NCBI GenBank assembly: GCA_963788655.1
Contig: CAWBHS010000090.1
Span: forward strand, 133,431 to 197,430
DNA length: 64,000 nucleotides
Reading direction: 5' to 3'
Source: an uncultured Verrucomicrobiae bacterium
Lineage (GTDB): Bacteria > Verrucomicrobiota > Verrucomicrobiia > Limisphaerales > JAFGQR01
The notes beneath the pieces are model-generated. The model was not told the DNA's origin. It searched no databases and saw only the letters and a program-made list of their open reading frames with translations. The position numbers were made by a program, and so were the translations under genes. Numbering within the stretch: the stretch's first letter is position 1; every line of letters starts with the position of its first letter. Shown one piece after another: positions 1 to 64,000 of the stretch.

Positions 1-468
1 GACAGCAACCGGGCTTATGCGGGGCGCAAGCAGGTCGAGTTACAAATGGAAATGCAACCGGACCTGCCGGCAATCCACGCCGACGACGCGCGCTTGGCGC
101 AAGTACTTCACAACCTGGTGGACAACGCGATCAAGTTCGCCAGCGCGGGCGACTGCGTCCGTGTGACCACCAGCGGTAACCAGCAGGCCGTAGCGGTCGA
201 GATCCACGACACTGGCCCCGGTCTTCGCCCCGACGACCTGGAAAAGGTATTCACCAAGAATGCGCGGCTCAGCAACCGGCCTACCGGCGGTGAGCGCAGT
301 ACCGGCCTCGGATTGGCGATCTGCAAAGCCATCGTCGAAGAGCACGGCGGCAGCATCGGCGTGCGCAACAATGCGGAAGGCGGTTGTACGTTTTGGTTTC
401 GGCTGCGGCTGGAACACGCCGAGCAGATCCACATGCCCCAGGTGAAGACCTCCCGTTCGACACCGTAG
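1..468 (+). CDS. Sensor histidine kinase, C-terminal HATPase_c domain (5'-partial)
   Basis: Open frame from base 1; N box LHNLVDNAIKF, G1 DTGPG, G2 STGLGLAICKAIVEEHGG. Confidence 0.9.
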   Translation, partial: DSNRAYAGRKQVELQMEMQPDLPAIHADDARLAQVLHNLVDNAIKFASAGDCVRVTTSGNQQAVAVEIHDTGPGLRPDDLEKVFTKNARLSNRPTGGERSTGLGLAICKAIVEEHGGSIGVRNNAEGGCTFWFRLRLEHAEQIHMPQVKTSRSTP

Positions 469-644
469 GCCGACGACAGCAGGCGCCCGAACAACGCAGC
501 GCTCGCCCAGGTTCCGTCCGGCGCGGCCACGACCGCGAGCAACCCCGGCACGTCGAGTGGCGCCAGCCGGGCGCGTGCTGCGGCCCGACGCTCGCCTGCT
601 AGACTGCAAAGCAACATTGGCAGCCACGCAGAGGAATTTCAGGC

Positions 645-1406
645 ATGATTTTTCGTCAGCTTTTCGAGCCCGTCTCCAGTACTTACACCTATCTGCTCGG
701 CTGTGAAGATACGGGGCAGGCGCTGTTGATCGACCCCGTTCTGCCGAGTTGGCAGCGGGACCTGGAAACCGTGAACGAATTGGGGCTTCGGCTGGCCTAT
801 ACCCTGGATACGCACATCCACGCCGATCACATCACTTCGGCGTCTACCCTGCGCCGGGAAGCCGGCAGCCGCGTCGCCCATCCGGCGATCGACCAACTGG
901 ACTGCGTCGATGTCGGCATCGAGGAAGGTACGCCCTTTGAAATGGGCAGTATTCGACTGGACCCATTATTCACGCCAGGACATACCGACGGCCATCACGC
1001 CTATCGCATCCGCGATCAGCTCAGCGACCGTGTATTCAGCGGCGACGCCTTACTGATCGAAGCCTGTGGTCGCACTGACTTCCAGAATGGCGACGCGCCC
1101 ACGTTATATCGCAGCATTCACGAAAAATTGTTTTCCCTGGCCGACGACGCGTTGGTATTCCCCGCCCACGATTACGAGGGCCGGCATGTGACCAGCATCG
1201 GTCAGGAAAAGAATCGCAACCCGCGTTTGGGCAACAACAAACCCATGGACGAGTTCGTCAAGATCATGGAAGAAATGGACTTGCCCTATCCGAAGTTCAT
1301 CGACCATGCGGTGCCCGGCAACCGTCAATGCGGCGTGTGCCCGCCGGACCTACCGAATCATCTGCTCGAGTATTGCGAAGAATCCGGAGACAGTCGCCAA
1401 GGTTGA
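645..1406 (+). CDS. MBL-fold hydrolase, persulfide dioxygenase (ETHE1/Sdo-like)
   Basis: MIFRQLFEPVSSTYTYLL start, THIHADH, TPGHT, GCGRTDFQ-like ACGRTDFQNGD, PAHDY, EKNRNPRL. Confidence 0.9.
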   Translation: MIFRQLFEPVSSTYTYLLGCEDTGQALLIDPVLPSWQRDLETVNELGLRLAYTLDTHIHADHITSASTLRREAGSRVAHPAIDQLDCVDVGIEEGTPFEMGSIRLDPLFTPGHTDGHHAYRIRDQLSDRVFSGDALLIEACGRTDFQNGDAPTLYRSIHEKLFSLADDALVFPAHDYEGRHVTSIGQEKNRNPRLGNNKPMDEFVKIMEEMDLPYPKFIDHAVPGNRQCGVCPPDLPNHLLEYCEESGDSRQG

Positions 1407-1983
1407 CCGCTGCGGTGGACGCCGGCGTCCCAATCAATCCCGCGGCTTGCCGATCAAATCCCGGGTACCGGCTACCGAAATAGGGCCTGATCTCACGCCG
1501 ACAACGCGACCATGATCGCCAAAAGATTGAGCCCGTCATGCTTGATCGGCAATCTCAGCTCGGTGCCGTGATACAGCGCAGCGAACCCGATGACGCAGCC
1601 CAAAACGAGCAGGAACAGCGATGACTTCCTCGCATACCACGCCACCATAGGAACGCCTCCGTGTATCGCCGATAATCCAACACCGCTGCACGTTCACAAA
1701 CGCACCGATCATAACCCGGCGCAGTCGCGGTACACACCGATGGAGCAGCTTGTGCCGTTTGTTGCGGTGCAATCATGGAATACGCACCGCGCAAACACTT
1801 CGAGTGCGTTGCCGCGTAAGGGCGCGAACCGGAAGTTGCGGACGGAACCGCTATGAACAGGCAAGCGCGCGACGCCCGGAAGCAAGCCGGCGGGCGCGCA
1901 TCAGCCGATGAACGGATGGCTCAGGGAATAAAGAGGGAAAACGCGTGGGCGCCGGTCCGGCGCCCGCGCGCATCAAAAGCCGA

Positions 1984-2907
1984 TTATTGCACCTTGCTCT
2001 GCACCCAGCGGCGCAGGCGGTTGGAATCTCCGAACGGCGTCAGCTTGCCGAAGGAATCCAGAAAGACGATATACAGCGGATGATCGGCGATATCCGCCTG
2101 CATCACCAGGCAACGTCCGGCTTCGTTGATGAAGCCCGTCTTGCTGAGGCCGATGTCCCAGCTGTCGCGGCGCACCAGCCGATTGGTATTGCCGAAACGC
2201 AGCCCGCGACGTCCTTTGAATGGGTGGACGGTCATGAATGCAGTCGTGGTCGCTTCCCGGATCAACGGATATCCTTGCGCGGCCCGTATCATTTTCACCA
2301 GATCCCGCGCTGAAGAAACCGTGGCCGGGTCCAGCCCGGCGGGGCCGGCGAAATGGCTGTCATGCATGCCCAGGGATTGCGCTTTGCGGTTCATGGCGGC
2401 AATGAACGCTTTGCGGCCACCGGGATAAGTGCGCGCCAAGGCCATCGCGGCGCGGTTTTCCGACGCCAACAGCGCCAGCCGAAGCATCTCGTCGCGGGTC
2501 AACGTTGCCCCGTAACGCAGGCGCGAACCGGTCAACTTGATGGTGTCGCGGTCAGCCTTGGTAATCGTAATCCGCTGGTCCAATGGCAGGCCGCTGTCCA
2601 AAACCACCATGGCGGTCATCAATTTGGTGATGGACGCGATCGGGCGTGTCTGATCGTCGTGCTTGGCATAGATCACATTGCCGGAACGATCGACCACCAG
2701 GGCCGCCGCCGAACGTAAATTGAGATCGTCGGGATCCAATGCATCCCAAGGGGTTTCCGCCGCCGCGGCCGCCGGCTCCTGGGCCGACAGTTTGGCAATC
2801 TGGACAGCAGGGCCGTCCGCGAACACGGCCGAGGCGAACAGAACCCATAAAATCAGCAAATGCTTCTTCATTTTCCACAATCCTTTTGCACATGCCGGGC
2901 ATTTCAC
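1984..2907 (-). CDS. pbpG: D-alanyl-D-alanine endopeptidase (PBP7-like, peptidase S11)
   Basis: SxxK (ASITK), SxN (SEN), KTG (KTGFINEAGRCLVM) motifs; signal peptide; start may be about 12 codons downstream. Confidence 0.88.
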   Translation of the reverse strand: MKCPACAKGLWKMKKHLLILWVLFASAVFADGPAVQIAKLSAQEPAAAAAETPWDALDPDDLNLRSAAALVVDRSGNVIYAKHDDQTRPIASITKLMTAMVVLDSGLPLDQRITITKADRDTIKLTGSRLRYGATLTRDEMLRLALLASENRAAMALARTYPGGRKAFIAAMNRKAQSLGMHDSHFAGPAGLDPATVSSARDLVKMIRAAQGYPLIREATTTAFMTVHPFKGRRGLRFGNTNRLVRRDSWDIGLSKTGFINEAGRCLVMQADIADHPLYIVFLDSFGKLTPFGDSNRLRRWVQSKVQ

Positions 2908-3128
2908 ACGTTCCCAGTGCGGATGTAAACTGCTGTGTGCAAACTATTTATCGACCGCCGCAAATTTTCTTGAAGCGCCAAATTCAACGAATGCCTTAAC
3001 CAGTTTTAATGTGTGGCTGAAACCACGGCGCGAGGCTGGGGTGCCTTGCCGCATCGCCCCGCGCTTTACGCTAGCGGACCGCCGGCGCGCGACTTGAGCG
3101 CTCGATGCAAATCCCAGACACTGCGGCA

Positions 3129-3883
3129 ATGCTCACCCTGTCGCAGGTTTCGAAGCGCTACGGCGATACAGACGCCTTGCTACCTATCGATTTGCAGGTT
3201 GCAACCGGCGATACGGTGGTGCTGATCGGACCCAGCGGCTGCGGCAAATCGACATTGCTCCGCCTGGTGGTCGGGCTACTGCAAGCGGATCACGGTCGCA
3301 TCGAGTTCGAGGGCGCCGCCCTCACCCCGCGACAACATCGGCATCGTCCGGCAGCGCATGGGCTACGTGATCCAGGAAGGCGGGCTGTTCCCGCATCTGT
3401 GCGTACAAGACAACGTTACCGTCATGGCGCGTTATCTGCGGCGCGATCCGGAATGGACCGAAGCGCGCCTGCAGGAACTCGCCCGCCTGGTGCAACTACC
3501 CACTGACCTGATGAAACGCTTTCCGGGAGAGTTGTCGGGCGGTCAACGCCAGCGCGTCAGCCTCATGCGCGCATTGATGCTCGACCCTGATCTGCTGTTG
3601 CTGGATGAACCTCTGGGCGCGCTGGACCCCATGATCCGCTATCAATTGCAGCAGGAACTGAAAGCGATTTTCGCGACGCTGGCTAAGACCGTGGTCATGG
3701 TCACCCATGACATCGCCGAGGCCGCGTTCTTCGGCCACACCCTGGTGCTGATGCGGGCAGGCCGCGTCGTGCAAACCGGGATCGCCGCAGGAATTGCTGC
3801 GCAATCCCGCGGAGCCGTTCGTCGAGCAGTTCATTTCCGCGCAACGCGAACCCATGGCTCAACTCGCCAAGGTGCTTGGATGA
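3129..3883 (+). CDS. Osmoprotectant (glycine betaine/choline) ABC transporter ATP-binding subunit, split by frameshifts
   Basis: Walker A GPSGCGKS in ORF 3105-3506; MGYVIQEGGLFPH, LSGGQRQR, LLLLDEP and VTHD in ORF 3358-4011. Confidence 0.85.
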
Positions 3884-5437
3884 ACACCGCGTTGCGGCTA
3901 TCGCGCGGCGCGCTGTTCAAGCATGTCTGTTCTGTTCGGCAACCGCCGTCGCCGCCGCACAGGCAGCGCCGGAAATCACCGTCGGCTCAAAAGTGTTCAC
4001 CGAATCGGTGATACTCGGCGAACTGCTCCGGCAAACCGCGCAGGCCGCCGGCGCCAATGCCGAGCACCGACGCCAACTGGGCGGCACGCGAGTGTTGTGG
4101 AACGCATTGCTGCGCGGCGATATCGACGCCTATCCGGAATACACCGGCACGCTGCTGCAGGAAATCCTGCACGACGACCATCTCGCCACACGCGCAGCGC
4201 TCGAACAGGCGCTGGCGCAAGCGGAACCTGCGGATGACGCAACCGCTCGGATTCAACAATACCTACGCCCTCGGCGTCACCGACGCTCTCGCCGGGAAGC
4301 TCGGCCTGCACACCATCTCGGATCTGCGCGACCATCCGCATCTGGCATTCGGCTTCAGCAACGAATTCATGGATCGCAGCGACGGCTGGGTCGGGCTGCG
4401 CCGGCGCTACCGTCTGCCGCAGCACAGACGTGCGCGGCCTGGACCACGATCTGGCCTACCGCGGCCTGGCTGCAGGCATCACTGGACGTGATCGACCTGT
4501 ACACCACCGACGCTGAGATTCCGTACTACCATCTGCGCGCGCTCGAGGACGACCGGCATTACTTTCCCGCCTACAACGCGGTGATGCTGTACCGCGCCGA
4601 TCTGCAACAGCGCGCGCCGGAAGTCGTCGGCGATGTTCCGGCGCCTGCGCCGGCCAGCATCGACGTCGCGGACCATGCGCGAGATGAACGCGCAGGTGAA
4701 ACTGCGAGCGGCAAAGCGAATCGGCGGTCGCCGCTGCGTTTCTGCACCGGACCATGGGCTGAACGTCGCACCATCGGGCGCGACAGCTGTCTGGCAACGC
4801 ATCTGGCAGCATACCACTATGCAACACCTGGTGCTGGTCGGCATTTCGCTGTCAGCGCGGCAATCGTGCGTGGCGATTCCCCTCGGCATATCTCGCCGCG
4901 CGGCGGCAACGACATCGGTCAGTTGGTGCTCGCAATTGCGGGATGTTGCAGACCATTCCGTCGCTGGCGTTGTTCGTGTTCATGATCCCGTTGCTGGGCA
5001 TCGGCGGTCCGCCGGCGATCGTCGCGCTGTTTCTCTACAGTCTGTTGCCGATCATCCGCAACACCTATGCCGGACTGAAAGACATCCCGCGGGCTATCAT
5101 CGAATCCGCACAGGCGCTGGGACTGCCGTCAGGCGCACGTCTGCGTATCGTTGAATTGCCGCTGGCGACCCGCGCCATCCTTGCCGGCATCAAGACTTCG
5201 GCCGTGATCAATGTCGGCACCGCGACCCTGGGCGCACTGATCGGCGCCGGCGGCTACGGCCAGCCGATCCTCACCGGTATACGCCTCGATGACATCGGCT
5301 TGATCCTGCAAGGGGCGGTGCCGGCGGCAGTGCTGGCGCTGTTGGTCCAGGGCGTGTTCGAACTAATCGAACGCGGCCTGCTTCCGAAAAGTCTGCGCTT
5401 TCGAGCCTCTGAAAGCGCTGGATCCGGCAGCGCGTAA
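3880..5437 (+). CDS. Osmoprotectant ABC transporter, fused substrate-binding/permease protein, several frameshifts
   Basis: [47 protein letters not shown] and EAA-like [10 protein letters not shown] spread over four ORF pieces. Confidence 0.82.
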
Positions 5438-5708
5438 GGTTCACTGTTGATACCGGTTTCACTGCTCGGTCATGTTGTCGATCTCCGGGTCCCGGGCCGA
5501 CGCTTGCCCGATGCGCCCCGACGGCCGCACCCCTTTTAGAAGCGTACGCGGTCCTGCTCGACGGACCATGAAAAAGAAGCGGTGCGTTTGGTTTCTATAC
5601 TGGCACTCGACGCGACCGGCGATGGACAGTGTTCGCAAGGTCGTATTTTGGCAATTACCATACTTGCGGTCTGCAACTAGGTGCCGCACCAGGGAACAGG
5701 AGGTACAC

Positions 5709-6218
5709 ATGAACAAGGAAATCACGTTCGCTCAAAACACTCCGCGTCGGAACGGCGCGATGGGGCGGCTGCATCGGGCCCGGCTACCGGCGCTAGCGGC
5801 AGTGGCCGCGATCGCGACAGCATGCGCGCCGGTGCGCGAACCTCCTCAAGAGGTGGCCACCACTTCGCCGACGGTCAGTTACAACTACAACACCGACGAT
5901 GGCCTGGTGGAGGCGAATACGAAGGCGCGCAGCTATTGCGCTCAGTATTCGGCCACGCCCGGCCTGCAGGGTCCGATTACGACGAATTCGGACGGCACCA
6001 AAACCGTGACCTTCGAATGCATGAAGACCGCCGCCGTGGTAGCGCCGCCCACTGCACCGCCGACAACCGGCTACACGTACCGTTCAGACCGCGAGTTCGT
6101 GCAATCGATACAGTCCGCCGACGCCTATTGCGCCCGATCCGGACAGACTGCGTCGACGCACATCGTCACCAACGGCGACGGCAGCAAAACGGTGACATTC
6201 CAGTGCGTGCCGCGGTAA
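5709..6218 (+). CDS. Predicted lipoprotein with two tandem Cys-containing repeats
   Basis: RBS AGGAGG upstream; hydrophobic stretch ending AIATAC; two copies of Y-x-Y...A..YCA....ITTNxDGxKTVTFxC. Confidence 0.65.
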   Translation: MNKEITFAQNTPRRNGAMGRLHRARLPALAAVAAIATACAPVREPPQEVATTSPTVSYNYNTDDGLVEANTKARSYCAQYSATPGLQGPITTNSDGTKTVTFECMKTAAVVAPPTAPPTTGYTYRSDREFVQSIQSADAYCARSGQTASTHIVTNGDGSKTVTFQCVPR

Positions 6219-6575
6219 TCGGCGGCTTCGTCCGCAGTTGACGTGGCGAAACGAAAATCGTGCGGCCGCGGTTACTTCAGCCGCGGCCGCCGACGTTGCC
6301 ATCGTTGCCCATCCCATCTCTGCGCGACCCGCCAAACCCTTGGCGACGGATCGAACTTCCGCCCGTTTAGCGCCCTGCAAGCGCCAGATCCATCGACCCG
6401 GATAAACCAACCGCTGACCGGGTGCCACTCCATCCCAAAACCCATTCCAGACTTTTTGGAGATTTCTTAACAACCTTAAGGTGTGCCGCTGACGGCGCTG
6501 CTACCATGCAAGGCGTGAGCGATTCTGCATCGCGAACCTGAAGTCCCAACAACATTGCAATATGGAGGAGTCACC

Positions 6576-7208
6576 GTGGGTACCAAAATAAATAAAGCTA
6601 TCCTGTTGTTATGCGGAGCATTCCTGTTCAGTGTCTTCGGATCGGCGGCGCTCGCCGGCGACCATGAACGGGGTGGCAACAACGCATGCCCGGTAGGCCT
6701 GGTTGCAGGGCTTACCCTGGATGAGGAGTTCGGCCCGGGTGCAAGCGACCTGACCCACTGCATCAAACGGCGTCACCACGTGCGGGTGGTGGTTGAAATC
6801 AATCGCGCCTGCCGCAGCGCCACGGCGGACATGGACGCCGACGGCAATTGCGCTGGCGGCCCCGCTGCACTTGGCAACATGGTGAACATGATCAAGGATT
6901 ACGAAATCACCTATGGCATGAAACAAGGACGCGATTACGAGATGGTTGCAGTGGTACACGGTTCAGGCGGGCGGCTGCTGCTGAACAACTTCAAGCCCAA
7001 CGGTTACGTCAGCCAGGTCCAAAGCCTGATGAGCCAGGGCGTCAAGTTTTATTTCTGCCAGAACACCGTGCGCGGATTCATGCACGGCGGCCTGATCGGT
7101 GCGGGTGATGCCGTGAACGAAGTCATTCCCGGCGTCCAGTTCGTCACCGCCGGCTTCACAGCGCTGTCGGACTTCCAAGCCCAGGGCTGGACCCAAGTCA
7201 CACCCTGA
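6576..7208 (+). CDS. DsrE/DsrF-like family protein with N-terminal signal peptide
   Basis: GGAGGAG RBS before GTG; VVHGSG, GVKFYFCQNT and VTAGFTALSDFQAQGW are typical DsrE-like segments. Confidence 0.75.
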   Translation: MGTKINKAILLLCGAFLFSVFGSAALAGDHERGGNNACPVGLVAGLTLDEEFGPGASDLTHCIKRRHHVRVVVEINRACRSATADMDADGNCAGGPAALGNMVNMIKDYEITYGMKQGRDYEMVAVVHGSGGRLLLNNFKPNGYVSQVQSLMSQGVKFYFCQNTVRGFMHGGLIGAGDAVNEVIPGVQFVTAGFTALSDFQAQGWTQVTP

Positions 7209-7224
7209 CGGCTCTTAGACCGTA

Positions 7225-7254
7225 CTGAACCGCCCGCGGCGTCGGGCGGTTCAG
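7225..7254 (+). terminator. GC-rich hairpin after the DsrE-like gene
   Basis: CTGAACCGCCCG-N6-CGGGCGGTTCAG, perfect 12-bp stem; no U tract. Confidence 0.5.
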
Positions 7255-7390
7255 CTAACCTTCCGCGACGTACGTTTCATCCGCACCGATCTCGAGCGAC
7301 ACTGAGGATATGGACTAAGTTGGGTGGAACAGTTGCTGCCCTTCCTCTACCCGCGTAGCATTGATCCTCACATACGGCCAGGGTTTGGCC

Positions 7391-10300
7391 ATGCCAACCA
7401 CCGACAAATCGGTTCCAGAACACATGCTTGTCGGTATCGGAGCATCAGCGGGCGGACTCGAAGCCCTGAAAGAGCTGTTCTCCCACACCCCGCCCGACTG
7501 CGGATTGAGCTTCGTGGTCGTCGTTCATCTGGCGCCCGACCATCCGAGCATGCTGGCGGACGTGCTGCAGCCGTTCTCGACCATGCCGGTCACCCAGATC
7601 AGCGAAGACGTGGCGATTGAACCGGATCATGTCTACGTCATTCCGCCAGGGAGCAATATCTCCACCATCGATAGTCACCTGCGACTTTCCAAGATCGAAG
7701 CGCAGCGCCGCGAACGCGCGCCGGTGGATCACTTTTTCGAGACGCTGGCCCGTAGTCACGGCGAACGCGCGGTCGGCATCGTGCTGTCCGGAACCGGCTC
7801 GGACGGCAGCTACGGAATCAAGAGAATAAAGGAGCAGGCCGGGTTGACGATCGCGCAGGATCCCGATCAAGCGCTGTTCGACGGCATGCCCCGGCACGCG
7901 ATCGCCACGCGTACTGGTGGACTTCGTTCTACCGGTGGCCGAAATGCCGGCGCGAATCGAACGCTTCGGCGGAACGCAGCCGCGCATCGAGATTGACCGC
8001 GCCACAGAGCGAAACGCCTAGCGACCTACAGATCCTGCAACACATCTTCGGAGAAATCCGGCAGCACACGGGCCACGATTTTTCCAAATACAAACGGCCA
8101 CGGTACTCAGACGCATCCGCCGGCGGATGCAGTTGCACCAGAATGAAATCCTCGGAGACTATCTCTCGTTTCTGCGAGCGTATCCGAACGAGGTGCATCT
8201 GCTTGCCGACGAATTCTTGATTACCGTCACGCAATTCTTTCGCGACTCGGATACCTTCGCCTATCTGCAACGGGAGTTGCTACCCAAACTTTTTGTGCAA
8301 AAAACCGCCGCAGACAGGATCCGGGTGTGGTCGGTAGGTTGTGCGACGGGCGAGGAAGCCTACAGCATGGCGATTCTGTTGCTCGAACTGGCGGCTGGAA
8401 ACGCGGACGCACCGCGAATCGAGATTTTCGCGAGCGACCTCCACGAACGCTCCCTCGAACGGGCGCGCGCCGGTCTCTATCCGGATACAATTGAAGCGGT
8501 CGTTTCGCCCGAGCGTCTCCAGAATTTCTTCACCAAAGAAGACAGCAGCTACCGGGTAAGCAAAGAAGTGCGGGAAGTCGTAGTATTCGCAGCGCACAAC
8601 CTGCTGCGCGATCCGCCGTTTTCGCGCATCGACATCATCGTTTGCCGAAACGTGTTGATCTACTTACAGCGCTCGGTCCAGAGCGAGGTAATCGACTTGT
8701 TCCATTATGCGCTCAACCCCGATGGCGTCCTGATGCTGGGTCCGTCGGAGACGGTCGAACGCTCCATGCTGTTTCAGCCCGAAGACAAAAGCCATCGCAT
8801 TTTCCGGCGGCGCAATGTACCACCGCCCGAACCACGTATGCCGGTATTTCCGCAGCTTTCAAGCCGTGTGCCCCAAATTGCAGGTTTTCCTGCGCGCAGC
8901 GAACCAGGCACCAGCTACGGCGCGCTGCACCAAAAGATGGTCGAGCGCTATTCGTTGCCGAGCATATTGGTGGACCAGGATTCCAGGATCGTACACGCCT
9001 CGGAGAGCGCCGGGCGTTACCTGCGGATCTCCGGCGGCGAACCTTCGCCCAACGTGTTCAAGCTCGTGCGCGAAGAGCTGCGCATCGAATTGCGGGCGGC
9101 GCTGCACGCCGCGATCGAACACGGCGAGGACGTCCGCACACCGCCCATGCCCCTTGAAATCGAAGGTAAGCCGGTGCACGTGGCTATCTTCGTGCGCGCG
9201 GCCCGAGGTCAGGATGTCGACGGGTTCACCCTGGTGATTTTCGATGAATTCGCAGCGCCCGAGGCACGCCCGCCCCGGGATTCGACCACAGCGCAGGATC
9301 GCGCGGAGCTCGATCAGACCAAGGACCGGCTACGCAGCGTAATCGAGCAGTACGAAACCTCGCAGGAGGAAATGAAGGTCGCCAACGAGGAGCTGCAATC
9401 GGTAAACGAAGAGCTGCGCTCGACCATGGAGGAACTGGAGACCAGCAAGGAAGAGCTGCAATCCATGAACGAGGAACTGCAGACCGTCAACCAGGAAAAC
9501 CGGCACAAGGTCGAAGAACTGAGCCAGCTCTCCAGCGATCTGCACAATTTGATTGTATCCACCGAGATCGCCACGTTGTTTCTCGACCGCCAGCTGCGCA
9601 TTTTGCGCGTCACACCGCAAGCAAAAAAACTGTTCAACGTGCGTGCCACCGACCGGGGCCGGCCACTTACCGACCTGCACCACCGGCTGCACTATAGCCA
9701 GTTCAAACAAGACGCCGAAACCGTCCTTGAGCAGCTCACGCCCGTCGAACGGGAGGTACGAAGCGACTCGGGTGAATGGTATCTCACCCGCGTTCTCCCC
9801 TATCGCTCCGCCGCCGACCAGATCCAAGGCGTGGTCATCACACTGGTCGAAATCACCAAGCTCAAGCGCACCGAGTTGGCGCTGCGCGATTCCGAGGAGA
9901 GCTTCCGCGCCCTGGTGACGGCTTCGGCGCAGATCGTCTGGTCCACCGACGCCCAAGGCCTTGTTGTGGAAGATTCGCCGTCGTGGCGCGCATACACTGG
10001 CCAGAACTACGGACAATGGCAAGGCACCGGGTGGCTCGATGCCGTGCATCCGGAGGACCGCGACCACGTTCGCGCCCAGTGGCTTGAGGACGTCAAAAAC
10101 GCTTCCTCGTTTCGAGCCGAATTCCGGGTCCAACATATCAGCGGCGAATGGCGTTGGGTGAGCGCCCGCGCGGTACCGTTACGTGACAGCCGCGAACAGA
10201 TCCGCGGCTGGATTGGCATGAATTCCGACATTACGACTCGCAAAGCCGCCGAACTGAAGCTCCGGCAAATGGACCAGCGCAAGGACGAGTTTTTGGCTTT

Positions 10301-11393
10301 GCTCGGTCATGAACTGCGCAATCCGCTCGCCCCGCTGCGCACCGCCGTGGAACTGTTCAAACAACTGTTGCCCCAGGAACCGAAACTGCAACAGATTCGG
10401 GAAATGTGCGAGCGCCAAGTGTCGCATCTCACACGCCTGGTGGACGACTTGCTGGATGTATCGCGGATCAAATCGGGGCGTATCGAATTGAAGTTCGAAC
10501 GTCTCGACTTGCGCGATATCGCGCGCAATGCCATCTCCGAAGTGGAGGCGGTCATCGGTCGGCAACACCATCACTTGAGCGTGGACCATCCTGAAGATGC
10601 GCTTGTGGTCGAAGCCGACGAGACGCGCTTGACCCAGATCATCACCAACTTGCTCGACAATGCCGCCAAGTACACGCCGGCAGGCGGTCACATCGGCTTG
10701 ACCACGTTCCGCGATGGCCCCGATGCCGTGCTGGTGGTCACCGACGACGGCATCGGTATAGCGAGCGAAGCCCGCGCCCATGTGTTCGAGATCTTCAGCC
10801 GCGGCGATCCCGACCCGACGGTCCCGGTGGGCGGATTGGGATTAGGCCTGACTTTGGTACAGCGCCTGACGGCTTCGCACGGCGGTAGCGTCGAAATGGC
10901 GAGCGACGGCGCCGGGTGCGGCAGCAAGTTCACCGTCCGGCTGCCCCTGGCGGAGACGGCGGCTGCGGCGCGCGGTCACGAACACCGGCACAAAGCTCAG
11001 GCATGGTCGATGGCCGCGCAACGGCGCATTCTGGTGGTGGACGACAACCACGACGCCGCCGACAGTCTCTCGCTGGCGCTCGGCTTGGCCGGCCACGAGG
11101 TGCGCAGCGCGTACGATGGGCGCAGCGCGCTTGCGCTGAGCGAAGATTTCCATCCCGATGTCATCGTCCTCGACATCGGCCTGCCGGATATGAGTGGGCA
11201 TGCTTTGGCCCAGTCGCTTCGCCGGCAGACGGCAAGCGCCGACGCCATACTGGTCGCGCTGACCGGATACGGCCAGGGCGCCGATCACGATCGTTCCAAG
11301 CAGGCTGGGATCGATCACCATCTGGTCAAACCCGTCGATCTGGCGGCGCTGCAGGCCATCATCGACACCGCCCCGGCAGGTCCACCGAACTAG
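7391..11393 (+). CDS. CheB-CheR-PAS-HisKA-HATPase-REC hybrid sensor kinase (frameshifts at about 7910-8120)
   Basis: CheB GASAGG and LSGTGSDG; CheR VWSVGCATGEEAYS and CRNVLIY; coiled coil NEELQS; PAS; LGHELRNPL; GLGLGL; receiver VVDD...LDIGLP...KP. Confidence 0.9.
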
Positions 11394-11743
11394 CCGCCCC
11401 CATTCAAGCGCAGCAATGACACCTCAAGCTCCCGTCATGCCGCGAGGGCAAAGCGCGCTCCCGGCTTAGCCCTGCCGGCCATACCCGATGTCGACGCAGG
11501 CCGTTGAAGCGAGAGCCAATTTTCGTCGATCCCCGGGTTGGCGAGGGCCTCACTGGCGCCGCTTTTGCGTTGCTGCGGGAAGCGACTGCGGGCGGCCGCC
11601 GAGGGACGCCAAACCTCGACGCCACCACGAGCCGCGCAGCCACTGGCCGGTTTCAATCCGCTGTCCGCTATGTTCCAATACCGCCTCTTCGCGCGACCCC
11701 GCCCTCGGTCGATCCCTATTACGCAATTTCTCGGTATGTATTC

Positions 11744-13357
11744 GTGATTACCACAGCTAATCTCACCATGCAGTTCGGCCCAAAGCCGCTGTTCGAAAAC
11801 GTCTCGGTCAAATTCCGCGAAGGCATGCGCTACGGCCTGATCGGCGCCAACGGCTGCGGCAAGTCCACTTTCATGAAGATTCTGGGCGGCGAACTGGAGC
11901 CCAGCGCCGGGTCGGTATCCTTCGAGGACGGCAAGCGCGTCGGTAAGCTGCGCCAGGATCAATTTGCGTTCGAAGACAGCACAGTAATCGACACCGTCAT
12001 TTTCGGTCATGAAGAACTGTGGCAGATCAAACAGGAGCGGGATCGCATCTACGGCCTGGCGGAGATGAGCGAGGAAGACGGCATGAAGGTGGCCGAACTC
12101 GAAGCGCGTTTCGCCGAACTGGGAGGTTATACCGCCGAGGCGCGCGCCGGCGAATTGCTGCTGGGCCTGGAAATCCCCATCGAACAGCACAACGGCCCCA
12201 TGAGTGCCGTCGCGCCCGGCTGGAAACTGCGTGTCCTGCTGGCGCAAGCGCTATTCGCCGATCCCGACATCATGCTGCTGGACGAGCCCACCAACAACCT
12301 CGACATCAATACCATCCGTTGGCTCGAGGGCGTGCTCACCGGGCGCAACAGCACCATGATCATCATTTCCCATGACCGCCACTTCTTGAACAGCGTCTGC
12401 ACGCATATGGCCGACCTCGACTACGGCGAGCTGCGCCTGTACACCGGCAATTACGACGAGTACATGACCGCTGCCACCCAGGCCCGGGAGCGCATGTATG
12501 CCGACAACGCCAAGAAGAAAGCCCAGATAGCGGACCTGCAGGCTTTCGTCAGCCGCTTTTCGGCCAACGCATCCAAGGCTCGGCAAGCCACGTCCCGTGC
12601 ACGGCAGATCGAAAAGATCGAACTGGAGGAAATCAAACCCTCCAGCCGCGTCAGCCCGTTCATCCGCTTCGAGCAAAACCAGAAACTGTATCGCAATGCG
12701 CTCGAAGTCAGTGGGCTGCGCAAGGGTTACGGCGACACGCCGCTGTTCCAGAAGCTGGATCTCGCGGTGGAAGTGGGCGAACGCATTGCCATCATCGGAC
12801 CCAACGGCATCGGCAAGAGCACGCTGCTGCGCACACTGGTCGGCGACTTGGACGCCGATGCGGGCATGGTTAAGTGGTCGGAGAACACTACCCTCGGTTA
12901 TTACGCTCAGGACCATGCCGACGAATTCGCCGACGACATAACGGTATTCGATTGGATGGACCAATGGGGACAAAAAGGCGATGACGAACAGGCCATTCGC
13001 GCCGTACTGGGGCGGCTGTTGTTCTCCAAGGACGACTTGAACAAGAAAGTGAAAGTGCTCTCGGGCGGCGAGCAGGGCCGGATGCTGTTCGGAAAACTGA
13101 TCCTGCAGCGCCCCAATGTCATGTGTCTGGACGAGCCCACCAACCACCTGGACATGGAGTCGATCGAGTCCCTGAACCTGGCGTTGGACAACTACCCGGG
13201 CACGCTGCTGTTCGTCAGCCACGACCGCGAGTTCGTGTCATCCCTGGCTACCCGCATCATCGAGCTCACGCCCGAAGGTATCGTCGACTTCAGCGGCAGC
13301 TACGAGGACTACCTGCGCGGCCAGGGCGTCAACCCGCTGCGCGCCGCGCAGCAATGA
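11744..13357 (+). CDS. ybiT: ABC-F family ATPase YbiT
   Basis: GTG start [17 protein letters not shown]; two ABC cassettes; [15 protein letters not shown] and [16 protein letters not shown] match YbiT. Confidence 0.93.
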
Positions 13358-13480
13358 TGCGGCAATGCGCGACCCGGCGGGCAGATAGCCGGCCTTGTCC
13401 AACGCTTCGTAATCACCGTTTCCGCAAGGGCTAGGGCGGGCTGTGCCCGCCGTATGACCGCACCGACACGCGCTTCCCCC

Positions 13481-14158
13481 TCACCCACCTCGCCGCGCAA
13501 ACCAAATCACATGCCGCGCGCCTTTCGAGCCATGGGCATGCACCCGCAGCTCGTCCACCTCGAACCCCACTTTGCGCAACCGCTCGCTAAAATCCCGATC
13601 AGGCCCCGCAGACCACACCGCCAACACGCCATGCGGCCGCAAGGCCGCGTAGGCCGCATTGAGCCCATCCACACCATACAGCCAGTTGTTTGCCTTGCGC
13701 GTCAGTCCTTCGGGCCCGTTGTCGACGTCCAACAAGATTCCGTCGTAGGCCCGCGCCTCGGCCCGTAAGATCTTACCGACGTCGCCGACCCGAACCGTCA
13801 CCCGCGGATCGGCGAGCGGCAGTCCTGCATGCGCCCCCAACGCGCCCCGATTCCAATCCACCACCGCAGGCACCAACTCCGCCACCACCGCCTGCGCGTC
13901 GCTACCCAGATGCCGCAACGACGCGGCCAAGGTGAACCCCATCCCCAACCCGCCGATGAGTATGCGCGGCGTGCCGCCATTCACCAACCGGGCACAGGTC
14001 TGGTCCGCCAACGCATCTTCGGAACCGTGCGTACGGCTGTTCATCAATTCGCCACGACCGGCAAGCCGGATCGAAAAATCATCGCCGCGTTGGTAAAGGC
14101 GCAGTTCACCGCCGTTGCCGGGGATCTGAGCGGCGTCCAAAAGGGTCCAGGGAGTCAT
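13481..14158 (-). CDS. Spermidine synthase-like SAM-dependent methyltransferase
   Basis: ELMNSRTHGSE, GGLGMGFTL, AELVPAVVDWNR, LLDVDNGP. Confidence 0.8.
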   Translation of the reverse strand: MTPWTLLDAAQIPGNGGELRLYQRGDDFSIRLAGRGELMNSRTHGSEDALADQTCARLVNGGTPRILIGGLGMGFTLAASLRHLGSDAQAVVAELVPAVVDWNRGALGAHAGLPLADPRVTVRVGDVGKILRAEARAYDGILLDVDNGPEGLTRKANNWLYGVDGLNAAYAALRPHGVLAVWSAGPDRDFSERLRKVGFEVDELRVHAHGSKGARHVIWFARRGG

Positions 14159-14425
14159 CGGTGCAATATCGAGGTGGTTCGCTCGCGGCGACGGAGAGAG
14201 AAAAAAAGAATACAGAGACAGTACCAGTAAATCCGTTGCTTGCAATACTAACGATCGCGCTGCGGAGAAATACGTAGCAGTGTCCAGCGATCATGGTTCT
14301 CAGCGCCCGCGCGCCATCTCACCCGACAAGCGGTGCGCACGCCGCGGACGGTACCACCGAAAGCATACGAATCAGCGCGTCCGGCACCCGCCGCGTACCA
14401 CGCGGCGGTACCGTACGCCTCGTCC

Positions 14426-14851
14426 TTACAGTTCGGTGCCGTTCACCCACAGGTCGTGGACATTGCACATGGTCAGCACATACACCATGCCCTTGTGTCC
14501 GCTGAGATCGAAAGTGGTCTCCGGCTTATCGGTTTTGGGATCGTAGTTGTGTTCGGTGATGAACCCGAAATTCGCGTCCAGCGCCTGATGCTTGATGATG
14601 TAGTGTTCATACGGATTCATCGGATGGTGGGTCACCACATGCAGGCTGCTGCCTTGCTTGTCGAAATCCGGCAGGTGATGCTCCGACACGCCCTTGTTCC
14701 AGCGGCCGAACGCCTCCGAGGTGTGATACACGCCCCCGGCCAGCTTGGTTTTCAGTGCCGGCTCCACCATGCCGGCCATCAATTCCTTGGGCACGAACAG
14801 CGCACCCGCACTGCCGGCGACACTGATGCGAATAAACTCTCTTCTTTTCAT
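14426..14851 (-). CDS. Tat-exported superoxide reductase/desulfoferrodoxin-family protein
   Basis: RBS AGGAGGAG; twin-arginine MKRREFI; Fe-ligand motifs EHHLP, HPM, EHYI, CNVH. Confidence 0.78.
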   Translation of the reverse strand: MKRREFIRISVAGSAGALFVPKELMAGMVEPALKTKLAGGVYHTSEAFGRWNKGVSEHHLPDFDKQGSSLHVVTHHPMNPYEHYIIKHQALDANFGFITEHNYDPKTDKPETTFDLSGHKGMVYVLTMCNVHDLWVNGTEL

Positions 14852-15671
14852 TGGCTCCTCCTGATGTGAAACGTGCTGCAGCCACGGCTTATGCAGGAAC
14901 GGCAAACACCCGCGCTGCGGCAGTGGGTTCCGCCGGATCGGACCGTAGGTGCAACCGCGCAAAACACCGGCGGGATTCGTACTCCTACGAGGGAACCGAA
15001 TGCGGCGCATACCAACGGCACCTACGAATGGTAGCTGCTGCCGGGGAAAACGAAAGGATGCGTACGCCGAATATGCACGGTTCGCCGATCCCGGCTAAGC
15101 GTTGATTAAGTCTCGTGGTCTTCGTCTTCAGTCCGGGCCGCGGCATCGAGCGACTCGATCGAAGAGGAACTTTCCACATCAGCACAAAGGTTGGTTGCCG
15201 GTACACGGGAATCTGGTCAGCCGACCGAGGCGAACACGAAATGCGCATCGAATACCGCAAGGGCTACAGCGTGTGACTGACACAGTTGATCTACGGCCTG
15301 CATACACGAAACGTTCTTCTTCAGGCTATTTGCGGTAACCGCCGTGTTCGTTCTCACTCTCGGTGTGCCCGCACCCTGTTTCGACCACGCCTGTTTTCAT
15401 TACTTCTATGCCAATAGCATTGCTGGTGCGTTTGTTTTGATCGTCGCTGCTTTAATCAGCTTCCCGGATTTACTCAACGACTTGACCGTGGTCGCGAAAA
15501 TCGCTGTGCGACATCGGTCTTGAAAGGTGTGAACGTCGACGCTCGGTGCTGCGGGAAAATTTCATCGAGTAACCGCACCTGTTCAACTGCCAACGGCACC
15601 CCGCCAACCCTATTGTTCTACAATCGCGTTACTATGGCGTTTCACTCGTCGCACGAACTCAGGGAGCGATT

Positions 15672-16241
15672 ATGAGAAAATACGTTTTGCTTGCCTTAGC
15701 GCTCCTATTCACCATGGCTACTGCGAATGCAGCTGAAGTTGCCGGTATAGACGTGCCGGAACAATTCACTACCGCAAGCGGAAACACGTTGCAGCTGAAC
15801 GGCGCGGGCGTGCGCCGCAAGTTCTTCTTCAAAGTATACGTAGGTGCATTGTACCTACCGACTCCGACACACAGCGTCGCAACGATCTTGCTGCAAGACG
15901 GCCCGATCGTCATGCAACTGCACATACTGCACAGCGAAGTCCCACAGGAGAACCTGGTAAAAGCCTGGACGGAAGGTTTCGAAGACAACTTGAACGGCCG
16001 CGAACGCTCAGCACTCGCCGCACGCGTTCACAAATTCAATAGCTTGTTCAGAACTGTGCGTAAAGGCGAGACCATAACCCTGGACTATCAGCCAGGCAGC
16101 GGCACGACCGTGCGCATCAACGACGAAACACGCGGCGTAATCGAAGGCAAAGACTTCGCGCGCGGCTGGTTGAAAATCTGGCTCGGCCAAGATCCGGCGG
16201 ACGAGGACTTGAAGCAAGGTTTGGTGGGCGGCCCCAACTGA
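15672..16241 (+). CDS. Chalcone isomerase-like family protein (secreted)
   Basis: Signal peptide; LQLNGAGVRRKFFFKVYVGALYL; IWLGQDPADEDLKQGL. Confidence 0.85.
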   Translation: MRKYVLLALALLFTMATANAAEVAGIDVPEQFTTASGNTLQLNGAGVRRKFFFKVYVGALYLPTPTHSVATILLQDGPIVMQLHILHSEVPQENLVKAWTEGFEDNLNGRERSALAARVHKFNSLFRTVRKGETITLDYQPGSGTTVRINDETRGVIEGKDFARGWLKIWLGQDPADEDLKQGLVGGPN

Positions 16242-16366
16242 TTGGGCATCGCAACAACCTCGATCACCTGAAGGGAACCACGAAGAAATCCAAAGCCAAG
16301 GCGGCGCTATTGGACATTCGCGCCCGACTCCCCGTCTGCTAACCGCGCCCTACCGGTCGGGTTGGC

Positions 16367-16397
16367 GTAGGTCGGGTTTGCGAAGCGTAACCCGACA
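16367..16397 (+). repeat. GTAG-type REP
   Basis: GTAGGTCGGGTTTGCGAAGCGTAACCCGACA. Confidence 0.85.
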
Positions 16398-16440
16398 CCC
16401 GTGCCCGATATCCCGCTCGTCCACCCCAAGTGATTCGCAA

Positions 16441-17230
16441 TTAGTCACCGCTCCCTTTTGGGGCACAGAGGCCCAAGGCCCCGGCTTCGATGTTCCGGTA
16501 GGCCCGCACCAGCCTATCCGCCCATCCTTCAGCCAGGGTCTGGGTACCGATCAGATCCTGTCGCAGTTCGATCATCACACTCGGCAGACCGCGACCCTCA
16601 CCGTGCACGGGTACGGTGTAATCGATGTGCGCTTCGATGGGATAGGGTTCGTTGTCCCCCACCACCAGGTCGTGTTCCTCGGCAAGCGCGCTGCGCAGCA
16701 ACGCGGCCAGTCGGTCATCGCGCCAATGGGAAACGCCCACGTGCCATGGTCGGGGTCTGCCGTCCAGCACCGGCGTGAAACTGTGAATACTGAGCAACAG
16801 CGTGGGCCGCTGCGCCCTTTGATCCAGCAGCTGGTCGATGGCGTCGTGATAGGGCTGAAACAAGGTCTGGACCCGTGCCGCCCGTTGCGCCGGCGACAGG
16901 TCGCGATTGCCCGGGACGACGATGCCGTCACTGTGCTGGGCGATGGACTGGGGGCTGACAGGCGGGCGATTGCAGTCGATGACCAGGCGTGAATAAGCGC
17001 TCAATAGCAACGGCGCGTCCAACACCTTGGCAAGTCGGCGCGCGACATCGGCGGCGCCGGGGTCCCAGCCGATATGGGCTCGAGTGCGCCGGCGCAAGGC
17101 CCAGATACTCGAGTCGCCGTGGCACGCGGTTGGCGGCGTGGTCGCACACCAGCACCGCGGCCGCGGCGCCAGCGGCGTTGACCACTTCCACCGGTGCCGG
17201 TTCGTCGGCCTCTAGCAACGGCTCGCTCAT
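16441..17230 (-). CDS. N-formylglutamate amidohydrolase family (frameshift near 17090)
   Basis: VCDHA, HIGWDPGA, SRLVIDCNR, SIHSFTP, DNEPY, MIELRQDLI. Confidence 0.88.
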
Positions 17231-17262
17231 GAATCGATGGTCCGCTTACGCATACCCGGCCG

Positions 17263-18074
17263 TCAGCCCGTTTGCAGTTCGTCGGTCCACACCCGAAAAC
17301 CCTTCAGCAGGTTCGGCCCGAACGTGCTGGTGAGCGCCACGTCGGCGGCGTCGCGGCCCTGAGCGATCAGCACCCGCCCGATGCGCGGCATGGTTGTTGC
17401 GCGCATCGAAGGTATGCCACTGGCCGTCGAGATAGACCTCGAACCAGGCGGAAAAATCCATGGCGTCGTCGACGGCGGCACGCCGATGTCGCCCAGATAG
17501 CCGGTGCAGTAGCGCGCCGGAATGTTCATGCAGCGGCAAAAGCGTCACGGCCAGGTGCGCGTAGTCGCGGCACACGCCGAGGCGCTCGTTGAAGGCCTCC
17601 AGGGCGGTCCGGGTGGCGCGCGCGTGCTGATAGCCGAAGCGTGATGTGGCGTGCACGAAATCACAGATGGCCTGCACCCGCGGCCAGCCTTCCGGCGTCT
17701 GGCCGAACAGCGACCAGGCCGTCTCCGAGAAACGTCGGTCTCGCAATAGCGGCTGCCCAGCAGGTAAACCAACGTCTCGTACGGAAGGTCCTGCACCGCA
17801 TGCTGGCGCGCCGAAGGGGCACGCCGTCCGGCTCGCCGCTGTCGTTGATCACCGCATCGGTGATGATTCGCAGGTGCCCCGGGTGGGGCGACGATCCGAT
17901 TACACCAATTACCAAAACCATCGCGGTAGGCTCGCATCGGCACCGCTGGATCGGTAATGATATTGTCGGCCGAAACCAGATCCGAGACGCGCTATAATGC
18001 ACATTCAGCGTCAGGATCATCGGCGTGGGCTGTGGACATTGATAGATCAACTCGTAGCCAATCCGGATCTGCAT
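17263..18074 (-). CDS. Transglutaminase-like family protein (several frameshifts)
   Basis: MQIRIGYELIYQCPQPTPM, LLGSRYCETD, GVCRDYAHLA, MNIPARYCTGYLGDIG, MDFSAWFEVYL. Confidence 0.85.
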
Positions 18075-18259
18075 CCTGCACTCCTGCTGGAAAGATGGGC
18101 TGGAAATCGCTTGCGAGACCATTACAACATGTGGCGCGCGGGACGCAACCCATATCATCCGTGCAGACAATAGCCCCAACGCGCTTCAGGATGACTTTGT
18201 TCAGACCAAATCGAACTCCGGGTTTGTCGCTCGTGTCACCGACACCATCTCATATAAAC

Positions 18260-18290
18260 GTAGGTCGGGTTAGCGCAGCGTAACCCGACA
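18260..18290 (+). repeat. GTAG-type REP
   Basis: GTAGGTCGGGTTAGCGCAGCGTAACCCGACA. Confidence 0.85.
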
Positions 18291-18367
18291 CCACCCCGGC
18301 GATCGCCATCACCCACTCAAGCTACCTACGCAAAAAAGCTCGGCAAATCCTTGGTGCGCGCGCCATA

Positions 18368-19735
18368 ATGAGACACATGTCATCGTTATCGAGCCGCATT
18401 CGCCTGGTTTTCCTCCTCCTTGCTTTGTGCAGTTGGTGCCCGCCGCCAGCATGGGCCCAGGATGCGCCGACCGCTGACAAGACGCTCAGCGTCAATATCA
18501 GCGACGCCGCCGATCAGCGCATACAGCAGGCCATTCAGCGGCGTTTGCAGCAGAACAAGAATCTGATGGATGTTCAGGTCTCGGTGGACGCGGGCGTGGT
18601 AACGCTCAAAGGCAGCGCACTAACCTCCGAGGCCATCGATGAAGCGATCGCCCTGGCGCGTCGCACCGAAGGTGTTGCCGCCGTCAATTCCGAACTCACC
18701 GAGAACTGGCAGGTACGGCAACGGGTGCGCCCTACACTTCAGGACGGCTGGACCCGATTACAAAGTTTCGTCTCGCTGATCCCGCTGTTCTTGGTCGCCG
18801 TGGCGATCGTGGCACTGTTCGCGGTTCTCGCGAGGCTGTTCGGCAATTGGGACCCCTTGTACAATCGCCTGTCGCGCAATCGCTTCGTGCGGGACCAACT
18901 GCGTCAAGCGGTGCGCACCATTGTCTTCGTGATCGGCGTACTGATCGCCCTGGAATTATTGGATGCCACCGCCTTGGTTGGCGCTCTTCTGGGGACCGCG
19001 GGCGTGGTCGGCATCGCGCTTGGCTTTGCGTTCCGCGATCTGGTGGAAAACCACATCGCCAGCATCCTCCTCAGTCTGCGCCAACCGTTCGCGCCCGGGG
19101 ATCAAGTGGTAATCGGCGACCACGAAGGCAAAGTGATCCGCCTCACCTCGCGCGCCACCATCTTGATGACCCTGGACGGCAATCACCTGCGGATTCCCAA
19201 TGCTGACGTGTACAAGGGCGTCATTCTCAATTACACGCGCAACCCACAGCGTCGGTTTTCGTTCGGCGTCGGCGTCGGCGTCAATGAAGAATTACAACGT
19301 GCGCAGCAGTTGGGGGTTGCCGTGTTGCAGTTCATGGACGGCATACAGGACCAGCCGCCGCCCATGGCGCTGATCGAGGAACTCGGCGACTCGAATGTAT
19401 TGATCCGTTTCTTCGGCTGGGTAGACCAGACCGAGCACAACTTCATCAAAGTCAAAAGCGAAGCAATCCGCCAGGTCAAGAAAGCGCTCGACGACGCCGG
19501 CATCGACATGCCGGAACCGATCTATCGTGTCCAGTTGAGCGATCAGCGCGGCAGCAAGGCGTCCATCGCCACGGAGCAATCCCGCGAAACCCCCGAAGTG
19601 CGCGCGAAGCAATCCCTGCAAGACACCCCCGCCGGCGACTTGTCTGCCGGCGACTCCGTCGACACCCAAATCGCCCGCGAGCGGGCCGACACGCAGGACG
19701 TGGACTTACTCGATCCATCGGCACCTAAAGAATGA
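18368..19735 (+). CDS. mscS: MscS-family mechanosensitive channel with N-terminal BON domain
   Basis: BON VQVSVDAGVVTLKG; GIALGFAFRDLVEN, PFAPGD, IPNADV. Confidence 0.88.
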   Translation: MRHMSSLSSRIRLVFLLLALCSWCPPPAWAQDAPTADKTLSVNISDAADQRIQQAIQRRLQQNKNLMDVQVSVDAGVVTLKGSALTSEAIDEAIALARRTEGVAAVNSELTENWQVRQRVRPTLQDGWTRLQSFVSLIPLFLVAVAIVALFAVLARLFGNWDPLYNRLSRNRFVRDQLRQAVRTIVFVIGVLIALELLDATALVGALLGTAGVVGIALGFAFRDLVENHIASILLSLRQPFAPGDQVVIGDHEGKVIRLTSRATILMTLDGNHLRIPNADVYKGVILNYTRNPQRRFSFGVGVGVNEELQRAQQLGVAVLQFMDGIQDQPPPMALIEELGDSNVLIRFFGWVDQTEHNFIKVKSEAIRQVKKALDDAGIDMPEPIYRVQLSDQRGSKASIATEQSRETPEVRAKQSLQDTPAGDLSAGDSVDTQIARERADTQDVDLLDPSAPKE

Positions 19736-19839
19736 ACGTCGATGATTCTTGCTCGCTGTCCGCATCGGATCAATGCGCGCCGCGAAGCCAAATAGAATCA
19801 TCCGGTGAAAAGCGCGCGGCACATCTGGCCATTAGGCCG

Positions 19840-20030
19840 TGAGCCATCCGCAAACGTCCGCGCCAGATTGTGGCCCGCCGGCACGATTTGCACTTCGCTG
19901 ACCATTTCCAGCACATCCCATAAATAACCCACATCCCAGGCCTCAGGCTGCATAGAACTCCTCCGGTTCTTTCTCGATTTCGCGTCGACGGTGGGATTAT
20001 TCAATATCGACGGCGTCACCAACTCCACTT
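19840..20030 (-). pseudogene. Decayed MNT 3' end plus HEPN/DUF86 5' end
   Basis: VELVTPSILNNP is homologous to the MNT at 24754; followed by MQPEAWDVGYLWDVLE, a DUF86-like start. Confidence 0.55.
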
Positions 20031-20245
20031 GCTGATTTTCTTTTCCAAAGCAAAGCCTGTGCATGATTGTGCGTGCGCGCCCGTTACGAGGGTTCCGCGT
20101 TACCCGCTTCATTGACAAGTCCGCAAGCGTAGACAACATTTAAGCAGTGGTCACCGGATCTGCGACGGCCTAGCACCCAACAGGCAAGCCGAAGCGCGGC
20201 GCCGATTCGGGCAGCGCATACGAAGCCGGACTCGAGAGGCCGGAC

Positions 20246-23182
20246 ATGGGGAACGACGGACAGTTCCACCCACCCAGCGGATGGCCACAGATTCTTTTGG
20301 TGCTGGTGCTCGCTGTGGGTGCGGTCTGGGTGCAGCTTCCGATCCAGACCCATCGCCCGCCACCGGTCGCCCAGGGCGTTCGAACAGCCGGGCTGCAGGA
20401 TGTCGACGCACGCCTTTGGCAGGACCCGTTCGTTGCCGCGGAAAACGCCAAGCAGCCCGGGTCGACCACGTCCGCACATACGATAGACCGACTCGTACGC
20501 GCAGTCGGGGCACAGCAGGGTAATATCGAGATTGTGGCGGTGCTTGTTCCCGGCAGCCCTCGGGTTGGTGCGGACGAATTACGCAGACGCATCCGCTATG
20601 CGGTACTCGCGGGCCTCAGCGTTCAAGGATATGTCCCCCACGACCCCGAGCATGTCGGTTACGTCGAAGACCAGAGCCAAGGGTGGCACGTACGCATGCC
20701 ATTCGAGTGGCTCGATGACGCCACTGGAAACGAAAGCGCCTCTCCAAGCCGGACGCTGATTCTATGGCTCGACGAAGGGGCGCTTGCTCAGCAGAACCCG
20801 GCTCCGGCGGCTCCGGCGACTGCGCCGGCGCGCGGGCCTCTCGCCCGACTTGTCGCGTTGCTGGAGGAACTGAACCGCGCCGACGGTGAAAAAGTCCACC
20901 TGCACTTTACCGTTCTCGGTCCAACCTCCTCGACTTTTCTGAAGCAGGTCATGGAGGAACTCGAAGGAAATTCTTCCGCCGTCGTACAGCGGCTGGCGAA
21001 GCTTTCCGTCCATTGGTACTCGCCGAGCGCAACGCTACCGGACCCTGAGCTTATATTGAGCGACGGACACCGTTTGGTGGACGTATTACCGCGCTTTCAG
21101 CGCACCATCGTTTCCGACGACAAGCTCATCGATGCGCTTTTCGGGGAACTGGGAATTCGGGGGATTTGCGCACGCGGAGAAACCGTCGCACTGGTCGGCC
21201 AGTGGGACACTGCCTATGCCCGCGCGCTCCGCGCACGATTGAAAACCGCCATTGGCGAAACGCCGGAATGTCCCGACACACGGATCGTGAGCGTCAGCTA
21301 TTTGCGCGGAATCGACGGCCAGCTACCCGGAACGAATAGCAGCACTTCGAAAACCAACGAAGAGGGACGCCGTAACGTCGTCGAGCGGCCGGAAGGCCGA
21401 GCGCAAATCGACTACCTGCGTCGACTGGCGAAGAATCTGGTCCGGCGCGAGGACAGCTTCGGACGCATCGGCGCGATCGGCGTACTTGGCGACGACTACC
21501 ACGATAAATTACTCGTACTCGAGGCCTTGCGGCCGATCTTCCCTGCCGCGGTGTTTTTTACCACCGACCTGGATGCGGCGATGCTGCACCCATCCGACAA
21601 CGAGGTGACACGCAATCTGGTGGTCGCTTCCGCTTATGGGCTGCAGGCGCGGCCCGTTCTGCAGGAGGATATACCGCCGTTCCGGAGTACCTATCAGACC
21701 TCTTTCTTCCTGGCCACGCGGTTCGCGCTCGAAACCAGCGCCAGCAACGCGCCCGCAAAAAATGACATCAGGTTCCAGTCGGGCAATACCGCGCAGATTT
21801 ATGAAATCGGTCGAACCGAAGCCGTCTCGTTGACGCCGCAACCGCAGTCGGGCGACTGCAACAGCATCACCGATTGCAACTATCCCTACGCCAGCGGAGA
21901 TTCACCTCCGAGCCTGAAAGGTGCGCTGCTCGTCCCGATCGGGCTCGCCGTCGCCTGGTTACTCGGGGTTACCGCAGGATTTGTGCATCGCCACCACACG
22001 CGTTACTGGCTGGCCGCGATCGGCATTACCACCGTGCTTGCGACTTTGCTTGCCTTGTTCCTCTCCCACACGCCGGAGCATCGGGAGCCGCTCAACTGGT
22101 TGCAGGGCATCAGCGTCTGGCCGAGCGAATTTCTGCGCATCATTGCGTTTGCGGCATCGATCGCACTGATCCTGCGAGGTCGTAAAAAACTGCGCGAGCG
22201 CCGCGAACTTATCGAACAGGAATTCTTCGGCGCCGCCCCCGTAGGCATCTCTGAAACCCATTTCGCAAACCGCCGGTCGGTCTCCCGATACGTGTCGTAT
22301 ACATGGGCTGTACTGAAGCACGGCATCCAGCGACGCACACCTACCGGCAACGACTCCGGCCCCTTGAGCGCCAGGGTCCTTTGGGACACCTATTGTCAGA
22401 GGAACGCGGTCGCCGCGGGTCCTTGCTATGTACAACTCCCGTTCGGCGTGGTTGCGGTGCTATTCGTTGTCGTGTTTTTCGGACTCGGGCTGCTGTTGCC
22501 AAGCTTCGGCATGGACCCACCAAAAACACCCGCGCGAGGCGCCGCTGAGTTCGTCATCGACAGAGCGATCCTCTTGCCCACCGTGGTCGCGTTCCTGTCT
22601 CTGCTCGTGTTCGCCATGCACGAGAGCGACCGTGCCGTGTGGCTCATAGGTGAACTGCGAAAATCCACCAATTGGCCTGCAAACGCGTTGGAGAACGTCT
22701 GGCCCGCGTCCGCACCGGCGGATGAGCGACGACGGTTCGATGAATGGTTGGACGTTCGATTCATCGGAACCATGACCGAACCCGTACAACACATCATTTT
22801 CGATCCATTTGCGATTTTGGCGCTCTTGATCGTTTCAAGAAGTTCGCTCTTCGATCGCTGGAACATTCCCGACACGCTTATCTTGATCTTCGGCCTGGCA
22901 ATTGCCTTCGTGGCAATTGCGGCATTGCGGTTGCGCGCAGCGGTCGAGCGCATGCGCACCGACTCCACCGATCGTCTGCAACTCAGCGAACTGGAATGCA
23001 AGGCAAAAGGACTCGACAAACTCGCGCGGCAACTCGCCGCAGTACGCAGCAATGTGCGGACCTATCGAACCGGCGCGTTCGCGCCTTTCAGCCAACAACC
23101 GCTGGTCAAAGCTGCGCTTACCGTCACAGGAACCGTGTCCGGCATCGCCTTGCTGGAATATGCCAGCCTCGCCAATTTCTAG
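20246..23182 (+). CDS. 978-aa multi-pass membrane protein of unknown function
   Basis: Long uninterrupted ORF; N-terminal TM, about 530-aa soluble region, then about 8 hydrophobic segments. Confidence 0.8.
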   Translation: MGNDGQFHPPSGWPQILLVLVLAVGAVWVQLPIQTHRPPPVAQGVRTAGLQDVDARLWQDPFVAAENAKQPGSTTSAHTIDRLVRAVGAQQGNIEIVAVLVPGSPRVGADELRRRIRYAVLAGLSVQGYVPHDPEHVGYVEDQSQGWHVRMPFEWLDDATGNESASPSRTLILWLDEGALAQQNPAPAAPATAPARGPLARLVALLEELNRADGEKVHLHFTVLGPTSSTFLKQVMEELEGNSSAVVQRLAKLSVHWYSPSATLPDPELILSDGHRLVDVLPRFQRTIVSDDKLIDALFGELGIRGICARGETVALVGQWDTAYARALRARLKTAIGETPECPDTRIVSVSYLRGIDGQLPGTNSSTSKTNEEGRRNVVERPEGRAQIDYLRRLAKNLVRREDSFGRIGAIGVLGDDYHDKLLVLEALRPIFPAAVFFTTDLDAAMLHPSDNEVTRNLVVASAYGLQARPVLQEDIPPFRSTYQTSFFLATRFALETSASNAPAKNDIRFQSGNTAQIYEIGRTEAVSLTPQPQSGDCNSITDCNYPYASGDSPPSLKGALLVPIGLAVAWLLGVTAGFVHRHHTRYWLAAIGITTVLATLLALFLSHTPEHREPLNWLQGISVWPSEFLRIIAFAASIALILRGRKKLRERRELIEQEFFGAAPVGISETHFANRRSVSRYVSYTWAVLKHGIQRRTPTGNDSGPLSARVLWDTYCQRNAVAAGPCYVQLPFGVVAVLFVVVFFGLGLLLPSFGMDPPKTPARGAAEFVIDRAILLPTVVAFLSLLVFAMHESDRAVWLIGELRKSTNWPANALENVWPASAPADERRRFDEWLDVRFIGTMTEPVQHIIFDPFAILALLIVSRSSLFDRWNIPDTLILIFGLAIAFVAIAALRLRAAVERMRTDSTDRLQLSELECKAKGLDKLARQLAAVRSNVRTYRTGAFAPFSQQPLVKAALTVTGTVSGIALLEYASLANF

Positions 23183-23389
23183 GGTCGTCGGTTGCCAGCA
23201 TCCCGACCGGATGGATATCGGAAAGGCGCGAAACGAGGTTCAAAACGGCTGGCGTCCACGCAGCATGGACACGCATTGATTTTGGACAAAGCGCAGCTTC
23301 GTTTAACCCAGCTTCGTTTAACCCACGCATAACCGTGGTTTGTTCCCGTTTTTTCTGCGTCGACGCGCGTGGACCGCCGGAGCATTCCT

Positions 23390-24049
23390 TCATCGACCGG
23401 CGCCTGCATCCGCGAGTTCCAGCCAATCCTGCGCCGACAACACGCCGACCACCTCGAACGTGCCGTCACCCCGCGGGCGCACCACTGCCGAACCACCTTC
23501 CGGCGGCCGAATGTGCGCAACCATCATCAACACGTTGCCGTGGGCCACCAACACCACGTTCGACCCGTCCGGCGGCGGCATCGACAAGCGCTTGCGCGCC
23601 GTCGCCGTCAAGGCCTCCCGCCCACCGACATACGCCGCAGCGCGCGTATTGAGCACGTCCCGCGTCGTCTGCACCGGCCCGAGGTTCAGCAACTTCGCCG
23701 TCTCGGTGGTACGGCAATACTCACTGGCGAAAACCGCGCTCACCGGAATCTGCAACCGCCGCATCGCCGCGCCTACTGCCTTGGCGGTCGCCCGGCCCTC
23801 ATCGGAAAGCTGTCGCATCTGATTGCGATCGCAACTGCGGATAGCCGCCTCCGAATCCAACTGATCGGAATCCAGCCAATCGGTCGGTGCGTGCCGGAAA
23901 TACAGGATATATCCGCCGCCGCGCACCGCCGCCACCAATGTGTCGCGGTCCGCAGCAGCCGCAGGGGTCGAATACAACGCAAATGCGCACATCGCTGCGA
24001 ATATCGCGATCAATGAACGACGAAGACAGGCCAGATCGAACCGGGACAT
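23390..24049 (-). CDS. Histidine phosphatase (PGM/SixA-like) family, exported
   Basis: YFRHA, SEYCRTTETA, VAHG; signal peptide. Confidence 0.85.
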   Translation of the reverse strand: MSRFDLACLRRSLIAIFAAMCAFALYSTPAAAADRDTLVAAVRGGGYILYFRHAPTDWLDSDQLDSEAAIRSCDRNQMRQLSDEGRATAKAVGAAMRRLQIPVSAVFASEYCRTTETAKLLNLGPVQTTRDVLNTRAAAYVGGREALTATARKRLSMPPPDGSNVVLVAHGNVLMMVAHIRPPEGGSAVVRPRGDGTFEVVGVLSAQDWLELADAGAGR

Positions 24050-24199
24050 GGGATACCAACGTCGCTGTGATGAATACGGCATATTAGACCCGTTAGCAGG
24101 CAAACGTTCCACGGCTTCACGCGGAAATTTCCGGTCCGCGAATCTTAGCCAAGGAACAGCGTCGGTCGGGTCAGCGAAGCGAAACCTGCCAGATATCGT

Positions 24200-24406
24200 A
24201 TGACATCCGTGACTATTTCTGAGAAATATCCGGTTGTTATTCCAAAGGCCGCACGTCAGGCGTTGAAGCTGCGCCCCGGCCAGAAGGTGGAAGTGTTGGT
24301 CTATGAAGGGCGACTGGAATTCGTTCCGACCGGCGACCTCAAATCAGCGCGTGGTTTCTTGAAAGGAATAAAGACTGACGTACCCCGGGACAGGGACCGC
24401 GTGTGA
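24200..24406 (+). CDS. AbrB/MazE/SpoVT-family antitoxin
   Basis: VTISEKYPVVIPKAARQALKLRPGQKV; overlaps the PIN gene by 4 bp. Confidence 0.85.
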   Translation: MTSVTISEKYPVVIPKAARQALKLRPGQKVEVLVYEGRLEFVPTGDLKSARGFLKGIKTDVPRDRDRV

Positions 24407-24726
24407 ATGTAGTGAACTCGTCCCCGATCCTCGACACCGAACACCGGCTCGTTCCCGCCACCAGCATCCTGGAAGTCTTCAAACGGGTTTGTCGGCAACG
24501 CGATGAAAACGCCGCGCTGGCTGCAGTCACTCTGATGCATCAGGGTACGGTCGTCGACCTGGACGGGGAACTTGCACTGGCCGCCGCCAAACTGGGAAGC
24601 GATCACAAACTACCACTCGCCGATTCCGTCATCCTCGCATCCGCCCGCCGCTACGACGCCACGCTTTGGACGCAGGACGCAGATCTTGAGGGATTGGACG
24701 GCGTGCGTTATTTCGCGAAGCCTTGA
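24403..24726 (+). pseudogene. vapC: VapC PIN toxin, probably inactivated
   Basis: LEVFK, LPLADS, LWTQDAD present; first catalytic Asp reads Asn (VVNSS) and the segment after it appears deleted. Confidence 0.7.
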
Positions 24727-24753
24727 CCACGCACAATCGTGGTCTGTCCCCGG

Positions 24754-25083
24754 TTACCTATAGAGTTCCTGCATGTCCTTCTCGATTTCGCGTCGGCGAT
24801 ATGGGTTGGTCAGTATGGAGGGCGTGGCAAGGCCCACCTTGCGACCATCGAACAGTCTCGTGAAGGCATCCTGGATTTCCATCATGCCACCCAGCGACGG
24901 CGCCTTGCCGTGTTCGAACTCCACTAATAGATCGATGTCACTGTCGGGTCGCAGTTCACCGCGCGCGGCCGAACCAAACAGCACCAGCCGACGGATGTGA
25001 TACCGTTCCGCGAGTGCTCGTAGAGCCGCGCGCGAAACGGCAATCGTCTGTCCGACCATGAGTCGATCTCCATCGCCCGTCAT
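24754..25083 (-). CDS. Minimal nucleotidyltransferase (MNT) antitoxin, no HEPN partner
   Basis: LFGSAARGELRPDSDIDLLVEF. Confidence 0.85.
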   Translation of the reverse strand: MTGDGDRLMVGQTIAVSRAALRALAERYHIRRLVLFGSAARGELRPDSDIDLLVEFEHGKAPSLGGMMEIQDAFTRLFDGRKVGLATPSILTNPYRRREIEKDMQELYR

Positions 25084-25136
25084 GTCTTCTTCTTCCTGCG
25101 CTGTTGCGTCGCCCAGACGCCCGATGACGAAAATGA

Positions 25137-25235
25137 GTAGGTCGGGTTAGCGAAGCGTAACCCGACAATCCAAACCGCTCAGATTACGCATCTATGTCGG
25201 ATCGTAGGTCGGGTTAGCGAACGCGTAACCCGACA
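25137..25235 (+). repeat. Two tandem GTAG-type REPs (25137-25167, 25204-25235)
   Basis: GTAGGTCGGGTTAGCGAAGCGTAACCCGACA twice. Confidence 0.85.
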
Positions 25236-25367
25236 CAGACCCGCAATCTCCGTCGTCTTAATGAGCTTCTCTGAACTCCCGCACCTCGGCAGCCACCAGC
25301 TCGCCGAACAACAGCGAGCGGTTTTTGGCGCTCCGCAGGCGGCACCTCCGGTTTCATAAATACGGCT

Positions 25368-26676
25368 TCATGAATAGGATTTCAGATTTAAGGTGCGCTG
25401 AATTTTTTCGCGCACGACATCCGGCACGCCTGCCTGTTCTGCAAACGATCTCCATTTCGATACCGTCGCCTGCACCTCGGCAACGATTTTCGCGGCGCGC
25501 CCCCGTTTCATCGAAGCAGTCTTTGCGCAGGCGTTGAAGTCCTCCATCGTGAAATCGTCGCGTTTTCCATTCATCGTCATCTGATGGCTCGCCGTCCACG
25601 CACCCGCAGGATTAAAGCTGTAGGTCATATCAAAGGCCGGCGATAGCGACCACTCACCGGATTTATTCATCAGGAAGGCGATATTCTTCACGTGGTCATC
25701 CTGATTGCGGGCCACGATGTTGAATACCATGCGCCGAAACAGTTGCTCGATGGCCTGCATGGGCAACTGCAGTTGCCGCATCACCAGCAACGCCTGCTCG
25801 TAGCTATAAGCGCCTGCCATATTGAAATCGTAGTGCGCCAGGGCGCAAAGTGACTGCATGTGAAGTTTTTCGCCGCCGGCAAGACGATCAAAGCGGCGCG
25901 TCATGAAATGCGACCGGCCATTCTCTTTAAACAGCCGGCATTCACTGATTTCAATGCCGCATTCAAGCGCCATCAGGTAATACGCATACTCGATCAGCCC
26001 GTAGCCTTTCGGGTCTTCCAGTTCCTTATCCTTGTTGCCACTGACGCCGTCAAATTTCAGCAGCCAGTATTCAAATCCCTTGCCGGCTTTGACCTGGCCA
26101 GACCGCACTTCATTGGTTTTCGGGTTCCATGCGATGACCGCCTTCGCCCTCGCGCCACCGGCGGAGGTGCCCACGCGCAGAATATCCCTTAGCGCCTCTT
26201 CGCTGCCTTCATCCGCAAAAGACGCCTGCAGGTTATTCCGGTGGGTCAATATCTCCGATGCAAGCTCAACCAACTGGCCGACCTCAATGTGGCGTGGTCT
26301 GCTTTGCCTTGGGGCCGATCGCGGGGGCAAATTCCAGCGCACCCATGCCGCGTTCACCGGTATAGCAAAGCCGCTCAACCGCGTTGAAGGAATCCGGTTG
26401 CCGCCCCTGCGATGCCAGCCAGGCATCGATCAGCGCGTTGCCAAATTTGTCGGGCAGCGAGTCGGCCAGCAGGCCGGGCAGCCCGAGAAAAGTCGGGCGG
26501 GAAAGCTCGGGGAAGCGGTACACGCGCCGGGAAAGTGGCATCACAATCGGCGCGACTTGAATGCCGCTTTGCGCGAATGCTGCATCGTATTCAAAGCTGG
26601 CGACGTCCTCCCCATCCTGCAGCGAGACAGCGCCGATGGTTTTGCCCCACAGCCTGACTTCGGCAAGCGTGCTCAT
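25368..26676 (-). CDS. hipA: HipA family Ser/Thr kinase toxin (frameshift near 26290)
   Basis: LADSLPDKFG, GTSAGGARAKA, LLKFD, RFDR, NQDDHVKN, LSPAFD. Confidence 0.92.
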
Positions 26677-27023
26677 GGCTTCTCATCCCAGCGCCATGGT
26701 TTGCCGGTCGCCTTTGCGGCACGTCGACCCGAAGCCCGTTGCCGGACCTTGCCCTTTCGCTTTAACAAATCCATCGGCCTGGGCCCGGACTCCGGAATCA
26801 GGCTATCCAGCCCTGATGCGGCGTCCAGCACCCGCAGCACACGAACCAGGGTGGCCAACTGTGACGTTTGCCCTGCCTCCATACGCTCGAGGGTGCGCTT
26901 GGCGATACCCGCCTGTTCGGCCACGGCCGCCTGGGTCAGCTGCAATTCAACCCGGCGACCGGCAATACGTGCGCCCAATTCGGCCAGCACGGCCTCATCT
27001 GTGAGTAAGCCGGTGATTTTCAT
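26673..27023 (-). CDS. hipB: HipB-like XRE HTH antitoxin
   Basis: LTQAAVAEQAGIAKRTLERMEAG; 4-bp overlap with hipA. Confidence 0.85.
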   Translation of the reverse strand: MKITGLLTDEAVLAELGARIAGRRVELQLTQAAVAEQAGIAKRTLERMEAGQTSQLATLVRVLRVLDAASGLDSLIPESGPRPMDLLKRKGKVRQRASGRRAAKATGKPWRWDEKP

Positions 27024-27025
27024 AG

Positions 27026-27168
27026 TCGTTATATATTGCGAATAGGTCGGCTAAATTGCTATATATCGTCAGTTATTGCGATATATAGCTGAACAATAGA
27101 ATTTATATCAAGTCGTAATAAATAGCGATATAACGGCTTTAACCAATATTAGTCGCAATATATTACGA
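27026..27168 (-). promoter_or_regulatory. AT-rich hipBA promoter with four TCGY-N8-RCGA palindromes
   Basis: Sites at 27026-27041, 27066-27081, 27113-27128 and 27153-27168. Confidence 0.7.
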
Positions 27169-27402
27169 TATATTTATTACTCAACGCGCCCTCGGCTCCA
27201 GCGGCTTCGGAATCGGTTGTCGTGCGGAGAATAGCAATTCTGATCTCCGCAATTTATACGGAGTTTATCCTTGCGCCTGCGGCGAATTGGAGTTGAACGC
27301 GGCGCATCGCGTGTTCGAGACAACCCAAGCACACCGGTACTCGCGCATGTGCGATGCCGCTGCGCATGAACTTGCACTTGCGTTAGCGTAGATCGGGCTA
27401 AC

Positions 27403-27594
27403 GTAGGTCGGGTTAGCGAAGCGTAACCCGACAACCCACACCCGAGTTGCCACCCGTAGGTCGGGTTCGCGCAGCGTAATCCGACAACCCAAACCGCTAG
27501 AATTAGAAATGTAGGTCGGGTTAGCGAAGCGTAACCCGACAACTCACACCCGAGTTGCCGCCCGTAGGTCGGGTTAGCGCAGCGTAACCCGACA
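27403..27594 (+). repeat. Array of four GTAG-type REPs with A-B-A linkers
   Basis: Units start at 27403, 27456, 27511 and 27564; linkers 1 and 3 nearly identical. Confidence 0.88.
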
Positions 27595-27599
27595 TCGAC

Positions 27600-27935
27600 C
27601 TGCAATCGTCAAAGCCAGTCAGCGGCAGCTCGAGGGATTTATAAAAACGCCAAGCTGTATCAGAACGAAAATCTCAACCTGGCCCTGGTAGCCGAAGCCA
27701 TGAACCTCAGCGCCCGTCAGCTATCCGAGCTGGTGAACGTCCGATTCGGCACGAACTTCTGCCGCTACATCCGCGAACAACGCGTCGAACCCCCCAAGAA
27801 ACTGCTCGCAAGCGAGCCCAAATCCTCCGTGCTAGCCATCGGCCTGGAAACGGGCTTCAAAAACCCAGTCGAATTTTTACGCGGCATTCAAGGAAATCAC
27901 GGGTATGTCGCCGGGAGCGTATCAGAAGTCGCTTG
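27600..27935 (+). pseudogene. AraC-family regulator, C-terminal HTH fragment
   Basis: LYQNENLNLALVAEAMNLSARQLSELVN...NFCRYIREQRV...IGLETGF; no 5' part, begins right after the REP array. Confidence 0.7.
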
Positions 27936-28375
27936 GCCCGCTGTTGGGCCTCTGAAAACGTGATCTGCCCCCAATTTTAGATCGGTTTCAAGCACCGGAT
28001 GATTGAATCGATGGCCCTTCCTGGATCGATCGTTCATCCCTGACGGCCGAATGATAGGACCATAAAGCGCATCCGTGTTTCGCCATCATCCTCTCCCCGT
28101 GGCGCCCCCCGCCATCGCCAGGGCGTTGGCATGACCGAGAAGCTGCGCAGGTCTTTAGCGGGAATTGTGCATACGCCTTCGGGCTCTGTTCCCGAAAAAC
28201 AGGGTCACGGTCCCGAATAACAAACTATGCGCGGCTTGACGTCTCGACGACGCGTTCGTATTGGAACTGTTTTTCCTGCCTACCAATCCTTGTAAGCTGG
28301 GCCCACGTACAGCGAGGGGTTTCGCCAATCATTACCTTAATTGAGGCTACGCATCCGTGTTGATCGGTTTCCACC

Positions 28376-29074
28376 ATGGCACAACACAATAAGCCACCCG
28401 CGGCTTCGAAAAACGAAGTCAGCGCGTTTCTTGAAAAGGTTGCACGCACCCCTGTGAAAGCATCGGGCGAGCGCGGCCGCTTGATATTTTCGCTGGACGC
28501 AACCGCGAGTCGTGAACCGACCTGGGACACTGCCTGCCAGCTCCAGGCGGAAATGTTCAAAGAGACCGGAAACCTTGGAGGCCTGTCGATTCAACTCTGC
28601 TACTACCGCGGCTTCAAGGATTTCTATGCGGGCGACTGGTGTGACGATGCGCACGCACTGCTCAAACAGATGACCAGCGTGCGCTGTTTAGGCGGGCAAA
28701 CTCAGATCCTTCGCATTCTCGATCATGCGCTCACCGAGACAAAGAAAAAGAAGATTCAGGCGTTGGTGTTCGTGGGTGATGCCATGGAAGAAGATGTCGA
28801 CGCGTTGTGCCATGCAGCGGGTCAACTCGGAATCCTGAACGTACCGGTCTTTGTGTTTCAGGAAGGCAATCACCCAGCGGTGCGCGCTGCATTCCAGCAG
28901 ATCGCACGTTTGTCCGGCGGCGCCTACGCCCCTTTTGACATCAATAGTGCCTCACAATTGCGCACACTGTTATCCGCTGTCGCGATATTCGCCGCTGGAG
29001 GCAGGAAGGCGCTAGCAGACTTCAGCAAACGAAGCGGCGGTGATGTGCTGTTGCTGACCAAGCAGCTCAAGTAG
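28376..29074 (+). CDS. VWA domain protein
   Basis: MIDAS-like LDATASR; VFVGDAMEE. Confidence 0.82.
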   Translation: MAQHNKPPAASKNEVSAFLEKVARTPVKASGERGRLIFSLDATASREPTWDTACQLQAEMFKETGNLGGLSIQLCYYRGFKDFYAGDWCDDAHALLKQMTSVRCLGGQTQILRILDHALTETKKKKIQALVFVGDAMEEDVDALCHAAGQLGILNVPVFVFQEGNHPAVRAAFQQIARLSGGAYAPFDINSASQLRTLLSAVAIFAAGGRKALADFSKRSGGDVLLLTKQLK

Positions 29075-29080
29075 GCCGCC

Positions 29081-29866
29081 TTGATCAGAATCGTCTTGCT
29101 GTTGCTTATCGCGGGCATTGCGTTCGTCATACTACGTTCCCTGCTGGCCGGCCGGAACATCACCAACCGACAGTTCGGCGTAATCTACGTAGCGACGCTT
29201 TTGGGGATCGTGTTGCTATATCTCGGCATGAGCGGGCGACTACCCTGGTTGTTGGGTCTCCTGGGTGCTGCGCTTCCTTTCATCGCAAAACGCCTGCCTT
29301 GGATCGTTCGCATCATCGGTCTTCGCAGCGTTTGGCAGTGGCTGCGCAACGTTCATCCGCATTCTGGGGGCCCGAGTAGTGGTAGCAGTACCCGCGGACC
29401 GGGACAGACCTCGTCGCTCAATACACGCTTTTTTGCGATGGTTCTCGATCATGATACGGGCAACATGGATGGTGAGATTCTGGAAGGGCCGAACAAGGGC
29501 GCGAAGCTTTCCGAATTGTCGCTGTCAGAACTGCTGGCGCTACTTTCGCTGGTCAACAGTGACCCGGACTCAGAGAGTGTTCTACGAGCCTATCTCGATC
29601 GCGAACATCCCGACTGGACTGAGCACGGGCAGCAGCAAGAAACACATCACGACGGCGCGCAGTCGGAACATCCCAGTGACGTTAATCTCACGGTCCGGCA
29701 AGCTTATGAAATTCTGGGTATCGAACCGGGTGCGAACAAGGACGAAGTCAAGGATGCACACCGACGCCTGATGCAACGCGTGCACCCCGATCGAGGCGGC
29801 TCCGCCTATCTCGCGGCCCGCATCAATGAGGCAAAAAAAGTACTGTTGGCGCACCTTGGCGATTGA
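29081..29866 (+). CDS. Membrane-anchored DnaJ (C-terminal J-domain) protein
   Basis: N-terminal TMs; AYEILG...AHRRLMQRVHPDRGGS...INEAK. Confidence 0.85.
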   Translation: MIRIVLLLLIAGIAFVILRSLLAGRNITNRQFGVIYVATLLGIVLLYLGMSGRLPWLLGLLGAALPFIAKRLPWIVRIIGLRSVWQWLRNVHPHSGGPSSGSSTRGPGQTSSLNTRFFAMVLDHDTGNMDGEILEGPNKGAKLSELSLSELLALLSLVNSDPDSESVLRAYLDREHPDWTEHGQQQETHHDGAQSEHPSDVNLTVRQAYEILGIEPGANKDEVKDAHRRLMQRVHPDRGGSAYLAARINEAKKVLLAHLGD

Positions 29867-29957
29867 AGGCATATCGATAGCGCCGAAGACGAAAGGGGCC
29901 GACTATCATCTATGGCAAATATTAGAAACAATTGTTCTCTGGCACCTATTTTCTTCC

Positions 29958-30502
29958 CGGATTCCCAATGCCGACGTGTACAAAGGTGTCATTCTGAACT
30001 ACACCCGCAACCCGCAACGGCGCTTCTCGTTCGGCGTCGGCGTTGGCGTCAACGAAGATTTGCAACGCGCGCAACAGCTCGGGGTTGCGGTACTGCAGTT
30101 CATGGACGGTGTACAGGACCAACCGCCGCCCATGGCACTGGTGGAAGAACTCGGCGAGTCGAACGTATTGGTCCGCTTCTTCGGCTGGGTCGATCAAACC
30201 ACGCACAACTTCATCAAAGTTAAAAGCGAAGCAATCCGCCAAGTCAAGAAAGCGCTCGACGATGCCGGCATCGACATGCCCGAACCCATCTATCGCGTGC
30301 AACTGAACGATCAGCGCGAAAGCCGAGCGCCGGCCGAGACAAAGCGGTCTCCTGAAAGCCCGGAAGTCCGTGCGAAGCAATCCCTGCAAGATACCCCCGC
30401 CGGAGACCTATCGGCGGGCGACTCCGTCGACACCCGATCGCCCGCGAACGGGCCGATACCCGAGATGCGGATTTGCTCGATCCATCCGCTCCGAAAGAGT
30501 AA
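29958..30502 (+). pseudogene. Diverged duplicate of the 3' 545 bp of mscS
   Basis: Colinear with 19190-19735 (RIPNADVYKG through the stop), mostly synonymous changes, no 5' end. Confidence 0.88.
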
Positions 30503-30675
30503 GGACCGCAAACCGGCGATAACCGAGATTCGTGCTGCACTACTCGAAGAAAGAATTCGCGATACCAAGAACGACGATGAGATGTAGGCCCGATCAAGCG
30601 CAGCGAATCGGGCAACGGCAGCAGCTGGTGTCATCGCCGGATTCGCGCCTAACCGTGCTGAACCCGCCCTACGGC

Positions 30676-31182
30676 CTACAACTTCGCCACGGCCTCGAGC
30701 ATTGCCTCACTCGGCCACAGCCATTGCCCATAGATGCTCGTCGGGCGTTCATTGAGCCGGTGCGAGGTAGCGAGCGGATCTAGGTCCAATACATTCGGTA
30801 CTTCAACTACCGACGCTTCGAGATCTTGTTTGGCAATGCGCAAGGAACCGAGCACCGATCGATCCGTGGCGGTGTCGAAACGCACCGGACCCAGCGCCAG
30901 CTCCGCCTTTCGGATGTCCGCATCAGGGCACCCCGCCTGCGCCAGGACCGCAGTGAAGAGCATGCGAAACCACTTCGCTTTCAGCTCGGCGAATTGCGGT
31001 TTGCGCAGGCCGGCCATGAACAATACAAAGCGCGTTTCGTCATGGCAGAACATCACGCACTGGCGGCGGTCTATGGTGAACAAGTGCCCGTGCCAACTGC
31101 CGAGCGGACTGGTCTCGTCCCGTGGTGTGGCGGAAACATCGCTTAACTTACCGGCGAGCTTTTGCGTGCAGTGCAGAATCAC
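30676..31182 (-). CDS. DUF6933-like hypothetical protein
   Basis: MILHCTQKL, LGSWHGHLF, TDRSVLGSL, LNERP. Confidence 0.65.
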   Translation of the reverse strand: MILHCTQKLAGKLSDVSATPRDETSPLGSWHGHLFTIDRRQCVMFCHDETRFVLFMAGLRKPQFAELKAKWFRMLFTAVLAQAGCPDADIRKAELALGPVRFDTATDRSVLGSLRIAKQDLEASVVEVPNVLDLDPLATSHRLNERPTSIYGQWLWPSEAMLEAVAKL

Positions 31183-31319
31183 GTTGCCATCCTAGCCGTA
31201 CTGACCGATTAGCGGAACCTGGTTTAAAGCAATCGGTGACACACGATCTTCATTTTTCCTCGATCGCTGTCGCTAGGTTGTGTTCTCCAGGTGTAGGGAT
31301 TTCGATTCCCCGTCAGCAC

Positions 31320-31484
31320 ACCGAACCGGTTATTCGCATGCTCGACTATGCCCAGCGATACACGCGCGCCGTTGACTGGGCAGACCTACATCATGCGCGG
31401 GCATCGTTAGAGCGAACCGGCGCCTTCGCGGCTGGCGAAAACGCGCGGCTAATCATGCCGAACAAGGGCAGCCAACAAGCATAA
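31320..31484 (+). pseudogene. Possible C-terminal remnant of a Fic-family gene
   Basis: EPVIRMLDYAQRYTRAVDWADLHHARASLERTGAF resembles Fic C-termini (recalled, unverified). Confidence 0.35.
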
Positions 31485-31658
31485 ATGGCCCGCGCACACA
31501 CGCGCCGGAAAATAAATCTGTCCCGTTTTTCTCCCTGCTCTTCATTGCCGGGGAGGCCGTTTCACTTAACGCTCTTGTCTGGCCGAAGCGTTTACGTTAT
31601 TTTACCTTAATCGCTCAATATAAAATAACGCCAGAGCTTATTTTAGGATAGAGCCCCT

Positions 31659-32828
31659 ATGAAAAGGAAACTCCAGGGACACTATGCCACGGTGTCGGTG
31701 GGCGGCGAAGACGTGCGCGCTTTCGTCCCCGCTCCATTACCCCCGCAGCCGCCTATCGATTGGTCGCCGGCGTTGCGTGGGAAGTTCGACCAGGCATTGT
31801 TGGCGCTTGGCCGTCTCGACAGCGTCTGCTTCCTGCTGCCGGATACGTCGCTCTTCCTTTATATGTATGTGCGCAAGGAAGCCGTGCTCTCGTCAATGAT
31901 CGAGGGAACGCAGTCCTCGCTCTCCGACCTGCTTTTGTTCGAGCTGGACCAGGAACCGGGGGTACCTCTGGATGATGTGCAGGAAGTCAGCAACTATGTG
32001 GCTGCCCTGAACCACGGCTTGAGCCGCCTGGCAGAGGGCTTTCCTTTGTCGTTGCGGCTCATCAAAGAAATGCATTCGGACCTTCTGACCAAACGAAGAG
32101 GAAGCAAGCAATCCCCGGGCGAGTTTCGCCGCAGCCAGAACTGGATTGGCGGCACTCGCCCCGGCAACGCTGCTTTCGTGCCGCCTCCGGCCCAAGACGT
32201 CTTGGAATGCATGGGCAAGCTTGAGCTGTTCCTGCACGATCAGCCTGAAGCCACGCCAATTCTGCTGAAGGCCGCGTTGGCTCATGTGCAATTCGAGACC
32301 ATACATCCGTTCCTCGACGGCAATGGCCGCATCGGTCGGCTGCTGATTACGTTGCTACTGTGCGAACAGAAGGTGCTCCGCCAGCCCATGTTGTACTTGA
32401 GCCTCTACTTCAAAACGCATCGCCAGTATTACTATGAGCTGCTCGACAACGTTCGGCAGACCGGGGATTGGGAAGGCTGGCTGGATTTCTTTGCCGAAGC
32501 GGTCATCGTGACCGCGGGACAAGCAGTGGAGACTGCCCAACAGCTTCTTGAGTTATCCAAGAACGACCGCACGAAGATCAGCACCCTTGGCAGGGCTGCG
32601 CCGTCGACCTTGCAGGTGCACAACGCGCTGATGGAGCACTGCGTCGCGACCTCCGCGTGGCTGACACAGAAGACGGGCCTAACCCCTGCAACAGTGAACA
32701 AATGTCTGGCCCACCTGGAACGTCTAGGCATCGTGCGCGAGCTGACTGCCCGGAAGCGCAACCGCGTGTTCAGTTATGGGGAATATGTGGAGATCATGAA
32801 TCGTGGCACGGAGTTGCCGGGCGGGTGA
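31659..32828 (+). CDS. Fic family protein with C-terminal HTH
   Basis: EAVLSSMIEGT inhibitory motif; HPFLDGNGRIGR catalytic motif. Confidence 0.92.
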   Translation: MKRKLQGHYATVSVGGEDVRAFVPAPLPPQPPIDWSPALRGKFDQALLALGRLDSVCFLLPDTSLFLYMYVRKEAVLSSMIEGTQSSLSDLLLFELDQEPGVPLDDVQEVSNYVAALNHGLSRLAEGFPLSLRLIKEMHSDLLTKRRGSKQSPGEFRRSQNWIGGTRPGNAAFVPPPAQDVLECMGKLELFLHDQPEATPILLKAALAHVQFETIHPFLDGNGRIGRLLITLLLCEQKVLRQPMLYLSLYFKTHRQYYYELLDNVRQTGDWEGWLDFFAEAVIVTAGQAVETAQQLLELSKNDRTKISTLGRAAPSTLQVHNALMEHCVATSAWLTQKTGLTPATVNKCLAHLERLGIVRELTARKRNRVFSYGEYVEIMNRGTELPGG

Positions 32829-32946
32829 GAGCGGGATGTGGCAATGCAAGAGCTGCCGGCTTGACATGTTTGCTGCCTGGGTTATTCCTGCGGCGAGTAC
32901 AGGGGTCGGTACGAGAAAAGGTACACCTGACGCAGTCTGTCACTTC

Positions 32947-33390
32947 TCACGAAATCAGTTCTGGGCGATGATTTCTCAGCCAGTCGGTCACCTCGCGCAG
33001 TAGGTCTTCCGCTTCGCGAATGCAATTCGCGGCAGAGATGTCGTCAACGTCTTCGCCCAAATAGTCCGATAGATTCCGCTTCCGCCGATACGTGTCCAAC
33101 ACGACCATGCGGCTCCTCGCAAGGCCAATAGTCGTTGGCAACGACTGCAACACGGTCATGTGGTGCCCTGGCCTGTTCGTATCCGGTCGATAACCGTTCG
33201 CCAGGAGTGCGGTCAGGGCCGACTGCATGATCGCCTTGTAGGCTGCATCAAAGCGCGTTTCGGCGCTGACCTCCTTCACATGGGCATCGGCGAGGTTCCG
33301 CGTTGCGGCGTCCAACAGACGTCGGACTTCGGTTGCGTCAGTGACGTGGCTTTTCAGCTGCCCGATCTTTAGTAAGTTTTCCAAGGTCAT
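32947..33390 (-). CDS. HEPN-like domain protein
   Basis: RFDAAYKAIM, GYRP..GHH, RRKRNLSDY; directly downstream of the MNT gene. Confidence 0.72.
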   Translation of the reverse strand: MTLENLLKIGQLKSHVTDATEVRRLLDAATRNLADAHVKEVSAETRFDAAYKAIMQSALTALLANGYRPDTNRPGHHMTVLQSLPTTIGLARSRMVVLDTYRRKRNLSDYLGEDVDDISAANCIREAEDLLREVTDWLRNHRPELIS

Positions 33391-33964
33391 TAGCTGTCCC
33401 TAGCAAAAACAGTTTCGGTTCCTTGAGTATTCGGCTAACGAATCGATCTCCGTCGGCACACTTCTTCATGAAGTCGGCCTTCGGCATCACGACCGGATTC
33501 ACCTCCCGGCCGAGACGTTGGTGCGTCTCGGCGAACGCTTCCACCACGTTTGCAAACGATGCCGAACCGACGACGAACACATCTACGTCGCTGGTCGCGC
33601 GCTCCTTACCTTGGGCAACGGAACCAAACACGAACGCCAGGTCGATCTTCGCCGCGAGCGGCGTCAACGCCTCGCGCAGCACATCGGCAAGCCCGGTCGT
33701 CTTGCGAAAGAATCCCGCAAGTTCCGCAAACACCGGAGACTCACGGTTGGCCTGGTAACGAACCTGGTTGCCGGTGACTTCACGCACCAGGAGGCCGGCC
33801 TCCGCAAGCCGCTTCAACTCGCGGTGCACGGACCCCGCTGGCACCTCCGCCAGCCGGCCAATCTCCCGCACGTAAAAGCTTTGCTCCGGCCGGAGCAACA
33901 GCAATGACAGAACACGCCGGTGATAGGCGCTGAACAGAACCTCGGCAGGACTGGTTTCGACCAT
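33338..33964 (-). CDS. wHTH-nucleotidyltransferase antitoxin
   Basis: N-terminal wHTH (YVREIGR..VHRELKRL); FVFGSVAQG..SDVDVFVVG. Confidence 0.85.
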   Translation of the reverse strand: MVETSPAEVLFSAYHRRVLSLLLLRPEQSFYVREIGRLAEVPAGSVHRELKRLAEAGLLVREVTGNQVRYQANRESPVFAELAGFFRKTTGLADVLREALTPLAAKIDLAFVFGSVAQGKERATSDVDVFVVGSASFANVVEAFAETHQRLGREVNPVVMPKADFMKKCADGDRFVSRILKEPKLFLLGTANDLGKLTKDRAAEKPRH

Positions 33965-34157
33965 AGCGCTAGCGGTGAACCGTTCTCAAATTGGCTTCGA
34001 TTGTAGCTGATTTGAGAACACACGATCAACCGGCCCCCTGGCCCAATATCACACCCCGACACCCCTTCCGGCACCACATTCCGTAGGTGGCTGAAGGCCG
34101 TTCCGGTCGCCGCCTGGTTCGGATCTGCCCGACACCCTCCCCCGAGGTTGGAATCCC

Positions 34158-34188
34158 GTAGGTCGGGTTAGCGAAGCGTAACCCGACA
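34158..34188 (+). repeat. GTAG-type REP
   Basis: GTAGGTCGGGTTAGCGAAGCGTAACCCGACA. Confidence 0.85.
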
Positions 34189-34613
34189 TCGAGCAATCGC
34201 ACATACACAGTTTCGGTGCCGCCGAACGAACCCCGTCGGCGCGCGCAGCGCGCCCTATGTCGAGGCTCGTGCCACGCGTCCAGCGAAAGGCTGAACGCGA
34301 AAGGGCTCTGACCTCTTTATGCTTGAAGATCGAAACGCCGGGGATACGGTACTAACAAGAGTTGACGAAGAGCTCGGCAAGAATGTGAATCATTTGTCAT
34401 CGACCTATTTTGCCAAGGCCGCGCTGGGCGTAACGTGTGGGCTATCGAGCTTCATAGGGCGGGCTGTGCCCGCCGAAGCATTTCCGACCGTCACGCATAC
34501 CGAGGACACGTGGCGCCAACGTAATCGATGCCTGCGGCGCGCACAGCGCGCCCTACGAAAACGTGGTCTGTCCCGGTTTTCCGTCGGGGTGCGTGGCCCG
34601 ACCCCGACACGGC

Positions 34614-35693
34614 TTACAGCAGCCGCGCAATCTCGTCGGCACTTTCCAGCGCCCCCTCGATAATCCCGCCATACTCCCGGGCCGCTTCCGTGCCGGCCAG
34701 CGACAGGTAACCATCCAGCACTTGCCTGGGAGCCGACGGCGCATAATGCGGGTGCTGATGCGGTCCGGCCAGGTCCGCCTCGGTGGTGGTATGCGCCTCG
34801 CCGCTCCAGTCCTTGACGATGATCTTTTTGACTTCCCTGGCCCCGGGCCCGAAGAGCTGCTCGAGCTGCGCCATGCTGGCCTCGATCAACTGCGCCTCGC
34901 CGATCTGCCGGCGCTGCAGCGCATTGAGCCCCACAAACGAGGTCAGGGCATAACCTGCCGCGGCGCCCGATGACGCATAGGGCGAGCCGTCATAGACCTC
35001 GGTCAGCGGCCCACGCTGACTGAACGCCTCGCCAGACAGACCCTGCTCACGCCAGAACGGCGCGTCATATAGAAACAGGATTTTGCAGTGCCCGGCCATC
35101 CAGGTCGGCACGGCCTGCCATTGCCGCCGTATCGCCTCGTCCACATCGGGCGTGAGCTCGACAGACTCCGCCAGCAGGCGCAACGGCATGGCCGCGATCA
35201 CCTTCCCGGCCTCGAACTCCGCGAGCGCATCACCGCTGCGCGCGGTGACCGTCCGCGTGCTCGCGTCGATCGCGCACACCTCGGTATTCAGATGAATCGA
35301 CGCACCCAGGCCATCGGCCAGCGCATCCACAATCGCCTGCGCGCCGCCGACGATACGGTATGACTCGCTGTGCGGCGAAGGCCCGGCGTGTCGCTGCACA
35401 CGGCCATCCGGCCCCTGCCGCAGGCTGTCGCCGTCAACCGTTTGTGCAAAGACCTCGATATCGAGCTCTTCCAGCAGCCGGGACAGGCGCGGCTGCAGTT
35501 GCGGCCACACCCATGCCGGGCCCAGATCGACACGGGCGTTGCGCTCCGCATCGGTCCGCTCCGACACAATCCGTCCGCCCACCCGATCCCGGGCCTCGAG
35601 CACGCTGACCGGGTAACCCCGCTGCTCCAGAACCCGGGCCAGGTACAGGCCGCTTAAACCGGCCCCGATGATGACAACGGAATCACGACTCAA
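34614..35693 (-). CDS. Flavin monoamine oxidase family protein
   Basis: GAGLSG, EARDRVGGR, DLGPAWVWP, AGTE..GGIIEGALESA. Confidence 0.88.
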   Translation of the reverse strand: MSRDSVVIIGAGLSGLYLARVLEQRGYPVSVLEARDRVGGRIVSERTDAERNARVDLGPAWVWPQLQPRLSRLLEELDIEVFAQTVDGDSLRQGPDGRVQRHAGPSPHSESYRIVGGAQAIVDALADGLGASIHLNTEVCAIDASTRTVTARSGDALAEFEAGKVIAAMPLRLLAESVELTPDVDEAIRRQWQAVPTWMAGHCKILFLYDAPFWREQGLSGEAFSQRGPLTEVYDGSPYASSGAAAGYALTSFVGLNALQRRQIGEAQLIEASMAQLEQLFGPGAREVKKIIVKDWSGEAHTTTEADLAGPHQHPHYAPSAPRQVLDGYLSLAGTEAAREYGGIIEGALESADEIARLL

Positions 35694-35739
35694 GATACGA
35701 CACCGGGTTCAGCAAATGCCCCTGCTTGCGCCATACAGA

Positions 35740-35801
35740 GATAAAGGGGTCGGTGACAAATGCGAATCATCAATGTTTTCAGTTGTCACCGACCCCTTTA
35801 G
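35740..35801. repeat. Hairpin element, copy 1
   Basis: TAAAGGGGTCGGTGACAA-N23-TTGTCACCGACCCCTTTA, perfect 18-bp arms. Confidence 0.9.
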
Positions 35802-35807
35802 TTCCCT

Positions 35808-36062
35808 TCCACCGTCCTGGGTACGCTTGAGTTCGATGACCACCGGGTTTCCCTCCTTGTCGAGACCAAGAAGGTCGATTCGCCGGCGGCTATTCTCCCA
35901 GTCGCCAAATTCTTCCGAGATAATCAGCGTGTCCGGCGCTATGACATCGATCTGCCGCTTGAGCAGCTGCTGGATGTGGTCACGCTCCCTGAAACCGGCG
36001 TCCGCGAAACTGGTTGACTCGGTCTCGCTCAACCCAGTATCTGTGACTTGATATATGGCCAT
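35808..36062 (-). pseudogene. NucS/DUF91-like PD-(D/E)xK nuclease, 3'-truncated
   Basis: RRIDLLGLDKEGNPVVIELKRTQDGG, then ends at the hairpin; the paralog at 39626 continues GGHMELQ. Confidence 0.8.
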
Positions 36063-36148
36063 GTCTGCATTCCCTATTATGAGCGCCTTATGCCGGCGGG
36101 GGAGATTGGTCTATCGTTTCCGCTCCACAGCATCGGTACGTTCCCGGG

Positions 36149-37363
36149 TTAGACTTCCTCTAAAATTCTCTCCAGCCGCGGCCTGAACACGTTTACGAAT
36201 CGGTTGATGCGATCACGGAGGAATGCCTTGATGTCATCCCGGTGCTCCGATGCGCGGATATCCGGAAAAGATTTGCGAGCCGCAATCGCATGCTTGGCGC
36301 CATTGCTTTCCCAGCTCACCTCCACTCCCAATTGTCGTTCGATTTCGTCCCGCTCCTCGAGTAGGCGCGGATACGCTACATCGCCGAAGCCACCCCGGAC
36401 AAAGGTTAGAAAGACTCCAACTTCGTTGCGCGCACGAAGGAAATAGACCGTCAACCATGCCTGACTGCTAGACGGTGGCATTTGAAAGAATGCGTTTCCG
36501 ACCTTTGTGACCTTTGCCATTGGCTGTGACGGATCATCCAACCGCAGCGAACCGAGAAACTCCTCCCAGAACTTTTGGTAGAAAACCTCGTCTGCGCTCG
36601 GCACGCGGTCAGCATCTTCCGGCTCGGGGGTTTCCTCCACGACGACTTGACCTTCCTGAAGAGAAACAACCGATCGTTTTATGATCACCGACTTCGCTAT
36701 CACTCTGGGCTCGACCAATAGCCCGCCCCCGGGCCAGCGAAAGACGCCAAGCTCGACCAGCCCGAACGTGAAATGCAAATTGGCAAACCGATCTAGAAAC
36801 TCCGCGATCGCGCCCACGCCCTCGCGGATTCCGTCTCCGACGATCACCAGCAGAAATTCGCCCTTACGGAGCGAACGTGCTACGGCGTCGTGAAACGTTG
36901 CTTCATCAAGACCTGGGTGAACGGAAGCAACTATGTCGTGCAGTCGGTCGCCCGCCCTACCCGTCGCCTGAGATATTGCACGCTGCAGGTCTTCATACCC
37001 CCACCGCGAAACCTCCTTGGCGTAGTCCAGTATTTGGCCGACGACCTTTCGCCGCGCCTCGGGGTTGCGCCAGAGCTTCGCCTCGAGAATGGCTAACTTC
37101 CCCTGAGGTGTGACGTAGAGAGCATCTATTGGGCCCGCAGGGGTGTTCAGTTCTCGACAGACGGGAATCAGCCCCAAGTACGCCCGGTCAATTTCCGCAA
37201 CGGGAAGACACTCAGGATGCTCGAAAACGAGAGCCTGTAGCCACGCTTCGTCAAAATGCCCGCCATTTGCTGCCCCCGACAGTGGGACGCGCTCCAGCGG
37301 CTCGGCGCACCCGTCTTCCGGCACCACAAGCGGTGTCGCATACTGAGAATCCGCTATATCCAC
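36149..37363 (-). CDS. NucS-like PD-(D/E)xK nuclease with DUF4268-like C-terminus
   Basis: DEAWLQ, GPIDAL, ILEAKL, RKVVGQILDYA; C-terminal YQKFWEEFL...ERDEIERQLG. Confidence 0.72.
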   Translation of the reverse strand: MDIADSQYATPLVVPEDGCAEPLERVPLSGAANGGHFDEAWLQALVFEHPECLPVAEIDRAYLGLIPVCRELNTPAGPIDALYVTPQGKLAILEAKLWRNPEARRKVVGQILDYAKEVSRWGYEDLQRAISQATGRAGDRLHDIVASVHPGLDEATFHDAVARSLRKGEFLLVIVGDGIREGVGAIAEFLDRFANLHFTFGLVELGVFRWPGGGLLVEPRVIAKSVIIKRSVVSLQEGQVVVEETPEPEDADRVPSADEVFYQKFWEEFLGSLRLDDPSQPMAKVTKVGNAFFQMPPSSSQAWLTVYFLRARNEVGVFLTFVRGGFGDVAYPRLLEERDEIERQLGVEVSWESNGAKHAIAARKSFPDIRASEHRDDIKAFLRDRINRFVNVFRPRLERILEEV

Positions 37364-37392
37364 AGCCCCCTCCCAAACAAGTTCGCACCCGA

Positions 37393-38295
37393 TCAGCCAC
37401 CTTCGTAGGCACGCCGGATCAGGGGCTTCGCCTTCTCCAGGTCCACGACGGTGCCCACCGTTAGCTCCAGGTCCCCGGTCCCCCAGTGCCCGATCTTGCG
37501 CACGTCCCGTGTGAACCCCTCTTCCGATTTCACGGTATCTGGATCCAGGGAAAGTATGAGCAGCAACCTGCTCTTTTGGATCACCACAGACATGAAGTTG
37601 CGAAGCCGCTTGAAAGCAACGTAAAGCTTAAGATCCTTTCGCTGGACGTCGTCTCCCAGCGAAAGCACGTAAGCTTCGAGCGAGTCGAATAGCTCTCGGA
37701 TTTCCGGACCCATCTCGACCAGCGCTTGCACGAGGGGCTTATCCCCACCTGACTTGGCCGCCTTCGTGGGCTTGACCACCGATCCCGAGGCTGTCGTGGC
37801 ATTCACCAATTCAAGCAATAGCAAGTCCGACCCGAACTTCTTGTAGCGAACCAGCTCAATGTTTCGGTTCATCTGCTGCACGGCGTGCGAGTCATACTTC
37901 GTGAAATCGCTCGCGATGCACACTAGGCGGGGCGCGGACCAATCGAGCGTGTCTGCGACCGCATGGCCCAGCCGCTCCATCACCAGGAGCTTGAACTCCG
38001 CCTGATGATCCATAAGCCAATCGAGATAAAAGAGGCCCTGGTTGATTACGTTCTCGCTGACGTAGCGCTTGTACTCGATGATTACCGGGCAGGCATTTTC
38101 ATCCAAACCGAGGCTGTCGATGCGCCCGCCATGCGTTTTTCCCGTGGAGTATTCGGTTGCTAGGAACCGCACGCCCAAGAGCGGCTCCAGATTACTCTCG
38201 ATCAGCGCCTGCAACGGCTTCTCCAGATCGGAAGCCTCTCCTTTAAGTTCTATTGCTTGATCTGCAGATACTTGGAATAGTTTGATATCGCTCAC
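37393..38295 (-). CDS. DUF91 (NucS-like) plus DUF5655 domain protein
   Basis: EKPLQ, GRIDSLGLDEN, IIEYKR, NQGLFYLDWL; C-terminal KLYVAFK, RDVRKIGHWGTGD. Confidence 0.82.
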   Translation of the reverse strand: MSDIKLFQVSADQAIELKGEASDLEKPLQALIESNLEPLLGVRFLATEYSTGKTHGGRIDSLGLDENACPVIIEYKRYVSENVINQGLFYLDWLMDHQAEFKLLVMERLGHAVADTLDWSAPRLVCIASDFTKYDSHAVQQMNRNIELVRYKKFGSDLLLLELVNATTASGSVVKPTKAAKSGGDKPLVQALVEMGPEIRELFDSLEAYVLSLGDDVQRKDLKLYVAFKRLRNFMSVVIQKSRLLLILSLDPDTVKSEEGFTRDVRKIGHWGTGDLELTVGTVVDLEKAKPLIRRAYEGG

Positions 38296-38420
38296 GAAAT
38301 GACTTCCTCAGGAACCCCCAGATCACCTACGATCTCCCGAAACTGCTCCAGCGCCGCCTCCAGGTCCTCCACAATCTCCTGGGCGATGACTTCCGGCGCC
38401 GGGAGATTGTCCGACTCCGA
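38292..38420 (-). pseudogene. hsdM: Last about 42 codons of a type I methyltransferase (HsdM)
   Basis: SDNLPAPEVIAQEIVEDLEAALEQFREI, a typical HsdM tail; begins at hairpin copy 2. Confidence 0.72.
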
Positions 38421-38422
38421 AG

Positions 38423-38484
38423 GATAAAGGGGTCGGTGACAAATGAAAACATTGATGATTCGCATTTGTCACCGACCCTTTTAG
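38423..38484. repeat. Hairpin element, copy 2 (loop inverted relative to copy 1)
   Basis: GATAAAGGGGTCGGTGACAAATGAAAACATTGATGATTCGCATTTGTCACCGACCCTTTTAG. Confidence 0.9.
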
Positions 38485-38570
38485 TCGCTTTATTACGTTA
38501 TTCCCATCTTATGCCAACCGGATTATCTTGGTTGAAGAGGTCGGTGACATTTACGAATCAACTTGAATGT

Positions 38571-39626
38571 CTATAACGTACTCTCGGAGCATTCGATACC
38601 GTGATCGCCAAAAGCCTCAACTAGCTGCATTAAGCCTTTCTTTGCCCGAGCACCCCATTTGGCGGAAACGGCATAGGTACGGCCGTTCGCGTAAATAAGT
38701 TCGTTATCAGCAAGAAAATAGCGCATGCGCGCTGGGTCTTTACCTTCCTTCTGCCATCGTTCGATTAGCTGTTGCTCGAAGGCTTCCGACTCTAATCGAC
38801 CCTCAAAATCCGCAAACAGGCTTTTCCGCCATGCAAGCGCTTGGCGAATCTCCTCTGGATCCACGCCTTTTTCGCACAGATAACGCACGACTTGGAACAC
38901 GGCTTGTTCTCGCCGCAATTCTTTGAAGGTCTCTTGACCAACTGAAACATCAAAGCGCGCTACATCAGGCATCGAGGTGCGTGAAGCTCGTGAACGTCGC
39001 GCTTTTTCACCCAAGCTAACCTGATACTCCGCCGCCTCCGGCAGCGGTATCAGTTGCTGCACATCTAGAAGCGTGTCGTCACCATATTGGTACGGTCGCA
39101 TACGAACGCAACGAATATTTAATCCACGTTCATTTAGCCACAACACCGAGGTCGTAATCTCCTTTGAAAACTCGGCACTTGCAAGAACGATGCGTACGTC
39201 TTGCGCGAACCGATCTTCCTCCGGCTCATCCCACTCCAAAAATGTCAAAAGACTTTCGTATGCATCTTGATCCGAACCAATCGATTGCAAGTAATTCTCA
39301 AAAACGTCACCGCTCGCTCAAAAGTCATCGCCGATATCATTGCGGCATATCGCAGGGATTGAAGCTCCATATGTCCGCCATCGTCCGTACGCTTTAGTTC
39401 TATAACGACCAAATTACCCTGTTTATCGACCCCTAAAAGATCGATCCGCCGATTGCTGTCCTCCCACTGCGAGAACTCTTCACAAATCACCAGCGTGTGC
39501 GGCGAAATAACTCTATTTGCGCTTTCAAAAACGCTGTAAGTCCTGCCGCTCGCGCAAACCCGCTTCAGCGAAACTAGTTTGGGACACTGTATGCAGCCCG
39601 GACTCGGTGATTTTATAAATCGTCAT
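38571..39626 (-). CDS. NucS/DUF91-like nuclease (frameshifts near 39530 and 39300)
   Basis: MTIYKITESGL, RRIDLLGVDKQGNLVVIELKR, ELQSLRYAAM, FSKEITTSVLWLN, QLIPLPEAAEY. Confidence 0.78.
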
Positions 39627-39743
39627 GATATTACTGCGCCCTGCTCCGGGTATGCGCGGGATAAACTATCAGTACTCCCCGACCCTGCGCGTTGAGTGGT
39701 TTACCAGCGTACACCTGGCCACTATTGGCCTGCCCTGTGAAAG

Positions 39744-40656
39744 TCAAAGTTCTGCAAAAAAATCGATATCGACCGCTTTGATTTCGTACGATTGCTTAGT
39801 GGTCACGCCCACGCAATGCTCGATCATCAAATCCGCTAACGTGTCTGCGCCGATTAGAATTATTTTCGCGTCGATCGCTCCTACGTACTCGATCGCTTCT
39901 TTCGAAAAATTCGAAGTGGTGATGAAAACGCCTTTCCGCGCGCGTTTACCTTGTAATGCACCGGCGAATTTCTGGATCTCTGGGCGCCCCACGGTCGCGC
40001 CGTCTTTCCAACGTTTCGCCTGTACGTAGATGATATCCAGTCCAAGCCGATCTTCTTTGATGATACCGTCAATGCCTTCATCGCCGCCGCGCTGGAAAGC
40101 TTCCCCCGCCTCCTTTCGGGACCCGCCGTAACCCATTTTTACCAGCAAATCGATAACCAAACGCTCGAACGATTGCCACGATACGGCTCGCACTTGGTCC
40201 AACAATTCCGCGACTAGCTCGCGGCGTAAGCTGCGCATATGCCACATCGATCAACTCATCCGGCGTGGCAGAGGACTCTGTTGCGTCCTGCTCCCCCGCA
40301 TCGGACTGCTTTTTCGACGTGCGAAACTCCTGAAATTCCGGGAATTGATCCAAGTATTTATTGTCTATCCGCGATGGGTTACTTACCAATACTTGCTGTC
40401 CGCGCGCAGTAATGCGAAACACACCGCGGCGCACCGAATCGATCAGACCCGCTTTCTTCAAATAGGTGCGAGCCCATCCTACGCGGTTATCGAACATTGC
40501 TTGATTTCCACTAGGCAGCAGCTCCTCACGCTCATCGCCCGTTAATGAGAAAAAGTCGGCAAGCGAATCCCGTAATTGCGCGATCGGATGATCCGCGCCG
40601 TCTTCTAACTCGCGCAGGAGAGGCAGCATGATCGATTGGTAGTCTGGTATAGCCAT
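39744..40656 (-). CDS. mrr: Mrr type IV restriction endonuclease (frameshift near 40235)
   Basis: MAIPDYQSIMLPLL, NRVGWARTYLKKAG, GGDEGIDGII.EDRLGLD.IYVQAKRW. Confidence 0.93.
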
Positions 40657-40797
40657 GAATTCCCCCCGGGAGAACGATCTAATTCGTCTCAAGTCAGAAT
40701 TGAACGTGGTGACTCGCTACTTTTTGTTTATTAGCGTTATTCGTGGTTCGACTCTGATTTTCGTTATGGTGAACACTCGAAAACGGAAGAAAAACTC

Positions 40798-40909
40798 GGG
40801 TCGGAACACAGTTTTCTCTACTACAGTTGGAAACTTGATTTACCACGTGAATTTATCTAGTACGCGAAGCGAGCGCGTTTCTATATTAGCGTTTATTGTG
40901 TTCCGACCC
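40798..40909. repeat. 13-bp inverted repeat GGGTCGGAACACA/TGTGTTCCGACCC
   Basis: Arms at 40798-40810 and 40897-40909; resembles the arms of the 35740 and 38423 hairpins. Confidence 0.75.
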
Positions 40910-40918
40910 CGATTGTTC

Positions 40919-40939
40919 TTGATAATCCGGTATGGCCAT
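40919..40939 (-). pseudogene. Seven-codon stub of a second mrr allele
   Basis: ATGGCCATACCGGATTATCAA = MAIPDYQ, synonymously different from the intact mrr start; just downstream of hsdR. Confidence 0.7.
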
Positions 40940-41012
40940 AACCCCCACCACCATTTTTCACTTGTTCGTTGTTACTTCGATCAAACGCAGGAAAGTCAGT
41001 CAACGTGCGGAT

Positions 41013-44000
41013 TTACTCTTGCTCCCTCACTCGCCGGAAAATCTCCTGCGCCAGGTGATCATGGGCTGCCGAGCGAAACTCCGCATCCGTCATCACTCGA
41101 GAGAAGATTTCTTCGTTGCCTTCCATGCGCGCGATGAACAATTCATCCAGCATGCGATCGAAATAGGCGGCGAAGTTCGCGAAGTTGTTGGCGCGGGCCG
41201 CCTCCGCGATATTCTCGTCGTTTTCCGCCGAGGCCCGGATCTGGTCGAAGAACAGCTGATCCGCCTCAGTGAAGTCGGTGCCGAAACGCTCGTTGAGGCG
41301 ATCGATCAGGCTTGAAAGGGCAACCTCCTCGTCCTTGACACGCGCCGGTGCCCACATCGGTCGGCCCCTTCAGCGGATAGGCCTCCCCCTGCGACGAGGT
41401 CGATGGAGCCCTCGGTCATCTGCTGCAAGCCGGAAATACCGCAAGCGCCACCTCATCATCCAGCACGAAAGCGTGACCATCACCCGGCGGCGGGAGCTTC
41501 GCCAAGAGATTCCGCACAAAGGTGTAGAGCCGTTCGAGATCGCTGTCCTGGTAGGGGATGATCTGCGACAGGAAGGCGTAGAGGTTTCGATAGGCCGTCA
41601 ACTGGCCGCGAAATTCCTCCCGCTCTTCTTCATCCCGGTCCTGAAAGCGCTGCACGACAGCATCGAGCACGGCGTTCATCACCCGATGATCGCTCGCCGA
41701 GTGATCACGCTTGCGGCGGTACCAGACTTCGGCGAAGGCGGTCACATCGGCCGGCGTGAAGATCGCCCATTCCAGCAGGCGGTGTTGCAGCTCCGAGAGG
41801 CGCTGCGGATCGGCATTCTCGCCGACAGGCGTTGTCTCATAGTAGGGCTTGAACGCCTGGTAGATGTCATCTTCCTCGTTGGCGAAATCGAGCACGAAGG
41901 TGCGCGACTTGCCGGGCGCGATGCGATTGAGCCGGGAGAGGGTCTGAACCGCCTGCACACCGGCCAGCCGCTTCACCACATACATGGTCTGCAACAGGGG
42001 CTGATCGAAGCCGGTCTGGTACTTCTCCGCGACCAGCAGAACCCGGTAATCCTCCCGCTCGAAGGCCTCGGGCAACTCGCTCTCGGCAAGCCCGTCGTTC
42101 ATCGCCACCTCGGTGTAGGACGAACCGGGATCATCCGGGTCTTCGACCGTTCCCGAGAAGGCCACCAGCGATCGGATGCCGGTGTAGCCTTGATCCTTGA
42201 TGTAGCGATCGAAGGCGAGCTTGTACTTCACGGCCGCCAGGCGCGAGCCGGTCACCACCATCGCCTTCGCCCGCCCGCCGAGCTCGTGCATCACATAGAG
42301 CCGGAAATGCTCCACGATGACCGAAACCACCTGCTCGATATTGACCGGATGCAGCTCCAGGTAGCGCGTCAGGGCCTTCGCGGCCTTCTTGCGCGGCACA
42401 TCGGGATCGTTCTCGACCTGCTTGATCAGGCCGAAGAAGCGTTTGTAGGTGGTGTAGTTCTGCAGCACGTCCATGATGAAGCCTTCCTCGATGGCCTGGC
42501 GCATGCTGTACTCGTGGAAGGGCGACGCGCCGGACGGGCCGGGCTCGTCGAACAGGGCCTTGGTCTTGAACTTCGGCGTGGCCGTGAAGGCGAAGAAGCT
42601 GAGGTTCGGCTGCCGGGCGCGCTTGAGCGCATCGCGCAGCACCGCCGCCTTGGCTTCATCGGAGAGGTCGTCGTCCTCCTCCTCGGACAGCTGCGCGGCA
42701 ATGGCCGCCTCGATCCCGTGCTTGTTCAGCATGCCCTTCAGCGCCGTCGCGGTCTCGCCGCTCTGGGACGAGTGCGCCTCATCGACGATGACGGCAAAGC
42801 GCTTGCCCGCCGTGTCGATCTTCACGCCACTGCCCTTCTTCTCCAAGGTCGAGAGCGCCTGCGAGATGAAGGGGAACTTCTGGATGGTGGTGATGACGAT
42901 GGGCGTACCCTGGGACAGCGCACGGGCGAGCTGCTGCGTGTCCTCGTCGATCTTCTCGACCACGCCGGTCTTGTGCTCGAACTGGTAGATGGTCGCCTGC
43001 AACTGCTGATCGAGCACGCGCCGGTCGGTGACGACGATGACCGAGTGAAACACCTTCTCGTCCTGCGCGTCGTGCAGGCTGGCCAGCCGATGCGCGAGCC
43101 AGGCAATGGAGTTCGACTTGCCGGAGCCGGCCGAGTGCTGGATCAGATAGTTTCGGCCCGCGCCATGGGCCCGTGCGTGCGCCACCAGCTTGCGCACCGC
43201 ATCGAGCTGGTGATAGCGCGGAAAGATCATCGTCTCCTTGCGCACCGTGCGCACGCCCTTGTCGGTCTTGACCTGCTTCTCCTTCACTTCCAGGTGCATG
43301 AAGCGCTGCAGGATTTCCAGCAGGCTGTCGGCCTGCAGCACCTCATCCCAGAGGTAGTGGGTCTTCCAGTTGCCCTCGACGGGCGGGTTGCCGGCCCCGT
43401 GGTTGTTGCCCCGGTTGAAGGGCAGGAAGTGGGTCTCCTTGCCCCTGAAGCCGGGTCGTCATCCAGACCTCGTCCGGGTCCACGGCGAAGTGGACCAGCG
43501 CGCGCTTCTTGAACGCGAAGAGCAGGTCGCGCTCGTCCCGATCGACCTGATACTGGTGCATCGCATCGGCGGCGCGCTGCCCGGTGAGCGGATTCTTGAG
43601 CTCGGCGGTGACCACGGGGATGCCGTTGACGGCCAGGGTCACGTCGATAATGCAGCGCCGGTTCTTGCCGTCGGCCTTCTTCATGACCGAGGTGAAGGCG
43701 ACCTGGCGGGTGATCGTCAGCCGGTTTCTGGCATAGTTCTCGGCCGCCTCCGGGTTCATGCGGGTGTTCGGCCGGAAATAGGCCATGCGGAAGGTCTTGC
43801 CGTAGCATTTGAAGCCATGGCGAAGGACATGCAGCGTGCCCTTGATCTCCAGCTCCTTCGAGAGGCTGTCCAGCACGGTCGCGACGTCTTCGGCCCGAGC
43901 AGCGCCTCAAGCGCGGCCCACTTGGCCGGCTGGCTGTCCTTCAGGAAGCCGGCGACATCCTCGGGGAAGAGCGCCAGCGCCTCGTCATAGGCGCTCGGGT

Positions 44001-44080
44001 TGCGCTTCTCGATAGCCGCCGGAACTGGTCAGCCCGGCCTCGATAGCCGTCTCGAAATCACGTTCCGTATGGCCGGGCAT
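41013..44080 (-). CDS. hsdR: Type I restriction enzyme R subunit (several frameshifts)
   Basis: AELKNPL, FPRYHQLDAV, QHSAGSGKS, VDEAHSSQ, AFTATPK, KYQTGFDQP, AVQTLSRLNR. Confidence 0.93.
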
Positions 44081-44084
44081 GAGC

Positions 44085-44460
44085 TCAAATCTCCTGCACC
44101 GAGGTGTTCTGAAGGTCGGCCAGGGGCTGCCCTGCACCTCGTCAAAGTGATAGTAGCGAATGGAAGGATCGGCGTTCAGTTGCCGGTTGCCGTCAATATA
44201 CGGCATCGGGGTTCTCGTTCTCAGCGAAGACGAACTTGCGCAGCGCGAATCTTGCGCCTGTCGCCGGTGTAATGCTCGATGGTGCGTTTCAGGCTGGCGA
44301 CCCAGCACATTCCAGCCTTGAGTTGCGGGACGATCTTCTCGGCGCTCAGGCTCTTCGACTTGAACTCGATGCAATCGGCGTGGAACGCGCGGCCATTGAC
44401 ATAAAAAATCACGAAATCGCAGCGCTTCGACCACGGCTTCGCATTGTCATCAAGGAAATG
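44085..44460 (-). pseudogene. 5'-truncated PD-(D/E)xK-like hypothetical gene upstream of hsdR
   Basis: KRCDFVIF...CIEFKS...VPQLKAG; 5' end lost at the junction near 44460. Confidence 0.5.
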
Positions 44461-44551
44461 GACGCCGCCTGCTCCGCGACCTCGTCGCACTGCCCGAGGA
44501 GCGCGGCGGCCAGGGGGCAGCGGTGGCGGTCCTTCGTCTTCCGCCGCCCGC

Positions 44552-45433
44552 TCATCGCTCCGGCTCCTGCTCAGAGGTCGGCGAGGTCTGCGCGGTCTGC
44601 GAAGCCTGCGAGGCCGGAGACGCCGGAGAGGGCGCCGGACCGGCCGCCAGCTTGGACAGAATCCTGCCGGTGCGCGCCAACGTCTCATCGCCCACCGACA
44701 GCAGGAAGTGCGCCAGCGCCAACGGCCGCAGCCGCAGCTCGTCGAGCACCGTCAACACCCTCGGCAGATCCTCGTTGCGGCCGCGGACGGTGCCCCAGTC
44801 CCGATCAGAGCGCGCGGGCGGCGCCCCGCACCCGGACACCAGCAGGGACAGATCCTCCTCCTCCGCATCCAGGTCCTCCACCAGCTCGAACCGGGGCGCA
44901 CGACCGGTCAGCGGCAGTGCCGCGGCCGTCAGGTACGCGAGGTCGGGCTCGGCGAGCAGCGCCCGCGGCGCCTCCTCGCCCTCGCCGACACAGGCCCAGC
45001 GGAACGCGGCCGGTGGAGCGCCGGCGTTCGGGGCGCCCGCGGGCGGAGACGACGCACCCGGTGAAGAGGGCGGACAGAACTCGACCCACTCAATCCACTC
45101 GACCGGCTCGACCCGGAAGGGCCCGGCGTTCGCCGCCTCCGGCGTCGGCGGGTGATCGTGCTCCGTACGGAGCCGTTCGAGGAACTCGGACGAGAAGGCG
45201 TTTGGGAGGGTGGACGGTCGCGAGGGGGGACGGTCGCCTCGACCGGGAGCCTGGTCGGACGGAGAGCCGGACCGAGGGCCGGACGAATCGTCAGGCGAGT
45301 GGCCAGAGGAGTGGGCCGACGGGGCCTCGGAGGCCAATTCGTATACAGACCCGGAAGGCTCTATAGACGCTCCGGACGGCGCCTCGGAGGGGTTACAGCG
45401 TCTCTTGCTAGACTCATCTTCAGATCGGCACAT
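44552..45433 (-). CDS. Hypothetical protein, very high GC, low-complexity N-terminus
   Basis: AAGGAG RBS; globular core NAFSSEFLERL...AYLTAAALP...LARTGRIL; stop overlaps an ATG at 44555 of a gene truncated near 44460. Confidence 0.6.
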   Translation of the reverse strand: MCRSEDESSKRRCNPSEAPSGASIEPSGSVYELASEAPSAHSSGHSPDDSSGPRSGSPSDQAPGRGDRPPSRPSTLPNAFSSEFLERLRTEHDHPPTPEAANAGPFRVEPVEWIEWVEFCPPSSPGASSPPAGAPNAGAPPAAFRWACVGEGEEAPRALLAEPDLAYLTAAALPLTGRAPRFELVEDLDAEEEDLSLLVSGCGAPPARSDRDWGTVRGRNEDLPRVLTVLDELRLRPLALAHFLLSVGDETLARTGRILSKLAAGPAPSPASPASQASQTAQTSPTSEQEPER

Positions 45434-46155
45434 GGGGTAGCTCCTTGTGTCGGTTCAGGGCGCGGCAGAGGGTCCAAGCTCTGTCGCGTCCGTCTGGTTC
45501 GTGTGATTGGTTCGTCGTCAATTGTCATTGACGCTTCGTTTGGTTGGCAGCCTCCTCTCTGTCGATACGGGTCTCAGTTGTCCCCTGCCATGTTACGCTG
45601 ATTTTACGACGCTACATCTGATGCTGTCAAGCACGCGCTGAACGACGAGCGGCCGGAAGATGCCGCAGTGCTTCCTTGCTGAACCACCGCTCGATGCAGA
45701 GCGTGCGACACCAGCTCGTGCGTATCAGCGTCTCAAGCCCGAGAAACGACAAGATCGATCCACGCCAGGACCGTACACGAATCTGGGGATCGTGGCAGCC
45801 GTGGCGGGGGCTGTTGGAGGAATGCTCATAGGCCCAGGAGGGTCACGATGAATGATCTTAGCTGACGCGGATGCGTCCCCGAGCTTCGTCGGCGTTGTTT
45901 CCTCGCCAGCACCTGCATAAGCGGCGTTGGTGTCGAGGTCTTCAGCCAGGGCCTCCCTGCACGCCCCGTCGCTTGACCTCGTAGCGTACCGGTCGGCAGG
46001 TTAGCGAAGACGGGGCGCTAACCGCGCCTCTGGCGCTTGGCGTCTTCTGTCCACTCCTGCGGCTCGGGAGGCCTCGCCTGGAGTACCATGGAACCTCCGT
46101 CAGTGAACAGGATCCGGGGAAGGTCGGCAGGAATTCACATGATAGGATACCTCTT

Positions 46156-47736
46156 GTGACGACATCCTACCTCAATCAAGCGCTTCTTCGGTTGCAGAAG
46201 AGAGCTGAGGGCAGCGGCAGCGAAAAGCTCATTCGCACCTTCGTCGATGTCGGCCCCCTCTTCTCATTGTTGAGCAGCCAAGATCACCAAGTGGTCTTTG
46301 GGAGGCGCGGGACCGGCAAGACCCACGCATTCAGGTATCTTGCGGAAGACCGAAGGATGAATGGAGATGCGGTTGCGATTATAGACCTTCGCAATGTCGG
46401 CTCCAGCGCTGGGATTTACGCCGATGATACGATACCAGCCTCTGAGAGGGCAACGCGCCTGTTGGTCGATGTTCTGAGCGCCATTCACGATGCCCTTCTG
46501 GCCTTCTTCATTGAGAATGATGTCGAATTGAATCTATCGGTTGCAGGGCCGGCGCTGGACACCCTGGCAGATTCCATTACCCAGGTTCGGGTCGTAGGCT
46601 CTGTTGAAGCGGAGAAGTCCGCTGCAAGTGCCAGAGCAAGGGAAGAGAACCTTGGCTTTCAGGGTGATTTATCGACTCGCGGCCCTTCGATAGGGGCGCA
46701 GTTCAACTCCCACAGCAGTCGAAAGATTAGCCTGTCATCTATTGAGCGCCGCTCTGGGAAAGAGCAGCTATATGTAAATTTTGGCTCAACGGGGGCTGCT
46801 TTTAGAGGTATAGCCGAGAAGCTGAAGGGCCGGAGAATATGGGTGCTGCTTGATGAGTGGAGTAGTATTCCTCTCTCGTTGCAACCGTATCTGGCGGATC
46901 TGGTCCGTCGATCGCTCTTCCCAGTATCTGGCATCACTGTCAAGATCGCAGCAATTGAGCAGCGCTCCACTTTCCGGCTGTCTGGCGATGCGGGAAACTA
47001 TGTTGGCATTGAGCTTGGCGCTGATGCGGCAGCCGATATCAACCTAGATGATTTCATGGTGTTCGACAACAACGCTACAAGGGCAAAGGAGTTCTTTCAG
47101 AAGCTCATAGCGCGGCATATCAAGGCAGTCGTAAGCGGGACTGACCTTGAGTCAAAGGTGCCTACGAAGTCCTCAGAGATTATCGGCAACGCGTTCACGG
47201 AGAAACGTGCCGTTGAGGAGTTTGTCCGCGCTTGCGAGGGAGTACCCAGAGACGCGATCAACATTATTGCGCTGGCTGCACAGCGTGCGCTCGAAAGTCC
47301 GATCTCCGTCCAGCACATCAGGGTAGCTGCAGGGAATTGGTATCAACGCGATAAGGAGAGGAACGCTAGCGCAAGTGAAGAGGCGCTTCGGCTCCTTCAC
47401 TGGATCATTGACGAGGTGATTGGTGAAAGGCGCGCCCGTGCCTTCCTTCTCCAGAGAGGCATCAGTGCACCCCTGGTCGAGGATCTCTATGATTGTAGAG
47501 TATTGCACGTCTTGAAGCGAGGCATCTCAACTCATGACCAACCGGGAGTGCGATACGATGTCTACAAGCTGGACTATGGCTGCTATGTCGACCTAATTAG
47601 TACTGCTAAGGCGCCGCAAGGGCTCTTACCAACCGATGGCGAAGACGGCGTAGAGGGATATATTGATGTTCCTCCGGACGATTACCGGTCAATCCGCCGT
47701 GCTATTCTAGATTTGCGAAAGTTTTACGGGGAGTAG
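46156..47736 (+). CDS. P-loop ATPase, STAND/ORC-CDC6-like
   Basis: Walker A GRRGTGKT, Walker B VLLDEW, sensor GVPRD, C-terminal wHTH-like YKLDYGCY. Confidence 0.8.
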   Translation: MTTSYLNQALLRLQKRAEGSGSEKLIRTFVDVGPLFSLLSSQDHQVVFGRRGTGKTHAFRYLAEDRRMNGDAVAIIDLRNVGSSAGIYADDTIPASERATRLLVDVLSAIHDALLAFFIENDVELNLSVAGPALDTLADSITQVRVVGSVEAEKSAASARAREENLGFQGDLSTRGPSIGAQFNSHSSRKISLSSIERRSGKEQLYVNFGSTGAAFRGIAEKLKGRRIWVLLDEWSSIPLSLQPYLADLVRRSLFPVSGITVKIAAIEQRSTFRLSGDAGNYVGIELGADAAADINLDDFMVFDNNATRAKEFFQKLIARHIKAVVSGTDLESKVPTKSSEIIGNAFTEKRAVEEFVRACEGVPRDAINIIALAAQRALESPISVQHIRVAAGNWYQRDKERNASASEEALRLLHWIIDEVIGERRARAFLLQRGISAPLVEDLYDCRVLHVLKRGISTHDQPGVRYDVYKLDYGCYVDLISTAKAPQGLLPTDGEDGVEGYIDVPPDDYRSIRRAILDLRKFYGE

Positions 47737-48101
47737 CTGGCGGGGTTGCAGAGGAACAAAAAGCCGTTGGTCTGGCTCGGTAAGAAGTGAGCGGATTCGC
47801 GTTGTGTAAGTCGGCCTTCACCGACCGTCCTACACTGGCTCAGCGGGCTTCTCTCGTCGCTCCTGTGGATCGGCAGGGGTCGTGTACGTGCCATGGTACC
47901 GCGTCCGATTGTGATGGAACTCCAGACATGCCCTAGAATCAAAGCACTACGTAACTGGGCGAGTGTAGCTGCGAGCGTAAGGACTCAAGAGATCATGACC
48001 CCACAGTTGGGCCAGCCGGGACCTTCGGGAGTTGCTGAACGTTGCCGGGGATCTGACCTTGGCTCTCAATGCCTTGCCGCTGGTGCCCAGACCTAGACCG
48101 G

Positions 48102-49058
48102 TCACGTATGAATCCAGTATTCGATCCTCCTCGAGAGATTCTCGTCTCGCTGGTCGATTTGTAAGCTTTCTCTTAGCCAGCGAGCAAGGCCCGCCTCTTC
48201 CAACTCTCGCCAAGCTCTAGTCACGGCCGGAGGCTTCAACCGAACTCCCGACACGACGGCGACCTGTGTCTCCTTGCAGCCGTTCTCATGGAGGGCCAGG
48301 AGCCTACTGTGTCCTTCGATCAGAATGTAGCTTCCATCAAGAGATTCGACGACAGGAGGCACAAGGAGGCGGCCCGGACCGTTCCCGGTTGAAACCTTCG
48401 CAGGCACGAAGGGCGCTAGCCCTGCATTACGGAAGCACTCAAGTAGGGCGCGCGCCTGCGTCAGCTTATAGCTGCGCACAAATTTCTGGCTTACCATTAG
48501 CTCCTCTATCTCCACATCCGCAATGGACACTTGTGCAGTAGCGTAGAGCGGTACCCGCCGGAGGGCTGCTTCCAGATCAGGGGCCTGGACCTCCGACATC
48601 CTCAGTCTCGCCGGCTCGTTCCATCTCTTCCGAGTGAGGTGGCGACGCAGCAAATCATCCAATCGTTCCAGGGATGCTGCTTGTGATCCTTGGGAAGGTG
48701 CCGATGGGCGAGTAACGATCGCCTTTGCTGCTTCTGCCTCACCGATTGCGACTCTGTCGACCGCCACTGCGCACAAAAGCCCGGCGTCAATTCTTACTCC
48801 CACCGCCACAGAACAACCAAGTTGCTCAAGAATCCTACGTCGCTTCGAGTATCGCCACTCGTTACCCATGCCAGAGAAGTTGACGATGACCTCCACGCCA
48901 GTCAGTCTAGCCGCTATGACGGATGCAAGTGCGAAGAAGACCCAATCCCGAGTTGTGGAGAAGATCGCTACCTCGGATCGCGCCAAAGACATTGCTGTCA
49001 CGACTGCCTCCGACGCAGCCTCACGATCAGCAATTGCCGAATCAGGGTGATTCACCAC
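48102..49058 (-). CDS. Degenerate PLD-like N-domain plus ParB/Srx-like C-domain protein
   Basis: AAGGA RBS before GTG 49058; VSQ, PPVVE..GSYILIEGHSRL. Confidence 0.6.
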   Translation of the reverse strand: MVNHPDSAIADREAASEAVVTAMSLARSEVAIFSTTRDWVFFALASVIAARLTGVEVIVNFSGMGNEWRYSKRRRILEQLGCSVAVGVRIDAGLLCAVAVDRVAIGEAEAAKAIVTRPSAPSQGSQAASLERLDDLLRRHLTRKRWNEPARLRMSEVQAPDLEAALRRVPLYATAQVSIADVEIEELMVSQKFVRSYKLTQARALLECFRNAGLAPFVPAKVSTGNGPGRLLVPPVVESLDGSYILIEGHSRLLALHENGCKETQVAVVSGVRLKPPAVTRAWRELEEAGLARWLRESLQIDQRDENLSRRIEYWIHT

Positions 49059-49587
49059 AGAGATCGTCCTTGCGGCATTGGGGAGAAGCCAAAACGACGT
49101 GATCGATGAAAGACCGCTTCCCCTCAGTATAGGCGGATCGGTCGTGCGGATACTTCTTCGCAAGCCTCCTCTTCAGAAGAGCGTATTTCCGAGCTACTTC
49201 GGGATTGTCTCGAAGGTAGTCGCGGAAACGCACGCTGCGGAGCCATATGGCACCGCGGTGCTCAACTACATGAAGATGTACCAGCCGCCACTCTGGCGGC
49301 CCTTTGTGAAAGTACTCCAATCCTGGGAATCGCAGCGCCATCTCTGGGACACTCGAGTACCCTAGTTGTGTGAGTTTACGAGTCATCTCGGGCGCGAGCG
49401 GAAGCGCGGCGACGCCAAGCAGAATGTCAACGATAGGTTTCGCGACCATGCCCTCCACTGCAGTGCTTCCGAAATGTTCCACAGCAAGAGCGCCAGTGCC
49501 AAGGCACTCTCTGAGTAATCGCTCTTCGCGAGCAAATATGTCCTTCCATGACGCTTGGTACTCGGCAAGATGGACCTGTAAAGTCAT
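49042..49587 (-). CDS. GrpB-family nucleotidyltransferase-fold protein
   Basis: VEHFGSTAVEGMVAKPIVDI, HLHV, FRDYLR, YALLKRRLA, YTEGK. Confidence 0.9.
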   Translation of the reverse strand: MTLQVHLAEYQASWKDIFAREERLLRECLGTGALAVEHFGSTAVEGMVAKPIVDILLGVAALPLAPEMTRKLTQLGYSSVPEMALRFPGLEYFHKGPPEWRLVHLHVVEHRGAIWLRSVRFRDYLRDNPEVARKYALLKRRLAKKYPHDRSAYTEGKRSFIDHVVLASPQCRKDDLCGESP

Positions 49588-51074
49588 GGCTCAGTAGGCT
49601 TGCTGCGTTGTTCGCTGTCCAACTTCGAGGCGTCCTGCTGGGCTTCTCCGTGGCTCTTGATAAACTGGATTGGTGAGGAGGAAGCAGAAGTCAATCTGTC
49701 GTTCTCTATGACCTTGGGTGGGTCAGTCGTCGGGCTCGTCGAACTGGAAAGGTCGTGGGCAAAGAACCTCAGACCTGTCCAAGTCACTAAGAGCACAATC
49801 GAGCACACAAGAAGCTTCGAGGCAATACGCTCAGCATAGAGTTTAGAGTAGTTGGAGGCGCGGAGCTCGTAGAGTCGGAAATTCATGAGAGCGTCCGCAT
49901 TGTAGCTCCTGTACTTGTCGTAGAAGAACGCTTGGTGTTGATGCGCTTGAAGAGCCTGAGAAGATTCCCGAAGCCGTCGATACTGGTCAATTGGATCGCC
50001 AGGCAGTGCGACTGACTTCCCGAAAAGGATCCCTATCAGCTGCTTCATCTTAGATCGGATGCGCTGCCCCGAGTTGTTTCCACTTGTTTGCCGTGCGGTA
50101 TAGGTCATAATGGAGTACAACAAGGAAAAGACAGCGGATAGGAATGCCAGAGACAAGATCACGTCACTTGCTCGACTAAGAGCGTGAAAGGACGACATCG
50201 AAGAGTCAGGGTCTATAAGGAGCTTGCCGGAAACTGCTGTCAGTACGCCGGCGAGCGCAACACTCGTTGACGCCTTTCTGTCAATGTCGCTGAGCCAATC
50301 GGAATATTGACCGATAAACATGTCCCTTAGTGATCGCATCTGCGCCGTGCCGGCCGCAAGGCCCTGGACAATGCCGGGCACCTCCGCCCAAGAAGTCGCA
50401 ATAGTTAAGCCGATCTCATCCTTGATTTGAAGTTCCAGAATTTCGGAAGTTCGCAGGGTGGACGTCAACAGTATTGCGGGAATGCCATTTAGATGAGCAG
50501 CGCGGACATCTTCTCCACGGTCTCCCACGTAAGCAGCAACGCGGTAGTTGCCATCGAGGGAACGTACTATGGACGTCTTCAAGGCCAGGGGACTGGTAGA
50601 GTCGGGATCCGTATTCATGAGCAGATCGCAATCGCCTATCTCAAGACCCGCTCGCTTCAGCTCCCTCAAAGTCGCAGCGCGGAGGCTTTCTGGGCGTGCA
50701 GTTACTATAACGATCCGATACATGGCAGAGCGCAAGCGGTCCACTGCCTCACGACTGCCCTCGAAAAGGGGAGCGGGGTACTTTTGGATTGCATCTCTCG
50801 AATCGAGATGAGCAAAGAAACTGCGAGAGGCATCATGTGTACGGTCGCCTAGGACAGAAGTTAGCCAGTAATCGTCACGGATGGCGGGCATACCGATGCC
50901 TGTGGATCTCTCAGGGAACATCTCGCGCAGGAGTGGAAGCTTTCTTATTGTTGTGTCAAGGAGAGTGTTGTCTAGGTCGAGTACAAGGCAGGCCTGTTGG
51001 ACTGGGCTGGAACTTCCCCCCTCTGGCTGAAAGGCAGTGGGCAGTGGGAGAGGCGTTGACTTTGTCCGCTTCAT
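49584..51074 (-). CDS. HAD phosphatase fused to a Pycsar-effector-like 3-TM domain
   Basis: GGAGG RBS; DLDNTL, VTAR, K, VGDRGED; then WLSDIDRKA-TM1, TM2, NYSKL-TM3. Confidence 0.72.
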   Translation of the reverse strand: MKRTKSTPLPLPTAFQPEGGSSSPVQQACLVLDLDNTLLDTTIRKLPLLREMFPERSTGIGMPAIRDDYWLTSVLGDRTHDASRSFFAHLDSRDAIQKYPAPLFEGSREAVDRLRSAMYRIVIVTARPESLRAATLRELKRAGLEIGDCDLLMNTDPDSTSPLALKTSIVRSLDGNYRVAAYVGDRGEDVRAAHLNGIPAILLTSTLRTSEILELQIKDEIGLTIATSWAEVPGIVQGLAAGTAQMRSLRDMFIGQYSDWLSDIDRKASTSVALAGVLTAVSGKLLIDPDSSMSSFHALSRASDVILSLAFLSAVFSLLYSIMTYTARQTSGNNSGQRIRSKMKQLIGILFGKSVALPGDPIDQYRRLRESSQALQAHQHQAFFYDKYRSYNADALMNFRLYELRASNYSKLYAERIASKLLVCSIVLLVTWTGLRFFAHDLSSSTSPTTDPPKVIENDRLTSASSSPIQFIKSHGEAQQDASKLDSEQRSKPTEP

Positions 51075-51126
51075 GCGAGTACCTCCATTCTGACCAGGTC
51101 GAGAGCCAGCAAATGCGAGGTTACTT

Positions 51127-52038
51127 CTATTTTGAGCATTTAGGAAGAATAGCTTCAACGGGTACTATGGCTTCAGTCTTGTATCGCTGGGCCCAGACCA
51201 AGTCCAAGGCCTCTGCGGCGGGCAAGGCGCCGTCTCTGCCAGGGAAGAAGAGCGTGTCGTCAAAGAGGTTTCCCATTACAAATGGAGGAGCGCGATGTCG
51301 CGGCAGAACTAGGTGGTCTTCCTCGTTTAGAACACAGAAGAAGTCGGAGTACGAGAAATCGTGAATCTTCACTCCGTTTGGAAAACCAGAGGCTAGGCTA
51401 GACAGGCGGCGGGAAAGAGCGGAAAGACCTCGACCTCTCAGAGATCCAGAGAAGTTGTCTCCTGGGTCGAGCACCGCATCGAGTTGGTTCACTCCAGTCG
51501 GGATGTAGCGCAGTATGAGTACCTGAGAGACCCCGGCTGCCGAGGCGTCAGAGAGGAATCGCTCCACGGCTAACTCTGATTGCTTTGTGAGCATATAGTT
51601 TGCTCCTACCTGGATGCCCTGTTGGATGAGGCGCCTCGTGACCCCTAGGAGCAGGCGGTAGTGGCGCCTTCCCATGGTCCGGTCGTGGAGGGCGCAATCG
51701 CCGTAGAAACTTAGCTTTAGATACTCTAGCCGGTTAAGAAACTTGGGAACTCGCCTCACAAGGGAGTCACCGTTGGTTGTGAGGAGCTGACGAATGCCTG
51801 TTCTGTGCCCTAGCTCAAGTGCCTCCGGGAACTGCGGGTGGCCCAACGCTTCGCCGCCGCTGTAGGAGAGCTTCTCGACGCCCACGCTCGCGAGACGGGC
51901 GAAGTAACTCTGAAGATCTCTCCGAGAGTGTGAGTGATCTGGGCCGCTTCGGGAGAGGCAGAAAGGGCAGGAGCGGTTGCACCAACGAGTGAACCTCCAA
52001 CACACGATCTTGTGAGATGAGATGTGCCTCTTAGACAA
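51127..52038 (-). CDS. Radical SAM enzyme (viperin-like N-terminus)
   Basis: CxxxCxxC CNRSCPFC, SGGE, TTNG. Confidence 0.88.
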   Translation of the reverse strand: MSKRHISSHKIVCWRFTRWCNRSCPFCLSRSGPDHSHSRRDLQSYFARLASVGVEKLSYSGGEALGHPQFPEALELGHRTGIRQLLTTNGDSLVRRVPKFLNRLEYLKLSFYGDCALHDRTMGRRHYRLLLGVTRRLIQQGIQVGANYMLTKQSELAVERFLSDASAAGVSQVLILRYIPTGVNQLDAVLDPGDNFSGSLRGRGLSALSRRLSSLASGFPNGVKIHDFSYSDFFCVLNEEDHLVLPRHRAPPFVMGNLFDDTLFFPGRDGALPAAEALDLVWAQRYKTEAIVPVEAILPKCSK

Positions 52039-53050
52039 CCAGTGCCCCTCTCTCTAGCGCCAGCTTCGCGAAGGTAAGAGAGGTCCCCTGATAGCCAGTG
52101 GCCGCCTGAAACCGGAAGGTCGTGCCGTGAGCCTCTTCGAGTCCTCCAAGTTCCCACTGAATCGAAGGGAACTCGACCTCTCCATAATCTTCGAACCTCA
52201 GGCGTATACGTCTCGGCATGTAGAAGCTGTGGCCACCAGTAGGCATGGGTGTGCACGGCGCACCTACGAGTAGACGGGCGACGGACTCGCTGAGATGGGT
52301 AGTCTGGGGGAAGGCATGTCGCTGAGGATATGTATCGCCTTCGCAGGCGAAGAAGACCCCGATCTCGAGGCTGCCAGATTTGAGATATGGGGTTCCCTTC
52401 AGGAAGATGGAGGTCAGTGTCTCCCTGTTTAGGGCTCCGCTCTTGGAAGAATATCGCCTTGCGCGTAATCTGATCTCCTTTGGAGAGAAGCGCCTGACTG
52501 AAGCGCGCAGGACCTGCTGAGTGTTGACGATGAGAGCCATTGGAGAGTATTGGGAGTTGGTTGTATCAACCAGCACATCCCAGTCAGATGAGGCAATTTC
52601 ACGATGCACTCTGCGAGAGCCATACAGGAAGACTCGCGCTCCCATGGACTCAACCACCTCAGCTAGGCGCATCACGATCGCTGGAGCTGTTGAGAGATCA
52701 GCAATAGGCACCTCCGCACGGGGGTGGATGGCTCGAATCGAAGAAGTACTTAGGGCTGCTAGATTGAAAAAGGAATGAGTTTGAGTGGCCCTATGTCTGC
52801 GCCCGAGATGAGAGATGGGCTGGTTTGCCTCAAGTTTACGGATCTGTAGACAGGAGGGAGGGTAGATAGGTTTTGCCAAGACCTGGTTGTGATTGGATGG
52901 CACGACAGCCCTCACCACATAGATCCAGCCATCCTGATCCTCGACATAGTCGAAAGCACGGAGCCTAGGAGCTCGGCTCTTAAGAAGTGGGTCGCCGAAG
53001 GATTGATCTTGTTCAAGGGTGCCGTCGCCGCAGGAGGAGGAATCGGCCAT
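52031..53050 (-). CDS. Pol-beta superfamily nucleotidyltransferase (COG1665-like)
   Basis: FLYGS...SSDWDVLV motif; N-terminal RLRAFDYVEDQDGWIYVV. Confidence 0.65.
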   Translation of the reverse strand: MADSSSCGDGTLEQDQSFGDPLLKSRAPRLRAFDYVEDQDGWIYVVRAVVPSNHNQVLAKPIYPPSCLQIRKLEANQPISHLGRRHRATQTHSFFNLAALSTSSIRAIHPRAEVPIADLSTAPAIVMRLAEVVESMGARVFLYGSRRVHREIASSDWDVLVDTTNSQYSPMALIVNTQQVLRASVRRFSPKEIRLRARRYSSKSGALNRETLTSIFLKGTPYLKSGSLEIGVFFACEGDTYPQRHAFPQTTHLSESVARLLVGAPCTPMPTGGHSFYMPRRIRLRFEDYGEVEFPSIQWELGGLEEAHGTTFRFQAATGYQGTSLTFAKLALERGALVV

Positions 53051-53108
53051 ATTCTAGGAGGTTGGCTTGACAAGATCCTTGGGAGAGACTGAAACGGCGC
53101 CGAAGGTC

Positions 53109-53717
53109 CTAGTTGACGTTGTTGGAAGGATCTGTCGGTTGATCCACGAGTGCAGCAAGCAACTGGCGCGCCCAGTTGTCTCGCTCAGTGGTAGTTGTCC
53201 ATCGGAGCAGAGTTGGACCTGCGCTGCCCCCTCCAAGCTTGATGTAGCTGAATGGTTTATTGAGATCGAGAGGACTGCAGGCGTCCCAAGTTCTGGCAAT
53301 GCTGACAAATCGGTCGACGCTATCTAGGGCAAGAGAGCGCCCGGTCTCGGTCGCTCGACTCGCGATTCTGGACTTACATATAAGTGCAGGGGTAACCATT
53401 TCGATTATGACCAGGCCATGGACGAGGTCCTTGAGGTGCCGCCAAGTCGCCCACCGGAACGCCCTTAGCGAAAACGTGGCATCCAACAAGGGGACGAGGT
53501 CCGAAGCTAAGAAGTCTCGCGCCTGGACCCCAAGGTAGTCATACGCCGCCAAAGTGGCCTCCGGTTGGCCCACTGGCAGGTCTTGCTGAGCACGGATCAG
53601 GTCGGTCCCGCAATATGCCAGAGATGGAAAACAGCGGACAAGGAATTGGGCCGTAGTTGTCTTGCCAGAGGCAGGCAGGCCGCAGACCACCACCACCGTG
53701 TGCTCGGATTCTGCCAT
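53109..53717 (-). CDS. P-loop kinase (AAA_33 / polynucleotide kinase-like)
   Basis: GAGGAG RBS; GLPASGKTT, TDLIR, LDATF, lid CKSRIASR. Confidence 0.82.
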   Translation of the reverse strand: MAESEHTVVVVCGLPASGKTTTAQFLVRCFPSLAYCGTDLIRAQQDLPVGQPEATLAAYDYLGVQARDFLASDLVPLLDATFSLRAFRWATWRHLKDLVHGLVIIEMVTPALICKSRIASRATETGRSLALDSVDRFVSIARTWDACSPLDLNKPFSYIKLGGGSAGPTLLRWTTTTERDNWARQLLAALVDQPTDPSNNVN

Positions 53718-53896
53718 TTAGGCTCCTCAGTGTAGCACGTGAGCATCTAGGGCGATGCTACCAGCTATTGGGCCGCTGTGCAGGGTTGGCATGTGCAAAG
53801 CGAGACGAGGAACCCGCCGACTGGGACCTGTTTCTTGGATTCATCCGAGAAAGAACATGGAGCTGCGGGAAAAGCAGGGTGACTGGCTTGGCATCC

Positions 53897-54201
53897 ACTT
53901 GACGCGCACGTCACCCCAGGCGTAGCATCGTCCTGCCCACCCCACCCGCCCCCCTCCTCCCCGGGCGGATGGCTGGGCGGTCGAGAGCATGGCTACGCAA
54001 CCTGACGTCATCCGCCTGTACACGATCACGGATCTCTCCGAGGAGCTCGGGGTGACGCCCCGGGCGATCCGGTTCTACGAGGCGAAGGGGCTGTTGGAGC
54101 CTCAGCGCCTGGGGCAGAACCGCGTCTCCACGTACCGTGATCGGGCCCGGCTCTTGGTCATCCTCCGCGGCAAGCGCTTGGGGTCTTCCTTGCCCCGGGT
54201 C
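53897..54201 (+). repeat. 305-bp direct repeat of 63163-63467 (merR promoter plus truncated 5' CDS from 53989)
   Basis: Colinear at a constant offset of 9266 bp; frame diverges after GKRLG..L.RV. Confidence 0.9.
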
Positions 54202-54232
54202 GTCAGGATCGTCGTCTCGGTGGACGGAGGAT

Positions 54233-54950
54233 TCAGCGGCCGAGCCAGTCCCGGTCGTCCAGGTCCCGCCAGGAGAGGAGGGTTCCGGCGCTGCGGGCCT
54301 GGGTTTCGTCGCCGCCGTAGATCACGATCCGGTCGGAGATCCGTGGCGCGTCCCGCCCTTCGAGGGTCTTGGCGAGGCGGTCGAAGGCTGCGAAGTGCCT
54401 GCCGGACGGAGTGCGCGCGGACTTGATCTCGATCACCGTCAGGTCGGCGCCCTTTTCCAGGACGAGATCGATCTCCAGCCGGTTCTGCTCCCGGTAGAAG
54501 AACATCCGCGGGCGCCGGCCCCGGTGGAGGTGGGCCTTGGCGATCTCGCCCAGGACCCAGGTCTCGAAGAGGGGGCCGCGCAGGGGGTGGGTTTCGAGCT
54601 GGCGGGGCGTTTCGATGTGGAGCAGGCTCGCCGCGAGGCCGCTGTCGTAGAAGTAGAGCTTCGGGGTCTTGGTCAGCCGCTTGCCGAGGTTGGCGAAGTA
54701 CGGTGGCAGGCGGAAGACGATGTAGCTCGCCTCGAGGACCGAGAGCCAGGCGCGGGCGGTGGGCTGGGAGATGCCGCAGTCGTTGGCCAGCGAGGAGAGG
54801 TTGAGGAGTTGCCCGGTGCGGCCGGCGCACAGGCGGAGGAAGGTCTGGAACATGAGCAGGTCGCCCACGTTGATCAGGCGGCGCACGTCCCGCTCCAGGT
54901 AGGTGGCGGTGTAGTCCTCCAGCCACTCCCCGGCCGGGAGGTCGCGCTCG
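54233..54950 (-). pseudogene. AAA+/DUF4143 ATPase, C-terminal part only
   Basis: TYLERDVR, KRLTKTPKLYFYDSGL, GPLFETWV, EIDLV, IEIKS; Walker A/B region absent. Confidence 0.8.
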
Positions 54951-55017
54951 GTTGTGCAGATCCAAGGTCTCGTTTTGAATTTGCACGGCGGCCTCGTTCT
55001 CCCTCGAGATCAAATCG

Positions 55018-55326
55018 CCGGTGCGCACCCTTCGAGCAGCGCTTCACCGACCATCGTGGGAGGCTCCCGCGTTTCCTCCACCGCTGGCGCCGCGAGGCTC
55101 TTCGTCGCGGGCCTGATGCTCCCGGTAGTTCTGCTCCAGGTTGTTCCAGAAACCGGCGGGCACTCCGAGAACCCGTTCCAGTTGTAGCGCCGTCTCCGGG
55201 GTGATCGCCGCCTTGCCCTGGATGATCTCGGTCACCGTCTTCTTGGGCCGACCCATCCGCTCCGCCAGGTCCGCCTGCGTCATCTGGCGCTCGTCGAGAA
55301 CCTCTTGGAGGGTCTCGCCCGGGAGG
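55018..55326 (-). pseudogene. higA fragment with internal deletion
   Basis: MTQADLAERMGRPKKTV...FWNNLEQNYREH, near-identical to 61513-62637. Confidence 0.8.
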
Positions 55327-55397
55327 CCGCGCTCGTAGATCCGGGGATACCCGCCTTGCCAGATCAGGTTTTCGGGGAAAGATGGCGCAACGACCCC

Positions 55398-55664
55398 TCA
55401 ACGAGAACGGTAGATCTCACGGCGGTGGCCGATCTCGTGCACCAGGATGATCCGCTCCTCGTGGAGAAGCTCGTAGATGGCACGATAGTCGCCGGTTCGC
55501 AGCTTGTAGAAACCAGCGAGGTCTTCTTTGAGCGGCTCCGGGTCGATCTGGTCGAAGTTCGCGCCCAACCAACCCAGACGCCTGCCGATCCGCCGCGCGA
55601 CCTGCCGGTCCAGCTTCTTGAGGTCTTTGGCTGCGGTTTGGAGCAGCTGGACTTGCCAGGCCAC
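55398..55664 (-). CDS. RelE/ParE-family toxin
   Basis: AAKDLKKLD, PLKEDLAGFYKLRTGDYRAIY, IGHRREIY. Confidence 0.9.
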   Translation of the reverse strand: MAWQVQLLQTAAKDLKKLDRQVARRIGRRLGWLGANFDQIDPEPLKEDLAGFYKLRTGDYRAIYELLHEERIILVHEIGHRREIYRSR

Positions 55665-55668
55665 CGGC

Positions 55669-55887
55669 TCAGTCGAGCTCGAGCTCGGCCATGACCTCCG
55701 CGAGCGGGCGGCCTCGCTCCCCCTGCGCCACGCGGCGGCGCTGCTTCAGCAGCCGCTGCCGTACGGGTTCACGGAGGTTCAGGTCGGCATCGGGGTCCCC
55801 CAGCAGCTCTTCGATCCTGCGCTCCACTCGATCGTCGATCAGCTCCGTGAGCTGCTCAGCCGTCATGTCGCTGACTGTCTTCGCCAT
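55669..55887 (-). CDS. Putative cognate antitoxin
   Basis: 72 aa, GGAGG RBS, immediately upstream of relE; ends PLAEVMAELELD. Confidence 0.72.
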   Translation of the reverse strand: MAKTVSDMTAEQLTELIDDRVERRIEELLGDPDADLNLREPVRQRLLKQRRRVAQGERGRPLAEVMAELELD

Positions 55888-56024
55888 GCCGCGTCCTCCA
55901 CTGGAGACTTTATCAGCAATCACACGAGCAAGAGCCCGGGCGTCACGGAGGGCGGCCGGATGGACGGCTGGACCCGTTTCGAGGAGGTCGACGACACAGC
56001 GCAGAGGGTGGGAGTCCCGTCCAC

Positions 56025-56459
56025 TCAGCCCCCCGGCCCCGCTCGGAGCCGCTCCTCCAGCCACGCAGCGAAGAGCGAGATGGTGGCGCGGTGATCACCG
56101 GCCATCGAATCGGCGGCGGCCGCGGCGTAGAGTGATCCCGCGGCGCGTGGTCGCAGGCGGACGAACAGCGGCAGGCCGTAGCGCAGGGCGCACCAGTTGG
56201 CCCACAGCCGGGCGGTGCGGCCATTGCCGTTGGCGAACGGATCGAATCCGCGCCCACTCGCCGTGGGCGATGAAGGGAGCGTAGTACGGGACGGGAGGAC
56301 TACGCCGTGGAAGATCGAGCGGTGCCAGCCTTGGGCCAGCGAGACCGTCGGCGCCAGCCGATCGGGGGCTTGTTCGATCAGGCGAGAGAGGAGCGCCTCG
56401 AGGTTGCGCCGAAGCAGGGCTGCGGCGCCGGGCGGATCATCGTTCCACGGGATCGGCAA
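56025..56459 (-). pseudogene. Fic/Doc-like gene, internally deleted
   Basis: PFANGNGRTARLWAN without the catalytic His; short middle section. Confidence 0.6.
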
Positions 56460-56795
56460 AGACGGCCCCCACTCCCACCGGATCGTCGAACGGCTCCGCA
56501 GCGCGGCTGCGCAACGGGTCGTCCTCCTCGACCTCGGCTCGCGCGAAGTCCCTCGCGTCCGCCATCCGGTCGTCTGCGCCGTCGAGATCGCCCGGTAGCA
56601 CCCGAGCAACCGGACCGTCCTGCGCAGCCTTTCCTCGAGCTCGGCACCGACGATGGCCAGCTCGTGCTCGATGGCACGCTCTGCCAGCTCGTTCATCGAC
56701 ATCCCCAGCTCTCGGGCGGCATGCTGGAGGGCCCGGTGGGTGCGCTCGTCGCGGAAGCGGAGGGTGAAGGCCTTTCTGGAAGCTGATTGCTTCAT
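56437..56795 (-). CDS. Ribbon-helix-helix antitoxin-like protein (frameshift near 56590)
   Basis: KAFTLRF...LQHAARELGMSMNELAERAI. Confidence 0.6.
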
Positions 56796-56861
56796 GCCGG
56801 AACAGTAGCGTTTCGCAACCATGACGCCAAATCCCGAGTATGACGTTACCGGCGTCCAGTG

Positions 56862-57040
56862 AGTTCTGCTCCAGGTTGTTCCAGAAGTCGGCGGGGACGC
56901 CGAGGACCCGTTCCAGTTGCAGCGCCGTCTCCGGGGTGATCGTCGCCTTCCCCTGGACGATCTCGAGCACCGCATCTCGGGCCGCCCCATCCGCTCGGCC
57001 AGGTCCGCCTGCGTCATCTGGCGCGTCGAGCAGTTCCAGG
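56862..57040 (-). pseudogene. higA HTH fragment
   Basis: QMTQADLAERMGRP / IVQGKATITPETALQLERVLGVPADFWNNLEQN. Confidence 0.75.
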
Positions 57041-57185
57041 AGGGGCTCGCCCCGTTGGCCCGGCCCCACCCCTGCCGGAGCGCATCGGCTCCTTCGATCG
57101 ACCGGTGACGCATCGTCACGGGCGCTGACCGGTAGAATCAGCCGTGAAGAGTCTTGACGACACCGATGGATTACCCGAAACGTCC

Positions 57186-57524
57186 ATGAAGACCCCCGAC
57201 CTGGCCACGATCGACGAGGCGCTCATCGACGGCGTGTACGACCGCATCGTCGAGGCCTTCGAGCCAGAGGCCGTCTATCTCTTCGGATCGGCAGCCCGGG
57301 GCGAGAGTCGGCCCGGAAGCGACCTCGATCTACTCGTGGTGATGGAGGTACCGCAGGGAACGAGCCGCCTGGAGATGAGCCGCAGGATTCGCGCCCTCTT
57401 CCGTGGCTGGCGCCTCCCGCTCGACGTCATCGTCCTCGAGCCTCGAGTCTTCGAGGAGAGGCAGGCGGTTCCGGGGAACATCGCTCGGATCGCCGTCCGG
57501 GAAGGGCGCCGCCTCCATGCCTGA
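57186..57524 (+). CDS. MNT nucleotidyltransferase antitoxin
   Basis: YLFGSAARGESRPGSDLDLLVV...EGRRL; no intact HEPN gene follows. Confidence 0.85.
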   Translation: MKTPDLATIDEALIDGVYDRIVEAFEPEAVYLFGSAARGESRPGSDLDLLVVMEVPQGTSRLEMSRRIRALFRGWRLPLDVIVLEPRVFEERQAVPGNIARIAVREGRRLHA

Positions 57525-57748
57525 GCTCCCGCACCTCGATGCGGAAGCGCCTGCCGATCCTCCGCCTGAATCGGACGCGTAGAGACTCCTCCTTCGGAAC
57601 ACCACGTCCCCTTGCCAAGCCGGCGAGGTGCCAGGGAGCTCGAGGACCTCGACGATGCGGACCCGGCTCAGTGGCGGCAGCTCCGGCCACCGATACGGCG
57701 GGGCGCACGTGGTGTACGGTCTCCGAGTCGACGACGCGAGGAGGACCG

Positions 57749-59200
57749 ATGCCGCCAGCAGACCGAACCGGCCGCAATGATCCGTGCCCGTGCGGGAGCG
57801 GGAAGAAGTACAAGAAGTGCTGCCTGCCGAAGGAGAAGGAGGCGCGGCGGGAGGCGGAGCGCCAGCCCCCGGGGTACGACCCGGTCGAGCGCGCCCTGAA
57901 GTGGCTCGACGGGCGCTATCCGGGCGAGATGGCGGAGGCGCTCCATGGGCACTTGGCGCTCTCTGTCGAGGACGCGATGGACCGCGTGGAGGAGCTTCCC
58001 AAGGAGCTCCGCGGCATGGTGGTCGCCAATTCGAACGAGTGGCTGATTGCCGACGGCGCGCTGGCCCTCGACGAGGGGGACGTCCCGGTGCGCGAGCTGC
58101 TGCTCGGCCCCGGCGGGCCTCTCTACGACGCCGAGCAGCGGGCCTGGATGGAGGCCCTCACCTCCCGGCCCCTGGGCTTGTACGAGGTGCTGGAGACGAC
58201 CCCGGGGACGGGCTTCCGGGTCCGGGACCTCTTCCACCCTGACGAGCCGCCGATCGACGTCCGGGAACGCTCGGCCTCGCAGACCATCGTCCAGTGGGAG
58301 GTCCTCGGCCTCCGCCTCGTGCCCTGGAAGGGCGATTGGCTCGTGGCCGGCAGCATCTACCCGCTCTTCCGGGACGCGGACTTTCCCGAGTTCCTGCGCG
58401 ACCTGCGGGAGGAGCTGGCCCAGAAGGCCGGCGGCGATCCGGAGCGGGAGCGGGTGTTCCTGTCGGTCGCGATTCCCCAGGAGTGGCTCCTCCAGTTGCT
58501 GGAGCCGCGGGAGCTCCCGGAGCCGGTCGACGCCGCCACCGGGGAGCCGATCCTGCTGGTCACGGACCACTACCGGGTGCGGAGCTGGGAGCGCCTGGAG
58601 GCCGCGCTGGCGGGCCAGCCCGACGTGGAGGGCAGCCGGGCGGACGGCTGGACCCGCTTCGAGGAGGTCGACGACACGATGCGCCGGAGCCTCCTCGGGA
58701 TCAACCCGGGGCGGGGCGATCGCCTCGAAGTGTTCGGCCGGACCCGCAGCCGGGCGGACGAGGGGCGGGAGTGGCTCGAGGGGGTGGCAGGGGACGCCAT
58801 CGAGCACCGGACCCGGGAGATCGTGGACCCGCGCAGTGGCCTGGACGGGCCGGGAGGCGGACCGCCTGCCTCAGCCGGACCTCCGGGAGGGGCCGGAGCT
58901 CCGGGAGCCGGCGCAAGCGGACGGGGCGGCGCGCCCATCCCCATGCCCACCGAGGTCATGCAACAGGTCCTCGAAGGCCACTACAGGGACTGGGCCGAGG
59001 ACCCCATCCCGGCCCTCGACGGCCGGACCCCGCGGGAAGCGATCGAGACGCCGGAGGGTCGCGCGGCGGTGATCGGCCTGCTCAAGCTCTACGAACAGGG
59101 CGAAGCCCGCTCCGCCCGCAAGGAAAACCGCGAGCCGGCGAGCCTCCAGTTCCTCTGGGACGCCGTCGGGCTGGACCGGGACGAGGCGCTGGGCGGGTGA
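57749..59200 (+). CDS. SEC-C motif protein with C-terminal MbcA/ParS-like domain, copy 1
   Basis: GAGGAGG RBS; GRNDPCPCGSGKKYKKCC; WAEDPIPALDGRTPREA. Confidence 0.82.
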   Translation: MPPADRTGRNDPCPCGSGKKYKKCCLPKEKEARREAERQPPGYDPVERALKWLDGRYPGEMAEALHGHLALSVEDAMDRVEELPKELRGMVVANSNEWLIADGALALDEGDVPVRELLLGPGGPLYDAEQRAWMEALTSRPLGLYEVLETTPGTGFRVRDLFHPDEPPIDVRERSASQTIVQWEVLGLRLVPWKGDWLVAGSIYPLFRDADFPEFLRDLREELAQKAGGDPERERVFLSVAIPQEWLLQLLEPRELPEPVDAATGEPILLVTDHYRVRSWERLEAALAGQPDVEGSRADGWTRFEEVDDTMRRSLLGINPGRGDRLEVFGRTRSRADEGREWLEGVAGDAIEHRTREIVDPRSGLDGPGGGPPASAGPPGGAGAPGAGASGRGGAPIPMPTEVMQQVLEGHYRDWAEDPIPALDGRTPREAIETPEGRAAVIGLLKLYEQGEARSARKENREPASLQFLWDAVGLDRDEALGG

Positions 59201-59249
59201 GGCGCGGCCGGCCTCAGTCCTCCTCGAGCTCCACCCCTCCGAGATTGAA

Positions 59250-59385
59250 TCGCCGACGCAGGCGCCTCGGCTCGTGGGGAAGGATCAGGAGCCGGGCTCC
59301 GAAGCGGTCGGCTTCCGCCTCCGGGCAGTTCCGGGGCGACGGCGACACCGGCCGACGCACACCGTTCGAACAGCACTTCACCGAT
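59250..59385 (-). pseudogene. higA 3' remnant with several deletions
   Basis: Patches match about 61490, 61705-61755 and 61950-62015. Confidence 0.65.
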
Positions 59386-59423
59386 CCGCTTCTGTTGCCG
59401 GAGCTGGTACTCTTTGATCTACC

Positions 59424-59675
59424 ATGCAAGCCCGTGAACAGCTCCACCGCCTCATCGATGAGCTTTCCGACAGCGACCTTCAGGTGGCTGCGAGGGTTCT
59501 CACCGGTCTCCGTGCTACTGAGGACCCGGTGCTCCGCGCCCTGTTGACCGCACCGCCGGACGATGAGCGGCTCGACGACGATTGCGACGGTGGGTTGACG
59601 GAATCACGCGAAGACGCCCGCCAGGGTCGTTTCATCGACCACGAGGAGCTGAAGCGGGATCTCGACATCCCGTGA
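59424..59675 (+). CDS. Putative antitoxin followed by a truncated RelE start
   Basis: AREQLHRLIDEL...FIDHEELKRDL; overlapping GTG gives MRYKLLWTARASKDLKKLD, then similarity stops. Confidence 0.65.
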   Translation: MQAREQLHRLIDELSDSDLQVAARVLTGLRATEDPVLRALLTAPPDDERLDDDCDGGLTESREDARQGRFIDHEELKRDLDIP

Positions 59676-60032
59676 GGTACAAGCTCCTTTGGACGGCGCG
59701 TGCGAGCAAGGACCTGAAGAAGCTCGATCTCAGGAAATGGCTCGGGTCGGAAGGGCTGGGCGGAGGCAGCAGCGCTCGAGATCTACCGAGCAGGTCACAG
59801 GGCCAAAGCCTACTGACTCCTGAGAGGTAGATGGCGGGGCGCAGCGCTTCCGGGAGTTGGGGAAAGCCCTCCTTCTGGTGCGCGACCTTGTCGTCCTTCC
59901 GAAGTCGCACGTGATATCCAGTCGTGCTCCGCTGGGCCAGCAGGTTCACGCGAGCCTGGTACCGGGACACCCACGTGAGCTTGCAGGGTGCACGTGGAGT
60001 ACGGTTCCGAGTGGACGACGCGAGGAGGACCG

Positions 60033-61468
60033 ATGACCCCGAGTGACCGAACCGGCTGGAATGATCCGTGCCCGTGCGGGAGCGGGAAGAAGTACAAGAA
60101 GTGCTGCCTGCCGAAGGAGAAGGAGGCGCGGCGTGGGGCGGAGCGCCAGCTCCCGGGTACGGCCCGGTCGAGCGCGCCTTGAAGTGGCTCGAGACGCGCT
60201 ATCCGGACGAGTCGGAGAAGGCGGTCCACGGGCACTGGGCGCTCGCCGGCGAGGAGGCGATGGAACGCTGGAGGAGCTTCCCGAGGGGCTCCTCCGCATG
60301 GTGGTCGTCAACTCGAACGAGTGGCTGATCGCCGACGGCGCGCTGGCCCTCGACCAGGGGGACGTCCCCGTGCGTGAGATGCTCCTCGGCCCCGGCGGGC
60401 CGCTCTACGACGCCGAGCAGCGGGCCTATGGAGGCCCTCACCTCCGGCCTCTGGGCTTGTACGAGGAGCTGGAGACGACCCGGGGACGGGCTTCCGGGTC
60501 CGGGACCTCTGCCACCCTGACGAGCCGCCGATCGACGTCCGGGAACGCTCGGCCTCGCAGACCATCGTCCAGTGGGAGGTCCTCGGCCTCCGCCTCGTGC
60601 CCTGGAAGGGCGATTGGCTCGTGGCCGGCAGCGTCTACCCGCTCGTCCGGGACGCGGACTTCCCCAAGTTCCTGAGCGCTCTGCGGGAGGAGCTGGCCCG
60701 GGAGGCCGGCGGCGATCCGGAGCGGGAGCGGGCGTTCCTGTCGGCCGCGATTCCCGGGAGTGGCTCTCCCGGCTGTTGAAGCCGCGGGAGCCGGAGCCGG
60801 TCGACGCCGTCACCGGGGAACCGATCCTCCTGGTCACGGATCATTACCGGGTGCGGAGCTGGGAGCGCCTGGAGGCCGCCCTGGCGGGCCAGCCCGACGT
60901 GGAGGGCAGCCGGGCGGACGGCTGGACCCGCTTCGAGGAGGTCGACGACACGATGCGCCGCAGCCTCCTCGCGCTCAACCCGGGGCGGGGCGATCGCCTC
61001 GAAGCGTTCGGCCGGACCCGCAACCGGGCGGACGAGGGGCGGGAGTGGCTCGAGGGGGTGGCAGGGGACGCCATCGAGCACCGGACCCGGGAGATCGTGG
61101 ACCCGCGCAGTGCCCTGGACGGGCCGGGAGGCGGATCGCCGGGTTCCGTCAGACCTCCGGGAGGGGCCAGAGCTCCGGGAGCCGGCGCGAGCGGACGGGG
61201 CGGCGCGCCCATCCCCATCCCGACCGAGGTCATGCAACAGGTGCTCGATGGCCACTACAGGAACTGGGCCGAGAACCCCATCCCGGCCCTCGACGGCCGG
61301 ACCCCGCGGGAGCGGTCGAGACGCGGAGGGTCGCGCGGGGTGATGGGCCTGCTGAAGCTCTACGAGCAGGGCGAAGCCCGCTTCGCCCGAAGGAAGGCCC
61401 GAGCCTGCGACCTCCAGTTCCTCTGGGACGCCGTCGGGCTGGACCGGGACGAGGCGCTGGGCGGGTAG
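60033..61468 (+). pseudogene. SEC-C protein copy 2 (many frameshifts)
   Basis: Colinear with 57749-59200, including the upstream RBS. Confidence 0.8.
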
Positions 61469-61512
61469 GCGCGGCCATCGAGATCGTAATCGCCGGCGCA
61501 AGCGCCTCGGCG

Positions 61513-62637
61513 TCAGGAGCTCTCTGCCCCCTCGGCCCAGGTGAGTCGGGTTCTCAACCCGTTCAGGTGGGTGTGTGGCAGCCAGCCTTCGTGTTGCAGC
61601 CGGCCGACGACGATGCCGGGGTGAATCCCCAGCTCGGCAGCGAAGGCTCGGACGCGCGCCTTGCTGATGCGCTCGGCGCGAGCAGCGGCGCGGAGGCGCT
61701 CCAGCTCCTGGGGAGGGATCAGGAGCCGGGATGCGAAGCGGTCGGCTTCCGTCTCCTTCTTCTTCACCTCCGAGTCCGAGGCTCCATCCTCGCCTTCGAT
61801 GAATACATCCCGCTTGCCGTGGAGAAGGACGTGGCCCGCCTCGTGGAAGAAGCTGAACCAGAACACGTCCGCCCACCGGTACCGAAGGCTGAGCTGGATG
61901 AGCGCCTTCCGGGGGGAGAGCCACCGGGTGGCTCCGTTGGCGCGGCAACCGGGCAGCTCTGGGACGAGGGCGACGGCGACACCGGCCGACGCACACCGTT
62001 CGAGCAGCGCTTCGCCGAAGACCGCGGCAGGCTCCCGGGTGAGCTTCCGCGCTTCGGTCAAGACGGCCTTGAAGCGATCTCGGTCGAAGGCGGCGCAGCG
62101 CATTCGCTGGCCCTCGAGCGCACCCTTGCGGAGCCAGGCGGCGAGGGCGCCCGTCTGGCTCTCGAAAGCCATCGTATGGCGGTAGCTGGCCTGCGGTAGC
62201 TCGAAGACGTCGCTCCACCGGTCCGGCGAGGCGATGCCGAAGAAGTTGAGGAGCTCCCGGGCCTGGTCGACCCGGTCCTTGCGCCGCTCGATCCATCCCA
62301 GCTCCACCATCTTGCGGACCGGGATCTGCCGAAGCCAGTCCCCGCTCGTCGCGAGGCGCTCTTCTTCTTCCTTGCGGGCCAGGTGCTCCCGGTAGTTCTG
62401 CTCCAGGTTGTTCCAGAAGCCGGCGGGCACCCCGAGGACCCGTTCCAGTTGCAGCGCCGTCTCCGGGGTGATCGCCGCCTTGCCCTGGACGATCTCGTTG
62501 ACCGTCTTCTTGGGCCGCCCCATCCGCTCCGCAAGGTCCGCCTGCGTCATCTGGCGCTCGTCGAGCACCTCCTGGAGGGTCTCGCCCGGGAGGGAGACCG
62601 AGTCCGGCGTGTACTCGTTCACGTGGCCGTCAGCCAT
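61513..62637 (-). CDS. higA: HigA antitoxin: XRE HTH plus ImmA/IrrE metallopeptidase
   Basis: PGETLQEVL..MTQADLAERMG; FFHEAGH; EADRFA. Confidence 0.9.
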   Translation of the reverse strand: MADGHVNEYTPDSVSLPGETLQEVLDERQMTQADLAERMGRPKKTVNEIVQGKAAITPETALQLERVLGVPAGFWNNLEQNYREHLARKEEEERLATSGDWLRQIPVRKMVELGWIERRKDRVDQARELLNFFGIASPDRWSDVFELPQASYRHTMAFESQTGALAAWLRKGALEGQRMRCAAFDRDRFKAVLTEARKLTREPAAVFGEALLERCASAGVAVALVPELPGCRANGATRWLSPRKALIQLSLRYRWADVFWFSFFHEAGHVLLHGKRDVFIEGEDGASDSEVKKKETEADRFASRLLIPPQELERLRAAARAERISKARVRAFAAELGIHPGIVVGRLQHEGWLPHTHLNGLRTRLTWAEGAESS

Positions 62638-62965
62638 GGTAGTCCTCCACTTCGAGAATCCGGATTGCGGTGACGCGTCCCCAGTCCAGGCCGCCGTCGT
62701 CTTTGGTCGGAGGAGGGTTGTCGGCGGGTTCGAAGATCAACCGGTAGGGGCCGCGGAGATCGAGGGCGAGCTCGCCCTTGCGGTCCGCTCCGAGCTCGTG
62801 GCAGCGGCCGGGAAGCTCACGCATGACTCCGAGATCCTCGGCAGCCCGCAGTTGGTCGAGCCTCCGTCCCAGCACCTTCGCGGCGTCCGCGCCGAATGCC
62901 TTGACTCGGCCCCGCTCGGAGACGCACTGCTTCGCGAGGCGCTTGTTCACAAAGAGAATATCCAC
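62630..62965 (-). CDS. higB: HigB-like (killer suppression) RelE-superfamily toxin
   Basis: PGRCHELGADRKG..ALDLRGPYRLIFEP...VEDYH. Confidence 0.88.
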   Translation of the reverse strand: MDILFVNKRLAKQCVSERGRVKAFGADAAKVLGRRLDQLRAAEDLGVMRELPGRCHELGADRKGELALDLRGPYRLIFEPADNPPPTKDDGGLDWGRVTAIRILEVEDYHG

Positions 62966-63164
62966 AGATCACTCGCAGGTCAACCGTGTCATTAACCCCT
63001 GCCGTTAATCGAACTGAATCCACGGTACCCGGTCCAGCGTTGTCAGTCAAGTGTCTTCTGAAGGTTTGAACCTGGGTCCGCCGACGGCTGTCCTCTCGCG
63101 CAGTACGGTCTGCCTTCAAGTCGGGATGGAAGCCGCGTTGCGGCGTGACCTCCGCGCCAACTAC

Positions 63165-63194
63165 TTGACGTGCACGTCACCCCGGGCGTAGCAT
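63165..63194 (+). promoter_or_regulatory. merR/liuR promoter with palindromic operator
   Basis: -35 TTGACG, 18-bp spacer, -10 TAGCAT; perfect palindrome TGACGTGCACGTCA at 63166-63179. Confidence 0.68.
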
Positions 63195-63254
63195 CGTCCT
63201 GCCCACCCCACCCGCCCCCCTCCTCCCCGGGCGGATGGCTGGGCGGTCGAGAGC

Positions 63255-63689
63255 ATGGCTGCGCAACCTGACACCATCCGCCTGTACACGATCACGGATC
63301 TCTCCGAGGAGCTCGGGGTGACGCCCCGGGCGATCCGGTTCTACGAGGCGAAGGGGCTTCTGCAGCCTCAGCGCCTGGGGCAGAACCGCGTCTACACGTA
63401 CCGTGATCGGGCCCGGCTCTTGATCATCCTCCGCGGGAAGCGGCTGGGGTTTTCCCTGGCCCGGGTCAAGGAGTTCCTGGACCTGTATGACGCGGACCCG
63501 ACGCAGCGGGAGCAGTGTCTCCATTTGCTGCGTGGTGTGCGGCAGCGGAAGGCGGAGCTGGAGCGCCAGCGCCGGGACCTGGAGCTCACGATGGCTGAGC
63601 TGTGCGAGGTCGAGCGGGAGACTCTCGAGGCCATGAAGGAACGAGGGTTCTCGCCTGAATTGCCGCCCGAGCCGGAGCCGGACCTCTGA
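63255..63689 (+). CDS. liuR: MerR-family regulator, LiuR-like
   Basis: YTITDLSEELGVTPRAIRFYE.KGLL.P.R.G.NRVY..RDRARL..ILRGKRLGFSL; upstream of a thiolase. Confidence 0.78.
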   Translation: MAAQPDTIRLYTITDLSEELGVTPRAIRFYEAKGLLQPQRLGQNRVYTYRDRARLLIILRGKRLGFSLARVKEFLDLYDADPTQREQCLHLLRGVRQRKAELERQRRDLELTMAELCEVERETLEAMKERGFSPELPPEPEPDL

Positions 63690-63858
63690 CGGCGCCTCTC
63701 CGGGGCTCGTCCCCTCCTGTCCCCCTGCGGGGCCCGCTCGCTCTGACTGAGAGCGAGCCGCGGCCCCGGGGCGGCGGGACGGACGAGGCCGAGCGGAGAG
63801 GCCACCCAGAGGGCCGGCCGGGCGAGAGTGGAACCCCATCTGACGGAGGTAAGACGCC

Positions 63859-64000
63859 ATGAAGAACGTCGTCATCGCCGGCTATGTCCGGTCCCCTTTC
63901 ACTCTCGCGAAGAAGGGCGATCTCGCCAAGGTCCGCCCGGATGAGCTCGCCGCCCAGACGGTGCGCGGGCTGCTCGATGCCACCGGGGTGGACCCGGCGG
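63859..64000 (+). CDS. Thiolase (acetyl-CoA C-acyltransferase), 3'-partial
   Basis: GGAGG RBS; VVIAGYVRSPFTLAKKGDLAKVRPDELAA. Confidence 0.85.
   Translation, partial: MKNVVIAGYVRSPFTLAKKGDLAKVRPDELAAQTVRGLLDATGVDPA

Follow-up and report, generated by a model that had tools for sequence, protein, structure and literature searches.

The 64-kb window (the whole stretch of DNA that was analysed) contains a 2.7-kb segment of a broken restriction-modification (R-M) locus, which is bounded by two inverted copies of a hairpin repeat, HP1 and HP2. These hairpins are very probably arm dimers of the TIRtron type. On balance, the locus as a whole is best explained by a combination of TIRtron-type hairpins, the remnant of an R-M operon and deletions that ended at the hairpins, and it most likely represents the ordinary genome decay of a dead R-M locus rather than a new gene-shuffling machine. 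As further members of the known TIRtron/TIRYT class, the hairpins do not overturn current understanding. They do tie an unannotated hairpin at gene breakpoints to a concrete system, namely a widespread Y1 element with 21-nt inverted ends and short derivatives that are dimers of its arms. Hairpins of this family mark rearrangement joints and possible assembly traps, and should be annotated as repeats and not as parts of ORFs.

Two inverted hairpins in the window

HP1 (35742..35800, no strand assigned) is 59 nt long, with 18-nt arms, or 21-nt arms if one mismatch is allowed, and a 23-nt loop. HP2 (38425..38483, no strand assigned) is its inverted counterpart and is complementary to it at 57 of 59 positions, so that the two form a 59-nt inverted pair, 97% complementary, with its members 2624 nt apart. 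Each also pairs with itself through 21-nt arms that are 95% complementary and separated by 17 nt. The energies of folding as single-stranded DNA lie between -19.4 and -22.0 kcal/mol (z between -6.6 and -7.8), and none of 200 shuffled sequences folded as well. The arm word, with up to two mismatches, occurs six times in the window against an expectation of 0.60, a count attained in 0 of 100 shuffles. The initial annotation had described 62-bp hairpins, which are here shortened to 59-61 nt, and had correctly seen that each 23-nt loop is the reverse complement of the other apart from one mismatch.

The inner side of each hairpin adjoins a truncated gene (two of the two full copies), so that the earlier observation of hairpins at gene cuts is confirmed. 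The GC content of the window steps at both HP1 and HP2. Their outer flanks have no duplication in common, which is a weak argument against a composite transposon given that Y1 elements create no target-site duplication. A search of the plasmid collection with the hairpin gave no match.

The half copy previously noticed at about 38537 is real but degenerate. It consists of a single arm and the start of a loop (38537..38570, no strand assigned), oriented as HP1, with two arm mismatches and no second arm, and it does not fold (z +0.3 and +0.7). It immediately follows the stop codon of paralog B, a NucS-like gene, at a distance of 53 nt from HP2. Similar single arms, joined to a loop but lacking the second arm, are present in two loci from other genomes (L019 and L059). 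A similar arm reported near 18235 is a two-mismatch word lacking a partner arm, at the level expected by chance.

Genes of the segment and its flanks

The left flank is core-like and carries a flavin amine oxidase gene (34614..35693, minus strand; GC 0.66-0.69), which lies 48 nt from HP1. On the inner side of HP1 is NucS-like gene A (35801..36062, minus strand), of which the N-terminal ~87 codons are left and whose match to Pfam NucS_C (E 0.0012) is below the cutoff. Its ORF (35709-36062) continues through HP1, and its alignment with paralog B (39626-39374), which shows 74% identity over residues 40-85, extends up to residue 85 of 87, after which the ORF enters the hairpin, in agreement with the earlier statement that the gene has lost its 3' end.

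Two intact genes follow on the same strand. The first (36149..37363) encodes 404 aa and has DUF4268 at its C-terminus (Pfam, profile positions 2-139 of 140); it is matched with 97-100% query coverage in six plasmid records, and its relatives are located near defence genes. The second (37393..38295) encodes a 300-aa NucS-like protein with a Pfam DUF5655 domain and is matched with at least 80% coverage in 29 plasmid records; it is located within or beside type I R-M operons. The start of this gene overlaps the stop of an hsdM remnant (38292..38424, minus strand), which comprises the last 43 codons (38295-38423) and the stop codon and ends at HP2 on its 5' side. The tail matches the C-termini of annotated class I SAM-dependent (HsdM-type) DNA methyltransferases (tblastn, best E 2e-4, 81% of query), and its frame, if extended through HP2, runs into stops. 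Truncation of hsdM at HP2 had been proposed before, with a tail of 42 codons in place of the 43 found here.

Beyond HP2, paralog B (38571..39626, minus strand) is full length (~350 codons) and lies in three frame pieces, which implies two frameshifts. It is followed by an Mrr-type restriction endonuclease gene in two overlapping frames (39744..40692, minus strand), with Pfam Mrr_N and Mrr_cat on separate ORFs, and by an hsdR pseudogene (41013..44071, minus strand) that has full-length coverage, in-frame stops and at least two frameshifts. A Cupriavidus plasmid carries an hsdR after its DUF5655 gene, and the pseudogene shares 42% identity with it. Frame breaks are also present in an ABC-transporter operon (3.1-5.4 kb), so some of the apparent decay of the island may be due to sequencing indels.

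Two plasmid M and S probes found no hsdM body and no hsdS in the 64 kb at E up to 1e-3, a search with distant probes that weak remnants could escape, and the reciprocal halves of the cut hsdM and of NucS-like gene A are absent from the window. A simple inversion between HP1 and HP2 was rejected after both possible histories were worked through, as the hsdM tail and the NucS stub meet no matching half. The 2.7-kb stretch would be the remains of a type I R-M operon together with accessory NucS, DUF5655 and DUF4268 genes.

The hairpin family in other genomes

A scan of reference genomes for exact arms yielded at least 134 sites in 129 fetched loci, and flanks were taken for 80 loci; the genome of the window itself is absent from the loci listed. 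The sites are nearly all in Gammaproteobacteria and are common in marine and sulfur-oxidising ones. The family consensus is AAAGGGGTCGGTGACAA, then a loop, then TTGTCACCGACCCCTTT. Conservation extends outside the search pattern, with an A at 117-124 and a G at 126-134 of about 139 copies, mirrored on the right. The 129 loci hold 126 paired hairpins and 25 unpaired arms, some of the latter being hairpins with a mismatched partner arm, and up to five copies occur within 10 kb (L037). Copies in the same genome tend to have a common loop. Loop lengths are 11, 17, 23, 29 or 34-35 nt and form a series with steps of 6 nt; this series, together with any recurrence of deletions ending at arms, would add interest to the family.

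Among the 71 copies whose flanks reach 700 nt or more, 31 lie between co-directional genes, 23 between convergent genes and 12 between divergent genes, and five are inside an ORF, which makes 66 of 71 intergenic by crude ORF calls. None of the ORFs hosting the five was confirmed by a Pfam match. In 13 multi-copy loci the neighbours are ordinary genes, including those for a porin, MCRA, DeaD, SOD and a TonB receptor. Twelve of the 15 abutting ORFs with a Pfam match in these loci have a last domain that reaches the end of its profile, and clear truncation is seen in one of the 15, an HSP70 fragment (L045). Clustering of 779 flank ORFs revealed no recurrent gene family beside the hairpins other than generic GGDEF/EAL, ABC and histidine kinase genes and a Y1 cluster in four loci. 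The initial annotation had suggested that the hairpins capture or shuffle slices of defence loci. This part of its proposal is not borne out by the intergenic position of 66 of the 71 other copies, their ordinary neighbours and the last domains of the 15 abutting ORFs, 12 of which reach the profile end; most copies elsewhere, though not all, lie between intact genes, essentially the situation that the initial annotation had itself named as telling against its proposal.

Some of these features would also suit regulatory hairpins that are resident and immobile (bidirectional terminators, for instance, or a palindrome bound by a protein) and stand at operon ends by chance. Copies have an A-tract upstream and a run of 3-5 T downstream of the hairpin, the median distance to the facing 3' end is 29 nt, and the convergent context is that of 23 of the 71 copies, compared with 133 of the 650 pairs of neighbouring genes in those loci. 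This explanation is nevertheless extremely improbable: an identical 18-nt stem is found at non-orthologous sites in many orders, which makes inheritance in place impossible, the arms flank a transposase gene in one locus, and 12 of the 71 copies lie between divergent genes. In addition, a scan for a simple terminator consensus did not flag the hairpin sites, whose loops measure 11-35 nt, and an Rfam scan returned no family at threshold, with three sub-threshold microRNA-like matches only. No bias was seen in how loops are oriented relative to the neighbouring gene: 10 point the same way and 7 the opposite way (p 0.63), and a further 27 were too symmetric for an orientation to be assigned. Comparison of the loops with a 19-nt Fur-box consensus gave a weak signal, with a mean best match of 10.9-12.7 of 19 against 9.7-10.6 for shuffled loops and 11 for the loop in the window.

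Association with a Y1 transposase

Only one of the fetched loci, a Thiogranum contig (L072), contains a Y1 gene flanked by the hairpin arms. The gene, which encodes a protein of 236 aa (Pfam Y1_Tnp, 49.8 bits against a cutoff of 23), lies in the 798 nt that separate perfect 21-nt inverted arms at 8033-8872, and the 11 nt just inside the left arm match the commonest loop motif of the family at 9 of 11 positions. In a second locus (L008), a 5'-truncated Y1 homolog, which lacks about 40 N-terminal residues, abuts a hairpin. At least 8000 relatives of the Y1 protein were found, and the best 120 of them are 61-100% identical and come from Thiogranum, Oleiphilus, Thiodiazotropha, Sedimenticolaceae and Chromatiales, taxa of the kind that carry the hairpins. 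The gene seems to be multi-copy in at least one genome, three clusters coming from a single 4.8-Mb Alkalimarinus contig. Many relatives of the Y1 gene are on contigs of 0.8-1.2 kb, as occurs with collapsed repeats.

The best-scoring NCBIfam model was REP_Tyr_transpos, with three proteins at 64-71 bits (64 for the Thiogranum protein) against a cutoff of 80 and a fragment from L036 at 36.9; the transpos_IS200 model, which has a cutoff of 55 bits, scored 21-23. A Pfam search of the Thiogranum protein showed no C-terminal HTH domain even at E up to 1, and a PDB sequence search with this protein gave no match. In the window itself no Y1 transposase was found by tblastn with four relatives (best E 0.33), and Pfam scans of part of the window ORFs gave no transposase of any kind, as the initial annotation had stated. 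Its idea of an HUH enzyme acting in trans on non-autonomous hairpins is supported by the relatives, in which a Y1 gene is found with the same arms (L072 and L008). HP1 and HP2 are very probably internal-deletion or MITE-like derivatives of an IS-like element whose arms surround the gene for a Y1 (HUH, IS200-like) transposase of ~234 aa, and the Y1 enzyme, by analogy with IS200/IS605 and RAYT systems, would act in trans on the hairpin in single-stranded DNA.

Relation to known repeat systems

The closest likeness is to TIRtron/TIRYT elements, a class that is sister to REP/RAYT. In the description of these elements by Di Nocera et al. (2013, PMC3733652), TIRs stand on both sides of TIRYT genes and some of them have the common motif GGGGWSAS, and dispersed TIR repeats occur there and in Quentin et al. 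(2018, PMC6006769; subclass 2.1) as singles, dimers and clusters. The family matches these accounts in the TIR-flanked, RAYT-like Y1 gene of the Thiogranum relative and in the dispersal of its arms as singles, dimers and clusters, the window holding two dimers and one degenerate single arm. The core of the arm, GGGGTCGG, agrees with the GGGGWSAS motif of PMC3733652 at 7 of 8 positions, with G instead of A at position 7. Further differences are that members of subclass 2.1 are all described in PMC6006769 as having a C-terminal HTH, which was not detected in the Thiogranum protein, and that the hairpin family has a far wider distribution than the 'limited number of genomes' mentioned in the 2013 account (PMC3733652). 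Word searches of the literature for the hairpin arm gave no relevant paper, and the TIR listings of PMC3733652 (Supplementary Figure 9, Additional file 5) could contain it.

REPINs and their RAYTs (Bertels & Rainey 2011, PMC3116915) resemble the family in having two inverted units with a short spacer that form a mostly extragenic hairpin, units that flank a Y1 transposase gene and loop subfamilies that are genome-specific. They differ in that the arm described here has neither a GTAG nor a CGTC tag, a single arm has no palindromic core and is self-complementary over 3 bp only, and the Y1 protein falls under the NCBIfam RAYT cutoff. The Y1 gene also seems to be multi-copy in at least one genome, whereas RAYTs are characterised in PMC5581495 as typically single-copy. 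Like MITEs and palindrome-associated derivatives of IS200/IS605, the hairpins are short and non-coding, retain ends recognised by a Y1 HUH enzyme and would be mobile in trans. IS200/IS605 elements, as outlined in PMC6006769, have subterminal hairpins and no terminal inverted repeats; the ends of the present family are terminal inverted repeats that pair with each other, and the transpos_IS200 model scores below its cutoff. A further parallel is with REP-mediated rearrangement and SbcCD-dependent deletion, in which joints lie at a hairpin-forming repeat. REP dimers are reported in PMC3733652 to form hairpins that cause instability, with SbcCD cleaving stems of at least 8-16 bp, a length exceeded by the 18-21 bp stem of the family, although deletions at HP1 and HP2 may merely end beside the hairpins.

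An integron origin was rejected. HP1 and HP2 are inverted, copies elsewhere are dispersed among ordinary genes and occur on either strand, and the arms lack attC cores; attC sites and their gene cassettes form an array of one orientation next to an integrase, with RYYYAAC and GTTRRRY cores. To our knowledge, TIRYT elements have been little studied since 2013.

Origin of the gene truncations

Long perfect palindromes are hotspots of breaks and deletions, and identical copies scattered through a genome can recombine with one another. Deletions halting at the hairpins could have produced the cuts in hsdM and NucS-like gene A, and this cause has about an even chance of being the right one. We infer deletion, and the route it took, in preference to insertion followed by transfer. 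Against it, both full copies in the window abut truncated genes, against one of the 15 Pfam-annotated abutting ORFs elsewhere, which makes the coincidence in the window unusual and leaves it explained by inference only. Furthermore, the two genes inside the segment have stayed intact and those around them have not, and a recently arrived piece of DNA would give the same pattern.

It is fairly unlikely that the hairpins inserted into hsdM and NucS-like gene A and that recombination with further copies then deleted the missing parts. The partner copies would have lain upstream of the amine oxidase gene and downstream of paralog B. The copies are 97% identical over 59 nt, which is long enough to recombine, relatives often have clusters in which copies are spaced by a few hundred nt up to a few kb, and the degenerate extra copy is only 53 nt from HP2. 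REPs inside genes are also documented in PMC3733652. This history nevertheless needs four copies, two of them in genes, whereas five of 71 copies elsewhere are in an ORF, none of them Pfam-confirmed, and no reciprocal junction was found within the window.

It is quite unlikely that the inverted hairpin pair forms the ends of a pseudo-TIRtron that was moved here whole by a Y1 transposase. The layout mirrors the Thiogranum element (arm, Y1 gene, inverted arm), the inner genes are intact and the flanks broken, and the GC content of the segment is unlike that of both flanks. Against this, no relatives of the island were found among the 129 hairpin loci, the segment has no close DNA match among plasmids (no more than 18% of the query, with an identity of about 70%), and no second copy of the bounded 2.7-kb unit was found in the window, the 129 loci or the plasmids. 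Elsewhere, one other inverted pair (L048), 4.4 kb apart, encloses genes without evident truncation, and the remaining pairs are direct repeats around ordinary genes. TIRYT transposition is itself not demonstrated in the available text of PMC3733652 and PMC6006769. HP1 and HP2 probably do not form a transposon. It is very unlikely that the inverted hairpin dimers stand in for the TIRtron arms and that a TIRYT enzyme acting in trans moves the 2.7-kb block (hsdM tail, DUF5655 gene, DUF4268 gene and NucS stub) as a cargo-carrying pseudo-TIRtron; if true, pieces of defence islands would be moved by a single-strand, HUH-driven process.

The truncations might also stem from an assembly artefact, in which the 59-nt repeat joined non-adjacent flanks and the DNA with the missing gene parts was skipped. 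The repeat differs little or not at all between the two sites and is widespread in related organisms, the GC steps fall exactly at the hairpins, the frame breaks in the transporter operon hint at draft-quality sequence, and many relatives of the Y1 gene are on the short contigs mentioned above. Such an error is distinctly improbable as the explanation, as the junctions between gene and hairpin would still be real, which leaves the presence of hairpins within hsdM and gene A to be accounted for. Deletion ending at the hairpins of a dead R-M locus remains the preferred reading.

Other repeats in the window

A different inverted repeat (40787..40920, no strand assigned), in which a loop of ~80 nt separates arms of ~15-17 nt (GGGTCGGAACACA type), sits at the step in GC content that separates the Mrr segment from hsdR. 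It was rejected as a member of the hairpin family, its arm word being missing from all fetched loci. The window also holds a separate, classical REP family with GTAG tags.

Hairpin elements bounding the restriction-modification remnant

The 2.7-kb type I restriction-modification (R-M) remnant is bounded by two hairpin elements, HP1 (35742-35800) and HP2 (38425-38483), recovered by an inverted-repeat scan of the window as a 59-nt pair, 97% complementary and spaced by 2624 nt. Each also forms a hairpin of its own, with 21-nt arms that are 95% complementary and 17 unpaired bases, and folds as single-stranded DNA at -19.4 to -22.0 kcal/mol (z -6.6 to -7.8; equalled by 0 of 200 shuffles). Their 23-nt loops are mutual reverse complements with one mismatch, indicating that the two elements lie in opposite orientations. 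The arm word, counted at up to two mismatches, occurs six times in the window against 0.60 expected, a count reached in none of 100 shuffles. Repeat scan, folding and gene alignments confirm the initial annotation in its description of two inverted hairpins abutting cut genes. The half copy that it placed near 38537 is a degenerate third copy (38537-38570), which retains a single arm plus the beginning of the loop and does not fold in the single-stranded test, while the similar arm near 18235 is a word with two mismatches and no partner arm, and was treated as chance.

All genes in the interval 34.6-44.1 kb lie on the minus strand. These include hsdR (41013-44071), which is 42% identical to plasmid hsdR and has full-length coverage with in-frame stops and at least two frameshifts; Mrr (39744-40692), which is split over two frames; and NucS-like gene B (38571-39626), which is full length in three frame pieces. 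Leftward of gene B follow the degenerate half copy, HP2 and an HsdM-type methyltransferase gene reduced to its final 43 codons (38292-38424), which match (best E 2e-4) the C-terminal ends of annotated class I SAM-dependent DNA methyltransferases. The enclosed segment also holds two intact genes, a 300-aa NucS/DUF5655 gene that overlaps the hsdM stop at its start and a 404-aa DUF4268 gene, together with NucS-like gene A, which is 74% identical to gene B over residues 40-85 and is reduced to its first ~87 codons, reading directly into HP1. An amine oxidase gene of high GC lies 48 nt beyond HP1. Two plasmid probes detected neither the hsdM body nor hsdS across the 64-kb window. Relatives of the DUF5655 gene occur within or next to type I R-M operons, with the order M-S-DUF5655-R on one Cupriavidus plasmid, and relatives of the DUF4268 gene are standalone and close to other defence genes.

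GC content steps at both hairpins, from about 0.67 to 0.55-0.60 and then 0.47-0.53, with 0.62-0.65 in hsdR. A 59-nt repeat is a classic assembly trap through which flanks could have been wrongly joined; this is improbable as the source of the arrangement, and each junction between gene and hairpin would still be real.

At about 3.1-5.4 kb (3105-5437), an operon encoding an ABC transporter (ATPase, OpuAC-type binding domain) lies in overlapping frames, with the Walker A region of the ATPase in one ORF and the remainder in another, reflecting pseudogenes beyond the defence island or else sequence indel errors. Some frame breaks in the window may therefore be sequence errors, in which case the argument for a decayed island would be weaker and the gene truncations unaffected. 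Between Mrr and hsdR, exactly at the GC step, is an inverted repeat unrelated to HP1 and HP2 (40787-40920; arms about 15-17 nt, loop ~80 nt), which shares only GGGTCGG with their arm and whose arm word is missing from every fetched hairpin locus. Left of the R-M locus, Pfam scans identified defence- or addiction-type genes (25368-26426, 31659-32828 and 32947-33964), comprising a HipA-like kinase, Fic/DOC with HTH, and a nucleotidyltransferase with HTH that overlaps a small partner ORF.

A dispersed hairpin family and a linked Y1 transposase

In 185,579 reference genomes, a scan for two 11-nt arm cores 10-40 nt apart returned at least 134 stretches with paired cores, grouped as 129 loci. Among the matches listed, the window's source genome is absent and nearly all hosts are Gammaproteobacteria, including Thioalkalivibrio, Thiogranum, Thiohalobacter, Sedimenticolaceae, Thiodiazotropha, Porticoccus, Oleiphilus, Arenicella and many MAGs. 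The flanks are conserved beyond the search pattern (AAAGGG before and CCCTTT after, in 117-134 of about 139 copies), indicating that the hairpins form a real family; at least one match without these flanks, in Liquorilactobacillus (L077), is probably chance. Loop lengths in 140 copies were 11 (27 copies), 13 (1), 17 (53), 23 (39), 29 (1), 31 (1), 34 (17) and 35 nt (1), mostly a series of six-nt increments. Loops tend to be common to the copies of one genome and different among genomes, so the near-identity of HP1 and HP2 is expected of any two copies in the same genome. The loop consensus resembles arrays of GAnAAT-type hexamers, and its likeness to the Fur-box consensus barely exceeds that of shuffled loops.

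Clustering of 779 flank ORFs gave one small cluster, recurring in four loci, which is an IS200-like Y1_Tnp. At locus L072, in a Thiogranum MAG, a 236-aa Y1_Tnp gene (8136-8846) lies between perfect 21-nt inverted family arms 798 nt apart, and the 11 inner nt adjoining the left arm fit the commonest loop motif at 9/11 positions, so that the short hairpins look like internal-deletion derivatives of such an element. The protein scores 49.8 bits against Pfam Y1_Tnp (cutoff 23) and, in NCBIfam, 64 bits against REP_Tyr_transpos (cutoff 80) and 21 bits against transpos_IS200 (cutoff 55); a PDB sequence search with it gave no match. Its H-V-H triplet and Y-x-Y-I-E-L-N-P stretch are interpreted as the HUH motif and the catalytic-tyrosine motif. 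The protein has at least 8000 relatives at E up to 1e-10, the best 120 of which are 61-100% identical, about 223-250 aa long and, where named, called 'transposase', 'putative transposase' or, once, 'REP-associated tyrosine transposase'. The hosts of these 120 are taxa that also bear the hairpin; three clusters come from one 4.8-Mb Alkalimarinus contig, and many members lie on contigs of 0.8-1.2 kb.

Six of the 129 loci (L008, L028, L036, L054, L064 and L072) have a Y1-like sequence no more than 5 kb from a hairpin. In L008, from Thioalkalivibrio sulfidiphilus ALJ17, a Y1 homolog without about 40 N-terminal residues directly adjoins the hairpin, a further case of a deletion that ends at an arm. 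The Y1-like sequences of L028 and L054 are bounded by arms other than those of HP1/HP2 type, that of L036 is identical to that of L028, and no flanking arms were identified for that of L064. Beside the truncated L008 gene (9976-10070), parts of the arm are tandemly duplicated, as two copies of a 12-nt unit to one side and two of a 24-nt unit to the other, which suggests slippage at the hairpin.

No Y1 gene of the L072 type is present in the 64-kb window (tblastn, best E 0.33), in agreement with the initial report that the segment has no transposase. The accompanying proposal that a Y1 (HUH) enzyme may act on the repeat in trans is supported by the family arms around the L072 gene.

Comparison with TIRtrons, REPs and REPINs

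Di Nocera et al. (2013) termed RAYT-like genes with flanking terminal inverted repeats (TIRs) TIRtrons and their enzymes TIRYTs, and reported a GGGGWSAS motif common to some TIRs and dispersed TIR repeat families that are moderately abundant and 'organized as REPs in dimers or clusters' (PMC3733652). Subclass 2.1 of Quentin et al. (2018) takes in most TIRYTs (PMC6006769). The hairpin arm GGGGTCGG agrees with GGGGWSAS at 7/8 positions. By analogy, the window hairpins would operate like REPINs, the hairpin-forming inverted REP doublets of Bertels and Rainey (2011; PMC3116915), but they have no GTAG tag and their single arm has no palindromic core. A word search with the arm sequence, which does not reach the published TIR-listing figure and supplement, found no relevant paper. 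The window hairpins are very probably new TIRtron-type arm dimers, REPIN-like and within the known class.

The differing inverted arms of L054 (153-755) and L028 (709-1513) likewise start with an A-run followed by GGGG, and so may point to a broader group of sister TIRtron families that differ in their arms. A separate REP family of the classical GTAG-tagged type also occurs in the window (16350-34188), with units of about 31 nt starting GTAGGTCGGGTTAGCG, present in 9-11 copies (for example 25120-25167), including four in tandem at 27386-27594, with a cluster spacing of 53-55 nt.

Genomic context of the family

In 71 copies with at least 700 nt on each side, for which crude gene calls were made (greedy non-overlapping ORFs of at least 90 aa), 23 hairpins lie between convergent genes, 31 between co-directional genes, 12 between divergent genes and five inside an ORF; the first three arrangements account for 133, 390 and 127 of 650 neighbouring gene pairs in the same loci, a comparison not applicable to the last. 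Hairpins lie a median of 29 nt from facing 3' ends (n=77) and 93 nt from facing 5' ends (n=55), and in several loci the stop codon of the adjacent gene is the element's own TAA. REPs are described as lying chiefly between co-directional and convergent ORFs, and their ends can supply stop codons (PMC3733652). Of the loops, 10 point the same way as the neighbouring gene and 7 the opposite way, which is no bias; the other 27 could not be oriented.

Pfam searches of 115 ORFs near hairpins in 13 multi-copy loci identified ordinary genes, including phosphate porin, MCRA, UPF0114, DeaD helicase, superoxide dismutase, TonB receptor and dehydrogenases; ORFs containing a hairpin had no Pfam support. Fifteen Pfam-matched ORFs have their 3' end no more than about 65 nt from a hairpin. 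In 12 of them the final domain extends to the profile end, two are ambiguous, and the remaining one, an HSP70 fragment next to an IS110 transposase gene at locus L045, is clearly truncated. Since its neighbours are ordinary and mostly whole, the family is not defence-specific and gene truncation is not its rule. The anticipated enrichment of arms at gene truncations is accordingly not general; nor do copies lie only between intact genes, most of the 71 being intergenic, with the five copies inside called ORFs and the truncated HSP70 neighbour as exceptions. At L045 (1075-2754) the IS110-family gene lies between two hairpins, its stop codon overlapping one and the HSP70 fragment (profile positions 388-486 of 599) adjoining the other; the IS110-family element may have targeted the hairpin.

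Origin of the gene cuts

HP1 and HP2 are ordinary family members, and it is the truncated genes at both that are unusual. Movement of the enclosed unit as one piece by the inverted pair, as a composite transposon, is unlikely: a recently delivered block would match the two intact genes between broken neighbours and the different GC on both sides, but no second copy of the unit was found in the window, the 129 loci or plasmids, and the sole other inverted pair seen (locus L048) encloses apparently whole genes. The initially proposed capture and shuffling of defence-locus slices likewise finds no backing, given a family that is neither defence-specific nor, in general, found at gene truncations. 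A simple flip between HP1 and HP2 was rejected, as neither possible intramolecular inversion history restores a gene; where the missing gene half should lie is instead either DNA upstream of the amine oxidase gene or the spacer that precedes gene B.

The favoured explanation, one to which we give about half our confidence, is a pair of deletions with their ends at the hairpins, because arm-adjacent deletions recur in the family, in the short hairpins relative to the L072 element, in the truncated L008 gene and in the arms that have a loop and no partner arm in the window and in loci L019 and L059, and because insertions and deletions in an R-M island already broken would be cost-free. A deletion between HP2 and the hsdM tail would have removed most of hsdM, and a second, up to HP1, would have removed the remainder of gene A and downstream DNA, probably including hsdS. 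The 43 retained hsdM codons would keep in place the region from which translation of the overlapping DUF5655 gene starts. The route could have been hairpin breakage, recombination between copies or a transposase reaction. REP dimers are described as forming large hairpins that lead to replication stalling and instability, with a stem requirement of 8-16 bp for SbcCD (PMC3733652). The interest of these elements lies mainly in the breadth of the family and in whether hairpins promote the deletions they border.

Other repeats in the window

Several long direct repeats, 84-96% identical, occupy 53874-63439 (for example 57722-58816 and 60006-61090; 53874-54173 and 63140-63439; 55099-55326 and 62366-62593). 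The genes among them encode a SEC-C-motif protein, a nucleotidyltransferase and HTH with Peptidase_M78 (IrrE-like), and the repeats look like duplicated defence or toxin-antitoxin-like modules.

Follow-up and report, generated by a model that had tools for sequence, protein, structure and literature searches.

A rare HAD phosphatase fused to a PycTM-like three-helix membrane module beside a radical SAM gene: a candidate effector of a nucleotide-based conflict system

Within the window, the whole 64,000-nucleotide stretch of DNA that we analysed from an uncultured Verrucomicrobiae bacterium, a run of co-directional genes on the minus strand encodes a HAD phosphatase fused to a three-helix membrane module (hereafter HAD-3TM) together with a small set of putative nucleotide-handling enzymes. 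In order of transcription, the genes are as follows:

53109..53717, minus strand: P-loop kinase (AAA_33), first gene of the operon; Pfam PF13671, E 2.2e-10
52031..53050, minus strand: 339-aa protein, nucleotidyltransferase (NTase) candidate with a YGSR...DWD motif; overlaps the radical SAM start codon
51127..52038, minus strand: radical SAM enzyme, 303 aa; Pfam PF04055, E 2.4e-10; CxxxCxxC motif, without SPASM cysteines
49584..51074, minus strand: HAD-3TM gene (P0001), 496 aa; N-terminal HAD phosphatase and C-terminal PycTM-like three-TM module
49042..49587, minus strand: GrpB-family protein (nucleotidyltransferase fold); Pfam PF04229, E 3.5e-44
48102..49163, minus strand: last co-directional ORF; weak matches to inactive HKD (PF24402, E 1.5e-4) and ParB-like nuclease (PF08857, E 0.015)

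The stop codon of HAD-3TM and the start codon of GrpB share bases (ATGA), and a terminator-like site (47778-47761) follows the last ORF, whose place in the system is uncertain. GC content across the operon is about 55%, against 65-70% in its flanks, and is atypical for the host. The kinase also gave weak matches to bacter_Pnkp (E 0.054) and KTI12. For the 339-aa protein, we obtained a weak NCBIfam match to MntA (E 0.09), Pfam NTP_transf_2/Polbeta matches in five of six homologues (E 0.004-0.2), a Tailor/MNT match in the PDB (E 0.04) and an ESM Atlas NTase score of 0.91, and from these weak and repeated signals we interpret it as probably a divergent pol-beta-fold nucleotidyltransferase.

The HAD-3TM ORF translates without stops over 49584-51074, and its ATG at 51074 is preceded 7 nt upstream by a GGAGG ribosome-binding site; a longer TTG start at 51158 is superfluous. 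All of the motifs that an earlier note on this DNA had claimed were recovered in the translation, namely DLDNT (residues 33-37), VTARP (124-128), K166 and GDRGED (184-189) in the N-terminal part, followed by QYSDWLSDIDRKAS (256-269) immediately N-terminal of a hydrophobic segment, TYTAR directly after the second such segment, and ELRASNYSKL (403-412) ahead of the third. A Kyte-Doolittle scan revealed exactly three hydrophobic segments (269-287, 305-323 and 421-439). For structure we used an AF2 model built with a 36-row alignment, the single-sequence fold reaching a pLDDT of only 35. Used whole as a query for homologues, the protein matched itself alone. Its parts are:

50397..50993, minus strand: HAD phosphatase domain, residues about 28-226, with D33/D35, T125, K166 and D185/D189
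49740..50354, minus strand: PycTM-like 3TM module, residues 241-445, comprising a cytosolic helix with D265-x-K267, TM1, TM2, a basic stretch, an insert and TM3
50214..50270, minus strand: TM1, residues 269-287, from the hydropathy scan and an AF2 helix
50106..50162, minus strand: TM2, residues 305-323, from the hydropathy scan and an AF2 helix
49758..49814, minus strand: TM3, residues 421-439, from the hydropathy scan and an AF2 helix
49587..49739, minus strand: variable Ser/Thr/Pro-rich C-terminal tail, residues 446-496, with low pLDDT and unconserved in the alignment

The N-terminal domain was matched by both PF00702 (E 6.3e-9, 36.9 bits against a cut-off of 26.4) and PF03767 (E 1.3e-8, 35.1 bits against a cut-off of 27), and was modelled with pLDDT above 90. 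A Foldseek search with the whole model yielded 172 matches (E<=0.001), those listed being HAD chains without exception, in agreement with a Rossmannoid fold, while the best PDB profile matches of the domain were class C/B acid phosphatases including e(P4) (2i33, 3pct, 3ocy). HAD-3TM has all four HAD catalytic motifs (DxD(x)T, T/S, K and (G)DxxxD), and 33 of the 36 full-length relatives in the alignment retain the entire catalytic set (D-D-T/S-K-D-D/E), the three exceptions being two N-terminally truncated proteins and one degenerate sequence. NT5C matches were found in four relatives. Likeness to PNKP-type enzymes was also seen, with weak HAD_PNKP matches in HAD-3TM (E 0.015) and in several relatives and with Pnkp1 among the solved relatives of the domain (E 1.9e-4); acid-phosphatase-type models outscored PNKP models in every comparison, for HAD-3TM and relatives alike. 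The closest Pfam and PDB sequence matches are class B/C acid phosphatases (AphA, e(P4)) and PNKP-type HADs (HAD subfamily III), which share all four motifs with HAD-3TM. AphA and e(P4) are secreted or lipoprotein nucleotidases, whereas HAD-3TM carries no signal peptide, and because of the charge distribution we place its HAD domain in the cytoplasm, fused to the 3TM module. From its sequence, the domain is a subfamily IIIB-like cytoplasmic HAD with intact motifs and predicted phosphatase activity, nucleotidase-like in the manner of class B/C acid phosphatases.

The C-terminal part was evaluated for likeness to PycTM, the membrane effector of Pycsar systems. The AF2 model has helices at 229-287, 297-326 and 393-444, with short helices at 343-388, and an approximately 95-aa helical cytosolic insert separates the basic stretch from TM3. 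Charge counts make the TM2-TM3 segment intracellular, and the C-terminal tail (446-496) is by the same topology predicted to lie outside the cytoplasm. The protein thus has the three TM helices, cytosolic N-helix and helical cytosolic TM2-TM3 segment of a PycTM protein. D265 and K267 are each retained in 34 of 36 family members and align by hhalign with the AD-x-K motif of PycTM, where the A and D of the pre-TM1 (A)D-x-K/R motif are near-invariant in 13 proteins, while the insert, a conceivable place for a ligand site, has its own motifs that are invariant in the family (H380, N398, R400, N408-Y409, K411, Y413 and E415).

Profile searches divided on this likeness. The earlier note had called for an HMM search of this region against the Pycsar effector profile; a match was obtained with the PADLOC PycTM model (E 2.4e-4) but not with Pfam PF18967 (PycTM; gathering cut-off 27.2 bits), which left the C-terminal 256 aa unmatched even at E<=10; nor was the HAD-3TM gene among the PF18967 matches in the source genome. 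The note had also named an outcome that would overturn its reading, a region without PycTM/SLATT-type matches that instead resembles an ordinary transporter or anchor. This outcome did not occur: PADLOC PycTM models did match, and a Pfam search found no transporter family in this part of the protein. Across the family, the PADLOC PycTM models matched 29 of 36 full-length relatives at E<=0.01 (best 1.4e-7) and six of eight module-only relatives, with '2TM effector' models the only other PADLOC families matched (in three members and in one member), and the top ESM Atlas cluster for the module was PycTM (score 0.91, 205 shared features). An hhalign comparison of the module family with 13 genuine PycTM proteins gave 92.6% probability across 108 columns (E 4.6e-7), whereas none of 32 control alignments, reversed or shuffled, exceeded 4.5% (scores of 50.7 for the real pair, 20.0 and 19.0 for the reversed and at most 23.7 for the 30 block-shuffles), and a 36-sequence profile gave 86.3% over 77 columns. 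The confident span covers the first ~80-108 columns only, that is, the N-helix, TM1, TM2 and the basic stretch, and the rest of the module is collinear with PycTM under relaxed hhalign settings only. In the reverse direction, the family profile retrieved none of the genuine PycTM proteins in 11 PycTM-positive genomes (401 searched), and PDB profile searches with the module and with PycTM alignments returned no solved relative for either. Complex prediction with four module copies scored 0.28 against a mark of 0.42 and is neutral as to oligomerisation. We read the module, from sequence comparison, as a distant PycTM-like branch outside the Pfam PycTM family, such that the architecture proposed in the earlier note stands in its HAD domain and PycTM-like membrane module but not in Pfam PycTM membership.

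HAD-3TM is a rare but real conserved family, nearly all full-length members of which share the HAD fusion. When 1.84 billion representatives were searched by HMMER with the C-terminal 256 aa, 77 matched at E<=0.001, 57 of them at E<=1e-10. A HAD Pfam match lies N-terminal of the module in 48 of 62 scanned matches; one relative (P0029) combines GrpB, HAD and 3TM in a single polypeptide. The module was found in one of 401 genomes of the source phylum and, by two pattern scans, at four further loci in a 185,579-species collection, scattered over unrelated phyla. Metagenome and viral scans returned no relative, and the gene context therefore rests on five loci (the window, L017, L018, L026 and L028) out of at least 57 family representatives. 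Database names for the relatives are only 'phosphoglycolate phosphatase-like HAD superfamily hydrolase', and our literature searches found no description of the fusion or its operon.

Comparing these five loci revealed one constant partner, as a radical SAM gene adjoins HAD-3TM in all five. This fits the suggestion in the earlier note that any activator would have to come from the neighbouring enzymes. The third gene varies with radical SAM subtype, being of one type in the window and L026 (unk339), of another in L017 and L028 (unk328) and a truncated pyruvate kinase in L018. By hhalign, the unk339-type and unk328-type families (~300 aa each) show no similarity, and a shared G-S...DxD motif in the unk328-type is unsupported; BLASTP of the 339-aa protein found no match in the third genes of L017 and L018. 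The P-loop kinase gave no tblastn match in the other loci and was seen at the window locus only. In L026, and likewise in five of six actinomycete loci, a homologue of the 339-aa protein precedes the radical SAM gene; the latter five carry the NTase-like and radical SAM pair without HAD-3TM, and a TadA-like deaminase was present in all four scanned actinomycete loci with the pair. The deaminase apparently replaces HAD-3TM beside the same enzyme pair in actinomycetes, as an effector swap. Swaps of effectors around fixed enzyme genes are a modular pattern that has marked earlier real defence systems.

Restriction-type neighbours occur in three of the four loci with sufficient flanking DNA: Mrr and HsdR-like genes lie within the window, Mrr is directly upstream in L017, and HsdR-like genes stand on the flanks of the cassette in L028. 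Neighbours in L018 are non-defence genes (sigma factor, methyltransferase, ABC-2 transporter). The earlier note was right that no cyclase lies nearby, since the source genome has five PF00211 genes with none on the 197-kb contig, and none turned up when neighbours in the window, L017, L018 and L028 were scanned with Pfam. The scanned neighbours likewise included none of the known signal makers (cyclase, CD-NTase, TIR, Cas10), and no Cas proteins were seen among them.

We evaluated the radical SAM enzyme as a possible prokaryotic viperin. Its best PADLOC match was pVip (E 1.5e-14, 52 bits, residues 11-152 of 303), and viperins were among its solved relatives (E 5.5e-9), where SkfB, CteB and BlsE scored better. 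The NCBIfam viperin_w_prok model, however, gave 40.3 bits against a cut-off of 180 and covered residues 11-126 only, and we rejected the assignment, the similarity being that of the generic radical SAM core only. The window enzyme reached no NCBIfam cut-off, nor did any of six radical SAM proteins reach a curated one.

Among described systems, PycTM/PucTM (PF18967; PADLOC PDLC02363-5) has the same layout as HAD-3TM: three TMs, a cytosolic N-helix that bears D-x-K just ahead of TM1, a basic stretch following TM2 and a helical insert on the cytosolic side that leads into TM3. The two also show significant similarity in profile-profile and PADLOC comparisons, and both are located in defence-type islands. 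HAD-3TM differs in that its TM2-TM3 insert is longer with invariant motifs of its own, that it falls below the Pfam threshold, and that it has an N-terminal HAD enzyme where the 13 collected PycTM proteins are stand-alone (158-183 aa); its partner is a radical SAM enzyme, whereas that of Pycsar/Pucsar is a class III cyclase (PycC/PucC). PucTM is reported to be a 3TM hexameric channel that works by abortive infection. To our knowledge, PycTM-type pores are known solely as receivers of cyclic mononucleotides from cyclases.

By description, the closest architecture is that of Chp1, which combines HAD, membrane pore and CARF domains. Chp1 is reported to be a CRISPR-associated HAD-4TM-CARF tetrameric pore that depolarises the membrane (PMC12715507; bioRxiv 10.64898/2026.08.05.743128), in which the membrane domain is opened by ligand, the HAD acts on nucleotides constitutively, and the HAD catalytic residues are dispensable for toxicity (bioRxiv 10.64898/2026.08.05.743128). 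Chp1 and HAD-3TM both have an N-terminal cytoplasmic HAD, then a membrane domain, in a defence context. HAD-3TM differs in having three PycTM-type TMs rather than four and, in place of CARF, a 51-aa low-complexity, disordered tail; no Pfam or PADLOC match to CARF was found in it, and no Chp chains were among the PDB profile matches of its HAD domain. Chp effectors go with type III CRISPR-Cas loci, and none of the scanned neighbours of HAD-3TM is a cas gene.

Prokaryotic viperins and Ophion offer the other comparison. Ophion (rSAM, PHP phosphoesterase and PRTase) is reported to be a validated defence that does not act by abortive infection (bioRxiv 10.1101/2025.09.30.679545). The likeness is that of small operons that join a radical SAM enzyme, a phosphoesterase and a nucleotide-handling enzyme, and the operon's radical SAM enzyme has the viperin-like traits of ~300 aa without SPASM cysteines; set against Ophion, the HAD-3TM operon has HAD rather than PHP, a fusion to a membrane module and no PRTase.

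We tentatively favour, at a little short of even, an explanation in which HAD-3TM has the predicted function of membrane effector in an undescribed conflict system that is centred on radical SAM, based on nucleotides and most likely directed against phages. Here, the radical SAM enzyme and an NTase-like or kinase-like partner would make or modify a phosphorylated nucleotide-derived molecule during infection, this molecule would act on the 3TM module from its cytosolic side, and the module would oligomerise into a pore and depolarise the cell in the manner of PycTM/PucTM and Chp1. The HAD domain may hydrolyse the signal molecule, which would set a threshold or turn the response off, or it may work as the kind of structural lever suggested for Chp1. 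Ligand gating of HAD-3TM, with a HAD domain that senses or degrades the signal, was part of the earlier note's proposal and is purely conjectural. A more specific version, which we consider unlikely, is that the radical SAM and NTase-like pair makes a radical-modified phosphorylated nucleotide messenger that opens the PycTM-type pore, with the HAD as off-switch and with the same pair driving the actinomycete deaminase.

The strongest competitor to the membrane effector, though itself rather improbable, is a viperin-style chemical defence or small nucleoside-analogue cassette in which kinases would supply NTPs, the radical SAM enzyme would make an analogue from a nucleotide, and the membrane-bound HAD would remove the phosphate(s) last, with the 3TM part as anchor or exit channel, or would detoxify the product for the host. 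Some prokaryotic viperins come with kinases, and the P-loop kinase in the window and truncated pyruvate kinase (NDP-to-NTP type) in L018 recall these. The pVip match, the viperin-like size and cysteine content of the radical SAM enzyme and its solved viperin relatives agree with such chemistry, although that similarity is generic to the radical SAM core, with SkfB, CteB and BlsE scoring above viperin. Further points in its favour are a nucleotidase-like HAD that keeps its catalytic residues in 33 of 36 relatives, the deaminase that accompanies the actinomycete relatives, and Ophion as a validated defence of similar logic, reportedly without abortive infection; moreover, kinase, phosphatase, NTase and radical SAM genes would suit a small biosynthetic cassette as well. 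Yet a plain anchor needs no conserved 200-aa module with a near-invariant PycTM-like part and cytosolic motifs, the module matches no transporter family, and a tiny, patchy cassette in restriction-rich islands also argues against a dedicated analogue pathway.

A further alternative is that HAD-3TM is an ordinary phosphatase tethered to the membrane, which would serve metabolism or cofactor synthesis in a pathway that includes a radical SAM reaction and would have no part in conflict, its PycTM likeness reflecting only a shared ancient 3TM scaffold. Metabolism abounds in both HAD phosphatases and radical SAM enzymes, the L018 neighbours are non-defence genes, Pfam PycTM is unmatched, and relatives bear only the phosphoglycolate phosphatase-like name. 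Against this stand the rarity of the module (one of 401 source-phylum genomes plus four loci among 185,579 species), its scatter over unrelated phyla, GC content atypical for the host, restriction-type neighbours in three of four informative loci and partner genes swapped between loci, and we judge it quite unlikely. We give very little credence to a membrane-tethered PNKP-like end-healing set of P-loop polynucleotide kinase, HAD 3'-phosphatase and nucleotidyltransferase, for which the weak HAD_PNKP matches in HAD-3TM and several relatives, Pnkp1 among the solved relatives, the weak bacter_Pnkp and KTI12 matches of the kinase and the adjoining NTase-like genes all speak. The kinase occurs in only one of five loci, acid-phosphatase-type models always score above PNKP models, no ligase family was detected, and such a set would leave the universal radical SAM partner and the 3TM module unexplained.

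The locus thus presents a distant PycTM branch that is here fused to a HAD phosphatase and genetically tied to a radical SAM enzyme. Should the reading with a radical-modified messenger hold, bacterial immunity would have its first signalling pathway that depends on a radical SAM enzyme. If HAD-3TM does serve a defence system, more signals or chemistries would be able to drive the PycTM pore family, HAD-3TM would be a second, independent pairing of a HAD with a membrane pore after Chp1, a pairing still unexplained, and the compact three-gene cassette would suit a direct test of the role of the HAD.

We evaluated the HAD-3TM gene (an N-terminal HAD phosphatase domain with a C-terminal module of three transmembrane segments) in its operon, where it is the fourth of six same-strand genes downstream of a divergent MerR-type gene:

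53717-53109 (-), P-loop kinase (AAA_33)
53050-52031 (-), 339-aa protein
52038-51127 (-), radical SAM enzyme with CxxxCxxC, without SPASM cysteines
49584-51074 (-), HAD-3TM, intact ORF of 496 aa
49587-49042 (-), GrpB
49163-48102 (-), last ORF, with weak inactive-HKD and ParB-like matches
47778-47761, terminator-like site after the operon

The HAD-3TM gene has a GGAGG ribosome-binding site 7 nt upstream of its ATG at 51074, and its stop codon shares an ATGA overlap with the GrpB start codon. Every motif quoted in the earlier note was recovered from the translation, each at the position assigned to it. The HAD domain exceeded the curated cut-offs of two Pfam models, PF00702 at E 6.3e-9 and, for subfamily IIIB acid phosphatases, PF03767 at E 1.3e-8; the family profile matched solved class C/B acid phosphatases, plant VSP and e(P4), with Pnkp1 weaker. 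The catalytic set is complete in 33 of 36 rows of the family alignment (the other three comprise two truncated rows and a degenerate one), and an AlphaFold2 model built on these rows (mean pLDDT 83.3, pTM 0.72) retrieved HAD chains only among the Foldseek matches listed against the PDB.

The C-terminal 256 aa hold three hydrophobic segments (269-287, 305-323 and 421-439), which fall within long helices of the model, while short helices fill the ~95 aa between TM2 and TM3; about 20 module positions are invariant or nearly so across the 36 rows. Because the TM2-TM3 stretch counts 16 K+R versus 7 D+E, the TM1-TM2 loop counts 1 K+R versus 3 D+E, and a signal peptide is absent, the HAD domain and the TM2-TM3 insert are predicted to lie in the cytoplasm.

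The earlier note had likened this module to PycTM, and the likeness stood as a remote one, although membership in the corresponding Pfam family, PF18967, was rejected, with no match even at E<=10. HAD-3TM itself matched PADLOC PycTM models at E 2.4e-4. So did 29 of the 36 full-length relatives when E<=0.01 was required (lowest E 1.4e-7), and 6 of the 8 module-only relatives did so at the looser E<=1. Besides PycTM, full-length relatives hit no PADLOC families but generic '2TM effector' models (three members and one member). Aligned by hhalign to 13 genuine PycTM proteins from same-phylum genomes, all over the Pfam cut-off, the module gave 92.6% probability (E 4.6e-7, score 50.7, 108 columns), and with a deeper profile of 36 rows the probability was 86.3% (77 columns). 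Reversing either alignment lowered the score to 20.0 and 19.0, and 30 block-shuffles of the PycTM alignment reached at most 23.7 (probability <=4.5%); the signal is therefore more than hydrophobic composition. Confidence in the alignment is confined to the cytosolic helix, both TM1 and TM2, and the basic stretch past TM2; here D265-x-K267 pairs with the PycTM A-D-x-K/R motif. The remainder is collinear under relaxed settings only. An ESM Atlas feature search, which serves as a lead only, ranked a PycTM cluster first (score 0.91, 205 features in common). The HAD-3TM family profile missed the genuine PycTM genes in 11 of 401 same-phylum genomes, and PDB sequence searches with the module and PycTM profiles returned no solved relative. 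Our reading is that the module represents a distant branch of the PycTM 3TM superfamily, differing from PycTM in a longer, remodelled TM2-TM3 cytosolic insert. Judged by its sequence, HAD-3TM joins an intact, nucleotidase-like and presumably cytoplasmic HAD domain to a PycTM-related 3TM module.

The family is rare. When 1.84 billion representatives were searched by HMMER with the C-terminal region, 77 proteins (query counted) reached E<=0.001, of which 57 passed E<=1e-10 and 25 passed E<=1e-30; a word-indexed search with the whole protein returned nothing but the query. Among 401 genomes of the phylum, the module profile hit one, the window's own; two pattern scans of a 185,579-species collection yielded four further HAD-3TM loci, and metagenome and viral scans yielded no relative. 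A Pfam scan covered 62 of the 76 non-query proteins, leaving aside 14 fragments (57-342 aa) with only part of the module, and found a HAD-type match N-terminal to the module in 48. P0029 is a triple fusion, GrpB-HAD-3TM, which adds a second link between HAD-3TM and GrpB besides the codon overlap in the window. P0075, a cadherin-repeat protein, was clearly spurious. In P0020, P0027, P0038, P0044 and P0022 the initiator Met sits exactly at the module start, and the module may stand alone. Distant members P0055 (745 aa), P0059, P0064, P0073 and P0076 (E 1e-12 to 8e-4) carry extra or different N-terminal regions without a Pfam match and may be alternative fusions.

HAD-3TM was linked strictly to a radical SAM gene (rSAM), found in the same gene string in all five loci with known context:

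Window: kinase, 339-aa protein, rSAM, HAD-3TM, GrpB
L026: 339-aa type, rSAM, HAD-3TM
L017: Mrr, HAD-3TM, 328-aa protein, rSAM
L028: HAD-3TM, 328-aa type, rSAM
L018: rSAM, HAD-3TM, truncated pyruvate kinase

Radical SAM subtypes track the type of third gene: identity is 32% between the window and L026, 33% between L017 and L028, and ~25% between these groups, with L018 an outlier (19-25%). The two third-gene families (~300 aa) had no similarity detectable by hhalign. None of six radical SAM proteins scanned reached an NCBIfam curated cut-off; SkfB, CteB, BlsE and PqqE were the best solved relatives of the window subtype and viperins came next, and the window enzyme, below the NCBIfam cut-off, failed the family test as a viperin. 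The 339-aa protein is probably NTase-like, given weak but repeated signals: NCBIfam MntA (E 0.09), Pfam NTP_transf_2/Polbeta in 5 of 6 homologues (E 0.004-0.2), Tailor uridylyltransferase and MNT in the PDB (E 0.04), and ESM Atlas archaeal clusters (0.91) with NTP_transf_2 in 10-28% of members.

Individual loci had peculiarities. L026 is a 3634-bp contig, labelled a Planctomycetaceae MAG with GC of only 26%, that holds the three-gene cassette alone; mis-binning or a mobile origin may explain it. The L017 homologue (7995-9320; 37% identity, otherwise collinear) is interrupted by a single in-frame stop (codon 334) within the cytosolic insert, which could reflect a pseudogene or an assembly error. 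The L028 cassette (6468-12287; HAD-3TM, a 312-aa protein and radical SAM) is flanked by a 131-aa ORF (weak HsdR N-terminal and EcoEI_R_C matches) and a 575-aa HsdR-like helicase ORF, an arrangement that suggests insertion within or next to a type I restriction R gene.

Six actinomycete loci encode close relatives of the window radical SAM enzyme (40-44% identity), in five of which a 339-aa-type gene lies directly upstream and HAD-3TM is absent; all four scanned with Pfam have a TadA-like zinc deaminase and a 275-aa protein in the operon. The same enzyme pair therefore occurs with two different accessory modules. In L021-L025 (e.g., L024:4807-7873) the genes for the 275-aa protein (weak GAF), the deaminase (159 aa), an NTase-like protein of ~290 aa and radical SAM overlap or abut, and this operon may be a sister system with deaminase in place of HAD-3TM.

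The partner genes are modular, and HAD-3TM sits in an island-like setting with many restriction genes. Restriction-type neighbours occur in three of the four loci with enough flanking DNA (window, L017 and L028) and are absent from L018. GC is ~55% in the operon block versus 65-70% in its flanks, and its stretch also holds Mrr, an HsdR-like gene, Fic, MarR-NTase, an ORC/Cdc6-like ATPase, ParE toxin and DUF4143. More broadly, a ~30-kb block at 24000-54000 (GC 55-58% versus 65-72% past 54 kb) contains Fic/DOC-HTH, MarR-NTase, DUF4268, DUF5655, Mrr and an HsdR-like fragment, with DUF4143, ParE toxin and HTH genes just outside at 54-56 kb, and resembles an acquired island of defence and toxin-antitoxin genes. 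Mrr appears to be divided between two overlapping ORFs in different frames (39744-40692, -; Mrr_N 40078-40692, Mrr_cat 39744-40247), probably a frameshifted gene. The ATPase (46156-47736, +; Sll1717 family, weak PADLOC mad8 match) is convergent with the operon's last ORF (48102-49163, -), and the two may be a separate defence pair. As the earlier note had stated, PycC is not nearby: all five class III cyclase genes of the genome lie off the window's 197-kb contig.

Literature searches did not find the fusion or the operon, though one older comparative-genomics paper might mention them. HAD domains in defence are already known from available accounts of Chp, PUA-Cal-HAD/Metis and DS-9, as are PycTM-type pores paired with cyclases. 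A PycTM-like 3TM module combined with HAD and a radical SAM partner seems not to have been described before.

To account for these genes, we weighed as the main rival reading a viperin- or Ophion-style nucleotide-analogue pathway, in which the membrane HAD would perform final dephosphorylation, export or detoxification. Kinases are present (the P-loop kinase in the window, a pyruvate-kinase barrel in L018), and Ophion, as outlined in bioRxiv 10.1101/2025.09.30.679545, likewise combines radical SAM, phosphoesterase and PRTase; however, the membrane module is strongly conserved and PycTM-like, and we regard this pathway as rather unlikely. Ordinary metabolism fits the data less well and seems improbable, and a PNKP-like end-healing set, which also fits less well, is very improbable.

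We tentatively favor, at somewhat under an even chance for the whole, a mechanism in which radical SAM and its partner would produce or alter a phosphorylated nucleotide-derived molecule, to which the 3TM module would respond with pore formation and loss of membrane potential. Excerpts of a 2026 preprint term PycTM and PucTM (effectors of Pycsar and Pucsar) 'pJV1-spdB3 family 3TM' effectors, describe EcPucTM as a hexamer with TM2 lining a channel of ~15 Å, and report an abortive-infection phenotype. In Chp1, a CRISPR-associated HAD-4TM-CARF effector, available accounts describe a tetrameric pore opened by cA4, with toxicity from the pore and not from HAD catalysis (PMC12715507; bioRxiv 10.64898/2026.08.05.743128). 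In HAD-3TM, the HAD domain would either destroy the molecule, as a threshold or off-switch, or serve mainly as a structural lever.
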